The notes beneath the pieces are model-generated. The model made no database searches, was not told where the DNA came from, and worked only from the letters and a program-made list of their open reading frames with translations. Of a stretch of 64,000 nt of DNA, positions 1 to 64,000 are shown piece by piece. The DNA comes from Candidatus Aenigmatarchaeota archaeon (GTDB lineage Archaea > Aenigmatarchaeota > Aenigmatarchaeia > QMZP01 > QMZT01): contig CAVSBQ010000002.1 of assembly GCA_963726265.1 (NCBI GenBank), forward strand, positions 352,001 through 416,000. Reading direction: 5' to 3'. Both the position numbers and the translations under genes were made by a program. The first letter of the stretch is position 1, and every line of letters starts with the position of its first letter.

Positions 1-543
1 CATGCCATATATGGTATCGATAAATCTGTTAAATACCCTGTGCATGTTTGTCGGATTATTGCCGATTAAGGGCAACGCCATTTCCCAGGTATCCTTAGCC
101 TTCATTATTCTTTTTTCATCAAAAATAAAACTAGCTTTATCATCCGTTTCTGGATTTTGCATCAGTAAACCATCGAAGTATGCAAGCCCTGATTTCTTTT
201 CGATTCTCTTCCCATGGACATAATCGAGAATTGTGGACGTTCTTTCATAAGGGCTCGTCACCATGTCCTCCTCAAGATCTGGATTTGTTCGTTGCATTAT
301 CCAGTCCATCTGATGCCACTCACCCGACGTGATAATCCTCTGCTTGGGGTTCATCGCTTTTGCCAAGTCTATATGCTTTTGCAGGCTTTTTTCTGGCATC
401 TTGTCAACGCACAAATAGCGCGGAGACTTGCGATAGCCGCGGGGAGTCCAGACATCAATCGGATCCTTAAAATAAACGAATTTCTGATCTCCAAGAGCAA
501 CAACTTCATTCTTCTCTAAACATTCAGCAGAGATAATAACCAC
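1..543 (-). CDS. Hypothetical protein, 3' end runs off the window
   Basis: Not in the ORF track. Manual minus-strand translation is open from GTG at 543 to base 1 (VVIISAECLEKNEVVALGDQKFVYFKDPIDVWTPRGY...); an in-frame TAA lies just upstream. No family recognised. Confidence 0.65.
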   Translation of the reverse strand, partial: MVIISAECLEKNEVVALGDQKFVYFKDPIDVWTPRGYRKSPRYLCVDKMPEKSLQKHIDLAKAMNPKQRIITSGEWHQMDWIMQRTNPDLEEDMVTSPYERTSTILDYVHGKRIEKKSGLAYFDGLLMQNPETDDKASFIFDEKRIMKAKDTWEMALPLIGNNPTNMHRVFNRFIDTIYGM

Positions 544-750
544 CGGTTAATAATTAATCTATGCATATTTAAGCTTGCTAAGCGGTAAGCGGACAGAGGA
601 TATTCCTACCATCGCACTTCGCACGTTTTCCGAATACAATTGATTTTCTGCCGACTCAAAATCCCGCTTACGCCGAATAAACTTTTTAAGTCTTATTGTC
701 CATTATATTTTAGCGACTGCTAAATGCTTTTAATCGCGGGAGGGGTTGAT

Positions 751-1101
751 ATGGTGCTGGACAGACTCAGAAAGACAATAGTCAGGGACATGCAGAACGA
801 CGACGTGCCCAAAGAGGAATTCGTCGAGGTCGGGGTTTCCGAGTCGAGGGTACCCGGCAGGATTGGGATATCGATAGAGAAGCTTGACGATTTCGCCGAC
901 ACGGACAGGGTCCTGAAAGCGGTGAGAGAGGGTTCGCTGGTTTTCCTGAAGATAAAGGCGCTGAAGGAAAAGGATCTGGGCGAGCTGAAGAGGGCGGTCG
1001 AAAAACTGAAGAAGACGGTTCTGGCGCAGAACGGCGAGATAATCGGCGTCGAGCAGGACTGGCTGATCCTCGCGCCCGAGCACGCAAGGGTCCTGAAGTA
1101 A
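751..1101 (+). CDS. sepF: Archaeal cell division protein SepF (DUF552-type)
   Basis: DDFADTDRVLKAVREGSLVFLKI...ELKRAVEKLK...GEIIGVEQDWLILAP matches the SepF core. GGAGG precedes the ATG at 751. Confidence 0.8.
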   Translation: MVLDRLRKTIVRDMQNDDVPKEEFVEVGVSESRVPGRIGISIEKLDDFADTDRVLKAVREGSLVFLKIKALKEKDLGELKRAVEKLKKTVLAQNGEIIGVEQDWLILAPEHARVLK

Positions 1102-1157
1102 GGAATTCCCAGTTCCTTTTTGATTTTCTATAATATTTTTAGCGTGAGTGTTAGAGT

Positions 1158-2090
1158 ATGTACGACATCGTGATAATAGGCGGCGGCCCGGCCGGCCTCA
1201 CGGCCGCGACGAACACTGCCAACCGCGGCCTGAAGACCCTCCTGATCGAGCAGTACGAAAAACCGGGGGGACAGCCGCTGATTTTCTACCCGGACAAGAT
1301 CATCAAAGACCATCCCGGCTTTCCTGTCGGTGTTCTGGGCAGGGAGTTCGCGCGCCTTCTGGAAATGCAGGCGATCAATGCAGGCGCCGAAATCCACTGC
1401 AACGAGGAAGCGCTTAAAATCAAGAGGAAGGAAGGCCGCCTTGAGCTCAGGACAAACAACGCGGTTTACCAGACTAAGCGCATCATCATATGCACCGGCC
1501 TCCTCAATGTCCCCAACAGGCTGTCCATCCTCTCCACCTACAAGGGCGAGGGGGTTTTCTACAAGATCGGCAGGCTGGAGCAGTTCAGGGGAAAAAAGGT
1601 CATTGTCGTGGGCGGAGGGGACAGCGCGTTCGACATTGCGCTGCAGCTGAAGGAGGTCGCAGGCAACGTCAGTATCATTGTCAAGCACGAATATGCGAGA
1701 GCGAAGGACAAATCGGTAAACGAGGCGGCAGAGAAGGGCATAACCATACACTACAATTCCGAACTGACAGGCATCGCCGGCCCGCAGAAAGTCAGCAAGG
1801 CCAATATCATGAACACAAAGTCGAAAAAAATCGCTGAAGTCGAAGCTGACGCCATCTTTTCCGCGATAGGCTTCTCCACGGTCAACAAGTTCCTGCAGGA
1901 CAACGGCATCGCCCAGCATGAGAATGGAAGCATAAAAACCTCGCACAATTACGAAACTTCCATACCAGGAGTATTCGCGGCGGGTGACGTGAACGGCGAA
2001 GTCAAGGTGATAGCCGTCGCATGCGCGAGAGGCATAGAAGCGGCGGTCCACACTTTCTCGTCAATCAAGAAACCCTACTGGCTCAAATAA
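1158..2090 (+). CDS. TrxB-family FAD/NADP oxidoreductase, probably ferredoxin-NADP+ reductase type
   Basis: GGGPAG, GGGDSA and TSIPGVFAAGD motifs. No CxxC (GVFYKI in its place). GGQPLIFYPDKIIKDHPGFP resembles the YumC-type FNR segment. Confidence 0.75.
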   Translation: MYDIVIIGGGPAGLTAATNTANRGLKTLLIEQYEKPGGQPLIFYPDKIIKDHPGFPVGVLGREFARLLEMQAINAGAEIHCNEEALKIKRKEGRLELRTNNAVYQTKRIIICTGLLNVPNRLSILSTYKGEGVFYKIGRLEQFRGKKVIVVGGGDSAFDIALQLKEVAGNVSIIVKHEYARAKDKSVNEAAEKGITIHYNSELTGIAGPQKVSKANIMNTKSKKIAEVEADAIFSAIGFSTVNKFLQDNGIAQHENGSIKTSHNYETSIPGVFAAGDVNGEVKVIAVACARGIEAAVHTFSSIKKPYWLK

Positions 2091-2136
2091 TCAAATTGGT
2101 TGATGACACCGAACACAAAGGGCCACGAAATAAGTT

Positions 2137-4020
2137 TTACTTCAGCCTGATTACTTCCAGGTCCTTGGGAGCGAGCGTTTCGACCTTGTTGAACTTGTGC
2201 AGGTCGCGCGCCAGCTCCATGGTCGAGTAGCCGTCGCCGTGGTTGCAGATTATCCTGTCCGGCCTGCTCGAAAGGCGGTGGACGAAGCTCGTGAGCTGCT
2301 TCCTGTCCGAGTGGCCTGACAGCCCTTCGATGGTGTCGACGTTCATCTCCATGGTTATGGTCCTCGTCTTACCGCCCTCGGTCGCGATGGGAACTTCCCT
2401 CCAGCCCTTCTGTATCCTGCGGCCAGGCGAGCCCTCGGCCTGGTAGCCGACGAAAAGCAGCGTGTTCTTTTTATCGGCAGCGAAGGCCTTGAGATATTCC
2501 AGCGCCGGCCCGCCGACGAGCATGCCCGACGTCGCGACCACGACCGCGGGCTCGCTGGAGCCGATGACCTCGGCCCTTTCCTTCGCGATATTGACCCTCT
2601 TGAACATGTCCGCGATGAACGGGTTGCTGCCCTGGTGGAAAATCTGGCGCTGAAGATAGCGGGAAAGGTATTCGGGATACGCCGTATGGATTGCCGTCGC
2701 GTCCCACAGCATGCCGTCCATGTAGACGGGATAATTGAAATTGTTCGCGGCCAGGATGCACATTATCTCCTGAGCGCGGCCGACGGCGAACGACGGGATT
2801 AAAACCTTGCCTCCGCGCTCCATCGTCTCCCTTACCACGCGCATGAGCTTGTCTTCCGCATCTTTTCTCGGCGGTTTCAGATCGCTCGCTCCGCCATAAG
2901 TCGACTCGATTATGAGGGTCTCGACCCTTGCGAAGTTGGTGTAGGCCGGCTCGAAAAGCATCGAAGGCCCGAAAAGCAGGTCGCCCGTGTAAAGGATGTT
3001 GTGCAAGCCCTCGCCCACGTGCAGGTGGACCAGCGCAGAACCGAGCAGGTGGCCTGCAGGCTGGAGCGTAAGACGAATATCGGTCGTCATGTCCGAGACC
3101 TCTCCGTATTCAAGTGCGATGGTGTGCTTCACGGCCTTCTCGACCGATTTCTTGGTGTAGGGAACCTGCTTGCCCTCCCTGTGGGCTATGTCCACGTAAT
3201 CGAGGCACAGCAGGACCATCAAATCCCTGGTGGGCGCGGTGCAATATAATGGTCCGGTATAGCCGTTCTCGTAAAGCCAGGGCGCGTAGCCGCAGTGGTC
3301 CAGATGCGGATGCGAAATCACGACCGCGTCGAGCTTCTCTATGTTGAATTCCGGGACGCCGAAATACGGGAAGTTGTCTGAAGCCACATTGACTCCGCAG
3401 TCCAGCAGGACGTTCGACTCCGGGGTTTCGACAAGCATCGACGATCTTCCGACCTCGCGGAAGCCGCCCAGGCAGGCCAGCCTGACCCATCTGTCTGATA
3501 TCTCCTTCTTAGGCGCGTTTATCTTCTGGCCTATCGAGTTGAGGAACTTCTTGCGGTAGTCGATTTCAGTGTGAAGCAGATTGCGCACGGCGCGCACGAT
3601 AGCGCTTTCTATCGCCGGCGCTCTTTCGATTTTCGGAAGCCACAGCGTCTCGCTCTTTATCTTCCTGTAGGTCTCGCCGCCCTTGCCTATGACCATCCCC
3701 GGTTTCTGCGACTCAATCACGACCTTGCCCAGCTCGGGCTCGAAGTATATTTCGCGTATTCCGGCCTCCTCGGGCACGAGCTCCCTTATCTTCTTCTTGG
3801 TCTTCTCCATATCCATCGTTATCGAAAGATCCGGCCTCACCTCTATCCTTTTCTTGAGGTTCGAGACCATCTCCCTGACGACGCGGTCATGGTCGCGGAA
3901 GAATTCGGGGTTCTTGGTGTACAGCACAATTTCCGGCCCCTCGAACTTCACTTCCGTTATCTGCGCGTCCCTGGGCAGCGTCTTCTGCAGTTCCTTCAGA
4001 ATGTCGCTCATAAAACTCAC
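2137..4020 (-). CDS. Beta-CASP ribonuclease aCPSF1 (FttA) with N-terminal KH domains
   Basis: FEGPEIVLYTKNP, KPGMVIGKGG (KH), GGFREVGRS, HPHLDH, AGHLLGSA and LSGHSD motifs. Lies next to psmB, the conserved archaeal order. Confidence 0.95.
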   Translation of the reverse strand: MSFMSDILKELQKTLPRDAQITEVKFEGPEIVLYTKNPEFFRDHDRVVREMVSNLKKRIEVRPDLSITMDMEKTKKKIRELVPEEAGIREIYFEPELGKVVIESQKPGMVIGKGGETYRKIKSETLWLPKIERAPAIESAIVRAVRNLLHTEIDYRKKFLNSIGQKINAPKKEISDRWVRLACLGGFREVGRSSMLVETPESNVLLDCGVNVASDNFPYFGVPEFNIEKLDAVVISHPHLDHCGYAPWLYENGYTGPLYCTAPTRDLMVLLCLDYVDIAHREGKQVPYTKKSVEKAVKHTIALEYGEVSDMTTDIRLTLQPAGHLLGSALVHLHVGEGLHNILYTGDLLFGPSMLFEPAYTNFARVETLIIESTYGGASDLKPPRKDAEDKLMRVVRETMERGGKVLIPSFAVGRAQEIMCILAANNFNYPVYMDGMLWDATAIHTAYPEYLSRYLQRQIFHQGSNPFIADMFKRVNIAKERAEVIGSSEPAVVVATSGMLVGGPALEYLKAFAADKKNTLLFVGYQAEGSPGRRIQKGWREVPIATEGGKTRTITMEMNVDTIEGLSGHSDRKQLTSFVHRLSSRPDRIICNHGDGYSTMELARDLHKFNKVETLAPKDLEVIRLK

Positions 4021-4085
4021 GATTCAAAATTTGAATTGGCATTCAGCCATCAAAATAATCTGATATCACTTGTTTTGGTCCGGGC

Positions 4086-4727
4086 TTATTTCGCAAGGTT
4101 CTTTACCTCGTCATCCGATATTTCCGTCATGCCTCTGGATGAAATGACGAACATGTCTATGCCCGAGCCGCCGGATGCTATGTCCCTCTCTATCGCGGCC
4201 TTTATCGCGCGGGCGGCAAGCCTTTTCACGCTCTCGAGGTCCATGCCATCCTTGAACTTGTCCTCGAGAACGCCGAGCGCCATGACCGAACCGGAACCGG
4301 TAGAGAAATACTCTTTCTCCTCGATTACCGAGCCGGAAGGGTCGAACGAATACAGGCGCGGCTTCCCGTCGTAGCCGCCTATCAGCAGCTGGACATAATA
4401 AGGGTAATAGCTCCTAGCGTAAAGGATGTTCGCTACAAGCGTGGCCATCGCCTTTATCGACATGCGCTTCGACTCCTCGAGCTGGTAGAGCTGTATCTCC
4501 GCCTTTACGTATCTCTCGAGCGCCTGCGCGTCGCCGACGCTGCCCGCGATCGTCATCGCGGCATGCTCCTCGAGCTTCATTATCTTCTTCGTGTGCTTGC
4601 TGGCGACAAGGTAGCCCATCGTGGCTTTCCTCTCGGCTGCCAGCACGACGAAGTCCTTGCCCAAAATGCCGAGCGTCGTCGTCCCCGTTTTCAGATTCTC
4701 AAGCTTTCTTTCTGTCATTATTATCAC
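4086..4727 (-). CDS. psmB: Proteasome beta subunit
   Basis: Propeptide ending KTG followed by TTTLG (catalytic Thr); AGSVGDAQ, GSGS and RDIASG motifs. Confidence 0.95.
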   Translation of the reverse strand: MIIMTERKLENLKTGTTTLGILGKDFVVLAAERKATMGYLVASKHTKKIMKLEEHAAMTIAGSVGDAQALERYVKAEIQLYQLEESKRMSIKAMATLVANILYARSYYPYYVQLLIGGYDGKPRLYSFDPSGSVIEEKEYFSTGSGSVMALGVLEDKFKDGMDLESVKRLAARAIKAAIERDIASGGSGIDMFVISSRGMTEISDDEVKNLAK

Positions 4728-4845
4728 ACATCACTTATGCGCATTTTGCGCATTCCAATCTTGCATGCATATACGCAACAAAGAAATCCGTGCACCCAGA
4801 ATATTGATATTGTATTGGGACGGGTATTTAAATATATTTATGGAA

Positions 4846-5006
4846 TGCCCCGGCCGGGATGTTCAGACCGAAAGCCTGCATGCGCAGGCAAAACTCATTT
4901 TGAAGTGCTGTCGGTCATTTGAACCCGGGTCATCGGATCGAGAGTCCGATATCCTCACGGCTTCCCGAATCCTGTTCGGGAATTGACCGGTCTAGACTAC
5001 CGGGGC
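4846..5006 (-). tRNA. tRNA-Glu(CTC) with two non-canonical introns: D-loop 4983-4956 (28 nt) and T-loop 59/60 4917-4860 (58 nt)
   Basis: Spliced sequence GCCCCGGTAGTCTAGACCGGTCA|AGGATATCGGACTCTCGATCCGATGACCCGGGTTCAAA|TCCCGGCCGGGGCA folds into a full cloverleaf. Both junctions form bulge-helix-bulge motifs. Confidence 0.9.
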
Positions 5007-5148
5007 AAGGTAATTGTATTATGCCGTGTTTTGGTGTGCTCGGCGTATTTTAACCTTTTAAAGCATTTATATATAAATAGCAGATAGTTCAAATAATTTA
5101 TTGCGCTCATCTCTCATTGTGTCATGCTGTCTGCGCGCGGGTGATTTT

Positions 5149-5952
5149 ATGACCACGATAAAGGTTATCCAGAAGATACCGAAGCTCAGGAATGCCATCA
5201 TGATAGAAGGCCTTCCCGGCGTTGGCAACATAGGACGCGTCGCGGCCGGCTACCTGGCCGAGGAAATGAAGGCGAAGAAGTTCGCGGAGCTCTATTCCGA
5301 ATGGTTCTTCCCTTTCGTCATGCTTCACAAGAAATACAAGATACACCTGCTCAAGAACGAGTTCTTTTATTATAAAGCGAAAGGCAAAGGCCAGAGAGAC
5401 CTGATCATCCTCCTGGGCGACTGTCAGTCGCTATCGCCGCAGGGCCACTACGAGGTCTCGGAGAAGATACTCGACTTCGTCGAAAAGCTCGGCGTGACCG
5501 AGATAATAACCATAGGAGGCCTCGCCACGGGCGAGCTGAACGGCTCGGCAAAGGTCATAGGCGCTGTCACGGACGAGAAGATGATGGAAAAATACAAGAA
5601 ATACGGCATAAACTTCGACGCGGGCGAAAAGGTCGGCTATATCGTGGGAGCGGTAGGCCTGCTGCTCGGCCTCTGGAAGCAGAGGGACAGGGACGGCGTA
5701 TGCCTGCTCGGCCAGACCACAGGCTTCCCGATAGTCACGGACCCGAAGGCGGCGGAAAGCGTTCTCGGCGTCCTTACCAAGATACTCGGCCTGAAGATAG
5801 ACATGAAGAAGCTAGACAAGAAGGTCAAGGAAATGGAAGGCTTCATCAAGAAGGTCGAGACGCTCCAGAAGCGCGCGCTCATGGAAATGTCCAGGGGCAG
5901 CGGCGAGGAAAGGGGGCAGAAAGGAGAGGAAACGACAAGGTATATAGGGTGA
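5149..5952 (+). CDS. Proteasome assembly chaperone (PAC2) family protein
   Basis: IEGLPGVGNIGR, GDCQ, ITIGG, IVGAVGLLLG and DPKAA motifs. Start moved to the ATG at 5149. Confidence 0.88.
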   Translation: MTTIKVIQKIPKLRNAIMIEGLPGVGNIGRVAAGYLAEEMKAKKFAELYSEWFFPFVMLHKKYKIHLLKNEFFYYKAKGKGQRDLIILLGDCQSLSPQGHYEVSEKILDFVEKLGVTEIITIGGLATGELNGSAKVIGAVTDEKMMEKYKKYGINFDAGEKVGYIVGAVGLLLGLWKQRDRDGVCLLGQTTGFPIVTDPKAAESVLGVLTKILGLKIDMKKLDKKVKEMEGFIKKVETLQKRALMEMSRGSGEERGQKGEETTRYIG

Positions 5953-5956
5953 TGAT

Positions 5957-6145
5957 ATGATAGCAGGATTTACGTACACGAGATACGAAAAGGCGAGGAT
6001 AATATCGACCCGCGCGCTCCAGATAGCGCAGGGGGCGCCCATTCTCATGAAGATACCCAAGGGCATGACGGACCCCAAGGAGATCGCGAAAATCGAGTGG
6101 AACGCGGGCGTGATACCCATAGACATAAAGGGCAAGAACGCGTAA
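5957..6145 (+). CDS. rpoK: RNA polymerase subunit K (Rpo6)
   Basis: YTRYEKARIISTRALQIAQGAP signature. Confidence 0.95.
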   Translation: MIAGFTYTRYEKARIISTRALQIAQGAPILMKIPKGMTDPKEIAKIEWNAGVIPIDIKGKNA

Positions 6146-6185
6146 GCTATTTTTTATAGCACATGCATGTTATGATTGATTGGGT

Positions 6186-6401
6186 TTAGGTCAATTGAGA
6201 AAACGGATCCGTGAGTTGGGTAACCGAGTAATCGAGCACTTTTGCTACATTCTTGGCATCAGCTAATTTTTGAGGAGATCCACTCACATAATAGCAATTA
6301 CTGCATACTTCAATTTCTAATCCTAGATTGCCTAATGCCGACATTAAAAATGGGTCTACTCTATCTCTATATCCGTTTTTTCTATCAATCTTCAACATCA
6401 T
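6186..6401 (-). CDS. Small hypothetical protein in an AT-rich patch
   Basis: 71-aa ORF filling the rpoK-eno gap on the opposite strand. No motif recognised. Confidence 0.4.
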   Translation of the reverse strand: MMLKIDRKNGYRDRVDPFLMSALGNLGLEIEVCSNCYYVSGSPQKLADAKNVAKVLDYSVTQLTDPFSQLT

Positions 6402-6497
6402 TATTCACGCTTGATAGTAATCATAGAAAGTTTTAAATTGTTGAAATGCTTTCCAGGTTTCAAAATCCTTTTTATTCTGGATGTGAAATTATTGATT

Positions 6498-7793
6498 ATG
6501 ATAAAGGATGCCAGGATTTATTCTGTCTACAATTCCAAGGGCGACCATGCCCTGAGGGTCAAAATCCAGACTGGCAACAGCAGCTTCTTCTCCGCCACCA
6601 TTCCGTCAGGGACTTCGAAGGGTAAAAACGAAGCGAGAGATTTCGGCATGAGGCAGATAACTGAAGTCTTCCCCAAGGTCAGGAAGAACATCATCGGCCT
6701 CGACGAAACGGACTGGGTTACGGCGGATGAAATAATCGAGCAGACCGACAACTCGAAGAACTATTCCAACATAGGCATTTCGCTCGCCCTCGGCCTGTCG
6801 ATCGCGATAGCGAAGGCGTCGACGAACGGCGAGCTGTGGAGGCTGCGCGGGGCGAGAGAGCGTTATCATTTCCCGTTCCCTGTCGGCAACCTCATAGGTG
6901 GCGGCTCGCACGGCGGCAATACGGCATGGCAGGAGTTTCTGGTAATCCCCGTAAAGGCGAAGACTCCGGCGGAAGCAGCAAACACGAACTACGAGATATG
7001 GAAAGTCGTCGGCGAGGAGCTGAACAAAAGGGGATGGCTCATATCGAGGAACATCGAGAACGCGTGGACCTCGAAGCTCGACGATTTGAAAACGCTCGAC
7101 TTGCTCTCGAGCATAGCCGAAGATTTCGGCGCAAGGCTGGGCATCGATTTCGCTGCCTCGTCGTTCTGGAACGGCAAGGAATACGTCTACAAGGCGCTGA
7201 AGAAGAAGCTGACACCGGACAAACAGATTGACGCGCTCATACGCACTGCGGAGGTTTATGATCTCTATTACCTGGAGGACCCGCTGCACGAAAACGACTT
7301 CGCCGGCTTCGCTGAGCTGGGCAAGACGCTGCACGGCCGGCTTATCATAGGCGACGACCTCTTCTGCACGAACGCCGAGAGGGTTGCAAGGGGCATCCAA
7401 ACGCGGTCGGCGAACGCAGCGATAATCAAGCCGAACCAGTACGGCACGCTCTACCAGGTGAGCAAGGTTGTCCGTCTTATGAAAAAGAATGGCATGGTTC
7501 CCATCGTCTCGCATCGCTCGGGCGAAACTGAGGACGACTGGCTCGCGGACCTCGCGCTCGCGTGGGATGCGCCTTTGATAAAGATAGGCAACCTAGGGCC
7601 CGACATCCCCAAGCACAACCGTCTCCTCGAACTATGGCAGGACATCTCCCAGAAGCAGATGGCAAAGCTGCCTCTGAGATATGAGCACGCATCCCTTGCA
7701 TCTTCAGAAGCGGAGGAAGTAACAGGAGCTTCCGAAGCAGACGAAACGGAAGAATACGAAGAGGTCAGAGAAGCGAAAAAAGAACGGAAATGA
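6498..7793 (+). CDS. eno: Enolase, divergent, with acidic C-terminal tail
   Basis: PSGTSKG, GGSH..QEF, EDP, GDD, IKPNQYGT and SHRSGETEDD motifs. Follows rpoK as in many archaea. Confidence 0.88.
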   Translation: MIKDARIYSVYNSKGDHALRVKIQTGNSSFFSATIPSGTSKGKNEARDFGMRQITEVFPKVRKNIIGLDETDWVTADEIIEQTDNSKNYSNIGISLALGLSIAIAKASTNGELWRLRGARERYHFPFPVGNLIGGGSHGGNTAWQEFLVIPVKAKTPAEAANTNYEIWKVVGEELNKRGWLISRNIENAWTSKLDDLKTLDLLSSIAEDFGARLGIDFAASSFWNGKEYVYKALKKKLTPDKQIDALIRTAEVYDLYYLEDPLHENDFAGFAELGKTLHGRLIIGDDLFCTNAERVARGIQTRSANAAIIKPNQYGTLYQVSKVVRLMKKNGMVPIVSHRSGETEDDWLADLALAWDAPLIKIGNLGPDIPKHNRLLELWQDISQKQMAKLPLRYEHASLASSEAEEVTGASEADETEEYEEVREAKKERK

Positions 7794-7810
7794 GCAGCTG
7801 CTTCATGAAT

Positions 7811-8818
7811 TCATAATATTTTCTGGCTGATGTCGAGCGCTTTGGTCGAGTGCGTTATCGCCCCGAGCGAGCACGCGTCCACCCCCGCCTTCGCGTATTC
7901 AACCACGTTCTTCTCATCCACGTTGCCCGAAGCCTCGAGCAGAACGTAATCGTAAAGCTTCCTTCTCCTGAGCTCAAGGACGGTTTTCCTTACATCCGCC
8001 GGCGGCATGTTGTCCAGCATGATTATGCATGCCTTTATTTCTTTGTCATTGTCCTGCAGCTTCCTGAATTTCCTCGCCGCGCGCATCGCCTCGCTGCGGC
8101 TCCTCGTCTCGATCTCTATGAACACCGAACGCCTGCGAAGCTCCCATGCCTTTTCCAGCGCGAACTCGACGGGGTTTTTCACGCCCTGCTTCCTGAGCGA
8201 ATCAATATGGTTGTCCTTTATCAGGAACGATTCGAACAGGCCGAGCCTGTGCGAGTAGCCTGAGCCGAGGGTTATGGCCTTCTTGTCCAGAAGGCCCCAG
8301 GGCGTTTTTCTTGTCCCTGTTATCACAACACCATGGCCCGCCCTCCTGACCTTGCCGGCAAGCCTGCTGGTCGCGGTTGCTATGCCGCTCATGCGCTGGA
8401 GCAGGTTGAGCCCTGTCCTTTCTATCAGAAACACGCTCCTTTTCGGGCCATTGAGCTCGAAGAGTTTGTCGCCCTTCCTGAATTTCTCTCCGTCGTTTTT
8501 GATGCGGCTGACTGCGACGCCGTTCTGGCCGCAGAGCCATGCGAATTCGTCTCCGCCGGCGAGAATCCCGTCGTCTTTCGCGATTATAGCCGCCTTTATC
8601 TTCTCGTCGGAAAGCAGCGTGTTAGTCGTCACGTCGCCTGCGCCGGCGTCTTCCCTGAGCAGGCCTCCGACAAGCGTCTCGACCATCTTCAGGTATTCGG
8701 GATTCCTGAGCACCAGATAGAACGAGCGGTCATAAGCCAGTTTTATGAGCCTCGGCCGACTCTTCGAGCGGTGCGCCGGCTGCAGGGGGCTTTCGGAATG
8801 CATGCCTTTCGGATTCAT
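7811..8818 (-). CDS. nadC: Nicotinate-nucleotide pyrophosphorylase (quinolinate phosphoribosyltransferase)
   Basis: EDAGAGDVTT, ERTGLNLLQRMSGIATAT, TRKT, HRLGL..LIKDNH, IMLDN and EASG motifs. True start uncertain. Confidence 0.9.
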   Translation of the reverse strand: MNPKGMHSESPLQPAHRSKSRPRLIKLAYDRSFYLVLRNPEYLKMVETLVGGLLREDAGAGDVTTNTLLSDEKIKAAIIAKDDGILAGGDEFAWLCGQNGVAVSRIKNDGEKFRKGDKLFELNGPKRSVFLIERTGLNLLQRMSGIATATSRLAGKVRRAGHGVVITGTRKTPWGLLDKKAITLGSGYSHRLGLFESFLIKDNHIDSLRKQGVKNPVEFALEKAWELRRRSVFIEIETRSRSEAMRAARKFRKLQDNDKEIKACIIMLDNMPPADVRKTVLELRRRKLYDYVLLEASGNVDEKNVVEYAKAGVDACSLGAITHSTKALDISQKIL

Positions 8819-8836
8819 AAAACTAAATTGGGGCTG

Positions 8837-10189
8837 CTATTTAAAAAATGGTTTGGTGGCGCTCGTCAGCCCATCAAGCTTATCATCACCGATAAACGGC
8901 TCGAATTCCGCGCCGTCAAAAATTACGAAACTCGTGTCATAGTCGGATTTCTGCTTGTACTCGCTGGTTGTCGCGTATTCGCTCTCGACCTGATAATTTG
9001 AAAGCGAGACTGTTTCGCCTGTCTTCTTGCCCTTGTATCTCTCTTCCGTTATGGCGTCCTCGATGTGCATCGCTTTTTTAATCTCCAGGTTGTATTCGTC
9101 CTGGATGGGCATTGCGTATGATATCTGCTGGCTGCTGCTCTGGAAGCGCCATACCTCTTCGCCAGTTGCGCGATCGAGAGCATAGTAATGGCAGTCCCGG
9201 CTGCCGAAGCACACGAGGTCGTCGAATATTTTCGCTTCATCGTAAGTCTCTGCGCCTGTCCTGAATCTCCAGAGCTCTTTGCCGTCATTTGATCTTATTG
9301 CGTAAAAATAACTGTCCTCAGATCCGAAATAGACAACTCCGTCGTGGACGAGGCATCTGGCTATGAAGCCGCCTGTCTGAAATCTCCAGAGCTCTTTGCC
9401 TTCAAGCGAAAGGCAGTAAACTATGCCGTCCCTGCACGGTTGATAAAGCCTGTTATTGTACAGCGAAGGCGAAGTGACGTTGCCGTACTTGCCCGTCCTG
9501 AAGCGCCATATCTCCTTGCCTGTTTTGACATCTGCGCAATAGAGATAGTTGTCGAGGCATGAAAAATAGATTTTGCCCTCTCTTATCAGCATTTCCTTGT
9601 TAATCTGGACATCGTCTCCGGTCACGAAACGCCATACCTCTTTGCCACTCTTCGCGTCGAGGCAGTAAATGTTGTGATCACAGGAACCGAAGAACACTCT
9701 GTTATCATGGAACGTCACTGTGGACCCGACGTAGTCGCCAGTTTTAAAGCGCCAGAGCAGCCTTCCCGTCCCAGCTTCGACAGCATACAGGTTCTCGTCT
9801 TCTGAGCCGAAAAACACCATGTTCGCGCCAACGCCCGGGGTGCTGAAAAGCTTGCCTCCGGTTTTGAAACGCCATATTTCTCTGCCATTTTTTATATCAA
9901 CCGCATAGAGGTTATTGTCATACGACGGGATGAAAAGAAGCTTTCCGTCAGTCGAAGGCGAGCCGTAGTTGCAGTCATTCGTGCGGAACTTCCAGATTTC
10001 CTTTCCGCTTTTCGCATCTATGGCGTAAACGTAATGATCACCGCAGGTCGCGTATATCACGCCTTCGTGCATCATGGTGAAAACGAAGCTTCCTCCATCG
10101 CCTATCTTGAAAACCCTGTCGAACTTCCTGATCCTTTTCACTTCGAAATCTTCAAGTTCGGCGTCAAAGCCCTCGAATCCGAAATCCAT
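8837..10189 (-). CDS. PQQ-like (BamB-type) beta-propeller repeat protein, copy 3
   Basis: About 8 repeats of YFGSxDxxxYAxDxxTGKExWxFxT. Starts MDFGFE; no signal peptide. Confidence 0.88.
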   Translation of the reverse strand: MDFGFEGFDAELEDFEVKRIRKFDRVFKIGDGGSFVFTMMHEGVIYATCGDHYVYAIDAKSGKEIWKFRTNDCNYGSPSTDGKLLFIPSYDNNLYAVDIKNGREIWRFKTGGKLFSTPGVGANMVFFGSEDENLYAVEAGTGRLLWRFKTGDYVGSTVTFHDNRVFFGSCDHNIYCLDAKSGKEVWRFVTGDDVQINKEMLIREGKIYFSCLDNYLYCADVKTGKEIWRFRTGKYGNVTSPSLYNNRLYQPCRDGIVYCLSLEGKELWRFQTGGFIARCLVHDGVVYFGSEDSYFYAIRSNDGKELWRFRTGAETYDEAKIFDDLVCFGSRDCHYYALDRATGEEVWRFQSSSQQISYAMPIQDEYNLEIKKAMHIEDAITEERYKGKKTGETVSLSNYQVESEYATTSEYKQKSDYDTSFVIFDGAEFEPFIGDDKLDGLTSATKPFFK

Positions 10190-11497
10190 AGATTTTCAAC
10201 CTCGAAAACGTTTTCAAATATCACGAAGCTCGTGTCATAATTACTCTTTTGTTTGTAGTCGCTGGTTGTCGAGTATTCTGATGTGACATGATAATCAGAA
10301 AGCGAGACTGCTTTCTTCGCCTTTCTTTTTCCTGTATTTGTCCTCGGAAACCGCGTCCTCCGAGACGGCGCTTTTCTTGACTTTCAGCTCGAAAGCGTCA
10401 TGCGGCGGCGGGAGGGAGACCATCGAAAGGTTTGACGTCGCGAAACTCCATATTTCCTTGCCATGCATGTCAAGGGAATACAGGCGGCAGTCATAGGAGC
10501 CGAAAAACAGCCTGTTGTTCCACACGGCAGGGCCTCCGAAAACCTTGCCGCCTGTCATGAACCTCCACAGCTCCTTGCCTTCAAGGGAGATGGCGTAAAA
10601 TGCGCCGGTTTCGTCCCCGATATATATCGTATCATTGTAAACCAGAGGCCCGCCGGGCAGGCTTCCCAGCCTGAACCTCCATAGCTCTTTCCCGTCCCTT
10701 GTGAAAGCGTAGAGAATCGCGTCCCTCGAAGGCTGGAGGACAATATCGCCATAGACTATCGGCTGGACAGCGTTGCCATATTTGGCTGTCTTGGCTTTCC
10801 AGATTTCCTTGCCCGTTCCGGCATCAAGAGCATACAGGTAGCCGTCCATGGAAGCGAAATAAACGACGCCGTCCGAGATAAAGGGCTTGTGGCAGAGATC
10901 CCACATTTCCGCACCCATCCTGAATCTCCAGAGCTCCTTTCCCTTTGCCGAAAGGCAGTAGAAATTCCCGTCGTAAGAGCCTATGTATATCCTGTTGTTC
11001 CACGCGACAGGGCTTGAAACCACCCAGTCGCCTGTCCTGAAGCTCCATACACGCCTGCCCGTTTTCCTGTCCACGGCATAAAGATAGCCGTCTTTGGAGC
11101 CCGCCAGGACCAAATCGCCGTAAACGCAAGGCGACGATGCCACCTCGCCTCCAGTCTGGAAGCGCCAGGCCTCCTTGCCGTCCAGCGTTATGGCATAAAG
11201 GCTCTTGTCATAGCTGCCGATGAAAAGCATGCCGTCCGAAATCGCCGGGATCGAGAATATTTTCCCGCCGGTCTTGTATTTCCAGACTTCCTTCCCTGTT
11301 TTCGCGTCGACGGCGTAAACGTAATTGTCAGCGCTGCCGAAATAAAGCATCCCTTCGTGGACAACCGGGGTGGACATTATGCTACCGCCTTCGCCTATCA
11401 TGAAGTTCCTGTCCATCTTCTTGGTTTTGACCAGTTCGAAGTCTTCTATCTCCATTTCGAAGTCTGAGCTTTCAAAGCTGTCGAAGCCGAAGTCCAT
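10138..11497 (-). CDS. PQQ-like beta-propeller repeat protein, copy 2, with one +1 frameshift near 10313
   Basis: ORF 10295..11497 stops early. Removing one base restores the family C-terminus AVSLSDYHVTSEYSTTSDYKQKSNYDTSFVIF, ending at TGA 10140-10138. Confidence 0.8.
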
Positions 11498-12798
11498 ATA
11501 TCTTCTACCTCCAAAATTCCTTCAAATATGACAAAATCAACATTGTAATCGGATTTCTGCTTATAATCCGACTCGCTGGTGTATTCGCTTTCTATGCGAT
11601 AATCCGAAAGCGAGACCGTTTCGTCTTTCTTTTTCTTGTATCTGTCCTCGTGGATCAAATCCTCTATGTGCGTTTCCTTTTTGATTTCCAACCTGAACAT
11701 GCCGTAAGGGTCGGACCATATGGTTTTTCTCAGCGTGCTGGTCTGCACGTTCCACAATTCCTGGCCAGTTTTTATATCGAGATAATGAATTCTGCAGTCA
11801 GCAGCCCCGAAAATGAGCGTGTCTTTGTAAAGCTTTGCCTCGTCCCATATCTGGCCGTCAACCTTGAACCTCCAGATTTCGTTGCCTTCAAGGTCAAGGC
11901 AGTAAAAATTGCCGTCTTCTGAACCGAAGTATATTTTCTCTTCACTCACAACGGCCTTTGACTCGACGACCCCGCCAGTGCGGAATCTCCATATCTCTTT
12001 ACCTTCTGTATCAAGACAGAAGAAGTTCCCGTCCCTTGCTCCGATGTATATCCTTCCGTCCACAACTGTAGGGGACATGGCTATACCGTAATCCCCTAAC
12101 TTTGATCTCCAGATTTCCTTGCCCGTTTCAACGTTCAGGGCATAGAGGTAGCTGTCGAAAGAAGGGATGAAAACGATGCTCCCGTAAACTTCGAGGTGAA
12201 CCGGGTCGAATATTTCAGCCCCTGTTTTGAAGCGCCAGAGCTCCCTGCCTGTTTTTTCACTGACGCAGTAGGCATAACCGTCAAAGGAACCGAATATCGC
12301 AGTATTTTTGTAAAACCCCGGCGCGCAGCACATCTCCCCGCCTGCCTTAAACCTCCACAGCAGTTTCCCTGTTTTTGCCTCAAATGCATAAAAGTTAGAA
12401 TCCCGGCAGGATGTGCAGACTATGTTTCCTTTAACTCCGGCGTATCCTGCCGTGGCGCCAGCCATCTTATATCTCCAAACAATACTCCCGTTCGAAGCTG
12501 CTATACAATAAAAATTTCCTTCCCTATCCCCGATATATAAAAAGTCTTTTGAGCCGACAGGGGAAGAATCGATTATTGCATCAAGCTTCGTTCTCCACAG
12601 AAGTTCTCTATTTTCGATATCCAAAGCGTAAACGTACCCGTCAAACGCGCCATAATAAAGCATATTGCATATAAGCGTCGTCCTTACTATGGATCCGCCT
12701 TCATCGCCAGACCATACCCTGTCAAATTTGCCCACTTTCCTGACTTCCATGTCTTCCAGTTCCGTGTCGAAATCCGATGCCTCAAAGCCAAAGTCCAT
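11446..12798 (-). CDS. PQQ-like beta-propeller repeat protein, copy 1
   Basis: Same repeats. Start set at MDFGFE (12798, preceded by GGAG), giving 450 aa like copy 3. Confidence 0.85.
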   Translation of the reverse strand: MDFGFEASDFDTELEDMEVRKVGKFDRVWSGDEGGSIVRTTLICNMLYYGAFDGYVYALDIENRELLWRTKLDAIIDSSPVGSKDFLYIGDREGNFYCIAASNGSIVWRYKMAGATAGYAGVKGNIVCTSCRDSNFYAFEAKTGKLLWRFKAGGEMCCAPGFYKNTAIFGSFDGYAYCVSEKTGRELWRFKTGAEIFDPVHLEVYGSIVFIPSFDSYLYALNVETGKEIWRSKLGDYGIAMSPTVVDGRIYIGARDGNFFCLDTEGKEIWRFRTGGVVESKAVVSEEKIYFGSEDGNFYCLDLEGNEIWRFKVDGQIWDEAKLYKDTLIFGAADCRIHYLDIKTGQELWNVQTSTLRKTIWSDPYGMFRLEIKKETHIEDLIHEDRYKKKKDETVSLSDYRIESEYTSESDYKQKSDYNVDFVIFEGILEVEDIWTSASTALKAQTSKWR

Positions 12799-12936
12799 AC
12801 TCCAGAATAGGCAAAAAGGTTTAAAAAACGTATATTTATTAATATACCTCACACATATTAGGATTATCGCGTTATGGGTTCAGTATAGGTTGATTGACGA
12901 ACGATTGACTAACTGTGGAATGAACGGTGAAATGAA

Positions 12937-13587
12937 ATGACAGTAAAAACCGAAAAAGAGGAGCCTGGCACCGGAGCCGGCGCAGGGCAGCATGCCAGCC
13001 AGAGCCAGATGCTGGTCGACAGGACCGAATACCTGACTTCCGGCGTCCACATAGGCATGAAGACGTGCACGAAGTTCATGAAGCAGTTCATCTACAAGAT
13101 CAGGGAGGACGGTCTCGCCGTTTTCAATATCCAGAAGGTCGACGAGAGGATAAAGACGGCAGCGCAGTTCCTTTCCGGCTTCGAAAACGTCATGGCCGTT
13201 TCCAGGAAGGGTAACGGCATCCTGCCAGTCAAGAAGTTCACCGAAAGCGTGGGCGGCAAGGCCGTCCCAGGACGCTTTCCGCCGGGCATGCTCACCAACC
13301 CGTCATACAGGGATTTCTACGAACCGGATGTCATTTTTGTCATCGACCCGCTCATAGACAGGCAGGCGGTGGAGGAGGCCAAGAAGAAGCGCGTTCCCGT
13401 CGTCGCGCTGTGCGACACCTTCAACGAGGCGAGCGACGTCGACATCGTCATCCCGTCCAACAACAACGGGAAGAAATCCATCGCCCTCATCTGCTGGATT
13501 CTGGCGAGGGAAATAATGAAGAACAGGAAGAAGATAAGCGAGAACAACGAGTTCAAGCCCACGCTCAAGGACTTCGGCTCGGAGTGA
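12937..13587 (+). CDS. rps2: 30S ribosomal protein S2 (uS2)
   Basis: YLTSGVHIG, IYKIREDGL, GRFPPGMLTNP and IPSNNNGKKSI motifs. Confidence 0.96.
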   Translation: MTVKTEKEEPGTGAGAGQHASQSQMLVDRTEYLTSGVHIGMKTCTKFMKQFIYKIREDGLAVFNIQKVDERIKTAAQFLSGFENVMAVSRKGNGILPVKKFTESVGGKAVPGRFPPGMLTNPSYRDFYEPDVIFVIDPLIDRQAVEEAKKKRVPVVALCDTFNEASDVDIVIPSNNNGKKSIALICWILAREIMKNRKKISENNEFKPTLKDFGSE

Positions 13588-13597
13588 ACGCCGTGGA

Positions 13598-14104
13598 ATG
13601 ATACTTATGAACGTAAGTTCGCAAAAAAAGCTGGCCGCGAAGGTCATGAAGGTCGGCTTGTCCAGGGTAAGAATTGTCGACGAGAAGGACGTAGAGGAAG
13701 CTCTCACGAGGAACGACATCAGGAGGCTCATCGTCAGGGGGTCGATAACCTCCGTCAACAAAAGAGGAACGTGCAAAAAATACTCCGCCTACCGCTGCAG
13801 CCAGAAAAAGAAAGGCAGGCGCATCGGCAAGGGCAGCTGGAAGGGCAGGAAGTTCTCCAAGAAGACGGGCAAGGAGCACTGGATGGATCGCGTGCGGGCG
13901 CTGAGACGCATGCTCAGCGAGCTGAGGGACGAGGGGAAGATCGGGAAGAAAGATTACAGGAAGATGTATTACATGATAAAGGGCGGCAACTTCAGAAACA
14001 AGAAGCACATGCTTTACTACCTCAAGAGCAAGGAGCTCATAAAAGAAGACAAGACGAAAGCGACGAAGGAGTTAAAGGCAGGGAAAGCGCATGAGAGGAA
14101 GTAA
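13598..14104 (+). CDS. rpl19e: 50S ribosomal protein L19e
   Basis: QKKLAAKVMKVGLSRV, GRRIGKGSWKG, WMDRVRALRR and YYMIKGGNF motifs. Alternative start at 13607. Confidence 0.95.
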   Translation: MILMNVSSQKKLAAKVMKVGLSRVRIVDEKDVEEALTRNDIRRLIVRGSITSVNKRGTCKKYSAYRCSQKKKGRRIGKGSWKGRKFSKKTGKEHWMDRVRALRRMLSELRDEGKIGKKDYRKMYYMIKGGNFRNKKHMLYYLKSKELIKEDKTKATKELKAGKAHERK

Positions 14105-14885
14105 CAGGGTTTTGCCCCACAGGAGGAAGAGGGAAGGCAGGACGGATTACAGGCTCCGCCTCAAACTGCTCAAGTCAAGGCAGCCGAGGCTCGTCGTCAG
14201 GAGATCGCTGAGCAACATAACATGCCAGGTGGTGGTATACGAACCGAAGGGCGACAAAGTCGTGGTAACCGCTGACTCGAAAGAGCTCAGGGAATTCGGA
14301 TGGAAGTTCCACTGCGGCAACATTCCTGCCGCTTATCTTACTGGATTCCTGTGCGCGGAGCGCGCGAAAAAGCATAAGATTTCGAACGCCATCCTCGACA
14401 TAGGCCTTTACCAGGCAATCCACGGAGGCCAGCTTTATTCTGCGCTGAAAGGCGCGGTCGACGGAGGGCTTGACATTTCCCATTCAGACGACGTCCTTCC
14501 CCCGCAGGAAAGGTTTTCAGGGCAGCACATCGCCGCATACTCGGAAAAGCTGAAGGCTGATGAGCCGGACAAATACAAGAAAGTCTTTTCCGCGTGCCTG
14601 AGGGAGAAAGCCGACCCGAAGGAGATGCCGGCGGTATTCGAGGAAACCAAGAAGAAAATCGCGGCGGAGAAAGGCGAAAGGAAGAAAGCCCATCACGAAC
14701 CAGGGAAGGAGCACAAAGCGGAACATGCACACAAAGAACATAAAGCAGAAACCCATGAACACAAGGCAGAGCATCCTCAAGAACACAAGACCGAGCATAA
14801 AGCCGAGCACCACGAACACAAGGCAGAGCATGCAGAAGCGAAACACGATCATGCCGCGGAGCATCACGAGCACAAAAAGGGTTAG
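14091..14885 (+). CDS. rpl18: 50S ribosomal protein L18 (uL18) with His/Glu/Lys-rich C-terminal extension
   Basis: RRKREGRTDYRLRLKLLKS, PRLVVRRS, NIPAAYLTG and ILDIGL motifs. Tail of EHKAE repeats. Confidence 0.95.
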   Translation: MRGSNRVLPHRRKREGRTDYRLRLKLLKSRQPRLVVRRSLSNITCQVVVYEPKGDKVVVTADSKELREFGWKFHCGNIPAAYLTGFLCAERAKKHKISNAILDIGLYQAIHGGQLYSALKGAVDGGLDISHSDDVLPPQERFSGQHIAAYSEKLKADEPDKYKKVFSACLREKADPKEMPAVFEETKKKIAAEKGERKKAHHEPGKEHKAEHAHKEHKAETHEHKAEHPQEHKTEHKAEHHEHKAEHAEAKHDHAAEHHEHKKG

Positions 14886-14945
14886 CTGATTTCTTTTTCT
14901 TATTATTGGTCAAAATTTTAATTAGCGGCCGGACAATATGATTAT

Positions 14946-15407
14946 ATGAAAGGCTCGATTCTGCTGTTCATCCTGTTGTGGGCGTTCTGGCTTCTGCTGA
15001 ATGGCGCCGCGCCGGACGAGCTGCTGGTGGGCGGCGTGATATCGGCCGGGATATCGGCAATCTTCGGCTACTTCTTCCTCAGAGATGCGAAGAAGGGGTA
15101 TGTAAAGAGCCTGCTCTGGCTGCTCGCCTACGTTCCCTATTACGTTTACCAGGAAATCATCTGCGTCGCGGACGTGAGCTACAGGATCATAACGGGCAGG
15201 ATAAATCCCGCGATAGTCGAGGTGCCGCACGCGCACAGGCACAGCTGGGGCATAACCGCACTCTCGAACTCGATAACCATGACCCCCGGAACGTTAACGC
15301 TGGAAACGGAGCCGGGAAAGCTTTACGTGCACTGGCTCAACCTAGGCAAGGACAAGAAGCAGATAGCCGGCGTGTTTGACAAATTCCTGATGAAGATATG
15401 GGAATGA
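14946..15407 (+). CDS. mnhE: Mrp/Mnh antiporter subunit E (MbhA-like)
   Basis: FWLLL, INPAIVEV, LSNSITMTPGTLT and LYVHWL motifs. Confidence 0.9.
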   Translation: MKGSILLFILLWAFWLLLNGAAPDELLVGGVISAGISAIFGYFFLRDAKKGYVKSLLWLLAYVPYYVYQEIICVADVSYRIITGRINPAIVEVPHAHRHSWGITALSNSITMTPGTLTLETEPGKLYVHWLNLGKDKKQIAGVFDKFLMKIWE

Positions 15408-15413
15408 TGCGAT

Positions 15414-15677
15414 ATGCTTGAATATGCGATAGCCCTGCTGGTGGTTTCGGTTTTCATATGCGTGCTTCGCGTCGTGAAAGGCCCGACTGCACCGGACAGG
15501 GTCCTCGCCAGCGATACGATAAACTCGATAGTCATAGCCGCGATAGTCCTGCTGGCCGTCTACTACAACAACCAGATGTTCGCGGACGTCGCGCTTGTCT
15601 ACGCGATGATATCGTTTTTGTCCACGCTCGCGATTTCCAAATATCTCATGCAGAGGAGCGAGAAAGGAGACGTCTGA
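15414..15677 (+). CDS. mnhF: Mrp/Mnh antiporter subunit F (MbhB-like)
   Basis: RVVKGPTAPDRVLASD and DVALVYAMISFLSTLAISKYL motifs. Confidence 0.92.
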   Translation: MLEYAIALLVVSVFICVLRVVKGPTAPDRVLASDTINSIVIAAIVLLAVYYNNQMFADVALVYAMISFLSTLAISKYLMQRSEKGDV

Positions 15678-15989
15678 ATGCTCGAAACGGTAAGCCTAAT
15701 CCTCATACTTGCAGGCGGCGTGTTTTCCGTAATCGGCTCGCTGGGCCTGCTCCGCTTCCCAGACATCTACAGCCGCTCGCACGCGCAGACCGTCGTCAAC
15801 GTCGGCGGGACGTGCCTCATCCTCATCGGCGTCATGCTCGGCAACCTGTCCTCGCTCATCTTCGTGAAGGCGCTGTTCCTCATAGTATTCATCTTCTTAA
15901 CATCGCCCGCTGGCACGCATGCCATAGCCAAGGCCGCCTATTTGTCGGGCGTAAAGCCGAAGGTCAGGAAGGACGAGTGGAAAGGTTAA
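15678..15989 (+). CDS. mnhG: Mrp/Mnh antiporter subunit G (MbhC-like)
   Basis: GLLRFPDIYSRSHA and LTSPAGTHAIAKAAY motifs. Confidence 0.92.
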   Translation: MLETVSLILILAGGVFSVIGSLGLLRFPDIYSRSHAQTVVNVGGTCLILIGVMLGNLSSLIFVKALFLIVFIFLTSPAGTHAIAKAAYLSGVKPKVRKDEWKG

Positions 15990-16015
15990 AAACCAGCGAA
16001 CCAAAAAGGGTTATT

Positions 16016-17239
16016 ATGTTCGGCTTTCTGAAGAAAAAGCTCTCGGAATCGGTGGAGAGGCTCAGCGAGAAAATCAGGAACAAGGAGGAGCCTCCCAAAA
16101 TCCCGGAAGAGAGGATAGAAAAATCGGCAGCGAAAATCGAGGAAAGAAAAATAGAAGAGAAAAAATTCGAAGTCAGACCAATTCATGAAAAGCCGAAACC
16201 GGTAAAACCGGAAGTGAAAAAAGAACTACAGAAAACAGAACCTCCGAAAATGGAAGCGGTAGAAAGACGTGTCGAAAGGCCGGCTGAAAAGCCCGCTGAG
16301 AGAATAGTCGAGAAGCTGGCTGCAGTTGAAAGGCCGGCAGAGAAAGCGGTGGAGAAAAAACCCGGCCTGATGGACAGGCTGACCGGCAGGGTCTTCGAGA
16401 GGAAAATTTCTGAAGGTGATATTGATTCTCTTTTTGAAGAGATGGAGCTCGGCCTGATGGAAGCCAACATGACGCTCGAGACCATCGATTTCATCAAAAC
16501 GGAGATGAAAAGGCTGCTGGTCGGGAGGCAGCTGAAACGCGGAGATGTAGAGAAAGACGTCCGCGCCTCGCTTGAAAATGTCCTGCTAGAGATTTTCGAC
16601 CCGGGCAGCCTTGACCTGGAAAAGCTCGCCGGAGAGAAAAGGCCGATTTGCATCGTGTTCCTCGGCTTCAACGGCAGCGGAAAAACCACCAGCATAGCGA
16701 AGCTCGGCCAGTATCTGAAGAACAGGAAATTCGAAGTCGTGCTCGCCGCAGGCGATACCTGGCGTTCGGCGGCGATAGAGCAGCTTGAGGTCCACGGCAA
16801 CCGCCTCGGACTTAAGGTGATAAAACACAAATACGGGGCGGATTCCGCCGCCGTCGTATACGATGCGGTGGAGCATGCGAAGGCGAAGGGAGCGAGTTTC
16901 GTGCTCGCTGACACCGCAGGCCGCTCGCACGCAAACCAGAACTTAATGGACGAGCTGAAAAAAGTCGTGAGAGTCAACAAGCCAGACCTGAAAATCCTCG
17001 TAATGGACTCGCTGGCAGGGAATGACCTTGTCGAGCAGGCGAAGAAATTCGACGAGGCCGTGGGCGTGGACGCGATGATATTCACCAAGGTCGACGTCAA
17101 CGAGAAGGGCGGCGGGATGGTGTCCGCCTGCCTTGCCATAAAGAAACCGATACTTTACATCGGCGTCGGACAGGATTACAAAGACATAGAACTTTTCGAC
17201 GCCAAAAAATTCGTGAAGGATTTGATGGAAGGCGGATAA
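16016..17239 (+). CDS. ftsY: Signal recognition particle receptor FtsY
   Basis: Starts MFGFLKKKL, then a charged A-domain; GFNGSGKTTSIAKL, DTWRSAAIEQL, DTAGR and TKVD motifs. Confidence 0.95.
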   Translation: MFGFLKKKLSESVERLSEKIRNKEEPPKIPEERIEKSAAKIEERKIEEKKFEVRPIHEKPKPVKPEVKKELQKTEPPKMEAVERRVERPAEKPAERIVEKLAAVERPAEKAVEKKPGLMDRLTGRVFERKISEGDIDSLFEEMELGLMEANMTLETIDFIKTEMKRLLVGRQLKRGDVEKDVRASLENVLLEIFDPGSLDLEKLAGEKRPICIVFLGFNGSGKTTSIAKLGQYLKNRKFEVVLAAGDTWRSAAIEQLEVHGNRLGLKVIKHKYGADSAAVVYDAVEHAKAKGASFVLADTAGRSHANQNLMDELKKVVRVNKPDLKILVMDSLAGNDLVEQAKKFDEAVGVDAMIFTKVDVNEKGGGMVSACLAIKKPILYIGVGQDYKDIELFDAKKFVKDLMEGG

Positions 17240-17255
17240 AAACCAGAAAAATTAT

Positions 17256-20093
17256 TCACCGCTTCCAGAACTTCTTGGTTTTTGCGAACTGTTTTTCCGC
17301 CTGCAGAATTTCGTTGAGCAGCTCCTTGCCCTTGAAACCCTTTCTCAGTATCCTAGCCGCTGTCTGCGGCCCGATGCCGCGGCCTGCCAAGGCCAGCGTG
17401 GCGTCCTTGCCGTGACCAACGACGAGAGCGGCGGAATCGTTAATCATGCCATAATGCTTTTCTTCCTCGTCTGCAAGTTTTACGCCCTTTATGTGCTTCC
17501 TGATGAGCTTCTGCCCTTCGCTGACGTAGCGATGCGGCACGTAGCCGATAAGAATGGCGCCGCATTTCCTGCAGCGGATTTCTTCGGGAATGTTTTTCAG
17601 CGTCGAGGAGGAGAATATTTCTCCGCAGTTCACGCACACCAAGCCGATTTTCGTGTCGAGAAGGCGCTTCTCGAATGCCTTGAAAATCTCCGTGTCCGGC
17701 CTGTCGGGGGCGATTATCTCATAGCGTTTTTCGAGGCCGTATTCCCCGAGCGGCGAAAGCCCAGGCCTAAATTCAAGCTTTATTTTTCCTGCCCTGATGT
17801 CCGCCAGCGCCTTCTTCGCGCCTTCGACGTCGAGCTTCTCCTGGAATATCTCGTTTAACGCCTCGAGATACGGCGGCTGCCTGAAATAAACGTCTATTAT
17901 TTTCTTTACGTATGTCTTGCCGAAATCCGCGTCTCTGCTTATCATGCCGAAGCGCTGCGCGACGTGGATGAATCTCCATTCGAAAAGCTCGCTGGACGGC
18001 AGCGTGTTCTCAAGCGTGGCCTGCATGGTTTCCGGATTGATTGCCCTGAACATCTCAAGGACGTCCTGGTGCTGGCGGCCCGGCAGCTTGACTATTATCC
18101 TGTAAGCATCGGTTTCGAGTCCCACGGAGCCGAGCTTGTTTGTCAGCATGGTCGTCAGGACCCTTCCGAGCGTCTCGTTCACGAGCGAGCCGAAGGGCGC
18201 GTGTATCACGACGAAATCATCGAAATATTCGACCAGTATGTTCTCGTGGTCTGGGACGAAGCCGTATTTGAGCTGCTTCTCCATGGTCTTAACCATCTTG
18301 TCCGCGACGTCTCTCGTGACCGGGTATTCCGCGGCTATTTTTTCAATTGCCTTTGCCTTGCCCGCCCCTTTTTTCAGCAGAGCCGCGATTTGCCTGCGCA
18401 GGCGTCCGACCGCCTGGCTGACCTCGAATGGCACGGGGATGAGCTCGCCCTCCCATGCGGGTATCGCTGCCGACGCGTTCTCCTCGGGCTCGACCAGGAT
18501 TTCCTTTTCGCCCACGTCGACGATTCTCCACGCCTGGCCCTTGACGACGAAAGACGTGCCAGAGCGGCCATGGATAGCGACGAACTCCTCGTCCAGCGTG
18601 CCGACCGCCTTGTTGGTGACCATGTCGACAATCCTGTAATTCTTGACGTCGGGGATGGTGGAAAGGTTCTGGTAGTAGTAAAGCCATGCGGGCTTTCGCC
18701 TTCGAAGCGGCATGAAGTCGTCGAATTTCGAGCCGACCCAGATGTAGCCGAGCTTCTCCATCATTTTCGCCGTCTCCAGAAATTCCTCCTTCGTCAGATG
18801 TCTGAATGGATAGGCGCGCCTGATTATTTCATACGCTTTCTCGAGCGGGATATTGTATTCCTCCAGCGCAAGGCCGACTATCTGGTGGCCGAGGACGTCG
18901 AGCGACTTGCCATAAACGCTGGTTGGCTCTATCCTCCTTTCCGTGCCGAGCTTCGCTATCGCAGTCGCTTCAAAACAGTCGTCCGAATCCGTCGAGATGA
19001 CGATGCCTTTCGAGACCTCAGAAACCCTGTGGCCTGAGCGTCCCACGCGCTGGAGCAATTTTGAAACTTGCCTGGGCGACATGTATTGCAGCACGAGGTT
19101 TATGGAGCCTATGTCTATGCCCAGCTCCAGCGAGCTCGTGCACACCAGCGACTTCAGCTTCTCCTGCTTGAAGCGTTCTTCCGCATCGATGCGCACGTCT
19201 TTCGAAAGCGACGAGTGATGCGTCTCTATCGGCAGCGACGGCCTCATCATGCGCAGGCGCGATGACAGGACCTCGGAGAACTCGCGCGTGTTGGTGAACG
19301 TGAGGACGGAGCGGTTCTTTTCTATGAGCTCCGCAATCCTCCTGAGCCGCGCGGAGGTCTCGGGCCCGACCAGGACCTTTTCCGCGATGCCGTCGTCCTG
19401 GGCCTCGTGCCTCGGCGCCTCGACGCGTATGTCCATCCTGCCGTGCTCGACCGTGTTGATTATCTCGCAGGGCTTGCCTGCGGTAAGGAAGGCCGCGACA
19501 TCTTCGGGCGTTCCGATTGTCGCGGACAGGCCTATCATCTGGATTTTATTCTTGTCCTTGATTATCTCTTTCAACCGTTCAAGAGCAACGGAGAGCTGGA
19601 CGCCCCGCTTGTTCTCGACCAGCTCGTGTATCTCGTCGATGACAATCCAGCGCACGCTCTTCAGATGCTCGCGCATCCTCGACCCGACGAGCATCGCCTG
19701 CAGCGTTTCGGGCGTCGTAATGAACATGTCGCTGGGATTGGCGGCCTGCATGCTGCGCTCGTACTGGCTCGTGTCGCCATGGCGCACGCTCACCTCGAAG
19801 TCGAGCTTCTGGCTCCACCAGAGGATGCGCTTCAGCAGGTCGCGGTTGAGCGACTTGAGCGGCGTGATGTAAAGTATCGATATCGCTTTCAGGCCTTCGC
19901 GGTTGCGTATGAACTCGTCGAATACAGGGAGAAGAGCGCTTTCCGTCTTGCCCACGCCCGTCGATGCTATGAGCAGCGTGTTCTTCCCCTTTATTATCGG
20001 CGGTATGCCCTCGCTCTGTATGGAGGTCGGCCTGTCGAAACCGCGCTCCTTTATCAGGGCCTGCAGCTTTGGCGAAAACAACTTCCATACCAT
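17256..20093 (-). CDS. lhr: Lhr-family ATP-dependent helicase
   Basis: TGVGKTE, VRHGDT, TTPETL, DEIH, SAT, TSSLELGIDIG and QRVGRSGH motifs, plus a C-terminal Zn ribbon. Confidence 0.93.
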   Translation of the reverse strand: MVWKLFSPKLQALIKERGFDRPTSIQSEGIPPIIKGKNTLLIASTGVGKTESALLPVFDEFIRNREGLKAISILYITPLKSLNRDLLKRILWWSQKLDFEVSVRHGDTSQYERSMQAANPSDMFITTPETLQAMLVGSRMREHLKSVRWIVIDEIHELVENKRGVQLSVALERLKEIIKDKNKIQMIGLSATIGTPEDVAAFLTAGKPCEIINTVEHGRMDIRVEAPRHEAQDDGIAEKVLVGPETSARLRRIAELIEKNRSVLTFTNTREFSEVLSSRLRMMRPSLPIETHHSSLSKDVRIDAEERFKQEKLKSLVCTSSLELGIDIGSINLVLQYMSPRQVSKLLQRVGRSGHRVSEVSKGIVISTDSDDCFEATAIAKLGTERRIEPTSVYGKSLDVLGHQIVGLALEEYNIPLEKAYEIIRRAYPFRHLTKEEFLETAKMMEKLGYIWVGSKFDDFMPLRRRKPAWLYYYQNLSTIPDVKNYRIVDMVTNKAVGTLDEEFVAIHGRSGTSFVVKGQAWRIVDVGEKEILVEPEENASAAIPAWEGELIPVPFEVSQAVGRLRRQIAALLKKGAGKAKAIEKIAAEYPVTRDVADKMVKTMEKQLKYGFVPDHENILVEYFDDFVVIHAPFGSLVNETLGRVLTTMLTNKLGSVGLETDAYRIIVKLPGRQHQDVLEMFRAINPETMQATLENTLPSSELFEWRFIHVAQRFGMISRDADFGKTYVKKIIDVYFRQPPYLEALNEIFQEKLDVEGAKKALADIRAGKIKLEFRPGLSPLGEYGLEKRYEIIAPDRPDTEIFKAFEKRLLDTKIGLVCVNCGEIFSSSTLKNIPEEIRCRKCGAILIGYVPHRYVSEGQKLIRKHIKGVKLADEEEKHYGMINDSAALVVGHGKDATLALAGRGIGPQTAARILRKGFKGKELLNEILQAEKQFAKTKKFWKR

Positions 20094-20142
20094 AATGACG
20101 CCGCTTATAATGTGAAAACTATTTTAAAGTGTTTTAAAAACG

Positions 20143-20694
20143 CTACTTCATGCCGAGCAAATCCGATTTAGTGATTATGCCGACAATCTTTCCCCTGTCC
20201 GAGACCAGGACGGCAGGATGCGATTCGAGCAGCGGAAGTATGACATCTGTCCTGTCTTTCGCGTCAACCATGGGAAACCCCTCTTCAGCGATGTCCTTTG
20301 CCTGAAGCTTTTCGAGCTTCCTGTCCATGTTGTGGAGCAGCGTCTCCTCGCTTATGCCGCCTATCTGCTTCCCGTTCTGTATCACGGGCATCTGGGAGAA
20401 ACCGGACGATTTCATTATCGCTATTACCTTCTTGACCGGCGTCTCCGGCCTCACGGCAATTACCCTGCTCATTATGTCCGCGCAGCGCTTCGCTACCTTT
20501 TCCTTCTCCGAGAGCACCAAAAGTATCTTGTTCACCGTAGAAAGCCGCGGGTCGACCTTGCCGTTCTCTATCTTCGCCACGTGCGCCTGCGAGATGTCGG
20601 CGAACTTAGCGAGCTCCGTCTGGGACAGACCGCGTTCCAGCCTCAGCTTCCTTATGGATTCTCCCGTAACTAGCGTGAATTCCATTATTCTCAC
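20143..20694 (-). CDS. XRE-HTH plus CBS-pair transcriptional regulator
   Basis: LSQTELAKFADISQAHVAKIENGKVDPRLST followed by two CBS domains (GFSQMPV; VGIITKSDLL). Confidence 0.9.
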   Translation of the reverse strand: MRIMEFTLVTGESIRKLRLERGLSQTELAKFADISQAHVAKIENGKVDPRLSTVNKILLVLSEKEKVAKRCADIMSRVIAVRPETPVKKVIAIMKSSGFSQMPVIQNGKQIGGISEETLLHNMDRKLEKLQAKDIAEEGFPMVDAKDRTDVILPLLESHPAVLVSDRGKIVGIITKSDLLGMK

Positions 20695-20792
20695 CGGTTA
20701 TAATTTTTAGCAATAAGATATATAAATCAATATAAATAGCGCCTCCATTATTAACTAAATTAAAAGTCTAAAATATGTTGAGGTGGATTTTT

Positions 20793-21974
20793 ATGGAGAA
20801 TGACCGCAAGAAGGAGAAGATATTGCTTACATCCGAGAGCGTGACCGAAGGACACCCGGACAAGATGTGCGACCAGATATCGGATGCGATACTTGACGCC
20901 ATATACAAGGAGGACCCGAATGCAAGAGTCGGATGCGAATGCGGCACGAAGAACGGAGGGGTCATGGTCTTCGGCGAGATAACTACATCAGCTTATGTTG
21001 ACATACCGCTTGTCGTGAGGAACGTGATAAAGGAGATAGGCTACACGAAAGCGGAATACGGCATAGAGCACGAGACGTGCACGGTCTGGGTCCAGATAAC
21101 CGAGCAGAGCCCTGACATATCGCAGGGCGTGACCAAGGAAAAAAGCATGTTCAAGGAGCAGGGCGCGGGGGATCAAGGCATGATGTTCGGCTATGCCTGT
21201 GACGAGACGCCTGAGCTCATGCCGCTGCCCATCATGCTCGCGCACAAGCTTACGATGCGCATGGCTGAGGCGAGGAAGAAGGGCGAAGTTAAATGGATGA
21301 GGCCTGACGGGAAGTCGCAGGTGACCATCGAATACGACGATTCGGGCAAGCCGCTGAGGGCGGATGCGATTGTCGTCTCGACCCAGCACGATGACGGCAT
21401 TGCTTATGAAACGATAAAAAAGGAAATGATAGAAAAGGTCATCAGACCAGTCTGCGGCAAGTGGATAGACAGCGAAACACGCTTCTTCGTCAATCCAACA
21501 GGGGCGTTCGTGCGCGGTGGCCCCTACGCCGACGCGGGCTTAACGGGAAGGAAGATAATTGTCGATACATACGGCGGCATCGGACGCCATGGCGGCGGCG
21601 CTTTCTCGGGCAAGGACCCGTCCAAGGTCGACCGCTCTGCGACGTACATGGCAAGATACATCGCGAAGAACATCGTGGCGGCCGGCATCGCGAAGAAATG
21701 CGAACTGCAGCTTGCGTATGCGATAGGCTACCCGGAACCCGTTTCAGTCTACGTGAACACGTTCGGCACGGGCAAAATATCTGACGATGATATATGCAAA
21801 CTGGTCAGGAAACATTTCCCCCTGAAACCGGCGGGCATAATCGAGCACCTGAAATTGCGAAGGCCGATATACAGGAAGACCGCCGCTTACGGCCACTTCG
21901 GCAGGAACGACCCGGACTTCACCTGGGAGAAGACTGACAAGGCCGCGAAACTCAGAAAGGAAGCCGGCCTGTAA
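20793..21974 (+). CDS. metK: S-adenosylmethionine synthetase, bacterial/eukaryotic type
   Basis: [26 protein letters not shown] and [16 protein letters not shown] motifs. GAGGTG precedes the ATG at 20793. Confidence 0.96.
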
Positions 21975-22059
21975 TTTGCCCGCAATTTTTTCTTTGTTTT
22001 ATCTAATTCAAATTTGCAGAAACAAGAACGTTTAAAAATTAGGAGCGCGAATAAATCGT

Positions 22060-22962
22060 ATGGAAAGCGAAATTCTCGAGAAGTATGTGAAAGCGGGAAA
22101 AATCTCCAGCCAAGTGAAAGGCGAGGTCCTGGAAAAAATAAAGCCAGGCATGAAAATCCTGGAGCTCTCGGAGTTCATAGAAAGGCGCATCGTGGAACTC
22201 GGAGGCCAGCCTGCTTTCCCCGTCAACATCGGGCTTAACGACGTGACGGCGCATTACACGCCGAGGGCGGACGAAGCGACGGTGATAAAACCAGGCGACC
22301 TCGTCAAGATAGACCACGGCGTACACGTCGACGGCTGGGTCGCGGACATGGCTTATACTTATTGTTCTGAAAAAAGCGAGCTTATAAGGGTCGCAGAGGA
22401 AGCGCTTCAGGCGGGCATAAAGGCTATCAGGCCCGGCGTGAAGATTTCCGAAGTAAGCCGGGCGATAAACGAGGTTGTCGAAGCCGCAGGCCTCGGCGTG
22501 ATAGTCAACCTCAGCGGCCACGGCCTTGACCAGTATGTCATCCACGGCCTGCCGAACATACCCAACATCATAAACGATTCGCAGCACGAATTGAAGGACG
22601 GAGATGTTATCGCGCTCGAGCCTTTCGTCTGCGAGAAGAACGGCTCAGTCAGGGATTCGGAGCCCGCCGAGATATTTTCTTTTCTCCAGCCGAAGACTGC
22701 GCGCCTTCCAGAGGCGAGGGCGATTCTCGACCTTGCCGGCAACGAATACATGGGCCTTCCCTTCTGCAGGAGATGGCTTATGAAGAAAGGAATTTCTGCA
22801 TTCAAAACTTCGTTCGCCTTAAGACAGCTCGAGATGACCGAGGCCATAAGATGCTATCCCGTGCTCAAGGAACGAAGCGGCATGCCCGTCGCGCAGGCGG
22901 AGCACAGCGTGGTCGTGCTGGAGAAATCGGTTGTCATAACTTCCGGCATCAGCGTGGTCTGA
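22060..22962 (+). CDS. map: Methionine aminopeptidase type II
   Basis: AFPVN, AHYTP, DHGVHVDGWVAD, NLSGH, ALEPF and AQAEHS motifs, with the type II helical insert. Confidence 0.95.
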   Translation: MESEILEKYVKAGKISSQVKGEVLEKIKPGMKILELSEFIERRIVELGGQPAFPVNIGLNDVTAHYTPRADEATVIKPGDLVKIDHGVHVDGWVADMAYTYCSEKSELIRVAEEALQAGIKAIRPGVKISEVSRAINEVVEAAGLGVIVNLSGHGLDQYVIHGLPNIPNIINDSQHELKDGDVIALEPFVCEKNGSVRDSEPAEIFSFLQPKTARLPEARAILDLAGNEYMGLPFCRRWLMKKGISAFKTSFALRQLEMTEAIRCYPVLKERSGMPVAQAEHSVVVLEKSVVITSGISVV

Positions 22963-23121
22963 AGTTGCAGAAAAAATACGCCGGTTTGGCTGCTGTTTAT
23001 TCCATTATATACATTACAGATAATATGCAAGATATAAATAGAAACTAAGACAATTATTTATCAGGTGTGTCTTGGAACAGCGTAACCTACACCTCCGAAA
23101 AACGTTATACGTAGGGGACGT

Positions 23122-26100
23122 ATGCATAAAAAGGTAATAAGGGATACTGTTTACTATTATACCAGCGTCCGTGAAAACGGCAGGGTAAAGACTATTTATC
23201 TCGGCAGGACCGAAGCAGAAGCGGTGAAAAGGGAAAACGAACTGAAAAAAGCAAAGAGTCATGCCGTTTTCAAGGCGGATTTTTTTGGCAGGAACATTCT
23301 GAAAACGAGGCCGGTTCTCTATCTTTCGCTGGCTGTCCTGGTCGTGGCCGGCCTTCTTCTTCTGAGGAACGGGTATGTAGGTTACGTTACTGTCAGCGGG
23401 CCGGATGTTTTCCTTCCGGGGGAAAAACTGAACGGCACCGTGAACCTGACTTTCTTCAGCCAGGAATTCTACCCCAAAGACACGCTGCTGGAGGTTGCCG
23501 TGGGAGAGCAAACCTTAAACATGAGCCTCGGGCAGCTGCTGCAGGCCGAGGCAGGGCTGTATGCCCAGGACGGCGAATATTACGTCATAGGCTCGAATCT
23601 CTCGGGCTCAGGCGAAGGCTTCGGAGTGCGGGGGGAAAGGAAAATTTTCCCTGAGGTTGCATTTTCCTACGGACTGTCATGCATCCTGCATCCTGAGAAC
23701 TCGACGAATGAAACCTATGCGGAAAACTATACCGGGCTTTTCAGCGGCTCGTGCTCGGCGAATGCGCCCTATTTCAGCAGGCTTGCGGAAAACCTGACAG
23801 ACTGTTCTGCCGCGCTCATTGCGGGAAGCGTTCATGCCGGAAACCTCAGCCTGGACGAAAGTTATGTTGAACTCAGAATCGAGGACGGGATGCTCATAGG
23901 CGAAACCGGCTATTACGAGACTGAAAGCGGCTACGGCGCCGGCTACGAAAGCGCCGTGGAAGCCAGCATTCTGAAAAATCTTGACGTTTTTGACATCGGA
24001 GTCCCTGAAACCTCCGGGACATACGTCCTAGGCGTAAGGCTCGTTTACAACAGCACCGTCCTGAGGGAGGCGCTGAAAAACATAACCATTTCCGAGCTTC
24101 CGCAGAACGAAACGCAGACCGAGAAGGAAGCGAATGCCACCGAAGTGGCAGTAGAGCTTCCGGAAATCAGCGATGCAGACAAGGACGGCGACCCTGACAT
24201 GACCGACTGCAACCCTTCTAACGCAGCGGTATATCACGGGGTAGCGGAGTTATGCAATGGCGTGGACGACAACTGTGACGCAGCGACGGATGAAGGGTTC
24301 GATTTCGACGGGGACGGCTATGTCACCTGCGGCGACAAGCTGGATTGCGACGACAACGATCCTGCCGTCCATCCGGGCGCGGAGGAAATATGCGACGACG
24401 GCAAGGATAACGATTGCGACGGGGCGAAAGACATGGACGACCCTTACTGCCTCTGCAGCGACAACGATAAAGACGGCTTCGACACGTGCCATGAGCCGAT
24501 TGATTGCGACGACAACGAGCCAAAGGTTAACCCGAAGGCGAAGGAGATATGCGGCAACATGATAGACGAGAACTGCGACGGCTTCGACAAGGCATGTTCG
24601 AATGCGAGGGAGATAATAGAGGCCAGGAAGATAAAGGGCGTGAAGGAAGAGGTGCTGAAGGACGTTGAAAGCGGCAAGGCGACGAGGCTCATAGTCAGGC
24701 TGAAGGACGCAGGCAAGAAAATGCAGCTCATGGGCAAGTTCACCCCCGAGGCCGTTGACGTGAAAATGAAAAAATACTTCTCCGGGATTTTCGTGGAGCA
24801 GGACCTCGCCATGATGCTGGACCAGTTCCCTGATGCAATAGAATCCGTCCAGGTGGACCACAGGCTCGACCTTTTTGCCGACGACGTGATAAACCACACC
24901 GGAGTCAACCTGGTCTGGGACATGAACCTGACGGGGAAGGGGCAGACCGTCTGCGTCGTGGACAGCGGCATCGATTACAATCACCCGGACGTTGCGGGCA
25001 ACTACATCGGCGGCTATGACTTCGTCAACGAGGACGCCGACCCGCTCGACGACAACGGCCACGGCACCTACGTCTCTGGCATAGTCGCCGGCATCGCCAA
25101 GGACTCTAAAATCCTCGTCGCCAAGGCCTTCAACGGCAGCGGCGCGGGCTACGAGTCCGACATCCTCGAGGCGATAGACTACTGCATCAATAACAGGGAT
25201 ACATACAACGTATCGGTCATGCTCATGGCCTTCGGCGGCGGAGAGTTCAACACGTCATGCTACTGCGACTCGAACCTAGTCGCGAACGAATCTAACTTCG
25301 CCGTCAGCCAGGGCATTTTCGCCGTCGCGGCAAGCGGCAACGACGGCGACGCTTATCTCAAGGCGCCCGCCTGCGGCACGAACGTCACGTCGGTCGGCGC
25401 GGTCGACGAGAACGACAGCGTGGCTGACTTCACGAACATCGAGCCGCTGCTCGACCTGCTCGCGCCGGGAGTGGATATCCAAGCCGCGAACATGGGAGGC
25501 GGCCACGTAACGAGAAGCGGCACGTCGGCGTCAGCGGCGATAGTGGCTGGCATTGCGCCGCTCATTTTCGAGGGCGAGGCGCTCGCCCCGTTAGAACTGC
25601 AATATCGGCTCAGGAGCACGGGCGCTCTCATATCCTACCATGAGACAATTTATCCGAGAACAGACGCCTATGCCGCAGCCACGGGAAGCGAGACCAACAC
25701 GCCTGCCGGGCAGCAAGGAAACCAGTGCGAAGGGACGTGGAAAGATTACGAGCCGCTTGCAGTAAATTGCTTGGCTGATTGTGAAAACTCGTGTTCTACA
25801 TACTGCATAAGGACGGGCTGTCAGGACATCTCGCAGTCCGGATGCTCTGCCTGCAATGCATATTGCACCAGAACCTGCAACAAGGCAACATGCCTCGCAG
25901 AATGCGCTGTCGATGGTGACTGCACCGCTGATTATTGCGCAGGCACATGCGGAACAGGCACGAACAGCTGCATTTGGAGGGATTATTATTGCAACACGGC
26001 GGCATGCACGGCCTGCTCGTGCACATACACTACCACCGACGCGGATGATTTATCCGCACGTTGCACCAGTTGCATGGGTTCGGGCTTCTGGAATCTAGGC

Positions 26101-29100
26101 GGAACATATACAGAAGCAAGCTGCTGCGGCGACGATAGTGGGGAATACAGGATAACCGAAACAAGCGGGGGCTCATATACACCTGCCGGATATGATGATG
26201 CAGGTACAACGTGCTGTAGTGCTAGTAGTAATTGCGCTTATACAGCTTATGGCTATCCTGATGAGTGCGTAGCCAGTGGCAGTGCAAGCGCCCCTGCTGT
26301 CCCGAACAGGGCTGCATGCTCGTCGAATTACTGGTATGGAGGCGATGACGGCAGCTCATACTGCACCATCGTAGTAGGCAGCAGCGGAAACTGGGGTCTC
26401 GGAGGCGAGGGTTCCGGGAGCTGCTGCGGGGACGACAGCAGCGAAAGCACGAGAACTGAGCAATCAACAGGAACGGACATACCGGCAGGTTATAACGATG
26501 GTTCAAAAACATGTTGTTCTGACAGTAGTGATTGCTCTTATACCGCTTATAGTTACAGTGACGTGTGCAAGGCGTATCAAGGAACATCCGACCCCGCTGT
26601 ACCCAACAAGGCATACTGCGGTTCAAGTAGTACTTGGTGGGGAGGCGATGATTTGTCAGCGGCATGCACTGCAATAACGGGTGGTAGTAACTGGGGTCTT
26701 GGCGGCGAGGTTCCAAGTCCTAACTGCTGCGGGGACGACAGCAGCGAATACCCGATAAGCGAAGCTGCGTTAGGGGCGACCACGCCAGCCGGCTACAACG
26801 ATGGGTCCTATACCTGCTGCGACGCCTCGACTGACTGCGCCTATACCGCTTATGGTTACAGTGATATCTGCAAACCTTCCGCCAGCGGGAGCAGTAGTGC
26901 TTCTGACCCAACCATCCCCAACAAGGCTTATTGCCAAAATAAGAACTGGTACGGAGGCGACGACCTAGGTGATGCATGCAGCGCAATCACAGGCGGGAGC
27001 AACTGGGGTCTGGGCGGCGAGGGGGATGGAAGCTGCTGCGGGGACGACAGCAGCGAATACGCTATAACAGAGGCCTCTAGCACGGACACCCCTTCGCCTT
27101 ACAACGACAACACCGGTAAGACGTGCTGCGACACGTCGGGTGACTGCACAGAATCCGGGACGGACGTGTGCACGGTCACTACCAGCGCGGCTGGCACAAT
27201 TCCCAACAAGGCTTATTGCGGCGCAAGCAACACGTGGTACGGAGGGGATGCCGGCGAGACATATTGCACCACGATAGTCGCAGCGAGCAGCTGGAACCTT
27301 GGCGGCGAGGCGTGGAGCTCGCCTGATGATTTATGCTGCGGCGACGACAGCAGCGAATACAAAAAGACTGAAACCGGTTCAACGGACGCGCCCTCGGGGT
27401 ATAATGACGGCATCACGACGTGCTGCGACGCCTCGACGGACTGCACGTATGACGACACTTGCACTGCCACCACGGGCACATCAGCGCCGGCCATACCCAG
27501 CAAAGCCTACTGCTCGTCGGGAACGTGGTACGGAGGGGATGTAGGAAGCACGCAATGCACGGCCATTGTCGGTGCAGGGAACTGGAGCATCGGCGGTGAG
27601 GTGAACGCGACAGCCTGCTGCGGCGACGACAGCGGTGAAAATCGCAGGATTTTCGTTGACTACCTAGGGAATGCTCATGGAGTCATGGACTGGGGAACAA
27701 GCCAGGACGGGTGCTGCGACAATGCAAATGACCAGATAGATTACGACGGAGATTGTGTCACGTCATCAGGCTCAGGCGGCAATGCTGTGGATACAGGTTA
27801 CACAGGTCACGACAAATACGGCTATCCTTACACGACAGGCTGGCTTGACCTTGACGGGCATTCCACGTGGCCTACCACTTATGGAGCCAATGTCTGCGGA
27901 GGCGGCTGGATTAATATGTCGTATGGCGATTCAACTGGAGAAGATTGTGGTACTGCGGGCGGCGATGCCTGCGATGAAGATGCTGATTATGGCTGCTGCG
28001 GCGACGATTCGGGAGAAAATTACATTTACAGGCTGAGCTATTCAGACCAAGTTGGCGGGAGTACGGCAACCAATACTTCCGATTACGCATGCTGTGATGC
28101 TGCAACAGACTGCGTATATAATAGCGTGTGTTATGCCCAAAGCACTTGGCATGATTTCGATGGCAATGGTGTAAGTGATTCATATTGTTATGGCGCTAAT
28201 GGCTGGCTAAATGCAGACAGGTATACTTCGTATTGCACGGCAAACCATTGGAATATCGGCGGAGATGCGGATTTAGAAGGCTCATACTACCAGGTTGGAG
28301 GAGGGCGAACTGATTATTGCGATATTGGTGCAGCAGGGTATCCGAGCAGGGAATGCTGCTGCGGCGACGATTCGGGCGAGAACTACCGCTACTGTCAGGC
28401 AGCGAAGCGGATTCCCGGATTCTGGCAGCTGCACCAGCGCGGAGAACGCATGCTGCGACGCCTCGACTGACTGCGTGACGACGGACGGGACGACGTGTGT
28501 GGCCAGCGGGAACACGGCAACCGATGGTGATGATGACGATAACAACGACTACTGCCTCTCCGGAACGTGGTATGACTGCAGCACTAGCGACCAGTGCGCA
28601 GCGGGCTATTCATGCGTGAGCAATGACTGTCAAGTCAACATCACCATAACCATGAATTCGCCTGCGGACGCTTCCAATACTTCGAGCTATTCAATGACAT
28701 TCAATGCGACCGTGGCGACTGACGGGACCATGACGAACGTCAGCCTTTACGGCAACTGGACAGGCAGCTGGGTGATAAACCAGACCAACACCTCAGGAAC
28801 AGAAAACACCGACTACGTTTTCACCAAGAACCTGACTTCGTATGGCAACGGCGTGTATAAATGGGCCGTCCGCAGCTGCCTTGACACGGGCGCCTGCAAG
28901 CTCTCCGCAAACAGGACGTTCAGGATAGACACAATCCCGCCCGTTTTTTCAACTTACGCGAGGAGTCCCGATCCTCCGAACGAGGACCAGAACGTCCAGC
29001 TGAACGCCACGATAACGGATTCCGGCGTCGCCGTCATCAATGCAGTGAGACTGGAGTTCACGAACAGCACGGACACGAGAAACTACACGGTCACGACGAA

Positions 29101-32100
29101 AAACGGGAACGAATATTACATCACCATGTATGCTGCGGGCAACTACACGGCGCATGACGCGATTACTTACAAATGGTATGCGAACGATTCGCTGGGCAAC
29201 CTGAACGTTTCAGCCCAGCAGTCGTTCACGGTCGCCAACCAGGCGCCGGCCATAACCACCACGCAGCCAGATGGCACGAATGACAACACCAAGACGACTT
29301 TCACAGTCACATGGACGGCGTCCGACGCCGACGGCGAGGACACGGTAACGGTGTCGTGCTACGGCGATGCGGATGGCGCGGGATATGATAAAACTTACAC
29401 GTGTTTCACGGGAACGGCGAACGACGGCACGGAATCATGCGACGTTTCAAGCTGGTCTGACAACACGTATTACATCTGGTGCAACGCGACTGACACGTAC
29501 GTATCGGCGAGCGACTACTCGCCCGGCGAGTTGACGGTAGACAAGACTGTGCCCACGCCAGACCCTGCGACCATCGCCTACATCAATTCAACCTCATATT
29601 CAAGCATGACCGTGAACGCCACGGCGGCGAGCGACTCGGGCGTCGGCGGCGTCGAATACGTGTTCAACGAAACCACAGGCGCCTCGGGCTCGACCAACAG
29701 CTCGTGGCAGGCATCCAAGTCGTATACGGATACGGGCCTCAGCGGCAACACCTCATATTGCTACATAACGCAATACAGGGATGCGCTGAACAACACGGGT
29801 ACAGCCAGCGCACAAGCCTGCAATTACACGCTTGCGGAACCGCCAGGCATTACCCAGGTCGTCTGCGGCGGCGAGCCGGGCAGCTACTACTGCAACGTCA
29901 CCTTTTCGATGGGCTCCAATTCTGCTGGCACGCTGAACTATATCGACGAGACGACGGGCAACACCGGCGGCGACGACAGGACATGGGACACTTCAACCAG
30001 TGTGTACCAAGACACGGGCCTTCCGGTCGGAACCCAGTATTGCTACAGGATAAAGGCAAGGAACGCGAACGGCCTGGAAACCCCCTATTCGAGCGAAATA
30101 TGCGACTACACCGCCCGCCTGCAGGTAACGGAAACCGTCGATCCGGACATATCCCTTCCGAGCTCTGCTGTCTATGTCTATGGCCACATAAACCTCAGCA
30201 ACGGTACAATCGCCGCCAATTACCCGTTCAATCTCTGGCTCAACGGCACGCTTTATACCAGCAGGAACGTAACCGCGCATGGCACATACGTGAGCAGCCT
30301 CAACACTACAAAAACAACGGACTGGTCCGCCGGCACGGCGGTAGCTTTCTGGAACGCGACTTACGACAACGAGAACGTGACGCTTAACACGTCGGAGATA
30401 GTCACAGGCACCGCCAACCTGGTTGCCGTTTATCATTTCTCAGGAAGCGAGGGCGTCGAGCTTCCGGCCGAGACAGGAACCACGGGCATGAAGGGCCTTT
30501 GGCACCTCAACGACAACTCCACGGCCGATTCCAGCGGCAACGGCAACAACGGCGTGATGTTAGGCGGGCTTGACTGCACCGGTGACGAAGGGGTGTTCGA
30601 TGAAGGATGCTATTTCGATGGCAGCGATGACTACATCAATTGCAGCAACGCTTCCGGCACGGCTTTCGAGAGGACCAGTAACTTTACGCTTGAAGCATGG
30701 GTCGAATTATCAGCGAACGCGGCCGCCGGTGTAATACTGGCCAGACTGGATCCCACCAACAATTACCGCGGCTACGACCTGAATTATAACACCATCACAA
30801 AGTCTATAAGAGCTGACCTCATCAATACATGGAGCACCAACGTGATAACCGTCAGCGCGGACAACTCGACGAAAATAATCAACGACAGTCAATGGCATCA
30901 TGTCGCCGTCACCTATAACGGCTCGTCTTCGGCATCCGGAGTCAACTTTTACGTCGACGGGCAGCAACAAAGCAACCAGGCTCCGCAGTATGATACCCTT
31001 TCGGCAACGATTTTGACGAACGTTTCCTTTACAATCGGCTCAAGGGCAGGGGCAAACATGCCGTTCAACGGCAGCATTGATGAAGCCGCAGTCTACAACC
31101 GCACGCTTTCGGCGTCCGAGATCTTGGCGCACTACCAGCGAGGCAGGGTCAGCGACTCCTCGGGCTTCGGCAGCAACGGTCAGCTGATCGGGGCGGTGCA
31201 GGTGGCAGGAAAAATCAACAGGTCATTGGCCTTCGACGGCGGCAACGACTACGTGAATGTCTCGGACAATGCCGTTCTCAACCCGATCCAACGTCACCGT
31301 AATGGCCTGGATAAGAACATCGACGACCGGTGATAACATATTTGTCAGGAAATATAATCTCAGCAGTCCTAATTATGGCTATGCCCTGAGGGTTAACGTT
31401 CCGACTGCAAGCAAGCTCGGGGTCTGGATGGGAGCCACTTCGTGGGTGGGCGGCAATACCAACATAAATGACAGCAAGTGGCATCACGTGGGAGCGTCAT
31501 GCAACGGCACGGATATCATCCTTTATGTCGATGGCGCACAGGACGCCTCTTCGAGCCAGGCCTGCCATCCGAATGCGGTAGCCGGAACTACATTGTCTTT
31601 AGGTTCTTATGCGAGGCAGTTCCTATGCGTATAACGGCACCCTGGACGAGGTCGCGATATACAACCGCACGCTTACCGCCTGCCGAAATAGCGACCCTGT
31701 ATGACCAGCAGAGATGCGGCTATTATTACTGCAACGGCAGCTTCCGCATCGGAGTTATAGACGCGGGCGCGAGCGTTGAATGGAAGAACATAAGCTGGAC
31801 CGGAGCATACAAATACGGGGAAAGCGTCGAGCCCGATTATACCAGCACGGCAGGCCTTTACCGTTTCTCCGGCAGCGATGGAGTCGAGCTTCCTGCCGAG
31901 ACTGGAACCACAGGCATGAAGGGCCTTTGGCATCTCAACGACAACTCCACGGCCGATTCCAGCGGCAACGGCAACAACGGCGTTATGCAGGGCGGGCTTG
32001 ACTGCACCGGTGACGAGGGAGTGTTTGACGACGGCTGCTATCTCGATGGCGCGGATGATTACGTAAACATATCAAGCGTGAACCCCACCACCGACTATAT

Positions 32101-33895
32101 AACCGTGGCCATCTGGGTCAAAGCTGCCAATTCAAGTGGTTATTACGGCTCTTATTACCAGATTGTAAGCAAATACAGTGCGTATATACTCGGAGGCAAT
32201 ACCACCAACGGCAAGAACATGAACTTCATAATCTACAACAGCAGCAGCTGGTTTGACTACACAAATGGCTATTATATAGATGACCCTTCCAAGTGGCACC
32301 ATTTTGTCGGCACCTTTAACAGCTCAACGCACGAACTAAAGTTCTATTCCGACGGGATTTTGAGGTCCACCAAAACCGTTTACGGAACAATAGCCACGGA
32401 TACCGGCCCCTTGCACATAGGCCACAGGGAAGCCGACGTGCCGGGCACCAATCATTTCAACGGTTCGATAGACGAGGTCGTGATATACAACCGCTCGCTT
32501 TCCGACTCGGAGGTCCTAGCGATGTACCAGCGGGGCAGGGCCAACGATTCTTCCGCCACCCCTGCGAAAAACAACAGCTGCCAGTTGGTCGGGCCTGTCC
32601 AGACAGGCGGAAAAGTTGGAACCGCCCTTTCCTTCGACGGCAGCAACGACTACGTCGATTGCGGCAACGACACGAGCCTGAACATGGCGGGCGACTTTTC
32701 CATGGATGCATGGATATATCTGAACAGCAGTGGAATAATAACCCATCGCATAATGTCAAAGGGCGACTATAACGATAATTGCAAGCTGAATTATTTTTTC
32801 CAGATAGCAGGTACAAATTTAACAGGTGGGGGATTTTTTAATGACTGCACAACCTATGTCTCTTTGTATGGAAAAACTTACTTAAAATTAAACAGATGGT
32901 ATCATGTCGCAGCCACGTGGGATAACACAACAAAAATCTTTAAAATTTACGTGAACGGCGCCCTGGATAACTCTTCAACGTTTCCGGGCAAATCTCCAAC
33001 GACCAATCCATACAGCATGATGATTGGCAGGTTGGGTTCTTCGGCCGCGTTCTACGGCTTTAACGGCTCTATAGACGAGCCTGCCATCTATAATCGCACG
33101 CTTTCGGCCAGCGAGATTTACGACCGCTACATGCGCGGCCTGGTAATGAAATTCAGGATAAAAACATGCCAGCTTTCAGACTGCGCCGACCAGGGAACGG
33201 TGCTCGGCCCCGACCTCACGGTTTCAACCTATTTCACCAACTCCAGCGGCAACCCGCTGATAAACTTCACGAACGCGACGAGATATTTCCAGTGGAGAGT
33301 GAATCTTGAAAACCTGGAAGATTCCGGCACCACCCCATACCTGCAGGATGTCGCCGTTAACTACACGGGCATACTCACGGACGCGTCTGGCAATTACAAC
33401 TACTCGTTCACCGCGCCGGCGGCTGAGGGAACGTATCCCGTCGTCGTCAACACCACGTTCATGGGCTTATACGGCAACAACAGTAAGGACCTGCTGGTAT
33501 CGAATTACATCGTAAGCGGGGGCCATGGGACGACGTGCGACGCGACCCACAAATGCATGTTTATTTACGATTCCACCAGCACTGCCAGGGCCAGGTTCGA
33601 TGCAACGGGCAACGTTGACGTGATAGGCGGCTTCCTTTATTCGCAGGCGTCTGTTGCGCCGTCCGCGAAAAGCTTCGTGATAAGGGATTCCGCCGGCAAT
33701 GCCGTGTTTTACATAAACACGACCGGTCACATTGTGACGAAAGGCACGTACATCAGGCAGTCCTCGATAGTGCCGACGGGTAACAACGACTTCATAATAA
33801 AGAACTCTAGCGGCTCGGCAATCGGCTATATAGACGGGGGAACGGGCAGTATGTATTTCAGGGGCGTGCTGCACTACAACTCTGACTTTACTTGA
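23122..33895 (+). CDS. Giant membrane-anchored surface protein (~3,590 aa after removing four extra bases): S8 peptidase, Cys-rich repeats, FN3/Ig-like and four LamG-like domains
   Basis: Joins ORFs 23122, 28295, 31257 and 31478 through +1 shifts at about 28405, 31286, 31614 and 31678, which restore CQAASGF, NPSNVT, YNGTLDEVAIYNR and AEIA. S8 triad in VVDSG, HGT and GTS. One N-terminal TM helix. Confidence 0.78.
24170..24600 (+). repeat. Three MopE-like putative metal-binding Cys/Asp repeats
   Basis: DC(N/D)xxxxxVxxxxxExCxxxxDxxCD repeated three times, each preceded by a DxDG-type loop. Confidence 0.75.
26085..28500 (+). repeat. Eight ~100-aa CCGDD Cys-rich repeats
   Basis: tgctgcggsgacga recurs with ~300-nt period. 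Protein unit WxLGG..CCGDDSxE..PxGYND..CCD..DC..PNKAYC..WYGGD. Confidence 0.85.
30430..32060 (+). repeat. Intragenic direct repeat of ~190 nt (about 30430-30630 and 31858-32060)
   Basis: Both copies encode GVELPAETGTTGMKGLWHLNDNSTADSSGNGNNGVMxGGLDCTGDEGVFD; differences are mostly synonymous. Confidence 0.9.
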
Positions 33896-33963
33896 GTAGT
33901 GGTATGAAATATGAAATGGCTGTATGCTTCAAAAAACGGGGTCATAAAGGAGAATTCAAATTA

Positions 33964-34004
33964 ATACTTTAAAAAGTATAATATTATATTAATAAAAGTA
34001 TACT
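33964..34004 (+). promoter_or_regulatory. Candidate operator/promoter of the MNT-HEPN pair
   Basis: Inverted repeat ATACTTT-AA-AAAGTAT (33964-33979) and palindrome AGTATACT (33997-34004) just upstream of the ATG at 34020. Confidence 0.4.
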
Positions 34005-34019
34005 AAGAGGAGACGGGAT

Positions 34020-34628
34020 ATGTTAACGGGACATGAAATTGAAATCATTGACGTTTTCAGGAAGGATCTGTTCAGGAGCTACACCATAAGGGAGCTGATG
34101 AAAGCGACGGGCAGAAAAACGTATACGTGGACCTTCAGTTCAGCCAAAAAACTCGGGAAAAGCGGGATAATGAAAATGGAAACGAAAGGGAATTGCAGAA
34201 TATGCAGCATAAACCTTCACAGCTCACTTGCCATCGCATATCTCTCGCTGCTCGACGAGACTGAAGCTGTTTCAAGAAAGATACCCCACCTTGACGAGCT
34301 GATTGATGAGATGCCGGCACCCTTTTTCACGTTCATTGTGGGAGGCAGCTATGCGGAAGGCATACAGACGAAAAAGTCCGATTTGGATGTCTGCGTCATA
34401 GTCAATGATGCCGCAGACACGCAAAAAATACAGCGCATGCTTGAGAACAAGATTATGATTCCCCGGCTTCATCCCTTTGTCTTCAGAAAATCGGAATTCG
34501 TCAAAATGCTGCTAAGCAAGGAGGCAAATTACGGCAGGATGCTATTCAGGAAGCGATTGATAGCGTTCGGCGCCGGGAATTATTACCTGATGATAAGAGA
34601 GGCGGTTGAAAATGGATTTAGAGGTTAG
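34020..34628 (+). CDS. wHTH-fused minimal nucleotidyltransferase (MNT), putative antitoxin
   Basis: GSYAEGIQTKKSDLDV fits GS-x10-DxD; N-terminal YTIRELMK helix-turn-helix-like segment; overlaps the HEPN gene. Confidence 0.85.
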   Translation: MLTGHEIEIIDVFRKDLFRSYTIRELMKATGRKTYTWTFSSAKKLGKSGIMKMETKGNCRICSINLHSSLAIAYLSLLDETEAVSRKIPHLDELIDEMPAPFFTFIVGGSYAEGIQTKKSDLDVCVIVNDAADTQKIQRMLENKIMIPRLHPFVFRKSEFVKMLLSKEANYGRMLFRKRLIAFGAGNYYLMIREAVENGFRG

Positions 34629-35097
34629 GCTGTACGTGGGACGCGCTGAAAATGAATTAAGGTTAGCAAATGCGCTCTTTAATCTGTCTAAAAACCCGAA
34701 GGCGAAGACGGAGCTTGGCGCCAACGAGAACGATACGTTTTACAGCGCCACAATAAGCCATGCATATTATTCAATATTTTATATCGCAAAAGCTCTGCTC
34801 TTGACCAAAAATATACGAACCAAGCCTCCGGAAGTCCATAAAAAGACGTATGACGAATTCGAGAGGCATTTTGTTGATACGGGCCTGCTTGACGTTGAAT
34901 TACTGAAAATGTACCAGACCATGATGGTGCGCGCGGACGAGCTGCTCTCGCTATTCAGGACGGAAAGGAAAAAGCGCGGGCATTTCACGTACCAGACACT
35001 CGCGCAAGCGAACGTCCCATACGCGGAAGAATCGGTAAGGAACGCGAGAAAATTCCTGGAGAACATAATGGAAGTCATAGGGAGAATTCATAAATGA
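34612..35097 (+). CDS. HEPN-domain protein, putative toxin
   Basis: ISHAYYSIFYIAKALL, a conserved His (EVHK) and RGHFTY, typical of the UPF0332-like HEPN branch. Confidence 0.82.
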   Translation: MDLEVRLYVGRAENELRLANALFNLSKNPKAKTELGANENDTFYSATISHAYYSIFYIAKALLLTKNIRTKPPEVHKKTYDEFERHFVDTGLLDVELLKMYQTMMVRADELLSLFRTERKKRGHFTYQTLAQANVPYAEESVRNARKFLENIMEVIGRIHK

Positions 35098-35151
35098 AAC
35101 TTACGCTTCCAAAATTTCATGCTGAAGACTTTAAAGCAGGAGGTGACAGAG

Positions 35152-36228
35152 ATGGGCTTGAAGGAAAAGTCCAGAAAATCTAAGCTTGGAGGAAAACCAG
35201 CAAGCGTCCACGCATCCGGAGGACTTTTCAGGCCCAGAACAAAACCAGGCCTAGCGGCAGCTCTAGCCCTCGTTTGGGTCGCACTTGCCCTCTCGATAAC
35301 GGTTTCCTATGCTGAAGCGGCAGACCCCGGCCACGCTGCTTCGTCAATCTCGGCAGGAACGTTCGAGTCAGGCGATTACGCATTCCCTAACAACCTCAGC
35401 ATCACCAACAACCTGACAGTAAGCGGCAGTGTCGGCATAGGGATGCCGCCGTCCAGCTATCTGCTGCAGGTGGCCAAAACAGACAATTCAACAAATATCT
35501 CCGGCGTGCTTTATGTCAACGGGACCAGCGGCAGGGTCGGCATAATGTATGCGACACTGACGGCATCATCAGCCTTGTATGTCAACGGCAGCACTTATAC
35601 GAGCGGCACGCTTTCCAGTGGCAGCGACATTTACACCACCGGCACCGGAGATGACTTGTGGCTCGGCAACAGCACGCAGGCAAACTCCAAGCTGCAGCTG
35701 TTCGCGAACGGCGGCATCAACGCCCTTTTCTGGAACTTTACGGTGAACGAGACTACGGGCAACATCGGCATAGGAAAGATAATGCCGAACTACAAGCTTG
35801 AAGTCGAGACGACGGAGAATGCGCTGAACGTTTCAAATACGCTTTTCGTGAACGGAACTTCAGGCAGAGTCGGCATCGGGACGGCGAGTCCGGCACAGAA
35901 ACTGCAGGTTGAAGGTTGGGCAACCATAAGACTAAACACGACAGCCTCCGGTGGTCTGGCGTATGACATAAGTGCGTATCGTTACGGCGTGTCAAATGCC
36001 GGCTTTGAAATAAGGGACATCACTGCCAGCGTCACCAGAATAGCTATAGATGAAAACGGCAAAGTCGGCATCGGAACGGCAGCGCCGAGCAAGTGGCTCG
36101 AAGTGAGCAACTCGACGCAGGGCATAACCTTCGACCCGAATGTGACCTCGCCGACCATAAACACGACCGCCACGAAGGACCTTATCATAACTGCCGGCAG
36201 CGGCAACGTGATAATACAGCTGGGATGA
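35152..36228 (+). CDS. Secreted or anchored fibre-like protein with GxVGIG repeats
   Basis: Hydrophobic leader, DPGHAASSISAGTF head, then five G(S/R/N/K)(V/I)GI repeats, most followed by P..(K/L)LxV. Confidence 0.75.
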   Translation: MGLKEKSRKSKLGGKPASVHASGGLFRPRTKPGLAAALALVWVALALSITVSYAEAADPGHAASSISAGTFESGDYAFPNNLSITNNLTVSGSVGIGMPPSSYLLQVAKTDNSTNISGVLYVNGTSGRVGIMYATLTASSALYVNGSTYTSGTLSSGSDIYTTGTGDDLWLGNSTQANSKLQLFANGGINALFWNFTVNETTGNIGIGKIMPNYKLEVETTENALNVSNTLFVNGTSGRVGIGTASPAQKLQVEGWATIRLNTTASGGLAYDISAYRYGVSNAGFEIRDITASVTRIAIDENGKVGIGTAAPSKWLEVSNSTQGITFDPNVTSPTINTTATKDLIITAGSGNVIIQLG

Positions 36229-36324
36229 TGGTAGATGAAGTATGAATGTTATATGTAAATATCGCGATAAGACTGGGAAATGATATGAAAGAGAAAGAAT
36301 GAAAAGCTGAAAAGCTCGTCTGAG

Positions 36325-37893
36325 ATGGGCCTGCTGAAGGCGGAGTCTGTGGCATTCGTGCTGCTGCTCCTTAGCGTATGCATCGCTTCGGCGGCGGGGA
36401 ATTTCAGCTGCAGCATAACCGCAAGCGGCAGCTGCTCCTACACCAAGGTGCTTTACATGAAGAACGACACCGCAGGCTACTGGAACGCGCACGCGGAAAA
36501 CGTTTCTGCGGCGTCGTATCCGTATGCGATATGCTGCGATTCCAATGCGACGCTCGCGCTGAAATGCGGCGAAGGCGTGCTTTTCAATCTCAACACGACC
36601 ACGAACACGCACGTCCAGCGCGGCGATTACGCGGGACCGGGAATAGTTTACGGCATCGATGCGTGCATTGCCACGACGCCCGGCTACTTCAATTGCACAT
36701 ATGTCGACGACGCCTGCCCTGCCAACAGGGAATGCTTCGCCTCTATGACCAGCGACGCTGCTTCGGAGAACAACGACACCAATGCCCATGTCGGGCCGTG
36801 CGACGAATACAGGAGGAAGGTATGCTGCAGGGCCGTGAACGACATAAAGATCATGTATGTCAGCCCCACGCCTGAGGACAGCGCCAGGACGATTAACAAC
36901 AGCGTGACTATTAACGTCACCGTCGACGTGGACTCGGCTTTAACTGCCGACACGTGCATCCTCGAATGGAGTGCCGGCGCGGCCGCTGCGCAGAACGAGA
37001 CCATGGAAATGATCGGTTCGGGCAGCAGCGTGACGTGCAACGCGACCAAAGCGACGGCGGACGCGACTGTTTACACCTTCAGGGTCTACGCGAACGATTC
37101 GGCCAACGCTTTCGGCAGCGGGGCCGCAAGGCAGTTCAGGGAGAACGACGAACCGTCGAAAGTCACGCTTTCCTCGCCGGCGGACGGCTCGCACACCACG
37201 GACCGCACGCCGACTTTCCAATGGGACGCCGCAAGCGACGGCGATTTCGACACGCTCACATATTATATCAATATATCATGCTTCGGCGGCGACGGCTGCT
37301 CGGAGGACAACAGGTTCGTGAACGTGGGCACGGGCACCTCGTATACGCCATCCGAAGAGCTGGAATTCTTCGGCGACGACAACTTTTACTACAACTGGTC
37401 CGTCATGGCATTTGACAACTACGAGAACGGCACGTGGAGCGACCCATGGAACCTGACAATAGACGTGGATGTCTCGATAACCATGATCAACAGCATGGTC
37501 GACTTCGGCGAGAACAGGCTGCTCGGTTATACGGACAACACTACTGACAGCGATCCCTCCCCCTTCTCGCTGAAGAACACGGGCAACTGCATGATAGACG
37601 TCAACATATCGTCCAGCGACCTGCTGTGGGATGCGGTCTCGCAGCCCTCGGACTACTTCAACTATTCCGTGAACTGGTTTACGGGAGAGGAAGGCGCCTT
37701 CAACTGGAGCGGCTCGCAGACCAGCTCGGTGAACATGCCAGTAGTCGCGCAGAACGTGAGCTTCATAAACTATCTTAATTACACGTTCGGCAACAGCTCG
37801 GCTGAAATCGAGCTTTACATCAAGGTCCCGCCCGCGGAGCCGCCCGGGACGAAATCATCGCTTATCATATTCACGGGAGAGTATCACAGGTGA
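36325..37893 (+). CDS. Secreted protein: Cys/His-rich N-domain, Ig/FN3-like middle, C-terminal domain shared with the 43843 protein
   Basis: Signal peptide; NAHAE..YAICC, NTHVQ and NAHVGPC..KVCC motifs; no C-terminal TM. Confidence 0.8.
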   Translation: MGLLKAESVAFVLLLLSVCIASAAGNFSCSITASGSCSYTKVLYMKNDTAGYWNAHAENVSAASYPYAICCDSNATLALKCGEGVLFNLNTTTNTHVQRGDYAGPGIVYGIDACIATTPGYFNCTYVDDACPANRECFASMTSDAASENNDTNAHVGPCDEYRRKVCCRAVNDIKIMYVSPTPEDSARTINNSVTINVTVDVDSALTADTCILEWSAGAAAAQNETMEMIGSGSSVTCNATKATADATVYTFRVYANDSANAFGSGAARQFRENDEPSKVTLSSPADGSHTTDRTPTFQWDAASDGDFDTLTYYINISCFGGDGCSEDNRFVNVGTGTSYTPSEELEFFGDDNFYYNWSVMAFDNYENGTWSDPWNLTIDVDVSITMINSMVDFGENRLLGYTDNTTDSDPSPFSLKNTGNCMIDVNISSSDLLWDAVSQPSDYFNYSVNWFTGEEGAFNWSGSQTSSVNMPVVAQNVSFINYLNYTFGNSSAEIELYIKVPPAEPPGTKSSLIIFTGEYHR

Positions 37894-38384
37894 ATGAAAT
37901 GGACAGGATGAAACTTTCGATAGCAGCGGCGGAGCTGGCGGTAATCGGCCTGCTGACGCTGCTGCTGGTCAACCTCGTAACCATACCGCTTGTCTCACCA
38001 CAGCACAAGCTTTACACCACGGACAGTATGCCTGAACTGGTCTGGGGCGGCATGCAGGGCGACTACGTTGTCCTGCTGGATGACAACCCGAAATTCTCGA
38101 CTCCGCTTACCGCGGAGGTTTCCGGCAACTCATACACGTTTCCGCAGGAGCTCGCTTTCGGTACGTATTACTGGAAGGTCCAGGCGGGCCCGATGTCGAG
38201 CGAGGTGCGAAGGTTCACGCTAGGCTCGAGCGTTGTCCTGTCCAGAGAAGGAGATGAGGTCAGGAACGAAGGCAACACGGAGCTGCTGGTGCATGCGCCC
38301 AGCATAACGGGCGCTTTCATGCTTGGCGTGAATGAAACGGTGGAATTGGGAGCGGAGGAAAATGTCATGGCAGAGCAGGCTTAG
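37890..38384 (+). CDS. Membrane-anchored protein with a single FN3-like domain
   Basis: N-terminal TM, DDNPKFS and GTYYWKV motifs. Its GTG start overlaps the upstream stop (GTGA). Confidence 0.75.
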   Translation: MNEMDRMKLSIAAAELAVIGLLTLLLVNLVTIPLVSPQHKLYTTDSMPELVWGGMQGDYVVLLDDNPKFSTPLTAEVSGNSYTFPQELAFGTYYWKVQAGPMSSEVRRFTLGSSVVLSREGDEVRNEGNTELLVHAPSITGAFMLGVNETVELGAEENVMAEQA

Positions 38385-39591
38385 GTGGCTGGCATGCGTG
38401 CTGGCGCTGGTGGCGGTGTTCAGCTGTGCCGCTGCGAACGCGGCAGCGATAGGCCTCACGCCGGGCAGGACTACCATCGACTTCGAGCCGAACATGGAAA
38501 AAACCGTGACCTTCACGATAATCAACAACGAACACAAGAACTTCAACGCGCTCGTTTACGCCGAAGGCGATCTCAAGGATTACGTCGCCCTCGGCAAGAA
38601 CATCGTCGAGTTCAAGGAAACGGACAACACGAAGGAGTTTTCATACGCCGTAAAGCTGCCTGATAAAATCGACAAGCCCGGCGACCACTGGGCCAAGATA
38701 ATCGTCATGGAAATGCCGCCGGGGACCGAGGCCGAGAAGCTCGAGGGGCAGTTTGTCATAGCCACGACCGCGGTAGTCCACCAGCTTAGGGTCAAGGTTC
38801 CCTACCCGGGCAAATACGCCGACCTTGACATGGTCGTGCAGGAAGCGGAACCAGGCCAGACCGCGACGTTCTTCGTCAAGCTCTACAACCTAGGCACCGA
38901 GGACATCTACAAGGCCTTCGCGACCATTGACATCCTGGGCCCGACCAACGAGAAGATAGCGATGCTAGAGAGCGACGAGATAGCGCTGGAATCGAAGAAG
39001 GGCGGCGAACTTATAATCCCGTGGAAGGCCGACGTCAACCCCGGCACGTATCACGCGGTCGCGACCGTAAACTACGACGGGAAAATCGGGACTGTTGAGA
39101 AGAATTTCGGCATAGGCGCGCTGAGGATAGAGGTCGTCGACGTGCAAGTGAGGAATTTCGTTTTGGGAGGCATAGCGAAGTTCGAGATAAATGTCGAGAA
39201 CAAGTGGAACCAGAAGGTCGACGGCGTATACGCGGAAGTCGTAATGAGCGACCAGAAAGGCGACACTGTGGCGAGTTTCAAGTCCGCGTCCGTCGACGTC
39301 GACGCGCTACAAAGATCGACACTCTACGCCTACTGGGACACGCAGGGCATCGAGAAAGGCGCGTACGAAGCGAAGCTCGTGTTGCACTATGCGGGCAAGA
39401 CGAGCGAGAAGGTGATGAAGACCTACGTCGAGCTCGAAAGCATAGAGACCGACATCGTAGGCTTGACCGCGAAGGTCATAACCTCCAAAGGCGGGGTGGG
39501 GCCGGGAACCGAGATACTCGTGCCGCTCGTCCTGATACTGGTGTTCATAAACGCAGGCTGGTTCTTCTACTTCAGGAGAAGGAAGAAATAG
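38362..39591 (+). CDS. Signal peptide + three Ig-like domains + C-terminal TM protein (paralog A)
   Basis: IGLTPGRTTIDFEPN, PGDH, VPYPGKY, NLG and GTYHAVATVNY motifs; TM followed by RRRKK. GGAGG precedes the ATG at 38362. Confidence 0.82.
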   Translation: MSWQSRLRWLACVLALVAVFSCAAANAAAIGLTPGRTTIDFEPNMEKTVTFTIINNEHKNFNALVYAEGDLKDYVALGKNIVEFKETDNTKEFSYAVKLPDKIDKPGDHWAKIIVMEMPPGTEAEKLEGQFVIATTAVVHQLRVKVPYPGKYADLDMVVQEAEPGQTATFFVKLYNLGTEDIYKAFATIDILGPTNEKIAMLESDEIALESKKGGELIIPWKADVNPGTYHAVATVNYDGKIGTVEKNFGIGALRIEVVDVQVRNFVLGGIAKFEINVENKWNQKVDGVYAEVVMSDQKGDTVASFKSASVDVDALQRSTLYAYWDTQGIEKGAYEAKLVLHYAGKTSEKVMKTYVELESIETDIVGLTAKVITSKGGVGPGTEILVPLVLILVFINAGWFFYFRRRKK

Positions 39592-39624
39592 GTCCAGTAA
39601 AAGGCGTTGCATTAATAATCCGGT

Positions 39625-40065
39625 TCAAACGGTTATTTTTTCCGAGCTTGTCGAAAGCACGGCTTCGCCATAGCTGACCTCGACCGTGAGCGAGTGCTCG
39701 CCCGGCCCGACCGCCGTGTCCAGGCCGAATTCGGCTATCGGCAAACTGTAGGCATACACGCCTCCATAGCCGTAGACTTCGTAGCTTATTGCCAGACTTG
39801 AGCCCTCGACGCGCTCATACGCGCTGCCCGTCTTTTCGATGAAGGCCTTCATGGCCATCGCTGAGCTTCTGCCGTCCAGCCGGACGGTCACGACAGCATC
39901 CTCGGGGATGAAGCCGTCCTTACCTATGGAAACGCTTATGTTTGCCGATAACTCGCTTTCCCCGGGCCTAGTGGCCGTGGCGAAACCCGTTATGTCAGGC
40001 CTGGTAATTAGAATGAGGATTAACACGATGCTCGCTACCGGCAGAATGAAAAATCTCCTGTCCAT
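39625..40065 (-). CDS. Small membrane-anchored protein
   Basis: N-terminal TM then ITGFAT. FIPEDAVVTVRL resembles FYPKDTLLEVAV near the start of the giant protein. Confidence 0.7.
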   Translation of the reverse strand: MDRRFFILPVASIVLILILITRPDITGFATATRPGESELSANISVSIGKDGFIPEDAVVTVRLDGRSSAMAMKAFIEKTGSAYERVEGSSLAISYEVYGYGGVYAYSLPIAEFGLDTAVGPGEHSLTVEVSYGEAVLSTSSEKITV

Positions 40066-40166
40066 CCAGTCTTTTATTGGCGCGAAAATTTAAATATCGG
40101 TTAAAGCGATGCCCGTGCGCGCCGCGTGCCGAGCCGTTTTTATTGGGGCCGCGCCAATTATAAAAT

Positions 40167-43100
40167 ATGCTGGGGTCCGGGAGGCTGTTGGTTCTGTTTT
40201 TCGTGGCAGCTATATTAATCTTAATCGCGGGCTCGCGGAATGCCTCGGCGGCCGAATACACGTGCAATTCCGGTTCCGACTGTTCGTCCAAGATACAGGC
40301 CGCTACCAGCGGGGACACGGTAAGGCTGAACGCTTCGCTGACCTTCGCGACCATCGACTTCAACGGAGCCGACGGCATAACATTTGACTGCGACGGCTTC
40401 AGTGTCGCTGGCGTCGATGTCGGAGAAAGCATCAATGGCATTGGCATATACCTTCACGACGGCTCCAACAACAATACCATACGCGATTGCTTTTTTAACA
40501 CCCTTCAATACGGCCTGTTCATCTCCGGCGAGAACAACACGATAACGAATGCGACAATTAATTATACCATGTCTGGCGTTTTTCTGGCCGGCGACTCGAA
40601 CTACAACAGACTTGTGAACGTGACTCTGGTGGATGAAGACGTTATCATAGACTATGGCTCATCCTATGCGTGCACCGACAGCCTGGTGAACGTGACGGGC
40701 TCCGGCAACAGGCCGATAAGGTATTACAACGCTTCGGTGAACCTCACCGGAGAGGTCCTGTCGAAACTAATCCTGTGCAATGCCAGCTATTCCAACATAA
40801 CCAACATTACCGTCACGGGGGCGGTAACGGGCGGCATTGTCGCATACCAGACGAAATATTCGAATTTCAGCGCGATTAATATTTCGGCTTCATACGGCTA
40901 CAACGGGAACGTTTGGGTTTACTACTCCCACAACAATTCTTTCACAAATCTCGCGCTTGACAACAATTTCATTGGTGGCGGCGGCAGTTTGCATGTTGAA
41001 TATTCGGATGACAACACGTTTGTCAACGTTACGGCGAATTACGAACAAGGCACGGGTGTTAGTGTTTCTTCGTCCCAGAAAAATACTTTCACCGGCATCA
41101 CAGCCAACTACAACACGTATGGCATCTCACTCGATTCTTCCGATAACAACGCGTTTGTCAACATTACGGCGAATTACAATGATGGTGACGGCTTTTCTGT
41201 TAGTTCGTCGCTCAACAACACGTTCGACAGGATAATAGCCAGCAACAACTATGATGGATTTGAAATCTCTGGCTTATCCTCGTTCAACGTATTGAATAAT
41301 TCGCGCATAGAAAACAGCACGGAGTACGGCATCATCCTTTACTCATACGACCCGGACTATGCTCTCTACAACACGTTCCGCAACAACCTGTTCAACAATT
41401 CCGCGAATCTTTATTCAGACAATGATCAGAACCAGAACTACTGGAACACGACGCTGCGGGCGGGCCAGAGGATATACGCGGGCGGCAATTACATAGGCGG
41501 CAACTACTGGGCGTCCCTGGACGGGACGGGCTATTCACAGCTCTGCAAGGACGCGGACGGCGACGGCATCTGCGATTCCGCTTACGCGCCCGCCACGAAC
41601 AACACGGACTACCTGCCGCTTAGTGATCAGTATATGATAAGAGAAATCACCGCATGCAGGCTTCTGAACGAGACCGGATGGACCTACAACCTCACGCAGG
41701 ACATCACGGATTCCGCCAGCACGGCCTGCATGAACGTGACCGCAGACAACGTCACGCTCGATTGCGGAGGCCGCAGGATAGACGGCACCTATACCTTGAA
41801 CACTTACGGCGTCTATATGAAGGACAGGAAGAACGTCACCGTCAGGAACTGCACCATAACGGACTGGTGGTTCGGCGTTTTCATGAACACCAGCCTGCGC
41901 AGCAACATCTCCGCCAGCAACCTGACAGGCGACAACACCGGGCTGCGCATCCTTAACTCCTGGAACAACACCCTGAACGACAACTTCGTGAACAGCATCG
42001 GCACCGGCGTCTACCTTAGCAATTCATCGTTCAATTCCATCAGCCGCAACACGATAAAGAACTCCGATGCCGGCATTTCCTTCTATTTATCGTCCATGAA
42101 CAACACGCTGTCAGGCAATAATCTCGAGTCATTCGCAAACTACGCCCTATACATATACCAGTCGCCTGACAACTTCTTCCGCGACTCGAACATAACGAGC
42201 ACGTCGACGAACATTTACCATTTCGCGTCCGGCAATACCGTCTTCCTTAACGTGAGCCTCGACAGGACCAAAATCACCGTGGACGCGGGCGCAGTTTACA
42301 TCAACTGGTATCTGGACGTGAGGGTCGTCGGCGAAAGCGGCCCGGCGCTGGACCAGGCCAACGTGACCGTGAAAAACAGCGGGAACACGACCCTGTTTTC
42401 CGGGACGACCAACGCGTCTGGCTACATAATCAGGCAGAACGTGACCGAGTTCCACCAGAACTTCACCGGCCAGTTTTACTACAACAACCACACCATAAAC
42501 GCCAGCAAGTTCGCCTACGTCTCAGGCCAGGCGTCCGTAAACGTTACGTCAAACCGGCTGGTCACCATCACGCTAATCGAGAGCGTGCCTTACGTGCAGG
42601 TCAAGACATACACGCTGGGCCTGACCGAGACCGACACCATAAAGCCGGGCAGGATAGTCAGGATACGGGCCATCGTCAACTACATCATGGGCAGGGATTA
42701 TCTGGCGAATGCCACCATCCTGATAAGGGACAACCAAGGCTCGACTGTCGTGGATGGCGCGCTGATGCCCAACGTCTCCGTCATAACGAACGGCTACACC
42801 TATGAATATAATTATACTATTGCCAACGGCTCCGCAGGCGTATGGTCGATAAACGTCACCGCAGCGGATACGCTGGGAAAGAAGGGATACGGCAGCAAGA
42901 AAATCGCCATCCTCCCGATCACGCTCCGGATAAGGCTCGTCCTGAACAGCACGTCCGACAGCATCTACGTGCCCGGGGAGGTCGAGACGCCCTTCTCCGG
43001 CCTCACCACGTCGGACTACGCCAGCCCGGACCACCAGTATATTGCCTCGTATTCCGGCGGCCCCTCAGGCAGCCTGGAGGCGCTGGTGTTCTCGCAGCTC

Positions 43101-43439
43101 AATCCCATATCCGTTTTCACGGAGAAAAACGCGGACACCTACGCCATCGGGACCAGGCAGAGGTTCTCCGGCTCCATGGTCCTGCTGGTGTTTTCCAAAG
43201 GCGACTGGAAGGCGGTGAACAATCGAATAGGCTCGGTCGAGAGCGGCGAGTTCTTTGCGTCCTCCGAGCCCAGCTTCGGGTTCGGCCTAGGAAAGGCCTA
43301 CCCACTCAAGGTCGTGCTCTCCTACAGCAACTTGAACATCACCAGAGATCTCGCGCTCTGGAAGGGCTACAACAGGCTCGCCGTCGAGAACGAGGGAGCG
43401 CAGGGTGGCAAGGTCAGCATCAGCGTCACAAGGGGCTGA
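40167..43439 (+). CDS. Secreted right-handed beta-helix (NosD/CASH-like) surface protein
   Basis: Signal peptide, repeated GxxxxxSxNNTFxNxTANYN units, GGNYW and DGDGICD..DYLPL motifs, two beta-helix blocks. Confidence 0.85.
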   Translation: MLGSGRLLVLFFVAAILILIAGSRNASAAEYTCNSGSDCSSKIQAATSGDTVRLNASLTFATIDFNGADGITFDCDGFSVAGVDVGESINGIGIYLHDGSNNNTIRDCFFNTLQYGLFISGENNTITNATINYTMSGVFLAGDSNYNRLVNVTLVDEDVIIDYGSSYACTDSLVNVTGSGNRPIRYYNASVNLTGEVLSKLILCNASYSNITNITVTGAVTGGIVAYQTKYSNFSAINISASYGYNGNVWVYYSHNNSFTNLALDNNFIGGGGSLHVEYSDDNTFVNVTANYEQGTGVSVSSSQKNTFTGITANYNTYGISLDSSDNNAFVNITANYNDGDGFSVSSSLNNTFDRIIASNNYDGFEISGLSSFNVLNNSRIENSTEYGIILYSYDPDYALYNTFRNNLFNNSANLYSDNDQNQNYWNTTLRAGQRIYAGGNYIGGNYWASLDGTGYSQLCKDADGDGICDSAYAPATNNTDYLPLSDQYMIREITACRLLNETGWTYNLTQDITDSASTACMNVTADNVTLDCGGRRIDGTYTLNTYGVYMKDRKNVTVRNCTITDWWFGVFMNTSLRSNISASNLTGDNTGLRILNSWNNTLNDNFVNSIGTGVYLSNSSFNSISRNTIKNSDAGISFYLSSMNNTLSGNNLESFANYALYIYQSPDNFFRDSNITSTSTNIYHFASGNTVFLNVSLDRTKITVDAGAVYINWYLDVRVVGESGPALDQANVTVKNSGNTTLFSGTTNASGYIIRQNVTEFHQNFTGQFYYNNHTINASKFAYVSGQASVNVTSNRLVTITLIESVPYVQVKTYTLGLTETDTIKPGRIVRIRAIVNYIMGRDYLANATILIRDNQGSTVVDGALMPNVSVITNGYTYEYNYTIANGSAGVWSINVTAADTLGKKGYGSKKIAILPITLRIRLVLNSTSDSIYVPGEVETPFSGLTTSDYASPDHQYIASYSGGPSGSLEALVFSQLNPISVFTEKNADTYAIGTRQRFSGSMVLLVFSKGDWKAVNNRIGSVESGEFFASSEPSFGFGLGKAYPLKVVLSYSNLNITRDLALWKGYNRLAVENEGAQGGKVSISVTRG

Positions 43440-43568
43440 CGGTGGTGATGTTTAGGATGATGGGCGCGGCAAAAGGCAAAATTACATCAAAAAAGTTCAA
43501 TTTCGGTTCAAGTTCAATATAGATTTAAATAAGTTGAGGAGAAATATAATTTATAAGGGGTGGGTGAT

Positions 43569-43787
43569 ATGGCAAAATCCAACAACATGCTTTTAGTTCT
43601 GGCAATAGCGCTTCTCATAGTCTCGCTGTTCGGAACCGTTGCAATACTCAACAGCGTGGGCATGGCGAACGTGCCGGTAACAAAGCCATCAACCATACAG
43701 CAGGGGCAGGTAAAGCTGGAGATAGTGCCCGATGCCGGCGCGGACGCGGCTACCGGGTATGTGACTCTTAACATACTGCCTGAATAA
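43569..43787 (+). CDS. Small membrane protein with SNN leader and two GxVxLxI strands
   Basis: MAKSNNMLLVLAIALLIVSL; QGQVKLEI and TGYVTLNI. GGTGA precedes the ATG. Confidence 0.7.
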   Translation: MAKSNNMLLVLAIALLIVSLFGTVAILNSVGMANVPVTKPSTIQQGQVKLEIVPDAGADAATGYVTLNILPE

Positions 43788-43842
43788 GCAGCAGACGATT
43801 AATGAAAGTTCAGAGGTTATATTCAAATTTAAAGGGGGTAAC

Positions 43843-44519
43843 ATGACACAAGTGTCTAATAACTTGATAGCAGGTTTGCTTGTAGTGGCGATAGTGATAT
43901 CAGGCTTCGGCCTGCTGACAGTCGCCAACATGGGACGACAGGTAGCGATAACAGGCGGCGCGACTACCGGCGTCGGGGCGGCGAACGTCTCGATTACCGG
44001 AGCAGTGTCCATAGATCTGATTGCAGGAAGGACAGCGATAGACTTCGATGCAGGAACGCTGGACGGCGTCACCGAGGACAATAGCCACGACGACCGTCAA
44101 CTACGGCACTTTCGACGACGGCTCGGAGGGCAACGGCACGGACCAGACAGGATGCTCCAACACGGAAGCAACGTGTGCATATCCGCTGGTAGTCAGGAAC
44201 ATAGGCAACGTAAACGTGTCGCTTAACATAACCGCGAGCAAGACTGCGGCCAGCCTTCATCGGAGGCGCAAGCGGCCAATTGCAGGAGTTCCTGGGCAAG
44301 GAAAACGAATCTGCAACGTGCGGCAAAGACTGGACAGTCGGCGGTGGCTTCGGAGAAGGAACCTACACAGCGCTTACCACATCGGAAACGGTTGTTTGCT
44401 CCAGCATGGACTTCATCCCTGCGGCCAACGAGATAAGGATTCACCTCAGGCTCACCATACCAGCCGATGCAGTCGGAACGAAAGCCGAGACCATAACATT
44501 GGGCGCCATAACCGCGTAA
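43843..44519 (+). CDS. Pilin-like single-domain protein (~224 aa after removing two extra bases)
   Basis: Joins ORFs 43843, 44048 and 44280 through +1 shifts near 44073 and 44254. Leader MTQVSNNLIAGLLVVAIVIS, then AITGGATTG. Confidence 0.7.
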
Positions 44520-44535
44520 GCAAACGGTGTTTCAA

Positions 44536-45706
44536 ATGAAAAAAGCAGCTTTGGCAGCCCTTTTCTTATTTTTTAATTTATGTTTTCTCGTTTCTCCTGC
44601 TGCAGCCATATCCATCGCGCCAGCCAAGATAACGATGGACTTCGTCCCGGGCTACGAGGCGGAGTTCGATGGCTTCATAACGAACACACAGGACGTCGAG
44701 GTGGCATTCGACGTCTACACGGACGGCGAGCTCATGGGCTACATGACGCTGCTCACGCCGGGCATCATAACGCTCAGCCCGGGCCAGACGGCGAACTACA
44801 AGTTCAAGATAAAGCTGCCCTCCGCTTTCGAAATACCCGGCCCGCACACGGGCATCATCTGGGCGTCGCAGCACGTGGAGGAGCCGACTGGGGAGGGCAT
44901 TGCCATAAGGCTGAAGGCCGGAACGAAGGTGGTAGTAAACGTCCCGTATCCGGGCAAATACGTTGAAATGAAGCTGGACATAAAGAATGCAAAGGTCAAC
45001 GACACCGTGCTCTTTGAAATAACGGCAACGAACCTGGGGAAAGGAGAACATAACCAGCGCCAAAGGCGAGATAAAGCTGATGGATTCCGTGAACAGGACG
45101 CTCGTCATCTTGCAGACCGCGGCGAAGCCGATAATAAGCACGCAGAGCGAAACGCTGCAGGCGACGTGGTTTTCAGACGCCGAACCAGGCCTGTATCAGG
45201 CCGAGGCATCGGTTTTCTACGACGGCGAAACCGCAAGCAGCAGGACCACGTTCAACCTCGGCGCGCCGCTGGTGAAAATCGTGAACATGTCAGCCGAGCC
45301 TATCGTCAACGGAACCATCGGCAAGATATACACGCAGATACAGAGCTACTGGGGCCAGGAAATAGAGGACGTCTACGTCGAGATTTTCATCAGGGACGAG
45401 ACAGGCAAACAGGTCAGCCAGGACAAGAGCAGCAGCATAAAGGTCAAGCCGTTCGACAAGGTCACCCTTACGAACTACTGGGACACCGGCCAGGGCTTCG
45501 AACCCGGCGACTACACGGGCCTGGCCATCCTCCATTACCTCGACAAGAACGACACCGCGGAAACTGGCCTGATGCTGGCGGCGAAGCCGGGCATGTTCGC
45601 GGGCTACGAAATCGTGATTATAATAATTATAGCGGCATTCGCTGCAGCAGGCGTGCTTTTGCTCAGAAGAAGGGAGGGGAAATTCACCCAGAAAAAGCTC
45701 ATGTAA
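44536..45706 (+). CDS. Signal peptide + three Ig-like domains + C-terminal TM protein (paralog B), one +1 frameshift near 45040
   Basis: ISIAPAKITMDFVPG, PGPH, VPYPGKY and NYWDT match paralog A. Joins ORFs 44527 and 45080. Confidence 0.78.
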
Positions 45707-45742
45707 GCAATTTAACTTTTCTCAGCCAATTTCTAATCAACT

Positions 45743-48223
45743 ATGAAAGAGTTATCCAATAACGTGCTCGTCATACTGATATCAGTATTCGTAATAATTA
45801 CCCTGCTGGAGTTTGCGGCCTACCAGATAAAATACGGTGAGATAACGCTAAAAGCGACTGCAGTCGGCTTCGTTGGCATGTGCATCGACAACAACCCGCT
45901 CATCATACCCATCGCCTCGCAGACCGCCTACATAGGCACGCCCTTCGCATACGACGTTAACACGACGGTGGCGAACGACCTCAACGTGACGTTCTATGAC
46001 GACACTCCCCTTTTCACCATAAACTACCAGACGGGCATGATAGCCTTCACGCCCCAGGAAGGCGACGAGAACGACTACTACATAAACATATCAGTGATTT
46101 CCTCGTGCGGAAGGCTCAGCGACGTCAAGAGCATGAGACTCTCCGTGAAGTTCGAGAACAGGGCGCCAATCCTCGACCCTATCCCTGACCAGGCCATGAA
46201 CCAGAATGACCTCTTCACATACGACGTCAACGCGACTGACGCCGACAACGACACGCTGTTCTTCGGCGACAACACGACGATGTTCCAGATAAATTCCAAC
46301 AACGGCCTGATATACTTCGTGCCCCAGCAGGCCGACGTGGGCAACCAGTCCGTCCTCATATGGGTCATGGACGGCAGGGGAGGCATCGACTGGCAGATAG
46401 TGAACTTCGAGATAACGGACGTCAACGACGCGCCGGTGCTCGCCACCATAGGCGCGCAGACGGCGATAATAAACGAGACCTATGTTTATGACGTGAACGC
46501 AACCGACGCCGATGTCAAGCCGGAATGGAACAACCTCAGCTTTTACGACGACGCGGCGTTCTTCAACATAAATCCGTCAACGGGCCTGATACAGTTCTTC
46601 GTCAACGGCTCCTACAACGGGACGTATTCGCTGAACATCACGGTGAGCGACGGCTACCTTTCCGACGAGGAGACAATAAGCTTCTCCGTGATAGCGGTGA
46701 ACCACGCCCCCAACATAACGTCCTGGTATCCAGAGAACGCCACGCTTGAGATAAGCGAGGGCGAAAGCAGCTACTTCAACATAACCAAGTTCGACCTTGA
46801 CGGGACCATACCTTCGACGGCATGGTATCTGGACGGCGTCGTGCTCGCCGGCCAGACCGCGGACGAATATACGTATTACGCGGGCTACACTTCATCCGGG
46901 ACGCACAACCTGACCGTCGTGATAACCGACGGCGAGCTGGATGATGCGCAGGCATGGACAATTAACGTGAGGGACGTACCGCAGATAATTTCGGGAGCGG
47001 CCGGGCCAAGCCAGATCATGCCGCCCGCATGCACGGAGAACTGGAGATGCACGGAATGGGCCGTATGCCCGGTCTACGAAATCCAGACCAGGTCGTGCAG
47101 GGACCTCAGCAGCTGCGGGACCATAAGCTTCAAGCCGGACGAGAGGAGGAAATGCTTCTACACGCCGCAGCCCTCGTGCAGCGACGACGTCATCAACTGC
47201 CACGACGGCGGCTGCGAGATATGGATAGACTGCGGAGGACCATGTCCTCCGTGCGCGACCTGCAGCGACAAGCTCAAGAACTGCCACATGATGTCGAAAC
47301 TGAACACGCTGTGCGAGGAGGGCGTCGACTGCGGAGGGCCGTGCCCGACCTGTCCTGAAGGGCCGCAGCCCGCCGTATGCGGCAATGCCATCTGCGAGCA
47401 GGGCGAGCTGCTGTCCTGCACCCAGGACTGCGGCCTGTTCTTCGGCCAGTTCATAATAGTCGTCATAGCCTTCGGTGGCGCTTCGATATTCCTTTACAGA
47501 TTCTCCGCGCTCGCCGTCCTTTTCTACAGGAAGAAAATAAGGCCGCTGCCATACACGAACATCGAACTCCTCGGAGCGGCGGCGCTCAGGCAGCTGCATC
47601 TCATCCAGCTCGAGATGGGCAGGAAGACGACGAGGGCCATAGTCTCGGAATTATCCTCGGTCATCAGGGACTTCTTCGCGAAGGCGTTCGAGGTCCGCAG
47701 GAAATTCACCTACATAGAGCTGGCCGAGGTCGCGAGGAAGAGGAAACTTGACAAGCCGCTCGTGAAGAGGATAACAGACTTCTCCATAAAGATGACGGAG
47801 CTTGAATACAAATACGCTGAGCCGTCGCTTGCCGAGCTCGCCGCGGCCATAAAGGCTGCGATAGCCATCGTCGAGAGGCTGAGCGGCGTGCGCCTCCACG
47901 AGGCGCTCGGCAAGAAGGCGGAGGAGGAAATACATGCGAAGGAGCCGCAAGAGAAGCCGGTCCAACTGCCCCAGGGTCCGCAGGCAAAGGGAGAAGGCGA
48001 ATATAAAATGACTCAGTCGGACGAGGAGAGCGTAAGGCGTTTGCAGGTGCTTATAGACGAAGGTGAGAAGGCAATCACGAGCCACGCAACGGCGGAAGCT
48101 GAAAAGGCATACGCAAGGATACGGGAGACTTACGACAGGCTCCGCCCCGAGGTAAAAATGAAGCTATACGCCGAAACCATCCGCATAATAAAACTGTATA
48201 ACGAGATAATGAAAAGCGAATAG
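45743..48223 (+). CDS. Surface protein: cadherin-like repeats, Cys-rich stalk, TM, and ~250-aa cytoplasmic helical domain
   Basis: YDVNATDAD/DVNDAP repeats; CTENWRCTEW..QTRSCRDL; DCGGPCPxC twice; internal TM followed by RKK. Confidence 0.85.
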   Translation: MKELSNNVLVILISVFVIITLLEFAAYQIKYGEITLKATAVGFVGMCIDNNPLIIPIASQTAYIGTPFAYDVNTTVANDLNVTFYDDTPLFTINYQTGMIAFTPQEGDENDYYINISVISSCGRLSDVKSMRLSVKFENRAPILDPIPDQAMNQNDLFTYDVNATDADNDTLFFGDNTTMFQINSNNGLIYFVPQQADVGNQSVLIWVMDGRGGIDWQIVNFEITDVNDAPVLATIGAQTAIINETYVYDVNATDADVKPEWNNLSFYDDAAFFNINPSTGLIQFFVNGSYNGTYSLNITVSDGYLSDEETISFSVIAVNHAPNITSWYPENATLEISEGESSYFNITKFDLDGTIPSTAWYLDGVVLAGQTADEYTYYAGYTSSGTHNLTVVITDGELDDAQAWTINVRDVPQIISGAAGPSQIMPPACTENWRCTEWAVCPVYEIQTRSCRDLSSCGTISFKPDERRKCFYTPQPSCSDDVINCHDGGCEIWIDCGGPCPPCATCSDKLKNCHMMSKLNTLCEEGVDCGGPCPTCPEGPQPAVCGNAICEQGELLSCTQDCGLFFGQFIIVVIAFGGASIFLYRFSALAVLFYRKKIRPLPYTNIELLGAAALRQLHLIQLEMGRKTTRAIVSELSSVIRDFFAKAFEVRRKFTYIELAEVARKRKLDKPLVKRITDFSIKMTELEYKYAEPSLAELAAAIKAAIAIVERLSGVRLHEALGKKAEEEIHAKEPQEKPVQLPQGPQAKGEGEYKMTQSDEESVRRLQVLIDEGEKAITSHATAEAEKAYARIRETYDRLRPEVKMKLYAETIRIIKLYNEIMKSE

Positions 48224-48299
48224 GGGCGCAATGCGCAATACAAAAAAGCGATTTCTCCATGACTGGTTTGGTTTTTACAGGCAGCCTAAATTTATAAAT

Positions 48300-49238
48300 T
48301 TATGGCAGCGTCCTGTATTTCGTGTTCACTAGGCCCCATTCGGCGAACAGGAGGCCTAGCGCCGCAACGAGGCATATGAGCGCGAGGTTGACGGGAAGCT
48401 TTTGCGTGCCGGAAAGCGCTATGCCCTCGTATATCACGGAAAGCTCGCTTTCGTTCCTTGCCTCGTAATAAACTCCCCCGGTTTCGTTCGCTATCCTGGC
48501 CAGCGTCGACGGGTCGAGCTTCGAGACGAATGAGAGGTTCATCTCCGGGAAGCCTCCGCCGGCTTCGGTGCCCATGCCTATCGCGTATATGGCGACGTGA
48601 TTGTCGTTGGCGTATGCTATCGCCTCGTCGATGCTCGGTCCGACGTTGTTCTGCCCGTCCGTCAGGAGGATGATGGCCCTGGGCTTTTCGCTGCCAACTA
48701 GGAGGTTGACGGACGAGATTATGGCGGAGCCTATCGCCGTCCCGCCAGCGAGCTCGACGGATATGTTTTTTATTACGTCCTCCACCCGCGCCTTTTCAGG
48801 GGTCAGCTCCTGCTTTATGAAGCCCACGCCGGCGAAGGATACGACGCCTATCTCAGTCAGCTCCGGGGCGGCGTCGACGAAGGTGAGGGCCGATTTCTTT
48901 GCAGCCTCCAGCCTGCTGGGCTCGAAATCCTTTGCCAGCATGCTGCCGGAGGCATCGAGCGCGAGGACGAAGTTCGTATCGCCTGTTCTGCCTTCATACC
49001 ATAATGTCGCGCCGGAAACCGCGAGTATGAGTAGCAGCAGGGTCACGAGCCGCATGGCAAGAAGGACGTAGTTTTTCGAGAAAATCCTCTCCCCGGTCAC
49101 GTATTCTATGGCCGGGAAGTTGGCGAATTTTAACGCCTTTTTCCTGGTGAACCTAAGGCTCACGAAATGCGCGAGGATCATGAGCGGTATCGCCACCAGG
49201 AACCAGAGATAAAGCGGGTTCGCGAAAGTCATCTCCAT
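48300..49238 (-). CDS. BatA-like membrane vWA domain protein
   Basis: MTFANPLYLWFLVAIPL double-TM N-terminus; MIDAS motif DASGSM, GGTAIG and LLTDG; C-terminal TM. Confidence 0.9.
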   Translation of the reverse strand: MEMTFANPLYLWFLVAIPLMILAHFVSLRFTRKKALKFANFPAIEYVTGERIFSKNYVLLAMRLVTLLLLILAVSGATLWYEGRTGDTNFVLALDASGSMLAKDFEPSRLEAAKKSALTFVDAAPELTEIGVVSFAGVGFIKQELTPEKARVEDVIKNISVELAGGTAIGSAIISSVNLLVGSEKPRAIILLTDGQNNVGPSIDEAIAYANDNHVAIYAIGMGTEAGGGFPEMNLSFVSKLDPSTLARIANETGGVYYEARNESELSVIYEGIALSGTQKLPVNLALICLVAALGLLFAEWGLVNTKYRTLP

Positions 49239-50128
49239 GCCCATTTCCTCCTTACCATAAAGAATTCGGTGAGGGGCTTGATAAACGGTTCTGCAGTCGA
49301 TGTTTTCAACAGGTCGAGGTTCCCCTTCATGAATGCGCTGTTTATCGCGGCCTCCTCGTCCGCCACGAACTTTTTGTATTGCTCGCCCATTTTCCTCGGG
49401 CTCGCGAGCAGCATGCTGTCCGAATAAGGGTCCTGCAGGACGATCTGGCCCACGTCTTCCTCGGGCATGACTTCGTCCCTCGGGTCCCTGACCATTACGC
49501 CGATGATGTCGAATTTCATGGAGGCCATCCTGAGGATCTTGTGCCACTCTGGCTTGAAGCCTATGAAATCGGATATGATTACCATGAGGCCGCGCTCCTT
49601 TGACGTCTTCATGACGAATTTCACCGCGTTCTCGAGGTCATAGCCGCCGCCGTAGAAGGCCGGGTTGACCAGCGAGTTGAGCATGATGTAGAAGTGCTTC
49701 TTGCCGCCTGAAGGCGGGATCATCTTGACAATCTTGTCGTTGAACATGACGAGACCGGCTTTGTCATTCGCCTCCAGGATGAAATAGGCGAACGTGGCCG
49801 CGAGCTCCGCGGCGTATTCGAGCTTCAGCTTCTCGGTCGAGCCGAAAATCATGGAAGACGACGTGTCGAGAAGAATGTAAACGTTGAGATTCCTCTCCTC
49901 CCTGAAGATCTTTATCAGCGTGTCGTTCGCACGTATGCTGGCCTTCCAGTCAATCCTGCTGGCGTCGTCGCCGTCCGTGTAGACCCTGTAATCCTCGAAT
50001 TCGAGACCCTTGCCCTTGTAGACGCTCCTGTATTTGCTCGTGACCTTCGTGTTGATGAGCATCTTTATGATAAGCTCGAGCTCCTTCATCAGGGCAACGA
50101 CGTCAACCCTCAGCCTCTTGACGGCCAT
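49229..50128 (-). CDS. DUF58 family protein
   Basis: GKGLEFEDYRVY..GDDASRIDWKAS, FREER, DTSSSM and ISDF motifs. Confidence 0.93.
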   Translation of the reverse strand: MAVKRLRVDVVALMKELELIIKMLINTKVTSKYRSVYKGKGLEFEDYRVYTDGDDASRIDWKASIRANDTLIKIFREERNLNVYILLDTSSSMIFGSTEKLKLEYAAELAATFAYFILEANDKAGLVMFNDKIVKMIPPSGGKKHFYIMLNSLVNPAFYGGGYDLENAVKFVMKTSKERGLMVIISDFIGFKPEWHKILRMASMKFDIIGVMVRDPRDEVMPEEDVGQIVLQDPYSDSMLLASPRKMGEQYKKFVADEEAAINSAFMKGNLDLLKTSTAEPFIKPLTEFFMVRRKWAWR

Positions 50129-50195
50129 AAATTATATTTGTCGCTTCGGCTTAATTAAAAACAGTTTTTCCTTTTCCGTTTTCTGTATAGAAAGC

Positions 50196-51188
50196 TTACG
50201 GGATCGAGACCTTTTCCAGAATCTCCTTCACGATGTCGTCCGTCTTTATCCCCTCGGCCATGCCCTCGTAATTCAGGATTATCCTGTGGCGCATGACCGG
50301 CATGGCGATTTCCTTGACGAAATCAGGTATGACGAAATTCTTGCCGTGGAGAAGCGCGTTGGCCTTGGAAACTATGAAGAGCCCTATCGAAGCCCTCGGA
50401 GAGGAGCCGATTTCTATGTATTTGCCCAGCTTCAGGCCGTATTTTTTCGGCCTCCTGGTCGCGTCGACCAGGCTGACGCAATACTGCTCGACCTTCTGGC
50501 TCATATAAATCTTCTTGGTGTCCTCCTGCATCCTGATTATGTCCTGCGGGCTGATGGCAGCCCTTATCGCGAAGTCGTCGAACTTGTAAAGGTTGATGTT
50601 CTTCCTGAGTATCTTAATCTCCTCTTCGCTCGTCGGGTAGTCCATGTAAAGCTTGAGGAGGAACCTGTCTATCTGGGCCTCGGGCAGCGAATACGTGCCT
50701 GCGGATTCTATGGGGTTCTGGGTCGCCATGACGAAGAACGGGCTCGGCAGCAAGAACGTCTCCTTGCCTATCGTCACCTGCCTCTCGCCCATGGCCTCGA
50801 GGAGGGCGGACTGCGTTTTCGGCGGCGCTCTGTTTATTTCGTCCGCGAGGATGAAATTCGTGAACACCGGGCCCTTGACGACGTAGAAGCCCTTGTCCTT
50901 GTTGTATGCGGTTATGCCCGTGATGTCTGTGGGCAGCAAATCGACCGTGAACTGTATCCTCTTGAAGTCGCAGCCTGTCGCTTTCGCCACCGCGCGGATG
51001 AGAAGGGTCTTGGCTATGCCGGGAACGCCTTCCACGAGCGTGTGGCCGTTGCACAGGAGGCCGAGAAAAAGGCCGCTGACGACGTCATGCTGGCCGACTA
51101 TGAGTTTCGCTATTTCCTTTTTCACGAGGTCCAGCTTTGCCCTGTGGGCTTCTATTGTCCTTTCGTCCACACCCTCGGCTTCGGCCAT
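50196..51188 (-). CDS. moxR: MoxR-family AAA+ ATPase
   Basis: EGVPGIAKT, RIQFTVDLLPTDITG, DEINRAPPKTQSALLEAM, ATQNPIE and LPEAQIDRF motifs. Confidence 0.95.
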   Translation of the reverse strand: MAEAEGVDERTIEAHRAKLDLVKKEIAKLIVGQHDVVSGLFLGLLCNGHTLVEGVPGIAKTLLIRAVAKATGCDFKRIQFTVDLLPTDITGITAYNKDKGFYVVKGPVFTNFILADEINRAPPKTQSALLEAMGERQVTIGKETFLLPSPFFVMATQNPIESAGTYSLPEAQIDRFLLKLYMDYPTSEEEIKILRKNINLYKFDDFAIRAAISPQDIIRMQEDTKKIYMSQKVEQYCVSLVDATRRPKKYGLKLGKYIEIGSSPRASIGLFIVSKANALLHGKNFVIPDFVKEIAMPVMRHRIILNYEGMAEGIKTDDIVKEILEKVSIP

Positions 51189-51318
51189 AATAAACTATTG
51201 TCCCCGACAATATAAATTTTAACGCAAATCTGGACGCGTTCCTGCGGTGTTTGATTCCATGCTTGATGCCTTTATTTAATCGTTCAGGAACAATTATTAC
51301 ATATATAGGGTTGACTTC

Positions 51319-54300
51319 ATGAAGGGGAATGCAGGGTTATTGGTAGCTTTGCTGATAGTGCTTGTTTCAGCCGTTTTTATTTTGATACCATTACGCTTCA
51401 GCGGCTTCTTCGCCTTGACAACGGGCGAAAACGCAAGCCTGGCGCTGTGGGATATAACCGATTCCCAGGGAGGCAATCTATACGTCTACGCCGACGGCAG
51501 CCCGCTGGGCAGCAGGGAGAACTCGACGACCCTGGCAAGATTTTATGCAAACTACACCAACATCACGTCAGGCCAATCGATAAACGGGACTGGCGTCGTG
51601 TGCAACATAAGCTTCAACGTCTCCGGCGCTTTCACTTCGCCCGCTAACATGTGGTTCAACGCTTCATCAAGGCTTTATGTATACAACAGGAGCTTCGCCT
51701 CGCGCGGCCTCTACCCGTGGAACGCGACGTGCTACGGCTCTTCGCAGAATTACGACACGCTGACCACGGTGGACAACGTGACCGTCACCAACACGCCCGC
51801 GGGCATATACGTCCCGCTCCTGACAAAAACCTGCTACGAGGACACGATCTGTTACCACAACTTCAGCGCGGACTGCTACGACATAGACGACGTCGACGAG
51901 AACAACCTCACCTACGGCTACAAGGCCGGCACGGATTTCAGCGGCTTCGGCATAAACACCTCCACGGGCAACATCACCGTTTACGTGACGAATGACACGG
52001 CCTGCGGTGACTTCTACGTCACGCTCATAGACAAGGATTCAACAGGCTGGGGCTCGACCGCGGACAAGGAGTTCGTCGTCAACGCGGTCAACGACGCGCC
52101 CAGCCTCGGCAGCGTCCAGAGCAGCTCCTACCAGAATTCATCGCTCTATTATGACATAGACGCTACCGACGAGGAAACACCGAGCGGACCGTTCTTTTTC
52201 AACATAACGTTTCTCGCATGCTACAGGCCGTTCAGCTCGCAGCACACCAACGTGAGCAACTGCACCGGCCTTTTCGCGATAAACAGCTCGACGGGCGTGA
52301 TAAACAGGACCGTGGTCTTCGCCAACAGCGAGGTCGGCAACTACACCGTGAATTTCACCGTGACGGATACGGGCAACAACCTCAGCGGAACCTCGACACC
52401 GCCGTATGCGTGGCTGTTCAACGAGACGGACGCGCACGTCATCAACTTCACTGTCATCGACATAAACGACAGGCCGGCCATAAGCGCCGTGGCGAACCAG
52501 TTCTGGTCGCAGGGCCAGAGCGTCACGCTCGTCATAAACGCGAGCGACATCGACAACGGCACGCTCGCGTTCAGCGCGACAACACTATATCGCAACCTTT
52601 CCTCGTATTACAACACGTCCCTTTTCCCGGTTGCTTTCAACGAGACTCTCCGCCTAGACAACGGCACGAGCCTCGGCAACGCCACGCTCAATTTCGCCCC
52701 GCTGCTCAACGGCCAGGTGGGCAACTACACGCTGAATTTCTCGGTTTACGACGGCAGGCAGAACGGCACGCAGTCGCTTCTCGTCAACTTCACCATATAC
52801 AACATAAACGACCAGCCCAGCCTGAATTTCAGTTGCAGGAATTATTCAGTCGAGGGCGTCGGGTATTACTGCAACGTGGGCCAGAACACGACCGACCCTG
52901 ATAATTTCGCGTCTTACGTGCCCTACACGGACGCGGTAAACGGCACGCTCACCTACAGCATCAATTTCACCTACTGCAACAAGACCTTCAATGCGAGCGA
53001 TACCAACTGCTCGATATTCGCCATCAACCAGACGACGGGCGTCATAAACTATACGACTCCTCTAAGGAATGACACCGGCAACTACACGCTGAACGTCACC
53101 GTCACCGACGGCGGCAATCTTGCAGCATCCTCCGTGTTCAATTTCACCGTTATCGCGGACTACGCGCCGAACATAACCACGTCAATCGCCTCGCAGACCG
53201 CCACGCAGGACCAGGCCTTCTTCCTGTCCGTCAACGCGACGGACCTGGACAACGCGACGGATACGCTGGCCTTCAGGACGGAAACCTATTACCGCAACGG
53301 CACGCTCCTGAATGCGACGAAATTCCCCATACAAACTGACCTTGGCTACTGGCCGCTCGGGCCTGCGACAGGCATGATGAACTACACCACCATCAACAAC
53401 TCCCAGGTCGGCAATTATACCGTAAAAATAATAGTAAACGATACGTGGGGCAGAGAGGATTACAGGCTCGTCAACTTCACCGTTTACAACGCCAACGATC
53501 CGCCGGTCATAAACTTTACGTGCCTGAATGCGACGAATGAAACCACATACTACTCTCCCACCAGTTATCTTTGCAACGTCGGCCAGAACACGACCGACCC
53601 CGACCAGCAGACGCCTTACGGCGACACGCTGACTTACGGCATGGCCTTCCTCGCCGGCCTTCCGCTCTTCTCCATCAACCCGGCGACGGGCCTGATAAAT
53701 TTCTCCGCGGCAAACGATTCGTGGGCCAACAGCTCGCTCAACTTCACGTATGCCGTCAACATAACCGTCAGCGACAGCAGCGGCCTGGGCGCCTCGCAGA
53801 CGCTCAACATAACCGTTTACGCGGTCAACGACCCGCCCGAGCTCAATTTCACCAACACGAGCATAAGCGTGAACTCGACTTATTTCGAGAACGTGAGCGC
53901 TGAAATGAGGGACGAGGAGAATGACGCGCCTTTCGCATTCAACGTGACTTTTGTCAACTGTTCTAAAACGAATACGAGCGATACCAACTGCTCGATATTC
54001 GCCATCAACCAAACGACCGGGGTCATAAACTTCTCCGCGCTCGAGAAGGACAGGGGCAACTACACGCTGAACGTCACCGTCAGGGACAGCGGCAATACGA
54101 CTTACCCGCACAATGCAACAGGCTGGAAGCTCGTGAGCTTCAGGCTAACCGCCATGAACCATGCGCCCGGCGCGGACATAGTGGGAACGTTCAACATCAA
54201 CTGGACCTACACTAGCAGCTTCAGCGAGAACGACACCATAACCTTCATGATAAACGTTTCCGACGCGGACGGCGATACGCTCTCTTGCACGTGGTTCAGA

Positions 54301-55539
54301 AACTCGACGCAGATAGGGAGCGTGGAATCGTGCCAGGACGACAGCACGTGGGAATACACGCCGGGCTTCGATGAAGCCGGCTACTGGACCATGAGGCTGC
54401 AGGTCAGCGATTCGCAAAGCACCGCCTATGACGAATGGAACGTGAACATAAGCAACAGGAACAGGCCGCCCGAGCTCATCTATCCTGCGCAGAACCAGTC
54501 GTGGAACATGAACACCGTGAACAGGAACATAGTCCTGTCCTACAACTTCCGCGACCCTGACAACGAGAACAGCGTCTCGAACGACGACAACAACCTGACC
54601 ATAAACTATACCGGGCCGCAGCATGTAACCGTCATGATAGACGACCATCTCCCGCCCCTGAGCATAGAGCCGGCGAACTGGACGAACAAGGCCGCCGTCA
54701 CGCTCACGCCGCAGACGGACTGGTACGGCATTGAAAGCATCATATTTACCGTCAACGATTCGCAGGCTTCGGCTTCGAGCAACAACATAACCCTGAACGT
54801 CAGCTACACGGAAGCCACGCAGCAGACGGTGGTCCAGCAGAGCGGCGGTGGCGGCGGAGGCGCAACGTCCTCCGGGACCAAGGTGGCATCGCTCACCATA
54901 ACCGTCTCGCCCATGGAAAAGATAAAGGCGTTCAACCGGACCTCCGCCGTCGTGACGCTTAAGAACACGGGCCAGGTGGTGCTCAGCAACATAAGCATTA
55001 GAGTTTACGTGAAAGAGGCCAACGATATTGCCCCAAGCCTCACCAAGAGTTCCGTCGGTCAGCTCACCACCAACGAGGAAGCCAACACGACGCTGAACAT
55101 AGTGACATACGAGCTCACCAAGGACAACTATGAGGTAAAGCTGACCGCGAGTGTTGCCGACCCGAAGTTCAACCAGTCGACCACCATATACATAAGGCCC
55201 ATTTTCAACGAGACCAGGCTGGAAGAGAGGATACAGGTCGCGAGGGACCTTTTCCAGGACAACCCCGAGTGCATAGACCTCATGGAGCTCATATTCCAGG
55301 CGGAAAAGGAGGTCACCGGCAACAACGTGGAGAAGGCGAAACAGCTGACCGAGAGCGCTATCGAGAACTGCAGGGACATCATACAATACGCGAACGCGAC
55401 CAAGAGGAAGGTCACCCCCGAAGCTGAGACCATACCCATAAACGAGATAACGATAGCGCTCCTTTTCATAAGCCTCGTCGCAGTCGTGGCCTACAACATG
55501 GCGGAAAAAAGGGCGCAGGCCAGGAAGGAGAAAAAATAA
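51319..55539 (+). CDS. Large surface protein with cadherin/Ig-like repeats and a TM at both ends
   Basis: Repeated FAINxTTGVIN..GNYTxNxTVxD..(V/I)NDxP units, SGGGGGG linker, CARDB-like domain, C-terminal TM and basic tail; very many NxS/T sequons. Confidence 0.88.
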   Translation: MKGNAGLLVALLIVLVSAVFILIPLRFSGFFALTTGENASLALWDITDSQGGNLYVYADGSPLGSRENSTTLARFYANYTNITSGQSINGTGVVCNISFNVSGAFTSPANMWFNASSRLYVYNRSFASRGLYPWNATCYGSSQNYDTLTTVDNVTVTNTPAGIYVPLLTKTCYEDTICYHNFSADCYDIDDVDENNLTYGYKAGTDFSGFGINTSTGNITVYVTNDTACGDFYVTLIDKDSTGWGSTADKEFVVNAVNDAPSLGSVQSSSYQNSSLYYDIDATDEETPSGPFFFNITFLACYRPFSSQHTNVSNCTGLFAINSSTGVINRTVVFANSEVGNYTVNFTVTDTGNNLSGTSTPPYAWLFNETDAHVINFTVIDINDRPAISAVANQFWSQGQSVTLVINASDIDNGTLAFSATTLYRNLSSYYNTSLFPVAFNETLRLDNGTSLGNATLNFAPLLNGQVGNYTLNFSVYDGRQNGTQSLLVNFTIYNINDQPSLNFSCRNYSVEGVGYYCNVGQNTTDPDNFASYVPYTDAVNGTLTYSINFTYCNKTFNASDTNCSIFAINQTTGVINYTTPLRNDTGNYTLNVTVTDGGNLAASSVFNFTVIADYAPNITTSIASQTATQDQAFFLSVNATDLDNATDTLAFRTETYYRNGTLLNATKFPIQTDLGYWPLGPATGMMNYTTINNSQVGNYTVKIIVNDTWGREDYRLVNFTVYNANDPPVINFTCLNATNETTYYSPTSYLCNVGQNTTDPDQQTPYGDTLTYGMAFLAGLPLFSINPATGLINFSAANDSWANSSLNFTYAVNITVSDSSGLGASQTLNITVYAVNDPPELNFTNTSISVNSTYFENVSAEMRDEENDAPFAFNVTFVNCSKTNTSDTNCSIFAINQTTGVINFSALEKDRGNYTLNVTVRDSGNTTYPHNATGWKLVSFRLTAMNHAPGADIVGTFNINWTYTSSFSENDTITFMINVSDADGDTLSCTWFRNSTQIGSVESCQDDSTWEYTPGFDEAGYWTMRLQVSDSQSTAYDEWNVNISNRNRPPELIYPAQNQSWNMNTVNRNIVLSYNFRDPDNENSVSNDDNNLTINYTGPQHVTVMIDDHLPPLSIEPANWTNKAAVTLTPQTDWYGIESIIFTVNDSQASASSNNITLNVSYTEATQQTVVQQSGGGGGGATSSGTKVASLTITVSPMEKIKAFNRTSAVVTLKNTGQVVLSNISIRVYVKEANDIAPSLTKSSVGQLTTNEEANTTLNIVTYELTKDNYEVKLTASVADPKFNQSTTIYIRPIFNETRLEERIQVARDLFQDNPECIDLMELIFQAEKEVTGNNVEKAKQLTESAIENCRDIIQYANATKRKVTPEAETIPINEITIALLFISLVAVVAYNMAEKRAQARKEKK

Positions 55540-55601
55540 ATAATTAGATGCGGACCAGATATGTATAAAAGCGAAAACAAGAAAGAAGGAGAAAAGAAAG
55601 G

Positions 55602-55781
55602 ATGATATCGGGCATGTGTTCCGTATGCGGCCAGGTTACCAAAACCCCCCATTCCTGCTTATCTTGCGGGGCGATAGTCTGCGAGCAGCATTATGATTTC
55701 ACGTCCGGCTTCTGCCCGCGCTGCAAAGCAAGGCTTAAGCACATCGAGCAGCGCGGACCGAGTGCCCCGAGGCATTTTTGA
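55602..55781 (+). CDS. Small zinc-finger protein (59 aa)
   Basis: Below the ORF-track cutoff: MISGMCSVCGQVTKTPHSCLSCGAIVCEQHYDFTSGFCPRCKARLKHIEQRGPSAPRHF, with CxxC, CxxC, CxxH and CxxC. Confidence 0.8.
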   Translation: MISGMCSVCGQVTKTPHSCLSCGAIVCEQHYDFTSGFCPRCKARLKHIEQRGPSAPRHF

Positions 55782-55841
55782 GGGGAAACAGGAAAAACAT
55801 TTTCAGCAAACTTAAAAGTAGGCGCAGGAATATTATATCAC

Positions 55842-55966
55842 GCCGGGATGGCGGAATGGTAACGCGCTAGCCTGGAAAAAGGCTTAGGATTCCGCTGATG
55901 CGGAATTAACAAAAACAGACAGCTAGTCTCCTTACGGGGTCCTGGGTTCGAATCCCAGTCCCGGCG
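55842..55966 (+). tRNA. tRNA-Ser(GGA) with canonical 37/38 intron (55878-55920, 43 nt)
   Basis: Acceptor stem GCCGGGA/TCCCGGC, anticodon stem CTAGC/GCTAG, long variable arm, TTCGAAT T-loop, G discriminator. Confidence 0.88.
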
Positions 55967-55994
55967 TTTTAAAACTAAAAACGAAGGTAATCGC

Positions 55995-56711
55995 ATGAAT
56001 CAGGCCAATGCGGAAAAGGGTTTGGAGAAAATCGAGAAAATCCTGTTGCCGGAGCCTTTCGCTTCGCTGACGGGCGGGATAGAGCGCGGAGCGCTCACGA
56101 ACTTCTACGGCCCGCCAGGCGTGGGCAAGACGAACGTCTGCATACTTGCCGCGCTGGAATGCATAAAGAAAGGCGGCCGCGTGATTTACATAGACACCGA
56201 AGGCGGACTCTCGCCGGAGCGCATAATGCAGATAAGCGGCGACGAAAGCGACCTGGAAAATATAATAGTCATCGAGCCGAAAACGTTCGAGGAGCAGGGC
56301 GTCGTGATAAAGAACCTGGAAAGCCAGGGCCAGGCCTTCGACATGCTGATACTCGACTCTGCGGTCGCTCTTTACAGGCTGAAATGCGCCGACCAGGACA
56401 GGGAAACGCTCGATACCAACAAGGACCTTTCCGTCCAGCTTTCAGTCCTTTCCAACCTTGCGAGAAGGAAAAAAATCCCCGTCATCATAACCGCGCACGC
56501 CTTCAGGAACTGGGACACGGGCGAGAACCAGATGATCGGCGGCGACGCGATAAGATACTGGTCAAAAGCGATCGTCTACATCGAGCACACGGGAAAAATG
56601 AGCGAGCGCAAGGCGACAATAATCAAGCACCGCTCGATGCCTGAAGGGAAATTCGCGAAATTCGAGCTCGTCGCCGACGGCATAAAGCCCAGCGGCTTCA
56701 GGATTTTTTAA
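55995..56711 (+). CDS. radB: DNA repair protein RadB
   Basis: GPPGVGKTN, YIDTEGGLSPER, LILDS and the RadB-type KHRS motif; no N-terminal RadA domain. Confidence 0.92.
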   Translation: MNQANAEKGLEKIEKILLPEPFASLTGGIERGALTNFYGPPGVGKTNVCILAALECIKKGGRVIYIDTEGGLSPERIMQISGDESDLENIIVIEPKTFEEQGVVIKNLESQGQAFDMLILDSAVALYRLKCADQDRETLDTNKDLSVQLSVLSNLARRKKIPVIITAHAFRNWDTGENQMIGGDAIRYWSKAIVYIEHTGKMSERKATIIKHRSMPEGKFAKFELVADGIKPSGFRIF

Positions 56712-58890
56712 CATGGGCTGATGCGGCTGGCGCATGGGTTTCTCTTTTTTCTTGTTTTGCTGCCGGCTTGTTCTGATGTGATTCTGTTTTTTGTTTGGCG
56801 GCTACTGGTTTATTTTCTTTTCCTTTTGCATGCTCGTCCTTCTTGCCCTTGCCGAACTTGCTCCCGACGAAGCCGCATTTGACGCACAATTTCCATGGTC
56901 TCCGCTTGAACTGCTTGATAAGAACTATGTTCAGCCCGCACTTCTCGCACTTCTCGTCGCTGGCGGTGATGTAGCCCCTCTGCGGCAGCGGGTAGCTCTG
57001 CCTGCACTTCGGGTAGCCGGAGCAGCCGACGAAATGCTTCTTGGTCATGTGCGAGCGTATGATGCGCAGCTCTCCTTTGCATGCGGGGCACACGCCGACG
57101 AAATGCGCCATCTCCTGGAATTCCTTCACGCCCTCTTTCAATTCGTTGCCTATGTGCAGCTCGTGCTCCTTGAACTTGGCGAGTATCTTTTCCAAGTCCT
57201 TTTTAGAATGCTCCACTATTTCCTCGCGCTTCTTCTTGCCCTTCTGTATGAGCTCTATCTCCTCGTCCAGCGTCTTGGTCAGCTCCTCTGAAATTATCTC
57301 GGGGCAGTGTTTCTCCAGCGACTCGACGACGGCCGAGCCGAGCGCCGTCACGCGTATGGACTTGTCCTTTATGTATTCCCTGTCGTAAAGCGTCTGCAGG
57401 ATTTGCGCGCGCGTCGCTTTCGTCCCGAGGTTCCTGTCCTCCATTATCTTGAGAATCGAGGCCTGCGAGAAGCGGTCGGGAGGCGTCGTCTCCTTCTCGC
57501 TCATCTTCACCTCGGACTTTTCGAGCGCGTCGCCTTTCGCCATTCCAGGCAGCAGCTGCTCCTTGAACTTCGCGTAACGGCCGTAAAACTCCATCCACTC
57601 GGACTTGATGGTTCTGACCCCGAAGGCCTTGAATTTCTCCCCGTTCGAGTCTATGACCGCGGTTATGCGCTCCCTTATCGCGGCGTCAGCGAAAGTGGAA
57701 AGGAATCTCCTGACTATTAAATCATAAACGTTGCGCTGGTAGCCGCCCAGCTTGACGGGCTCCTGGCCCGTCGGGAATATCGCCGGATGGGCGAGGTCCT
57801 CCTTTTCGCCTTCCCTGGGGACGAGCTTCTCCTTCCTGAGCAGCTTGCCGCAGAGCGCTGCATAATCCTTCTGTCCGGCCAGGCGCTCGATTATGGCCTT
57901 TAAGCCAAGCTTCTGAGGCAGCTTCTGGCTCGATGTCCTCGGGTAGGAAATGAGCGCATGCTCGTAAAGCGTTTGAGCGACGTCTAGCGTCATTTTCGGC
58001 GAATAGCCGAAGACGTTGAAGGCCTCGCGCTGCAGCGTAGTCAAATCGAAAGGCGTGGGCGGCAACTGCTTTACCATCTTCTTCTCGACTGATTCGACCG
58101 CTGCTTTCTTGCCGCTGCATTTTTTGAAAATGCCGTCCGCCTGCACCTTTTCCCAGAAGCGGTCGGTTGAATGGAAGGCGATTATCCCGTTGCCGTTCAC
58201 CAGGCCGTGAAGCTCAATTGTCCAGAAAAGCTCGGGGACGAAGCTTCCGATTTCGCGTTCGCGTTCCTCGAGGATCTTGAGCGTCGGTCCCTGAACTCGC
58301 CCGACTGAAAGGGTCCAATAGCCGCTCGCCCTTTCCAGCGCGAGTGTTAGCGCTCTTGAAAGGTTTATGCCCCACATGAAATCCAGCGTATGCCTGGTCA
58401 GGCCGGCCTCTATCTGCGGGAAGTCGAGATGCGGCGAAGCGTCCCTGAACGCGTCGACTATGTCGCCCTTGGTGAGCGTGGAGAACTTCATGCGTTTCCC
58501 GTCCTTCGCCCCGCATATGAAGCGGATTATGTTATAGGCGATGGTCGAACCCTCGATGTCGTAGTCGCAGGCCGACACGAACTCGTTCGCTCCTTTCGAG
58601 AGCTTCGCTATGGCGTTGTAGTATTTCTGCGCCCACAGGTTGTTCTTGTCGTCGAAGGTCGGCCTCCATTCCACGTCGAAGACCGGATACGTCCATTTCG
58701 CCTTCTTGTTCTTTTCATCGAGAACGAACAGATGCCCGACCGCCGGGACGACTACTATCTCCTTCCCGGCGTGCTTTATCCTAAAATATGAGCTTGCCTT
58801 GCCCGCTTTTTCAACCGCTCCGTCCGCAAGGGCGGAGGCGATTCTCTCGGCAGCGCTCGGCTTCTCGGCTATAATGAGCGTGTATGGCAT
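56698..58890 (-). CDS. topA: Type IA DNA topoisomerase (archaeal TopA)
   Basis: IIAEKPSAA, ACDYDIEG, SVGRVQGPTL, ISYPRT (catalytic Tyr), LGTKATR and C-terminal Zn ribbons. Confidence 0.95.
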   Translation of the reverse strand: MPYTLIIAEKPSAAERIASALADGAVEKAGKASSYFRIKHAGKEIVVVPAVGHLFVLDEKNKKAKWTYPVFDVEWRPTFDDKNNLWAQKYYNAIAKLSKGANEFVSACDYDIEGSTIAYNIIRFICGAKDGKRMKFSTLTKGDIVDAFRDASPHLDFPQIEAGLTRHTLDFMWGINLSRALTLALERASGYWTLSVGRVQGPTLKILEEREREIGSFVPELFWTIELHGLVNGNGIIAFHSTDRFWEKVQADGIFKKCSGKKAAVESVEKKMVKQLPPTPFDLTTLQREAFNVFGYSPKMTLDVAQTLYEHALISYPRTSSQKLPQKLGLKAIIERLAGQKDYAALCGKLLRKEKLVPREGEKEDLAHPAIFPTGQEPVKLGGYQRNVYDLIVRRFLSTFADAAIRERITAVIDSNGEKFKAFGVRTIKSEWMEFYGRYAKFKEQLLPGMAKGDALEKSEVKMSEKETTPPDRFSQASILKIMEDRNLGTKATRAQILQTLYDREYIKDKSIRVTALGSAVVESLEKHCPEIISEELTKTLDEEIELIQKGKKKREEIVEHSKKDLEKILAKFKEHELHIGNELKEGVKEFQEMAHFVGVCPACKGELRIIRSHMTKKHFVGCSGYPKCRQSYPLPQRGYITASDEKCEKCGLNIVLIKQFKRRPWKLCVKCGFVGSKFGKGKKDEHAKGKENKPVAAKQKTESHQNKPAAKQEKRETHAPAASAHVKKS

Positions 58891-58968
58891 AATACTATTA
58901 AAACTGGCGCATGCTTAAAAGTCTTGAGCCTTTTCGCTTCTGCCAGTTTTCTTTGTGACGAATGCCGC

Positions 58969-59223
58969 TCAGACCTTGAAAACGAAGTCGCCTTCCCTCA
59001 CCCTGTCCGCCACCTTCAGGCCGATTGACTCGCCTTTCTTCGCTTCGTGCACGCTCTTGTGCTCGACCTGCATCGAATCGATTTTCTGCCTGACGTTCGT
59101 CGACGTCCCCTCGATGGAAATCTCGTCACCGACCTTGACCGTGCCCTCCAGCTCGACTATGGCGACGCCTATCTTGGTGAAGTAATGCTTTATCTTGCCG
59201 ACTAGCTTCTTTTCCTCTGCCAT
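58969..59223 (-). CDS. Small beta-barrel protein (translation-factor-like / U32 peptidase C-terminal-like)
   Basis: VGKIKHYFTKIGVA..VKVGDEISIEG..SMQVEH..IGLKV..VREGD. Start set at the ATG at 59223. Confidence 0.8.
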   Translation of the reverse strand: MAEEKKLVGKIKHYFTKIGVAIVELEGTVKVGDEISIEGTSTNVRQKIDSMQVEHKSVHEAKKGESIGLKVADRVREGDFVFKV

Positions 59224-59302
59224 GTTTATTTCTTGAAAAAGGGGTTTAAAAGCGTGTTTAGAGGGCGGTTCAAGAACCGCAGAATCCAATGATTGCCCAA
59301 AC

Positions 59303-60214
59303 TTATCCATTCTTTTTCAGCTTATCTTCAAGCTCGCTTATCCTCTTCTTCAGCTCGACCATCTTCAGTTCGCGGCCCACGGACATCTTACTGAACTTCT
59401 CCAACTCCGTTATTTTATCCTCCAGCTTACTTTTGGATTCCTCCAGTTCCTTTGTCCTTTCACCGACTTTCTCCTCGAGTTCCCTGCTGTATTCCTCAAG
59501 CTTCTTCCTCGAGCCCTTGATTTCCTGAATCATGGCATTGAAGGCTGTGGAGAGGTTTCCAAGTTCATCCTTAGACCGGGCTTCCGTCACCGTGTCGAGG
59601 TTCCCCTTCTGCACCTCCATCGTCGCATGCTTGAGCTTGTAGATGTTTGTAAGCATGGCCTTGTTCATCAGGAACCAGACGAAGATGAAGCAAGTTGCTA
59701 TCCCGCACAGGATTAAAAATACGATGAAAAAGGCATATTCCATCACGCGCCCGTTCGACTTTTCGTTGGACAGGCCCTGGTGGATGACGGCAACTATCTT
59801 GTTGTTCACGATGAGCGGGGTGATGATGACGAACGCCGTCTTCTTTCCTTCCCTTTCACCTATGTTCTTGGTAGTCTCTATTCCCTGAAACGCATCGTCG
59901 ACCTCTTTCTTCTCCTCTTCGGTGATGAGCGGGGCGGCAGAGTTTTCGCTCGAGTATATCACCCTGTAATTCCTGCCCAATATCTCTGAAAACTCCACTT
60001 TTTCGTTGAAGAACTGCTCCAGCTTTGCCTTGTTTGCCGATGTCTCGAAGGCAAGGTCGCCGCTTTCAAGAAGAACCCTGTATGAACTCAGCCTGCCCAG
60101 CAGGAGCTCGCGTTCCGTGTTTATTTTGTTGTTGACCGTAAGCCCGCTGATGATGACGAGGATGATTGCCATGGGGACTATAGTCAGAAGCAGCGTCTTG
60201 TATCTGAGGAGCAT
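59303..60214 (-). CDS. Two-TM sensor-like protein with HAMP domain and coiled coil, no kinase domain
   Basis: TM, extracellular domain, TM, HAMP (GNLD..SKDELGNLSTAFNAM), LEEKVGERTKEL helix; ends at VGRELKMVELKKRISELE. Confidence 0.85.
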   Translation of the reverse strand: MLLRYKTLLLTIVPMAIILVIISGLTVNNKINTERELLLGRLSSYRVLLESGDLAFETSANKAKLEQFFNEKVEFSEILGRNYRVIYSSENSAAPLITEEEKKEVDDAFQGIETTKNIGEREGKKTAFVIITPLIVNNKIVAVIHQGLSNEKSNGRVMEYAFFIVFLILCGIATCFIFVWFLMNKAMLTNIYKLKHATMEVQKGNLDTVTEARSKDELGNLSTAFNAMIQEIKGSRKKLEEYSRELEEKVGERTKELEESKSKLEDKITELEKFSKMSVGRELKMVELKKRISELEDKLKKNG

Positions 60215-60241
60215 TTTACCATCTTTCGGCTTCTACCGGCT

Positions 60242-61684
60242 TCAGCTTCCACTGTCTACTCTGTGCATGTCGGCCAGTATCAAGTCGTATGCCTCGTCTG
60301 CCGTGATTTTCCCGTCCATGACGTCACCAAGGTGCTTGGCGAAATCTACCGTGAGGTCCTTGTACTTCTCACCAAGGACGTAATCGACCGTTTTCGAATC
60401 GAACACGTTCCCTCCATACTTGTTGGTGATGTAAGTGATGAACGTGTCGAATTGTGTGATTTCCGCGGTGGTGCCGCCGGCTTCGCTGATGCCGCCCTTG
60501 ATGCCCGTAGGTCCTTTGGCGTACCGTATCCACTTTTCGGCAGTGTTAGGCGTGGAAAATGCCATCATGAGCTCGACTGCTTCTTCCTTCGCAGGCGAGT
60601 CCTTGGCCACGGCAAACATCGGGTTGTACCCGCCTATGTAATGGTTTACTGGCCTGTACATGGGCATCTCGACGGGCACCATCTTCATGGTCTTCCTTGC
60701 GTCTATCCCGTGCCAGTGGCTGTACATCCACGAGGCACCGCACACCGTGAAGACGGCCTTGTTCTCGAGGACGTAGTAGCGCGTCTCAAACCAGGGAAGG
60801 TCCTTCCAGCCCGGTATCAGCGGCTTGTACTGGCTCAGTTCCTCAAGGGAGCTGAGCACCTTCCTCACGGCGTCGAGCTTTGCCTGGGAGGTGTTCGTGT
60901 CCTTTATAAACTCTATGTCGGAAAACTCGGACCTGAATAAGCTCTGGAATATGTTCCACGTGCTTGGCGCGTAGCCGATGCCCCCCGCATAGTCTCCGCT
61001 GTCGTAAAGTATGGGTATGTCAGTCCCGTGCTGCTCGTTGTAGTCATGAACTGCTTTGAAGTACCCGAGAAGGTCCTCAAACGTCATGTTCTTGTCCTTT
61101 ACCTCTATGCCCATCATGTCCGTGAGCTCCTTGTTGTAGAAGAAAGGTTGGTAGAAACCTTCCATGTAGGGGCCGGTTATCACGCCGTTCATGTGGTTCC
61201 TGAACTGCGGGTCGGAAAGGATGAACGGCTGCTGGCTCTCGTTGAATCCGGGAACGGTCTCGAAATCCACGAGGTAGTGCTTTGCCCAATCTTGGTCGTT
61301 CAGCCCCTTGGTAATCTCCTGATAATAGAAAGGCTCGAGCCAGATGATGTCCCATTCTATGTCGCCGCTCTTGAACTGGTTTATCGCGGCATCCAGACAC
61401 CCCTTGCGCCCTCCGGGGAAATCCGCATTCCACTTGATGTTCACCCTGACGTTTGGGTTCCTGGCCTCGAATTCCTTGACAGTCTCCGTGACGAAATCCT
61501 CACGCAGGTCCTCGCCCTTCCAGTGGCCCTGCATATTGATTACCACTTGGTCTTTCTGGGTCGTGTTGGAAACATTTATCCTCTGCGTCCTGCTTATGTC
61601 GCCCGGGACCTGCGTCGTGCAGCCGGATACGAAAACTAAGATTAGTAAAAGCAAAACCAAACACGCCGCTATTTTCCTTTTCAT
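60242..61684 (-). CDS. Extracellular solute-binding lipoprotein (sugar-binding SBP-like)
   Basis: Lipobox VSGC; EFEARNPNVRVNI, FFYNKEL, TFEDLL and DGKITADEAY segments typical of family 1 SBPs. Confidence 0.8.
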   Translation of the reverse strand: MKRKIAACLVLLLLILVFVSGCTTQVPGDISRTQRINVSNTTQKDQVVINMQGHWKGEDLREDFVTETVKEFEARNPNVRVNIKWNADFPGGRKGCLDAAINQFKSGDIEWDIIWLEPFYYQEITKGLNDQDWAKHYLVDFETVPGFNESQQPFILSDPQFRNHMNGVITGPYMEGFYQPFFYNKELTDMMGIEVKDKNMTFEDLLGYFKAVHDYNEQHGTDIPILYDSGDYAGGIGYAPSTWNIFQSLFRSEFSDIEFIKDTNTSQAKLDAVRKVLSSLEELSQYKPLIPGWKDLPWFETRYYVLENKAVFTVCGASWMYSHWHGIDARKTMKMVPVEMPMYRPVNHYIGGYNPMFAVAKDSPAKEEAVELMMAFSTPNTAEKWIRYAKGPTGIKGGISEAGGTTAEITQFDTFITYITNKYGGNVFDSKTVDYVLGEKYKDLTVDFAKHLGDVMDGKITADEAYDLILADMHRVDSGS

Positions 61685-61776
61685 AGGCTTCCTTAATTTA
61701 ACTTTGTTCCAATCTCATATATATATTTAATTATATGGATTACACTAGAGAGGGTGTTACTGATAAGTTATCCAAA

Positions 61777-61926
61777 TGCGGGGGCAGGGATTCGAACCCT
61801 GGAACACATTCCTCGTTCTTCGCTTTCGCGAAAGGCACTCTAAGTGAATAGGTCTTGAGCGTCGACATCATCTTGAATCAGGGTTCAAGACCATCCTATC
61901 GCCTTTAACCACTTGGCTACCCCCGC
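61777..61926 (-). tRNA. tRNA-Leu(CAA) with an intron at 30/31 (61895-61861, 35 nt) and a probable second intron in the variable arm (about 61839-61809, 31 nt)
   Basis: Acceptor stem GCGGGGG/CCCCCGC, anticodon arm ATAG|G-CTCAAGA-CCTAT, T-arm CAGGG-TTCGAAT-CCCTG. First junction has central helix CGAT/GTCG. Confidence 0.85.
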
Positions 61927-61984
61927 ATATAGAATTTAGAAAAGGTATTATTTATTTGAAAGAAGCGCCAAAGCGTCAAGCGCC

Positions 61985-62503
61985 CTATTGTATGGCCCTC
62001 AGCTGGGCGCGCAATTTCTCGAGCTGGCCGTAGACGTCCTTCATCTGGCTCTGGCTTTCGCCGCGCTCTTCCTCTTCGTCGAATTCCTCATAGCCTTCCG
62101 GCCTTTCCATGGCCTGAGGCTTCATGAAGAACGAGTCCAGGTTCGACGTCAGCGAGTTGAGCTCGTCGAGCGTCTTGTGGGCGATTTCTATGCCGTTCGC
62201 AATCTCCTTCTGCATGTCCTTGAGGACGTCGAGCGCGTCCCTGAGGTTGAGGATGTAGGACCTCAGCTCGCGTATGCTCCTGACGATGTCCCTGTATTTG
62301 TCGACCTTTATGAAAAGAGGCGGCGACTGGGACGTAACGGGCCTGGGCGGCGGAAGCGACCGCGACTTCTTTATTTCGGGCAGCTTTACCGGAGGCTGGA
62401 AGCTTTCCTCGCCCTCCTCGTTTTGCCCTCCGGCGTTTTCCTTCGCTTCATCGTCCGGCTGCAGCTCCTTTATCTCGTTTGACCTGCTTTTGAGAAACTT
62501 CAT
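61985..62503 (-). CDS. Hypothetical coiled-coil protein
   Basis: Disordered N-terminus, PPLFIKVDKYRDIV, then heptad repeats. Start set at 62503 because the longer ORF overlaps tRNA-Gly. Confidence 0.75.
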   Translation of the reverse strand: MKFLKSRSNEIKELQPDDEAKENAGGQNEEGEESFQPPVKLPEIKKSRSLPPPRPVTSQSPPLFIKVDKYRDIVRSIRELRSYILNLRDALDVLKDMQKEIANGIEIAHKTLDELNSLTSNLDSFFMKPQAMERPEGYEEFDEEEERGESQSQMKDVYGQLEKLRAQLRAIQ

Positions 62504-62546
62504 GTTTATTATTTCCCCCTTTGATAATAAATAGGTTAATTCCTGA

Positions 62547-62643
62547 TGCGCCGGCCGGGATTTGAACCCGGGCCACAGGCTTGGCAAGCTTGCACCAAAC
62601 CAACTTCATGTGTCTGTGTCCTACCAGGCTAGACTACCGGCGC
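62547..62643 (-). tRNA. tRNA-Gly(GCC) with intron at 29/30 (62613-62590, 24 nt)
   Basis: Spliced sequence GCGCCGGTAGTCTAGCCTGGTAGGACACAG|GCTTGCCAAGCCTGTGGCCCGGGTTCAAATCCCGGCCGGCGCA gives a complete cloverleaf. Confidence 0.9.
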
Positions 62644-62682
62644 ATGTCTGGTAAAGAATTATTACCAAACTTGAATTTAAAA

Positions 62683-62979
62683 CTATCCGAAAAGGCTGCC
62701 GAAGCCTTCAGCGGCCTTGTCCTCTTCTTCTTTTATCCTGCGAAGAACGTCATCCTTCTCCTTGTGCTCGACTTCCTTCGCTATGTCCTTGAGGAGCTCC
62801 TTCGCCCTGTGTATCGCTTCGTTCGAGCCGTCTATCTCAAGGTAGTAACCGTCCTTGTTCAGGCCAAGCGCCCTCGCTTCCCTGAAGTTGACGCTCTGCC
62901 GCGTGAGCATGTCGTCCGCGAAAACTATGCTTTTCGCCTTGGAATAATTCTCCATGCCTATGAAAAATACCGCTTTCAT
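62683..62979 (-). CDS. Hypothetical 98-aa protein ending in a ribosomal-stalk-like tail
   Basis: GGAGG precedes the ATG at 62979. C-terminus EEEDKAAEGFGSLFG. Confidence 0.8.
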   Translation of the reverse strand: MKAVFFIGMENYSKAKSIVFADDMLTRQSVNFREARALGLNKDGYYLEIDGSNEAIHRAKELLKDIAKEVEHKEKDDVLRRIKEEEDKAAEGFGSLFG

Positions 62980-63040
62980 AACAATCCTCCTTAAGTACCA
63001 TGAGTTTGCTATCTGAATTATTGCGCGCAAGAATTAATAT

Positions 63041-64000
63041 TTATTCGCGCCCGTCCCTGCGGGAATGGTAGCCGTAGCCTCCGTATTCATCGCCGGAAGC
63101 AGTGCGCTTCGCCTTTCTGAAGGCGACAAAGACTAGCGCCAAAGCCGCTATTATCACTACGGGAACCGTGACGAACGCCCAGTTGAAGCCGTCTTCCTGC
63201 GGGTTGGCCTGGGTGACATTTTTATCTGTTGCCTCGGCCTTCGTCTTCAGCTCGTCGATCGTGTTGAGGAAATCCTCCTGCGCCTGCAAGTCCTCGCCGT
63301 AGGACGTCTCGTTGTAGCTTTGCTCGTAGGCCTTCCTTGCCTTCCTGATTTCCTCCTTTATGTCGGGCGTCGCCGTCTTCTCGGCGTCCTCCGCATAGCG
63401 TTTGGCGTCGCTCAGCAGCTCGCCCACGGAGACGTATGAGGTGATGACGCTCTCCGCGTCGGGCGTGGTTATCTTGAAGTCGATCCTGTAAAGCTCCCCG
63501 CCGCCTGGAGTGGCTGTGAAAACGGCCGTTTTCTCCTCGTTCTGGTCAACGCTGATGGTTTTTCCCTGCGGCTCGATGCCCATCGAAGGTTCGGGTGCCG
63601 GTTCTATCGTAAAGTTCTGCGTATCGCCGCGGTTGGAGATGACGACCCTGAACGTGACCTCGCCCGCCTCTTTCAGGTTTATGTTCCTCGGTATGACGGA
63701 AACCGAAAAACCCTCCTTTGCGTTTTCATCAATGGCCAGTATGCCCTGTTTCTGTTTCTTGCAGGCCTGTATGCTGCAGCCCTCTGCCTGGGCAAGCACC
63801 GTAAACTCGAACTCTCCTTCGCTTTCAGGCGCCTTGATCTTGAACGTCTTTGTGGCAGTCGGTTTCGAAGGCGAGGTAGTCAGGATGGGGTCGCCGAAAT
63901 CATTCTGGAGGTTCGTCGCGATCGAAAGCCTTATCCTCAGCTCAGCGTAGGAAGTTATGTAAAGGGTCTTGGTTACCACCTCTCCCGGCTTCGCCTGCGT
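63041..64000 (-). CDS. C-terminal part of a membrane-anchored Ig-like surface protein, 5' end outside the window
   Basis: Frame is open to the window edge; Ig-like strands, helical region, C-terminal TM followed by RKAKR. Confidence 0.75.
   Translation of the reverse strand, partial: TQAKPGEVVTKTLYITSYAELRIRLSIATNLQNDFGDPILTTSPSKPTATKTFKIKAPESEGEFEFTVLAQAEGCSIQACKKQKQGILAIDENAKEGFSVSVIPRNINLKEAGEVTFRVVISNRGDTQNFTIEPAPEPSMGIEPQGKTISVDQNEEKTAVFTATPGGGELYRIDFKITTPDAESVITSYVSVGELLSDAKRYAEDAEKTATPDIKEEIRKARKAYEQSYNETSYGEDLQAQEDFLNTIDELKTKAEATDKNVTQANPQEDGFNWAFVTVPVVIIAALALVFVAFRKAKRTASGDEYGGYGYHSRRDGRE

Follow-up and report, generated by a model that had tools for sequence, protein, structure and literature searches.

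A candidate usher-less, chaperone-guided donor-strand surface fibre in a DPANN (Aenigmarchaeota-type) archaeon

What kind of surface structure, if any, is encoded where a run of genes for Ig-like secreted proteins converges on a MoxR-DUF58-vWA triad in a DPANN genome? The locus lies in Candidatus Aenigmatarchaeota archaeon GCA_963726265.1 (GTDB lineage Archaea; Aenigmatarchaeota; Aenigmatarchaeia; QMZP01; QMZT01), and the window, that is, the whole 64,000-nt stretch analysed, covers positions 352,001-416,000 of the forward strand of contig CAVSBQ010000002.1. Genes are labelled by their start positions within the window, and the cluster examined spans 36,325-51,188 (Table 1). A sequence-only reading had proposed a non-type-IV filament with a subunit, an adhesin, chaperones and a base. 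With a probability of about 0.6, we favour an usher-less, chaperone-guided donor-strand surface fibre; the roles of 43843 as subunit, 36325 as adhesin and 38332 and 44527 as membrane-bound chaperones find support in structural models, in a complex predicted alongside controls, and in the co-occurrence and adjacency of the genes across genomes.

Table 1. Genes of the cluster and its immediate flank, in window coordinates
Product	Coordinates	Strand	Features
Putative adhesin, 522 aa	36325..37893	+	Sec signal, Cys-rich N-terminal part, Ig-like domains, C-terminal pilin-like domain
Conserved 164-aa TM protein	37890..38384	+	orthologs in 7 loci, E 4e-33 to 2e-62
Ig-TM protein A, 419 aa	38332..39591	+	signal peptide, three Ig domains, C-terminal TM helix
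Conserved 146-aa protein	39625..40065	-	orthologs in 4 same-family loci, E 1e-25 to 1e-51
Secreted right-handed beta-helix protein, 1090 aa	40167..43439	+	NosD 6e-38, Beta_helix 1.5e-24
Mini protein, 72 aa	43569..43787	+	A1 profile positions 4-38, E 1.8e-4
Putative small pilin-like subunit, ~224 aa when read through	43843..44520	+	A1 profile; two +1 insertions
Ig-TM protein B, ~395 aa when read through	44527..45709	+	38332 paralog; one +1 insertion
Ig/cadherin-like membrane protein, 826 aa	45743..48223	+	Pfam Big_9 5e-7, He_PIG 7e-6
BatA-type vWA membrane protein, start probably near 49244	48300..49244	-	BatA 1.5e-8, VWA 5e-16
DUF58 protein	49229..50128	-	PF01882 6.7e-51
MoxR AAA+ ATPase	50196..51188	-	AAA_3 9.8e-60, AAA_lid_2 8.6e-18
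Large cadherin-like surface protein, 1406 aa	51319..55539	+	Cadherin 1.4e-10; orthologs adjoin MoxR in 7 loci

The C-terminal part of the adhesin and the small subunit have a domain in common, as had been claimed. Direct pairwise comparison of the 36325 C-terminus with 43843 within the window gives weak similarity. A profile built from 39 small-protein homologs (the family HMM A1) matched only five of the 10,738 six-frame ORF segments of the genome: three fragments of 43843 (E 3e-25, 9e-24 and 7e-23), residues 376-518 of 36325 (nt ~37450-37878, the C-terminal ~145 aa; profile positions 46-216; E 2.8e-13, and 3.8e-14 in a second search) and the mini-protein ORF, by its N-terminal helix only. 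A tblastn search with the 36325 C-terminus recovers the small proteins directly in genomes further removed (E 1e-7 to 1e-13), and in relatives the domain closes ORFs of 529 to 9724 aa, each directly 5' of an Ig-TM gene. The 40167 beta-helix protein shows no pilin domain by A1 at E<=10; the beta-helix protein of genome G132 does carry one at its end (E 3e-29).

The two Ig-TM genes, which the sequence-only reading had started at 38362 and 44536, are paralogs as it had stated (38332-39591 and 44527-45706; E 8e-26 and 1e-14, 29-32% identity), and both products contain VPYPGKY. The AF2 model of 38332 (pLDDT 88.8) reproduces the layout given in Table 1, beginning with a signal helix. Its residues 38-262 match WxLIP 9i1y_A (Z 13.5, 209 aligned, rmsd 10.0), Caf1M 3dsn_A (Z 11.3), SfaE (11.2) and FimC (11.1), and domains 1-2 match WxLIP 9i25_C (Z 12.0). 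The family has 364 homologs at E<=0.001; among 42 members, PF11797 (WxLIP_HBD) matches weakly in 24 at E<=0.1 (best 1.2e-6), PF06030 in two and CARDB in 26, and the window's own protein scores 14.9 bits against PF11797, below the cut-off of 28.9. With WxLIP among the best two-domain structure matches as well, the comparison with WxL/DUF916 clusters drawn earlier was apt.

Pilin domain and Ig-TM protein co-occur tightly across 151 genomes of the phylum, the former being present in 21, the latter in 25 and both in 20. An Ig-TM match lies within 2 kb of 39 of the 46 pilin-domain matches, in several families of the phylum, and a pilin domain within 2 kb of 35 of the 41 Ig-TM matches. Orthologs of the adhesin occur at 7 syntenic loci; the beta-helix protein, likewise with orthologs at 7 loci, is a conserved cluster member. 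An Ig-TM gene does follow each gene for the common domain within 0.5 kb, but the 439-bp stretch 3' of 36325 is occupied by the conserved gene 37890-38384, whose orthologs at 7 loci sit between the adhesin and Ig-TM genes. This gene, 39625 on the minus strand and 43569 are three conserved small genes that the earlier inventory had overlooked. The 37890 protein, with an N-terminal TM helix, an FN3-like domain and a C-terminal '(I/V)TGA(F/M)(V/M)LGV' strand, is a possible adaptor or anchor, and the 39625 protein, with a TM helix, a 'DITG' motif kept in 5/5 sequences, an amphipathic strand (SANISVSI) and a small domain, a possible minor subunit. Further surface proteins (subtilase, LamG and cadherin-like) are encoded near the cluster.

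The small subunit consists of an N-terminal helix, an invariant TG, an amphipathic strand and an Ig-like sandwich, and its family comprises 3011 clusters at E<=1e-3; among 75 diverse members TG is the most conserved feature. No sequence match was found among solved structures, and Pfam gave a significant match in none of 39 sequences (best E 0.021). In the AF2 model of the ortholog from G026 (pLDDT 83.6), a helix at 5-27 is followed by disorder (28-40), a stretch of lower confidence (41-50) and the sandwich from 54. Its best Foldseek matches are the cannula protein CanA (9h8b, E 2.5e-3, TMt 0.62; 7uii). VIA Z scores are 7.2 for FimG, 6.9 for CanA, 6.8 for CsuA/B, 6.3 for PapA, 5.7 for TasA, 5.4 for ABP, 5.2 for Saci_0406 and 5.0 for Tafi. 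Donor-strand pilins are thus among the best matches, at Z values of only 5-7; none reaches 8, and the matches are middling. An unbiased fold search gave a best Z of 6.4, and its best 50 rows, sorted by hand, held ~20 donor-strand pilins versus ~17 PapD/MSP-type Ig domains.

The subunit and its neighbouring Ig-TM protein are predicted to bind each other. The complex was modelled with orthologs from G026, a same-family genome, that are ~53-58% identical to the window's broken genes: Ig-TM B (22-350) and the small subunit (36-226) gave ipSAE values of 0.74, 0.74 and 0.79, against 0.00 for the best of three controls. In calibration the mark was reached by 116/157 solved complexes and 2/215 mismatches, although the tool may also pass a pair because it has learnt a similar solved complex; contact agreement between runs was at least 73% and partner pLDDT at least 71. 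In the model, the last strand of the subunit (216-223) is paired, in register, with residues 121-130 of the chaperone, both indices rising and the strands hence parallel; these chaperone residues also contact subunit 60-61, and chaperone 22-34 contacts subunit 45-65. Such a parallel helper strand beside the subunit's last strand is the topology of chaperone-usher and Elr complexes, as described in a preprint (10.64898/2026.10.17.759780). The candidate donor strand, residues 45-56, contacts the chaperone in the model rather than hanging free, and the adhesin retains its counterpart (from profile position 46 onwards); hence this segment may belong to the fold as its A strand instead of acting as a donor.

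In the fibre that we propose, the subunits would be exported and received by two membrane-tethered chaperones, 38332 serving the adhesin and 44527 the small subunit. The last strand of the first Ig domain, just before the invariant VPYPGKY hinge, would be inserted where the pilin-like domain leaves a groove open, between its first and last strands, and keep that domain folded at the membrane. The N-terminal amphipathic strand of a subunit ('AANVSITGAVSI' in the window, after the TG) would displace the chaperone strand in the preceding subunit, yielding a chain whose distal end is the 36325 adhesin and whose shaft is made of 43843, and which would end on membrane-anchored strand donors, namely the mini protein, 45743 and, possibly, 51319. 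For the interface of chaperone and subunit there is a prediction with controls; exchange between subunits, cleavage at TG, subunit order and anchor roles are inferred. The small subunit's helix has no positively charged n-region and, if uncleaved, would leave every subunit membrane-bound.

The mini protein and 45743 resemble the pilin at their N-termini. The mini protein has the pilin's helix motif followed by two short 'G-x-V-x-V/L-x-V/I' strands, and similar ORFs lie just upstream of the small-subunit gene at 10 of 11 other loci (none in L035); it is possibly a membrane-anchored strand donor, acting as terminator or anchor. The helix motif is common only to the mini protein, the pilin and 45743 (3/10,738 ORF segments of the genome). 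The last of these, rightly described before as a two-TM cadherin-like protein ending the run, has an N-terminal hydrophobic helix, Ig/cadherin-like repeats, a Cys-rich region, a second TM and a ~235-aa tail read as cytoplasmic and helical. Its N-terminus combines the pilin's S-N-N motif in the helix with a 'G-x-V-x-x-C' strand, and that of its G072 ortholog matches pilin profile positions 1-67 (E 3.6e-4). Its earlier assignment as the base is no more than suggestive. The 51319 protein, with an N-terminal helix, 'TTG', a strand and a C-terminal TM, is a possible second stalk or anchor.

The vWA/BatA, DUF58 and MoxR genes face 45743 from the opposite strand and are syntenic with the cluster at 7 of the 12 loci compared; from this synteny alone a coupling to the fibre may be inferred, and likewise the role of cytoplasmic remodeller proposed earlier for MoxR/vWA. 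The K/R-rich TM1-TM2 loop of the vWA protein and its four NxS/T sequons indicate that the vWA domain probably faces outward.

Could the Ig-TM proteins instead be permanent anchors, each holding one pilin-domain protein without any polymer, so that strand complementation fastens TM-less adhesins to a wall-less cell? The 36325 adhesin indeed has no membrane anchor of its own, and the small subunit brings along an N-terminal helix; the interface that was predicted joins chaperone and subunit only, and two dedicated paralogs, each beside its own client, are kept at 7 loci. WxLIP itself was earlier modelled as such a platform (PMC10599100). We nevertheless hold this static arrangement to be unlikely: a small subunit merely seated on its chaperone would serve no obvious purpose, its gene occurs in tandem copies (G073, G031, G054, G072, G080 and G095), its amphipathic strand is conserved after the invariant TG, and strand-only mini proteins are easier to reconcile with exchange than with a fixed 1:1 complex. 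In bacteria, too, what had been taken for a platform in the counterpart system has been reinterpreted as a pilus (10.64898/2026.10.17.759780). Quite improbable, in our view, is that these surface proteins with Ig folds are unrelated and merely syntenic (accessories of an S-layer, for instance, or an envelope complex that binds glycans), and that the predicted interface is a beta-edge pairing artefact. All three complex controls at 0.00, the adjacency across several families and the recurrence of the pilin domain at the C-termini of giant proteins that are unrelated in other respects, in every case ahead of an Ig-TM gene, speak against it, even if Ig-like folds are common, the subunit's Z scores middling, CARDB frequent in the Ig-TM family and surface proteins many nearby.

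Major and minor type IV pilins have a common N-terminal helix motif, and the motif common to three proteins here could likewise be the assembly element of a type IV-like fibre whose machinery is encoded elsewhere: the genome has 5 T2SSE-type ATPases over cut-off and one A24 peptidase. This we regard as very improbable. As reported before, the window has no prepilin peptidase or secretion ATPase, Pfam finding neither type IV pilus ATPase, prepilin peptidase nor signal peptidase families there (nor was a platform found); such genes lie elsewhere in the genome, >30 kb from the window. The small subunit has no class III leader and no K/R-G/A site before the helix, whose motif begins at residue 1-5; the class III-like N-termini that the genome does encode ('KAQSAMEYL', 2 ORFs) are quite unlike it, and the most conserved site, TG, falls C-terminal to the helix, not before it. 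More weight, though still on the doubtful side, goes to the view that the system is decaying in this genome, with the shaft subunit and chaperone true pseudogenes and no fibre made: three +1 frameshifts affect two core genes (43843 at about 44070-44072 and at 44254; 44527 at 45036-45039), and two lie outside long homopolymers. Yet the fragments show no damage besides the insertions, those of 43843 are 94-97% identical to an intact ortholog, P0141, and a related strain, represented by a run X1 contig of depth 4.1 with 98% identity over 981 bases, lacks precisely the two 43843 insertions. The neighbouring LamG gene is likewise split over three frames in this 4-contig assembly, which suggests indel errors. 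The 44527 shift falls in a GGGG run. Assembly error or strain variation is the more likely cause, rather than loss of the system.

The fibre had been called undescribed, which holds for archaea in the literature searched, where no such system was found; the bacterial Elr/WxL and Pam pili, the systems closest to the proposed fibre, are now described in preprints. Chaperone-guided strand-swapping fibres have so far been shown only in bacteria, and the cluster described here would be an archaeal candidate.

We read the surface-protein genes that form a run between 35 and 56 kb of the window, with a probability of roughly 0.6, as encoding an archaeal, usher-less fibre assembled by chaperone-guided donor-strand exchange, and regard them as a candidate system for archaeal donor-strand fibre polymerisation, TG processing and anchoring. 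Demonstrations of chaperone-assisted strand exchange have so far come from bacteria only, namely from the chaperone-usher pathway and, in two 2026 preprints, from the Elr/WxL and Pam systems (10.64898/2026.10.17.759780; PMC13278184). The sequence-only reading had cast the small protein 43843 as subunit, the 36325 protein as adhesin and the two Ig-TM proteins (signal peptide, three Ig domains, C-terminal TM helix) as chaperones, roles that the present results support; its placement of the Ig/cadherin-like 45743 at the base is plausible, and the part that it gave to the neighboring MoxR triad is considered below.

The window sits on contig C2 of a 1.13-Mb genome in 4 contigs, and the DPANN placement made earlier is right, since the closest named relatives among the database matches are Candidatus Aenigmarchaeota MAGs. 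The run itself (see table) includes three conserved small genes that had previously been missed, namely 37890, 39625 and 43569, and the remainder of the window holds ordinary archaeal housekeeping genes. Searches of Pfam and NCBIfam returned nothing significant for the small subunit, 35119, 37890 or 39625. The second of these, 35119-36228, is a secreted 369-aa protein with repetitive 'VGIG'/'NGTSGRVGIG' motifs and no family match, of which an ortholog fragment adjoins the adhesin gene in a single locus (L038). Directly upstream of the cluster (34020-35097), nucleotidyltransferase and HEPN genes overlap as a pair of the minimal NTase/HEPN, toxin-antitoxin-like kind. Further upstream, a secreted subtilase of 1782 aa with three MopE-type metal-binding motifs (23122-28470) lies just ahead of LamG genes in a long island of surface proteins. 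Elsewhere in the window, three PQQ/BamB-like beta-propeller proteins stand in tandem on the minus strand (8837-12852), and for the SAM synthetase at 20775-21974 the families matched are S-AdoMet_synt N, M and C (E 1e-41 to 1e-68), which we take to be the bacterial/eukaryotic type, unlike the usual archaeal MAT.

Genes of the surface-protein run and the adjoining triad, in window coordinates
Position	Strand	Length	Features
36325-37893		522 aa	Adhesin: Sec signal, Cys-rich part, Ig-like domains
37890-38384		164 aa	TM protein
38332-39591		419 aa	Ig-TM A: signal peptide, three Ig domains, C-terminal TM helix
39625-40065	minus	146 aa	TM protein
40167-43439		1090 aa	NosD-type beta-helix protein
43569-43787		72 aa	Small ORF (mini protein)
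43843-44520			Small pilin-like subunit, spread over three frames
44527-45709			Ig-TM B: second Ig-TM gene, spread over two frames
45743-48223		826 aa	Ig/cadherin-like, two hydrophobic segments
	opposite to 45743		BatA-type vWA, DUF58, MoxR
51319-55539		1406 aa	Cadherin-like protein

All four observations on which the sequence-only reading was built hold. The domain that it claimed to be common to 43843 and the C-terminus of 36325 gives, in direct tblastn of the latter against the 43843 region, only weak and partly out-of-register matches (the best at E 9e-5, for a very small search space), and a profile was needed to show it. When A1, a profile of 39 small-protein homologs, is run against all six-frame ORFs of the genome, matches appear in only five ORF segments: the three 43843 fragments, residues 376-518 of 36325 (E 2.8e-13) and, in the 72-aa ORF, the N-terminal helix. 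The 36325 C-terminus also finds small proteins directly in more distant genomes (E 1e-7 to 1e-13), and the similarity between it and 43843, weak by BLAST, is real. Otherwise unrelated ORFs, from 529 to 9724 aa long and placed directly before an Ig-TM gene, also terminate in this pilin domain, and in genome G132 a beta-helix protein does so. The longest belongs to G072, a genome of the window's family, where a pilin-like domain (C7:102975-103319, locus L041) closes a 9724-aa open frame 11 bp from an Ig-TM gene; the frame encodes a giant adhesin belonging to this system. The C-terminus of the window's own beta-helix protein, 40167, was tried as a further pilin domain and rejected for want of any A1 match at E<=10; an hhalign run gave a probability of 0.7% (seven of the eight rows valid, the window's own being a wrong-frame ORF). 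The small-protein family has no Pfam match and, clustered at 50% identity, numbers 3011 clusters with E<=1e-3, or 2124 with E<=1e-10. The claimed paralogy of the two Ig-TM genes is likewise confirmed (E 8e-26 and 1e-14), both proteins carrying the VPYPGKY motif that is nearly invariant in their family. The Ig-TM protein has 364 homologs at E<=0.001, every named one of which is of DPANN type.

The co-occurrence and synteny of the two families bear out their pairing. Among 151 genomes sampled from the phylum, the Ig-TM protein is found in 25, the pilin domain in 21 and both in 20, genomes with one of the pair only being mostly cases of contig-end matches or weak matches in giant ORFs. Of 46 pilin-domain matches (six helix-only rows with E above 1e-6 left out and the three 43843 fragments taken as one row), 39 have an Ig-TM match no more than 2 kb away; reciprocally, a pilin domain lies within 2 kb of 35 of the 41 Ig-TM matches, counted with three weak rows in giant or unrelated ORFs of G081, G079 and G093 left out. 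In the window, the gaps between chaperone gene and pilin-domain gene are 439 bp and about 7 bp. The entire gene order from the adhesin to the second cadherin-like protein is kept in 7 of the 12 loci fetched, which are not independent because all seven belong to the window's own taxonomic order; the remaining five have the core only, that is, small protein(s) and the Ig-TM gene, in most also with the mini ORF.

The Ig-TM model is confident (pLDDT 88.8) and shows three Ig domains followed by a TM helix, at residues 393-418 in the AF2 model, with hydrophobic C-terminal tails in all ten orthologs inspected. Its domains 1-2 align as a pair with the Enterococcus faecium WxL-interacting protein (9i1y_A, Z 13.5, 209 residues, rmsd 10.0; 9i25_C, Z 12.0) and with the chaperone-usher chaperones Caf1M, SfaE and FimC (Z 11.1-11.3). 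Glycosidase Ig domains, matched singly, reach equal scores, and hence it is the two-domain coverage that counts. At the sequence level, weak matches to PF11797 (DUF3324) at E<=0.1 (best 1.2e-6) occur in 24 of 42 family members, the window's own protein reaching 14.9 bits, below the cut-off of 28.9, and two of the 42 match PF06030 (DUF916); when the small-subunit and Ig-TM families were searched as profiles against PDB sequences, one gave 0 matches and the other 2 at chance level. In the small-subunit model, from the G026 ortholog (pLDDT 83.6), an N-terminal helix leads through a disordered linker and a strand of lower confidence into a beta-sandwich. Its best Foldseek matches are to the cannula protein CanA (E 2.5e-3), and VIA-align of the Foldseek candidates is led by FimG (Z 7.2), CanA, CsuA/B, TLP-1, PapA, TasA, AbpA, Saci_0406 and Tafi, at Z 5.0-7.2. 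An unbiased fold search found nothing at Z>=8 (best Z 6.4), with pilins mixed among PapD/MSP-type domains, and thus the fold alone does not settle the family of the subunit; as modeled, it is compatible with a donor-strand pilin and no proof of one.

The interface between small subunit and Ig-TM B that the sequence-only reading had proposed to model is predicted. For this we used intact orthologs of one genome (G026), each with an alignment. The helper and small subunit gave ipSAE values of 0.74, 0.74 and 0.79 against 0.00 for the best of three controls, with at least 73% of contacts agreeing between runs and partner pLDDT of at least 71; in calibration of the tool, 116 of 157 solved complexes and 2 of 215 mismatches attained the mark. 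The score may in part be due to the model's memory of similar complexes; in sequence, neither protein resembles a solved chain. The lowest-error contacts join residues 121-130 of the helper, an amphipathic strand immediately N-terminal to VPYPGKY, to residues 216-223 of the subunit, its last strand, and as both indices rise together the predicted pairing is parallel. The same helper strand also contacts subunit residues 60-61, and the helper's first strand (22-34) contacts subunit residues 45-65. The predicted geometry is that of the chaperone-usher and ElrE-ElrD complexes as described in the Elr preprint (10.64898/2026.10.17.759780).

A further theme of the cluster is an unusual N-terminus. 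The motif M-x(1-5)-(S/T/G)-N-(N/R/K)-(L/I/V/M/T)-(L/I/V/M) leading into a hydrophobic helix occurs in only three ORFs of the genome, namely the mini protein, the small subunit and 45743, and the G072 ortholog of 45743 matches the pilin profile at positions 1-67 (E 3.6e-4). In 75 diverse small subunits, the most conserved feature is the TG after this helix (G invariant, T in at least 90%), followed by an amphipathic strand. In alignment A4 no residue of the folded domain is kept as strictly as this TG (within 43843-43960), and we know of no named processing site that it fits. Related layouts recur in the neighbors: the 39625 family runs from helix through 'DI(T/S)G' to strand, 51319 from helix through 'TTG' to strand, the mini proteins comprise no more than the helix plus two 'G-x-V-x-V-x-V'-type strands, and the 45743 family has 'G-x-V-x-x-C' behind the helix. 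We infer that the N-terminal strands of these proteins would be donors of different kinds, serving as shaft, adaptor and membrane anchors. A weakness of this strand-donor reading is that the adhesin retains the counterpart of the candidate donor strand, and that this segment contacts the chaperone in the predicted complex. A genome-wide pattern of a TM helix followed by [IVL][TS]G was also tried as a substrate list and discarded as unusable, its 61 ORFs being mostly noise.

The likeness to known fibre systems is partial in each case. The Elr/WxL pilus of Enterococcus faecalis and other Bacillota comprises ElrE, a DUF916/DUF3324 'WxLIP' chaperone, the pilins ElrD and ElrC, the tip adhesin ElrA and the anchor ElrB (10.64898/2026.10.17.759780; PMC10599100); its chaperone is membrane-anchored and the system is reported there as confined to Bacillota (10.64898/2026.10.17.759780). 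The present cluster shares with it a multi-Ig chaperone that a C-terminal TM helix anchors in the membrane, operating without an usher; a chaperone strand that runs parallel with the subunit's C-terminal strand, here by prediction; a small pilin beside adhesins with variable payload, beta-helix included, and a C-terminal pilin domain; and a chaperone gene adjoining the pilin gene, within 2 kb for the 39 of 46 matches here, the Elr criterion being 10 kb on one replicon. The weak PF11797 and PF06030 matches and the Z of 13.5 to a WxLIP structure may point the same way. However, the present system is archaeal, has helpers with three Ig domains rather than two, has two dedicated paralogous helpers, has at the start of its subunits, where a usual signal peptide would stand, a conserved hydrophobic helix and an invariant TG, and in some lineages has MoxR-DUF58-vWA next door. 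Anchoring differs too, in that Elr relies on LPxTG/sortase whereas the candidate anchors here are TM proteins, with no LPxTG noticed in the cluster proteins; archaea lack peptidoglycan. The WxL domain PF13731 is absent among the 13 families listed for 39 small-subunit members at E<=1, and in the Atlas WxL is the nearest named cluster to the small subunit at 0.79, below the Atlas line of 0.9. The Pam pili of Candidate Phyla Radiation bacteria have the pilins PamA/B/E, the tip PamT, the anchor PamR and two PapD-like chaperones, PamC and PamD, both TM-anchored, as is the terminator (PMC13278184). The two systems have in common an ultrasmall episymbiont host, two chaperones each with a C-terminal TM helix, and the lack of a trans-envelope machine; in Pam a TM-anchored Ig-repeat protein that carries an N-terminal strand is the proposed terminator and anchor, to which 45743, 51319 and the mini protein are parallels here. 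Pam pilins are set apart by a two-domain build that includes a linker donor strand and, as reported there, occur exclusively in CPR, and Pam components bear ordinary Sec signals.

The chaperone-usher systems of Proteobacteria, represented by the chaperones FimC/PapD/Caf1M and the subunits FimA/PapA/CsuA/B, offer a two-domain Ig chaperone (Z about 11 to Caf1M, SfaE and FimC), a pilin-like sandwich (FimG, Z 7.2), adhesins with a C-terminal pilin domain as in the FimH-type two-domain adhesins, and an interface like the predicted one, in which the first and last domain-1 strands of the chaperone clamp the first and last strands of the subunit. In contrast, the present system has neither usher nor outer membrane, and its chaperone is membrane-anchored with a third domain; PapD_N and usher families are not among the Pfam matches of the window proteins, nor is PapD_N among the 25 families listed, of 48, for the Ig-TM family. 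The archaeal donor-strand fibres, namely cannulae, bundling pili, threads and Tat-fimbriae, are described as chaperone-free (10.64898/2026.10.17.759780; PMC13278184; PMC11821415), and the last of these papers presents the Tat-fimbriae (Tafi) as TafA/C/E/F with a dedicated TafD peptidase. Their Ig or jelly-roll subunits with an N-terminal strand (CanA, AbpA, Saci_0406, Tafi) resemble ours, as do the tip adhesin with a subunit-like domain and the TM-anchored terminator of Tafi (PMC11821415), but the Ig-TM helper by which the present cluster is defined is lacking in them. The dedicated signal peptidase described for Tafi and TasA clusters is not matched here: the window has no S24/S26 peptidase, and the genome's one weak match is far off (C2:596562). 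The claimed lack of a type IV pilus signal and machinery is borne out within the window, where Pfam reveals no prepilin peptidase or assembly ATPase/platform family and no class III signal is present; the genome's type IV ATPases and A24 peptidase lie more than 30 kb from it, and the subunit N-terminus opens directly with the helix motif, unlike a class III signal. Elsewhere in the genome, two small ORFs with class III-like N-termini ('KAQSAMEYLM...'; C2:831348-831551 and C2:239025-239486), quite unlike those of the cluster subunits, are probably true type IV pilins. Full-text literature searches found no archaeal chaperone-type donor-strand system among the papers listed.

The MoxR-DUF58-vWA genes form a typical Bat-type row (AAA_3 9.8e-60, DUF58 6.7e-51, BatA 1.5e-8 and VWA 5e-16). 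The proposal that MoxR/vWA acts as a cytoplasmic remodeller of the fibre is unsupported. The triad adjoins the cluster in 7 of 12 loci and is missing next to the 45743 ortholog in G072, from the same family as the window genome. Further, the vWA protein has a K/R-rich loop between its first two TM helices and four NxS/T sequons in its vWA domain, from which the MIDAS domain probably faces outward, a poor fit with a purely cytoplasmic remodeller.

The broken frames of 43843 and 44527 are, in our view, more likely assembly indels than signs of decay. In 43843 there are two +1 insertions; an intact metagenomic ortholog, P0141, is 94-97% identical to the three fragments, and a short-read contig from sequencing run X1 (98% identity over 981 bases, depth 4.1) is short of a single base each at 44070 and 44254, precisely the two insertion sites. 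The frameshift of Ig-TM B is an extra G in the GGGG run at 45036-45039; the short-read contigs span the 43843 sites and not this one, and runs X2-X4 hold small parts only. Upstream, a giant LamG-repeat surface protein (28295-33895) also extends over three overlapping frames (28295-31333, 31257-31634 and 31478-33895), a split which suggests frameshifts like those of the cluster and perhaps indel errors assembly-wide.

Taken to its full extent, the chaperone-guided reading could be joined into a DPANN host-attachment fibre that represents a third, independently organised form of donor-strand exchange guided by chaperones, with a dedicated N-terminal membrane-helix signal and an invariant TG processing site on its subunits, strand-only mini proteins and cadherin-like two-TM stalks at its base, and assembly or tension coupled across the membrane to MoxR-DUF58 via the outward vWA/MIDAS domain; we consider this complete picture improbable as a whole. 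If the fibre reading is true, a conserved archaeal version would extend chaperone-assisted strand exchange to the third domain of life, through a family of about 3000 sequence clusters that has no Pfam entry, and the question would be testable with two small soluble proteins. It would also give a function to a large block of 'hypothetical' DPANN surface genes and, in the giant adhesins that share one tail, concrete candidates for the hold that these ultrasmall episymbionts have on their hosts.
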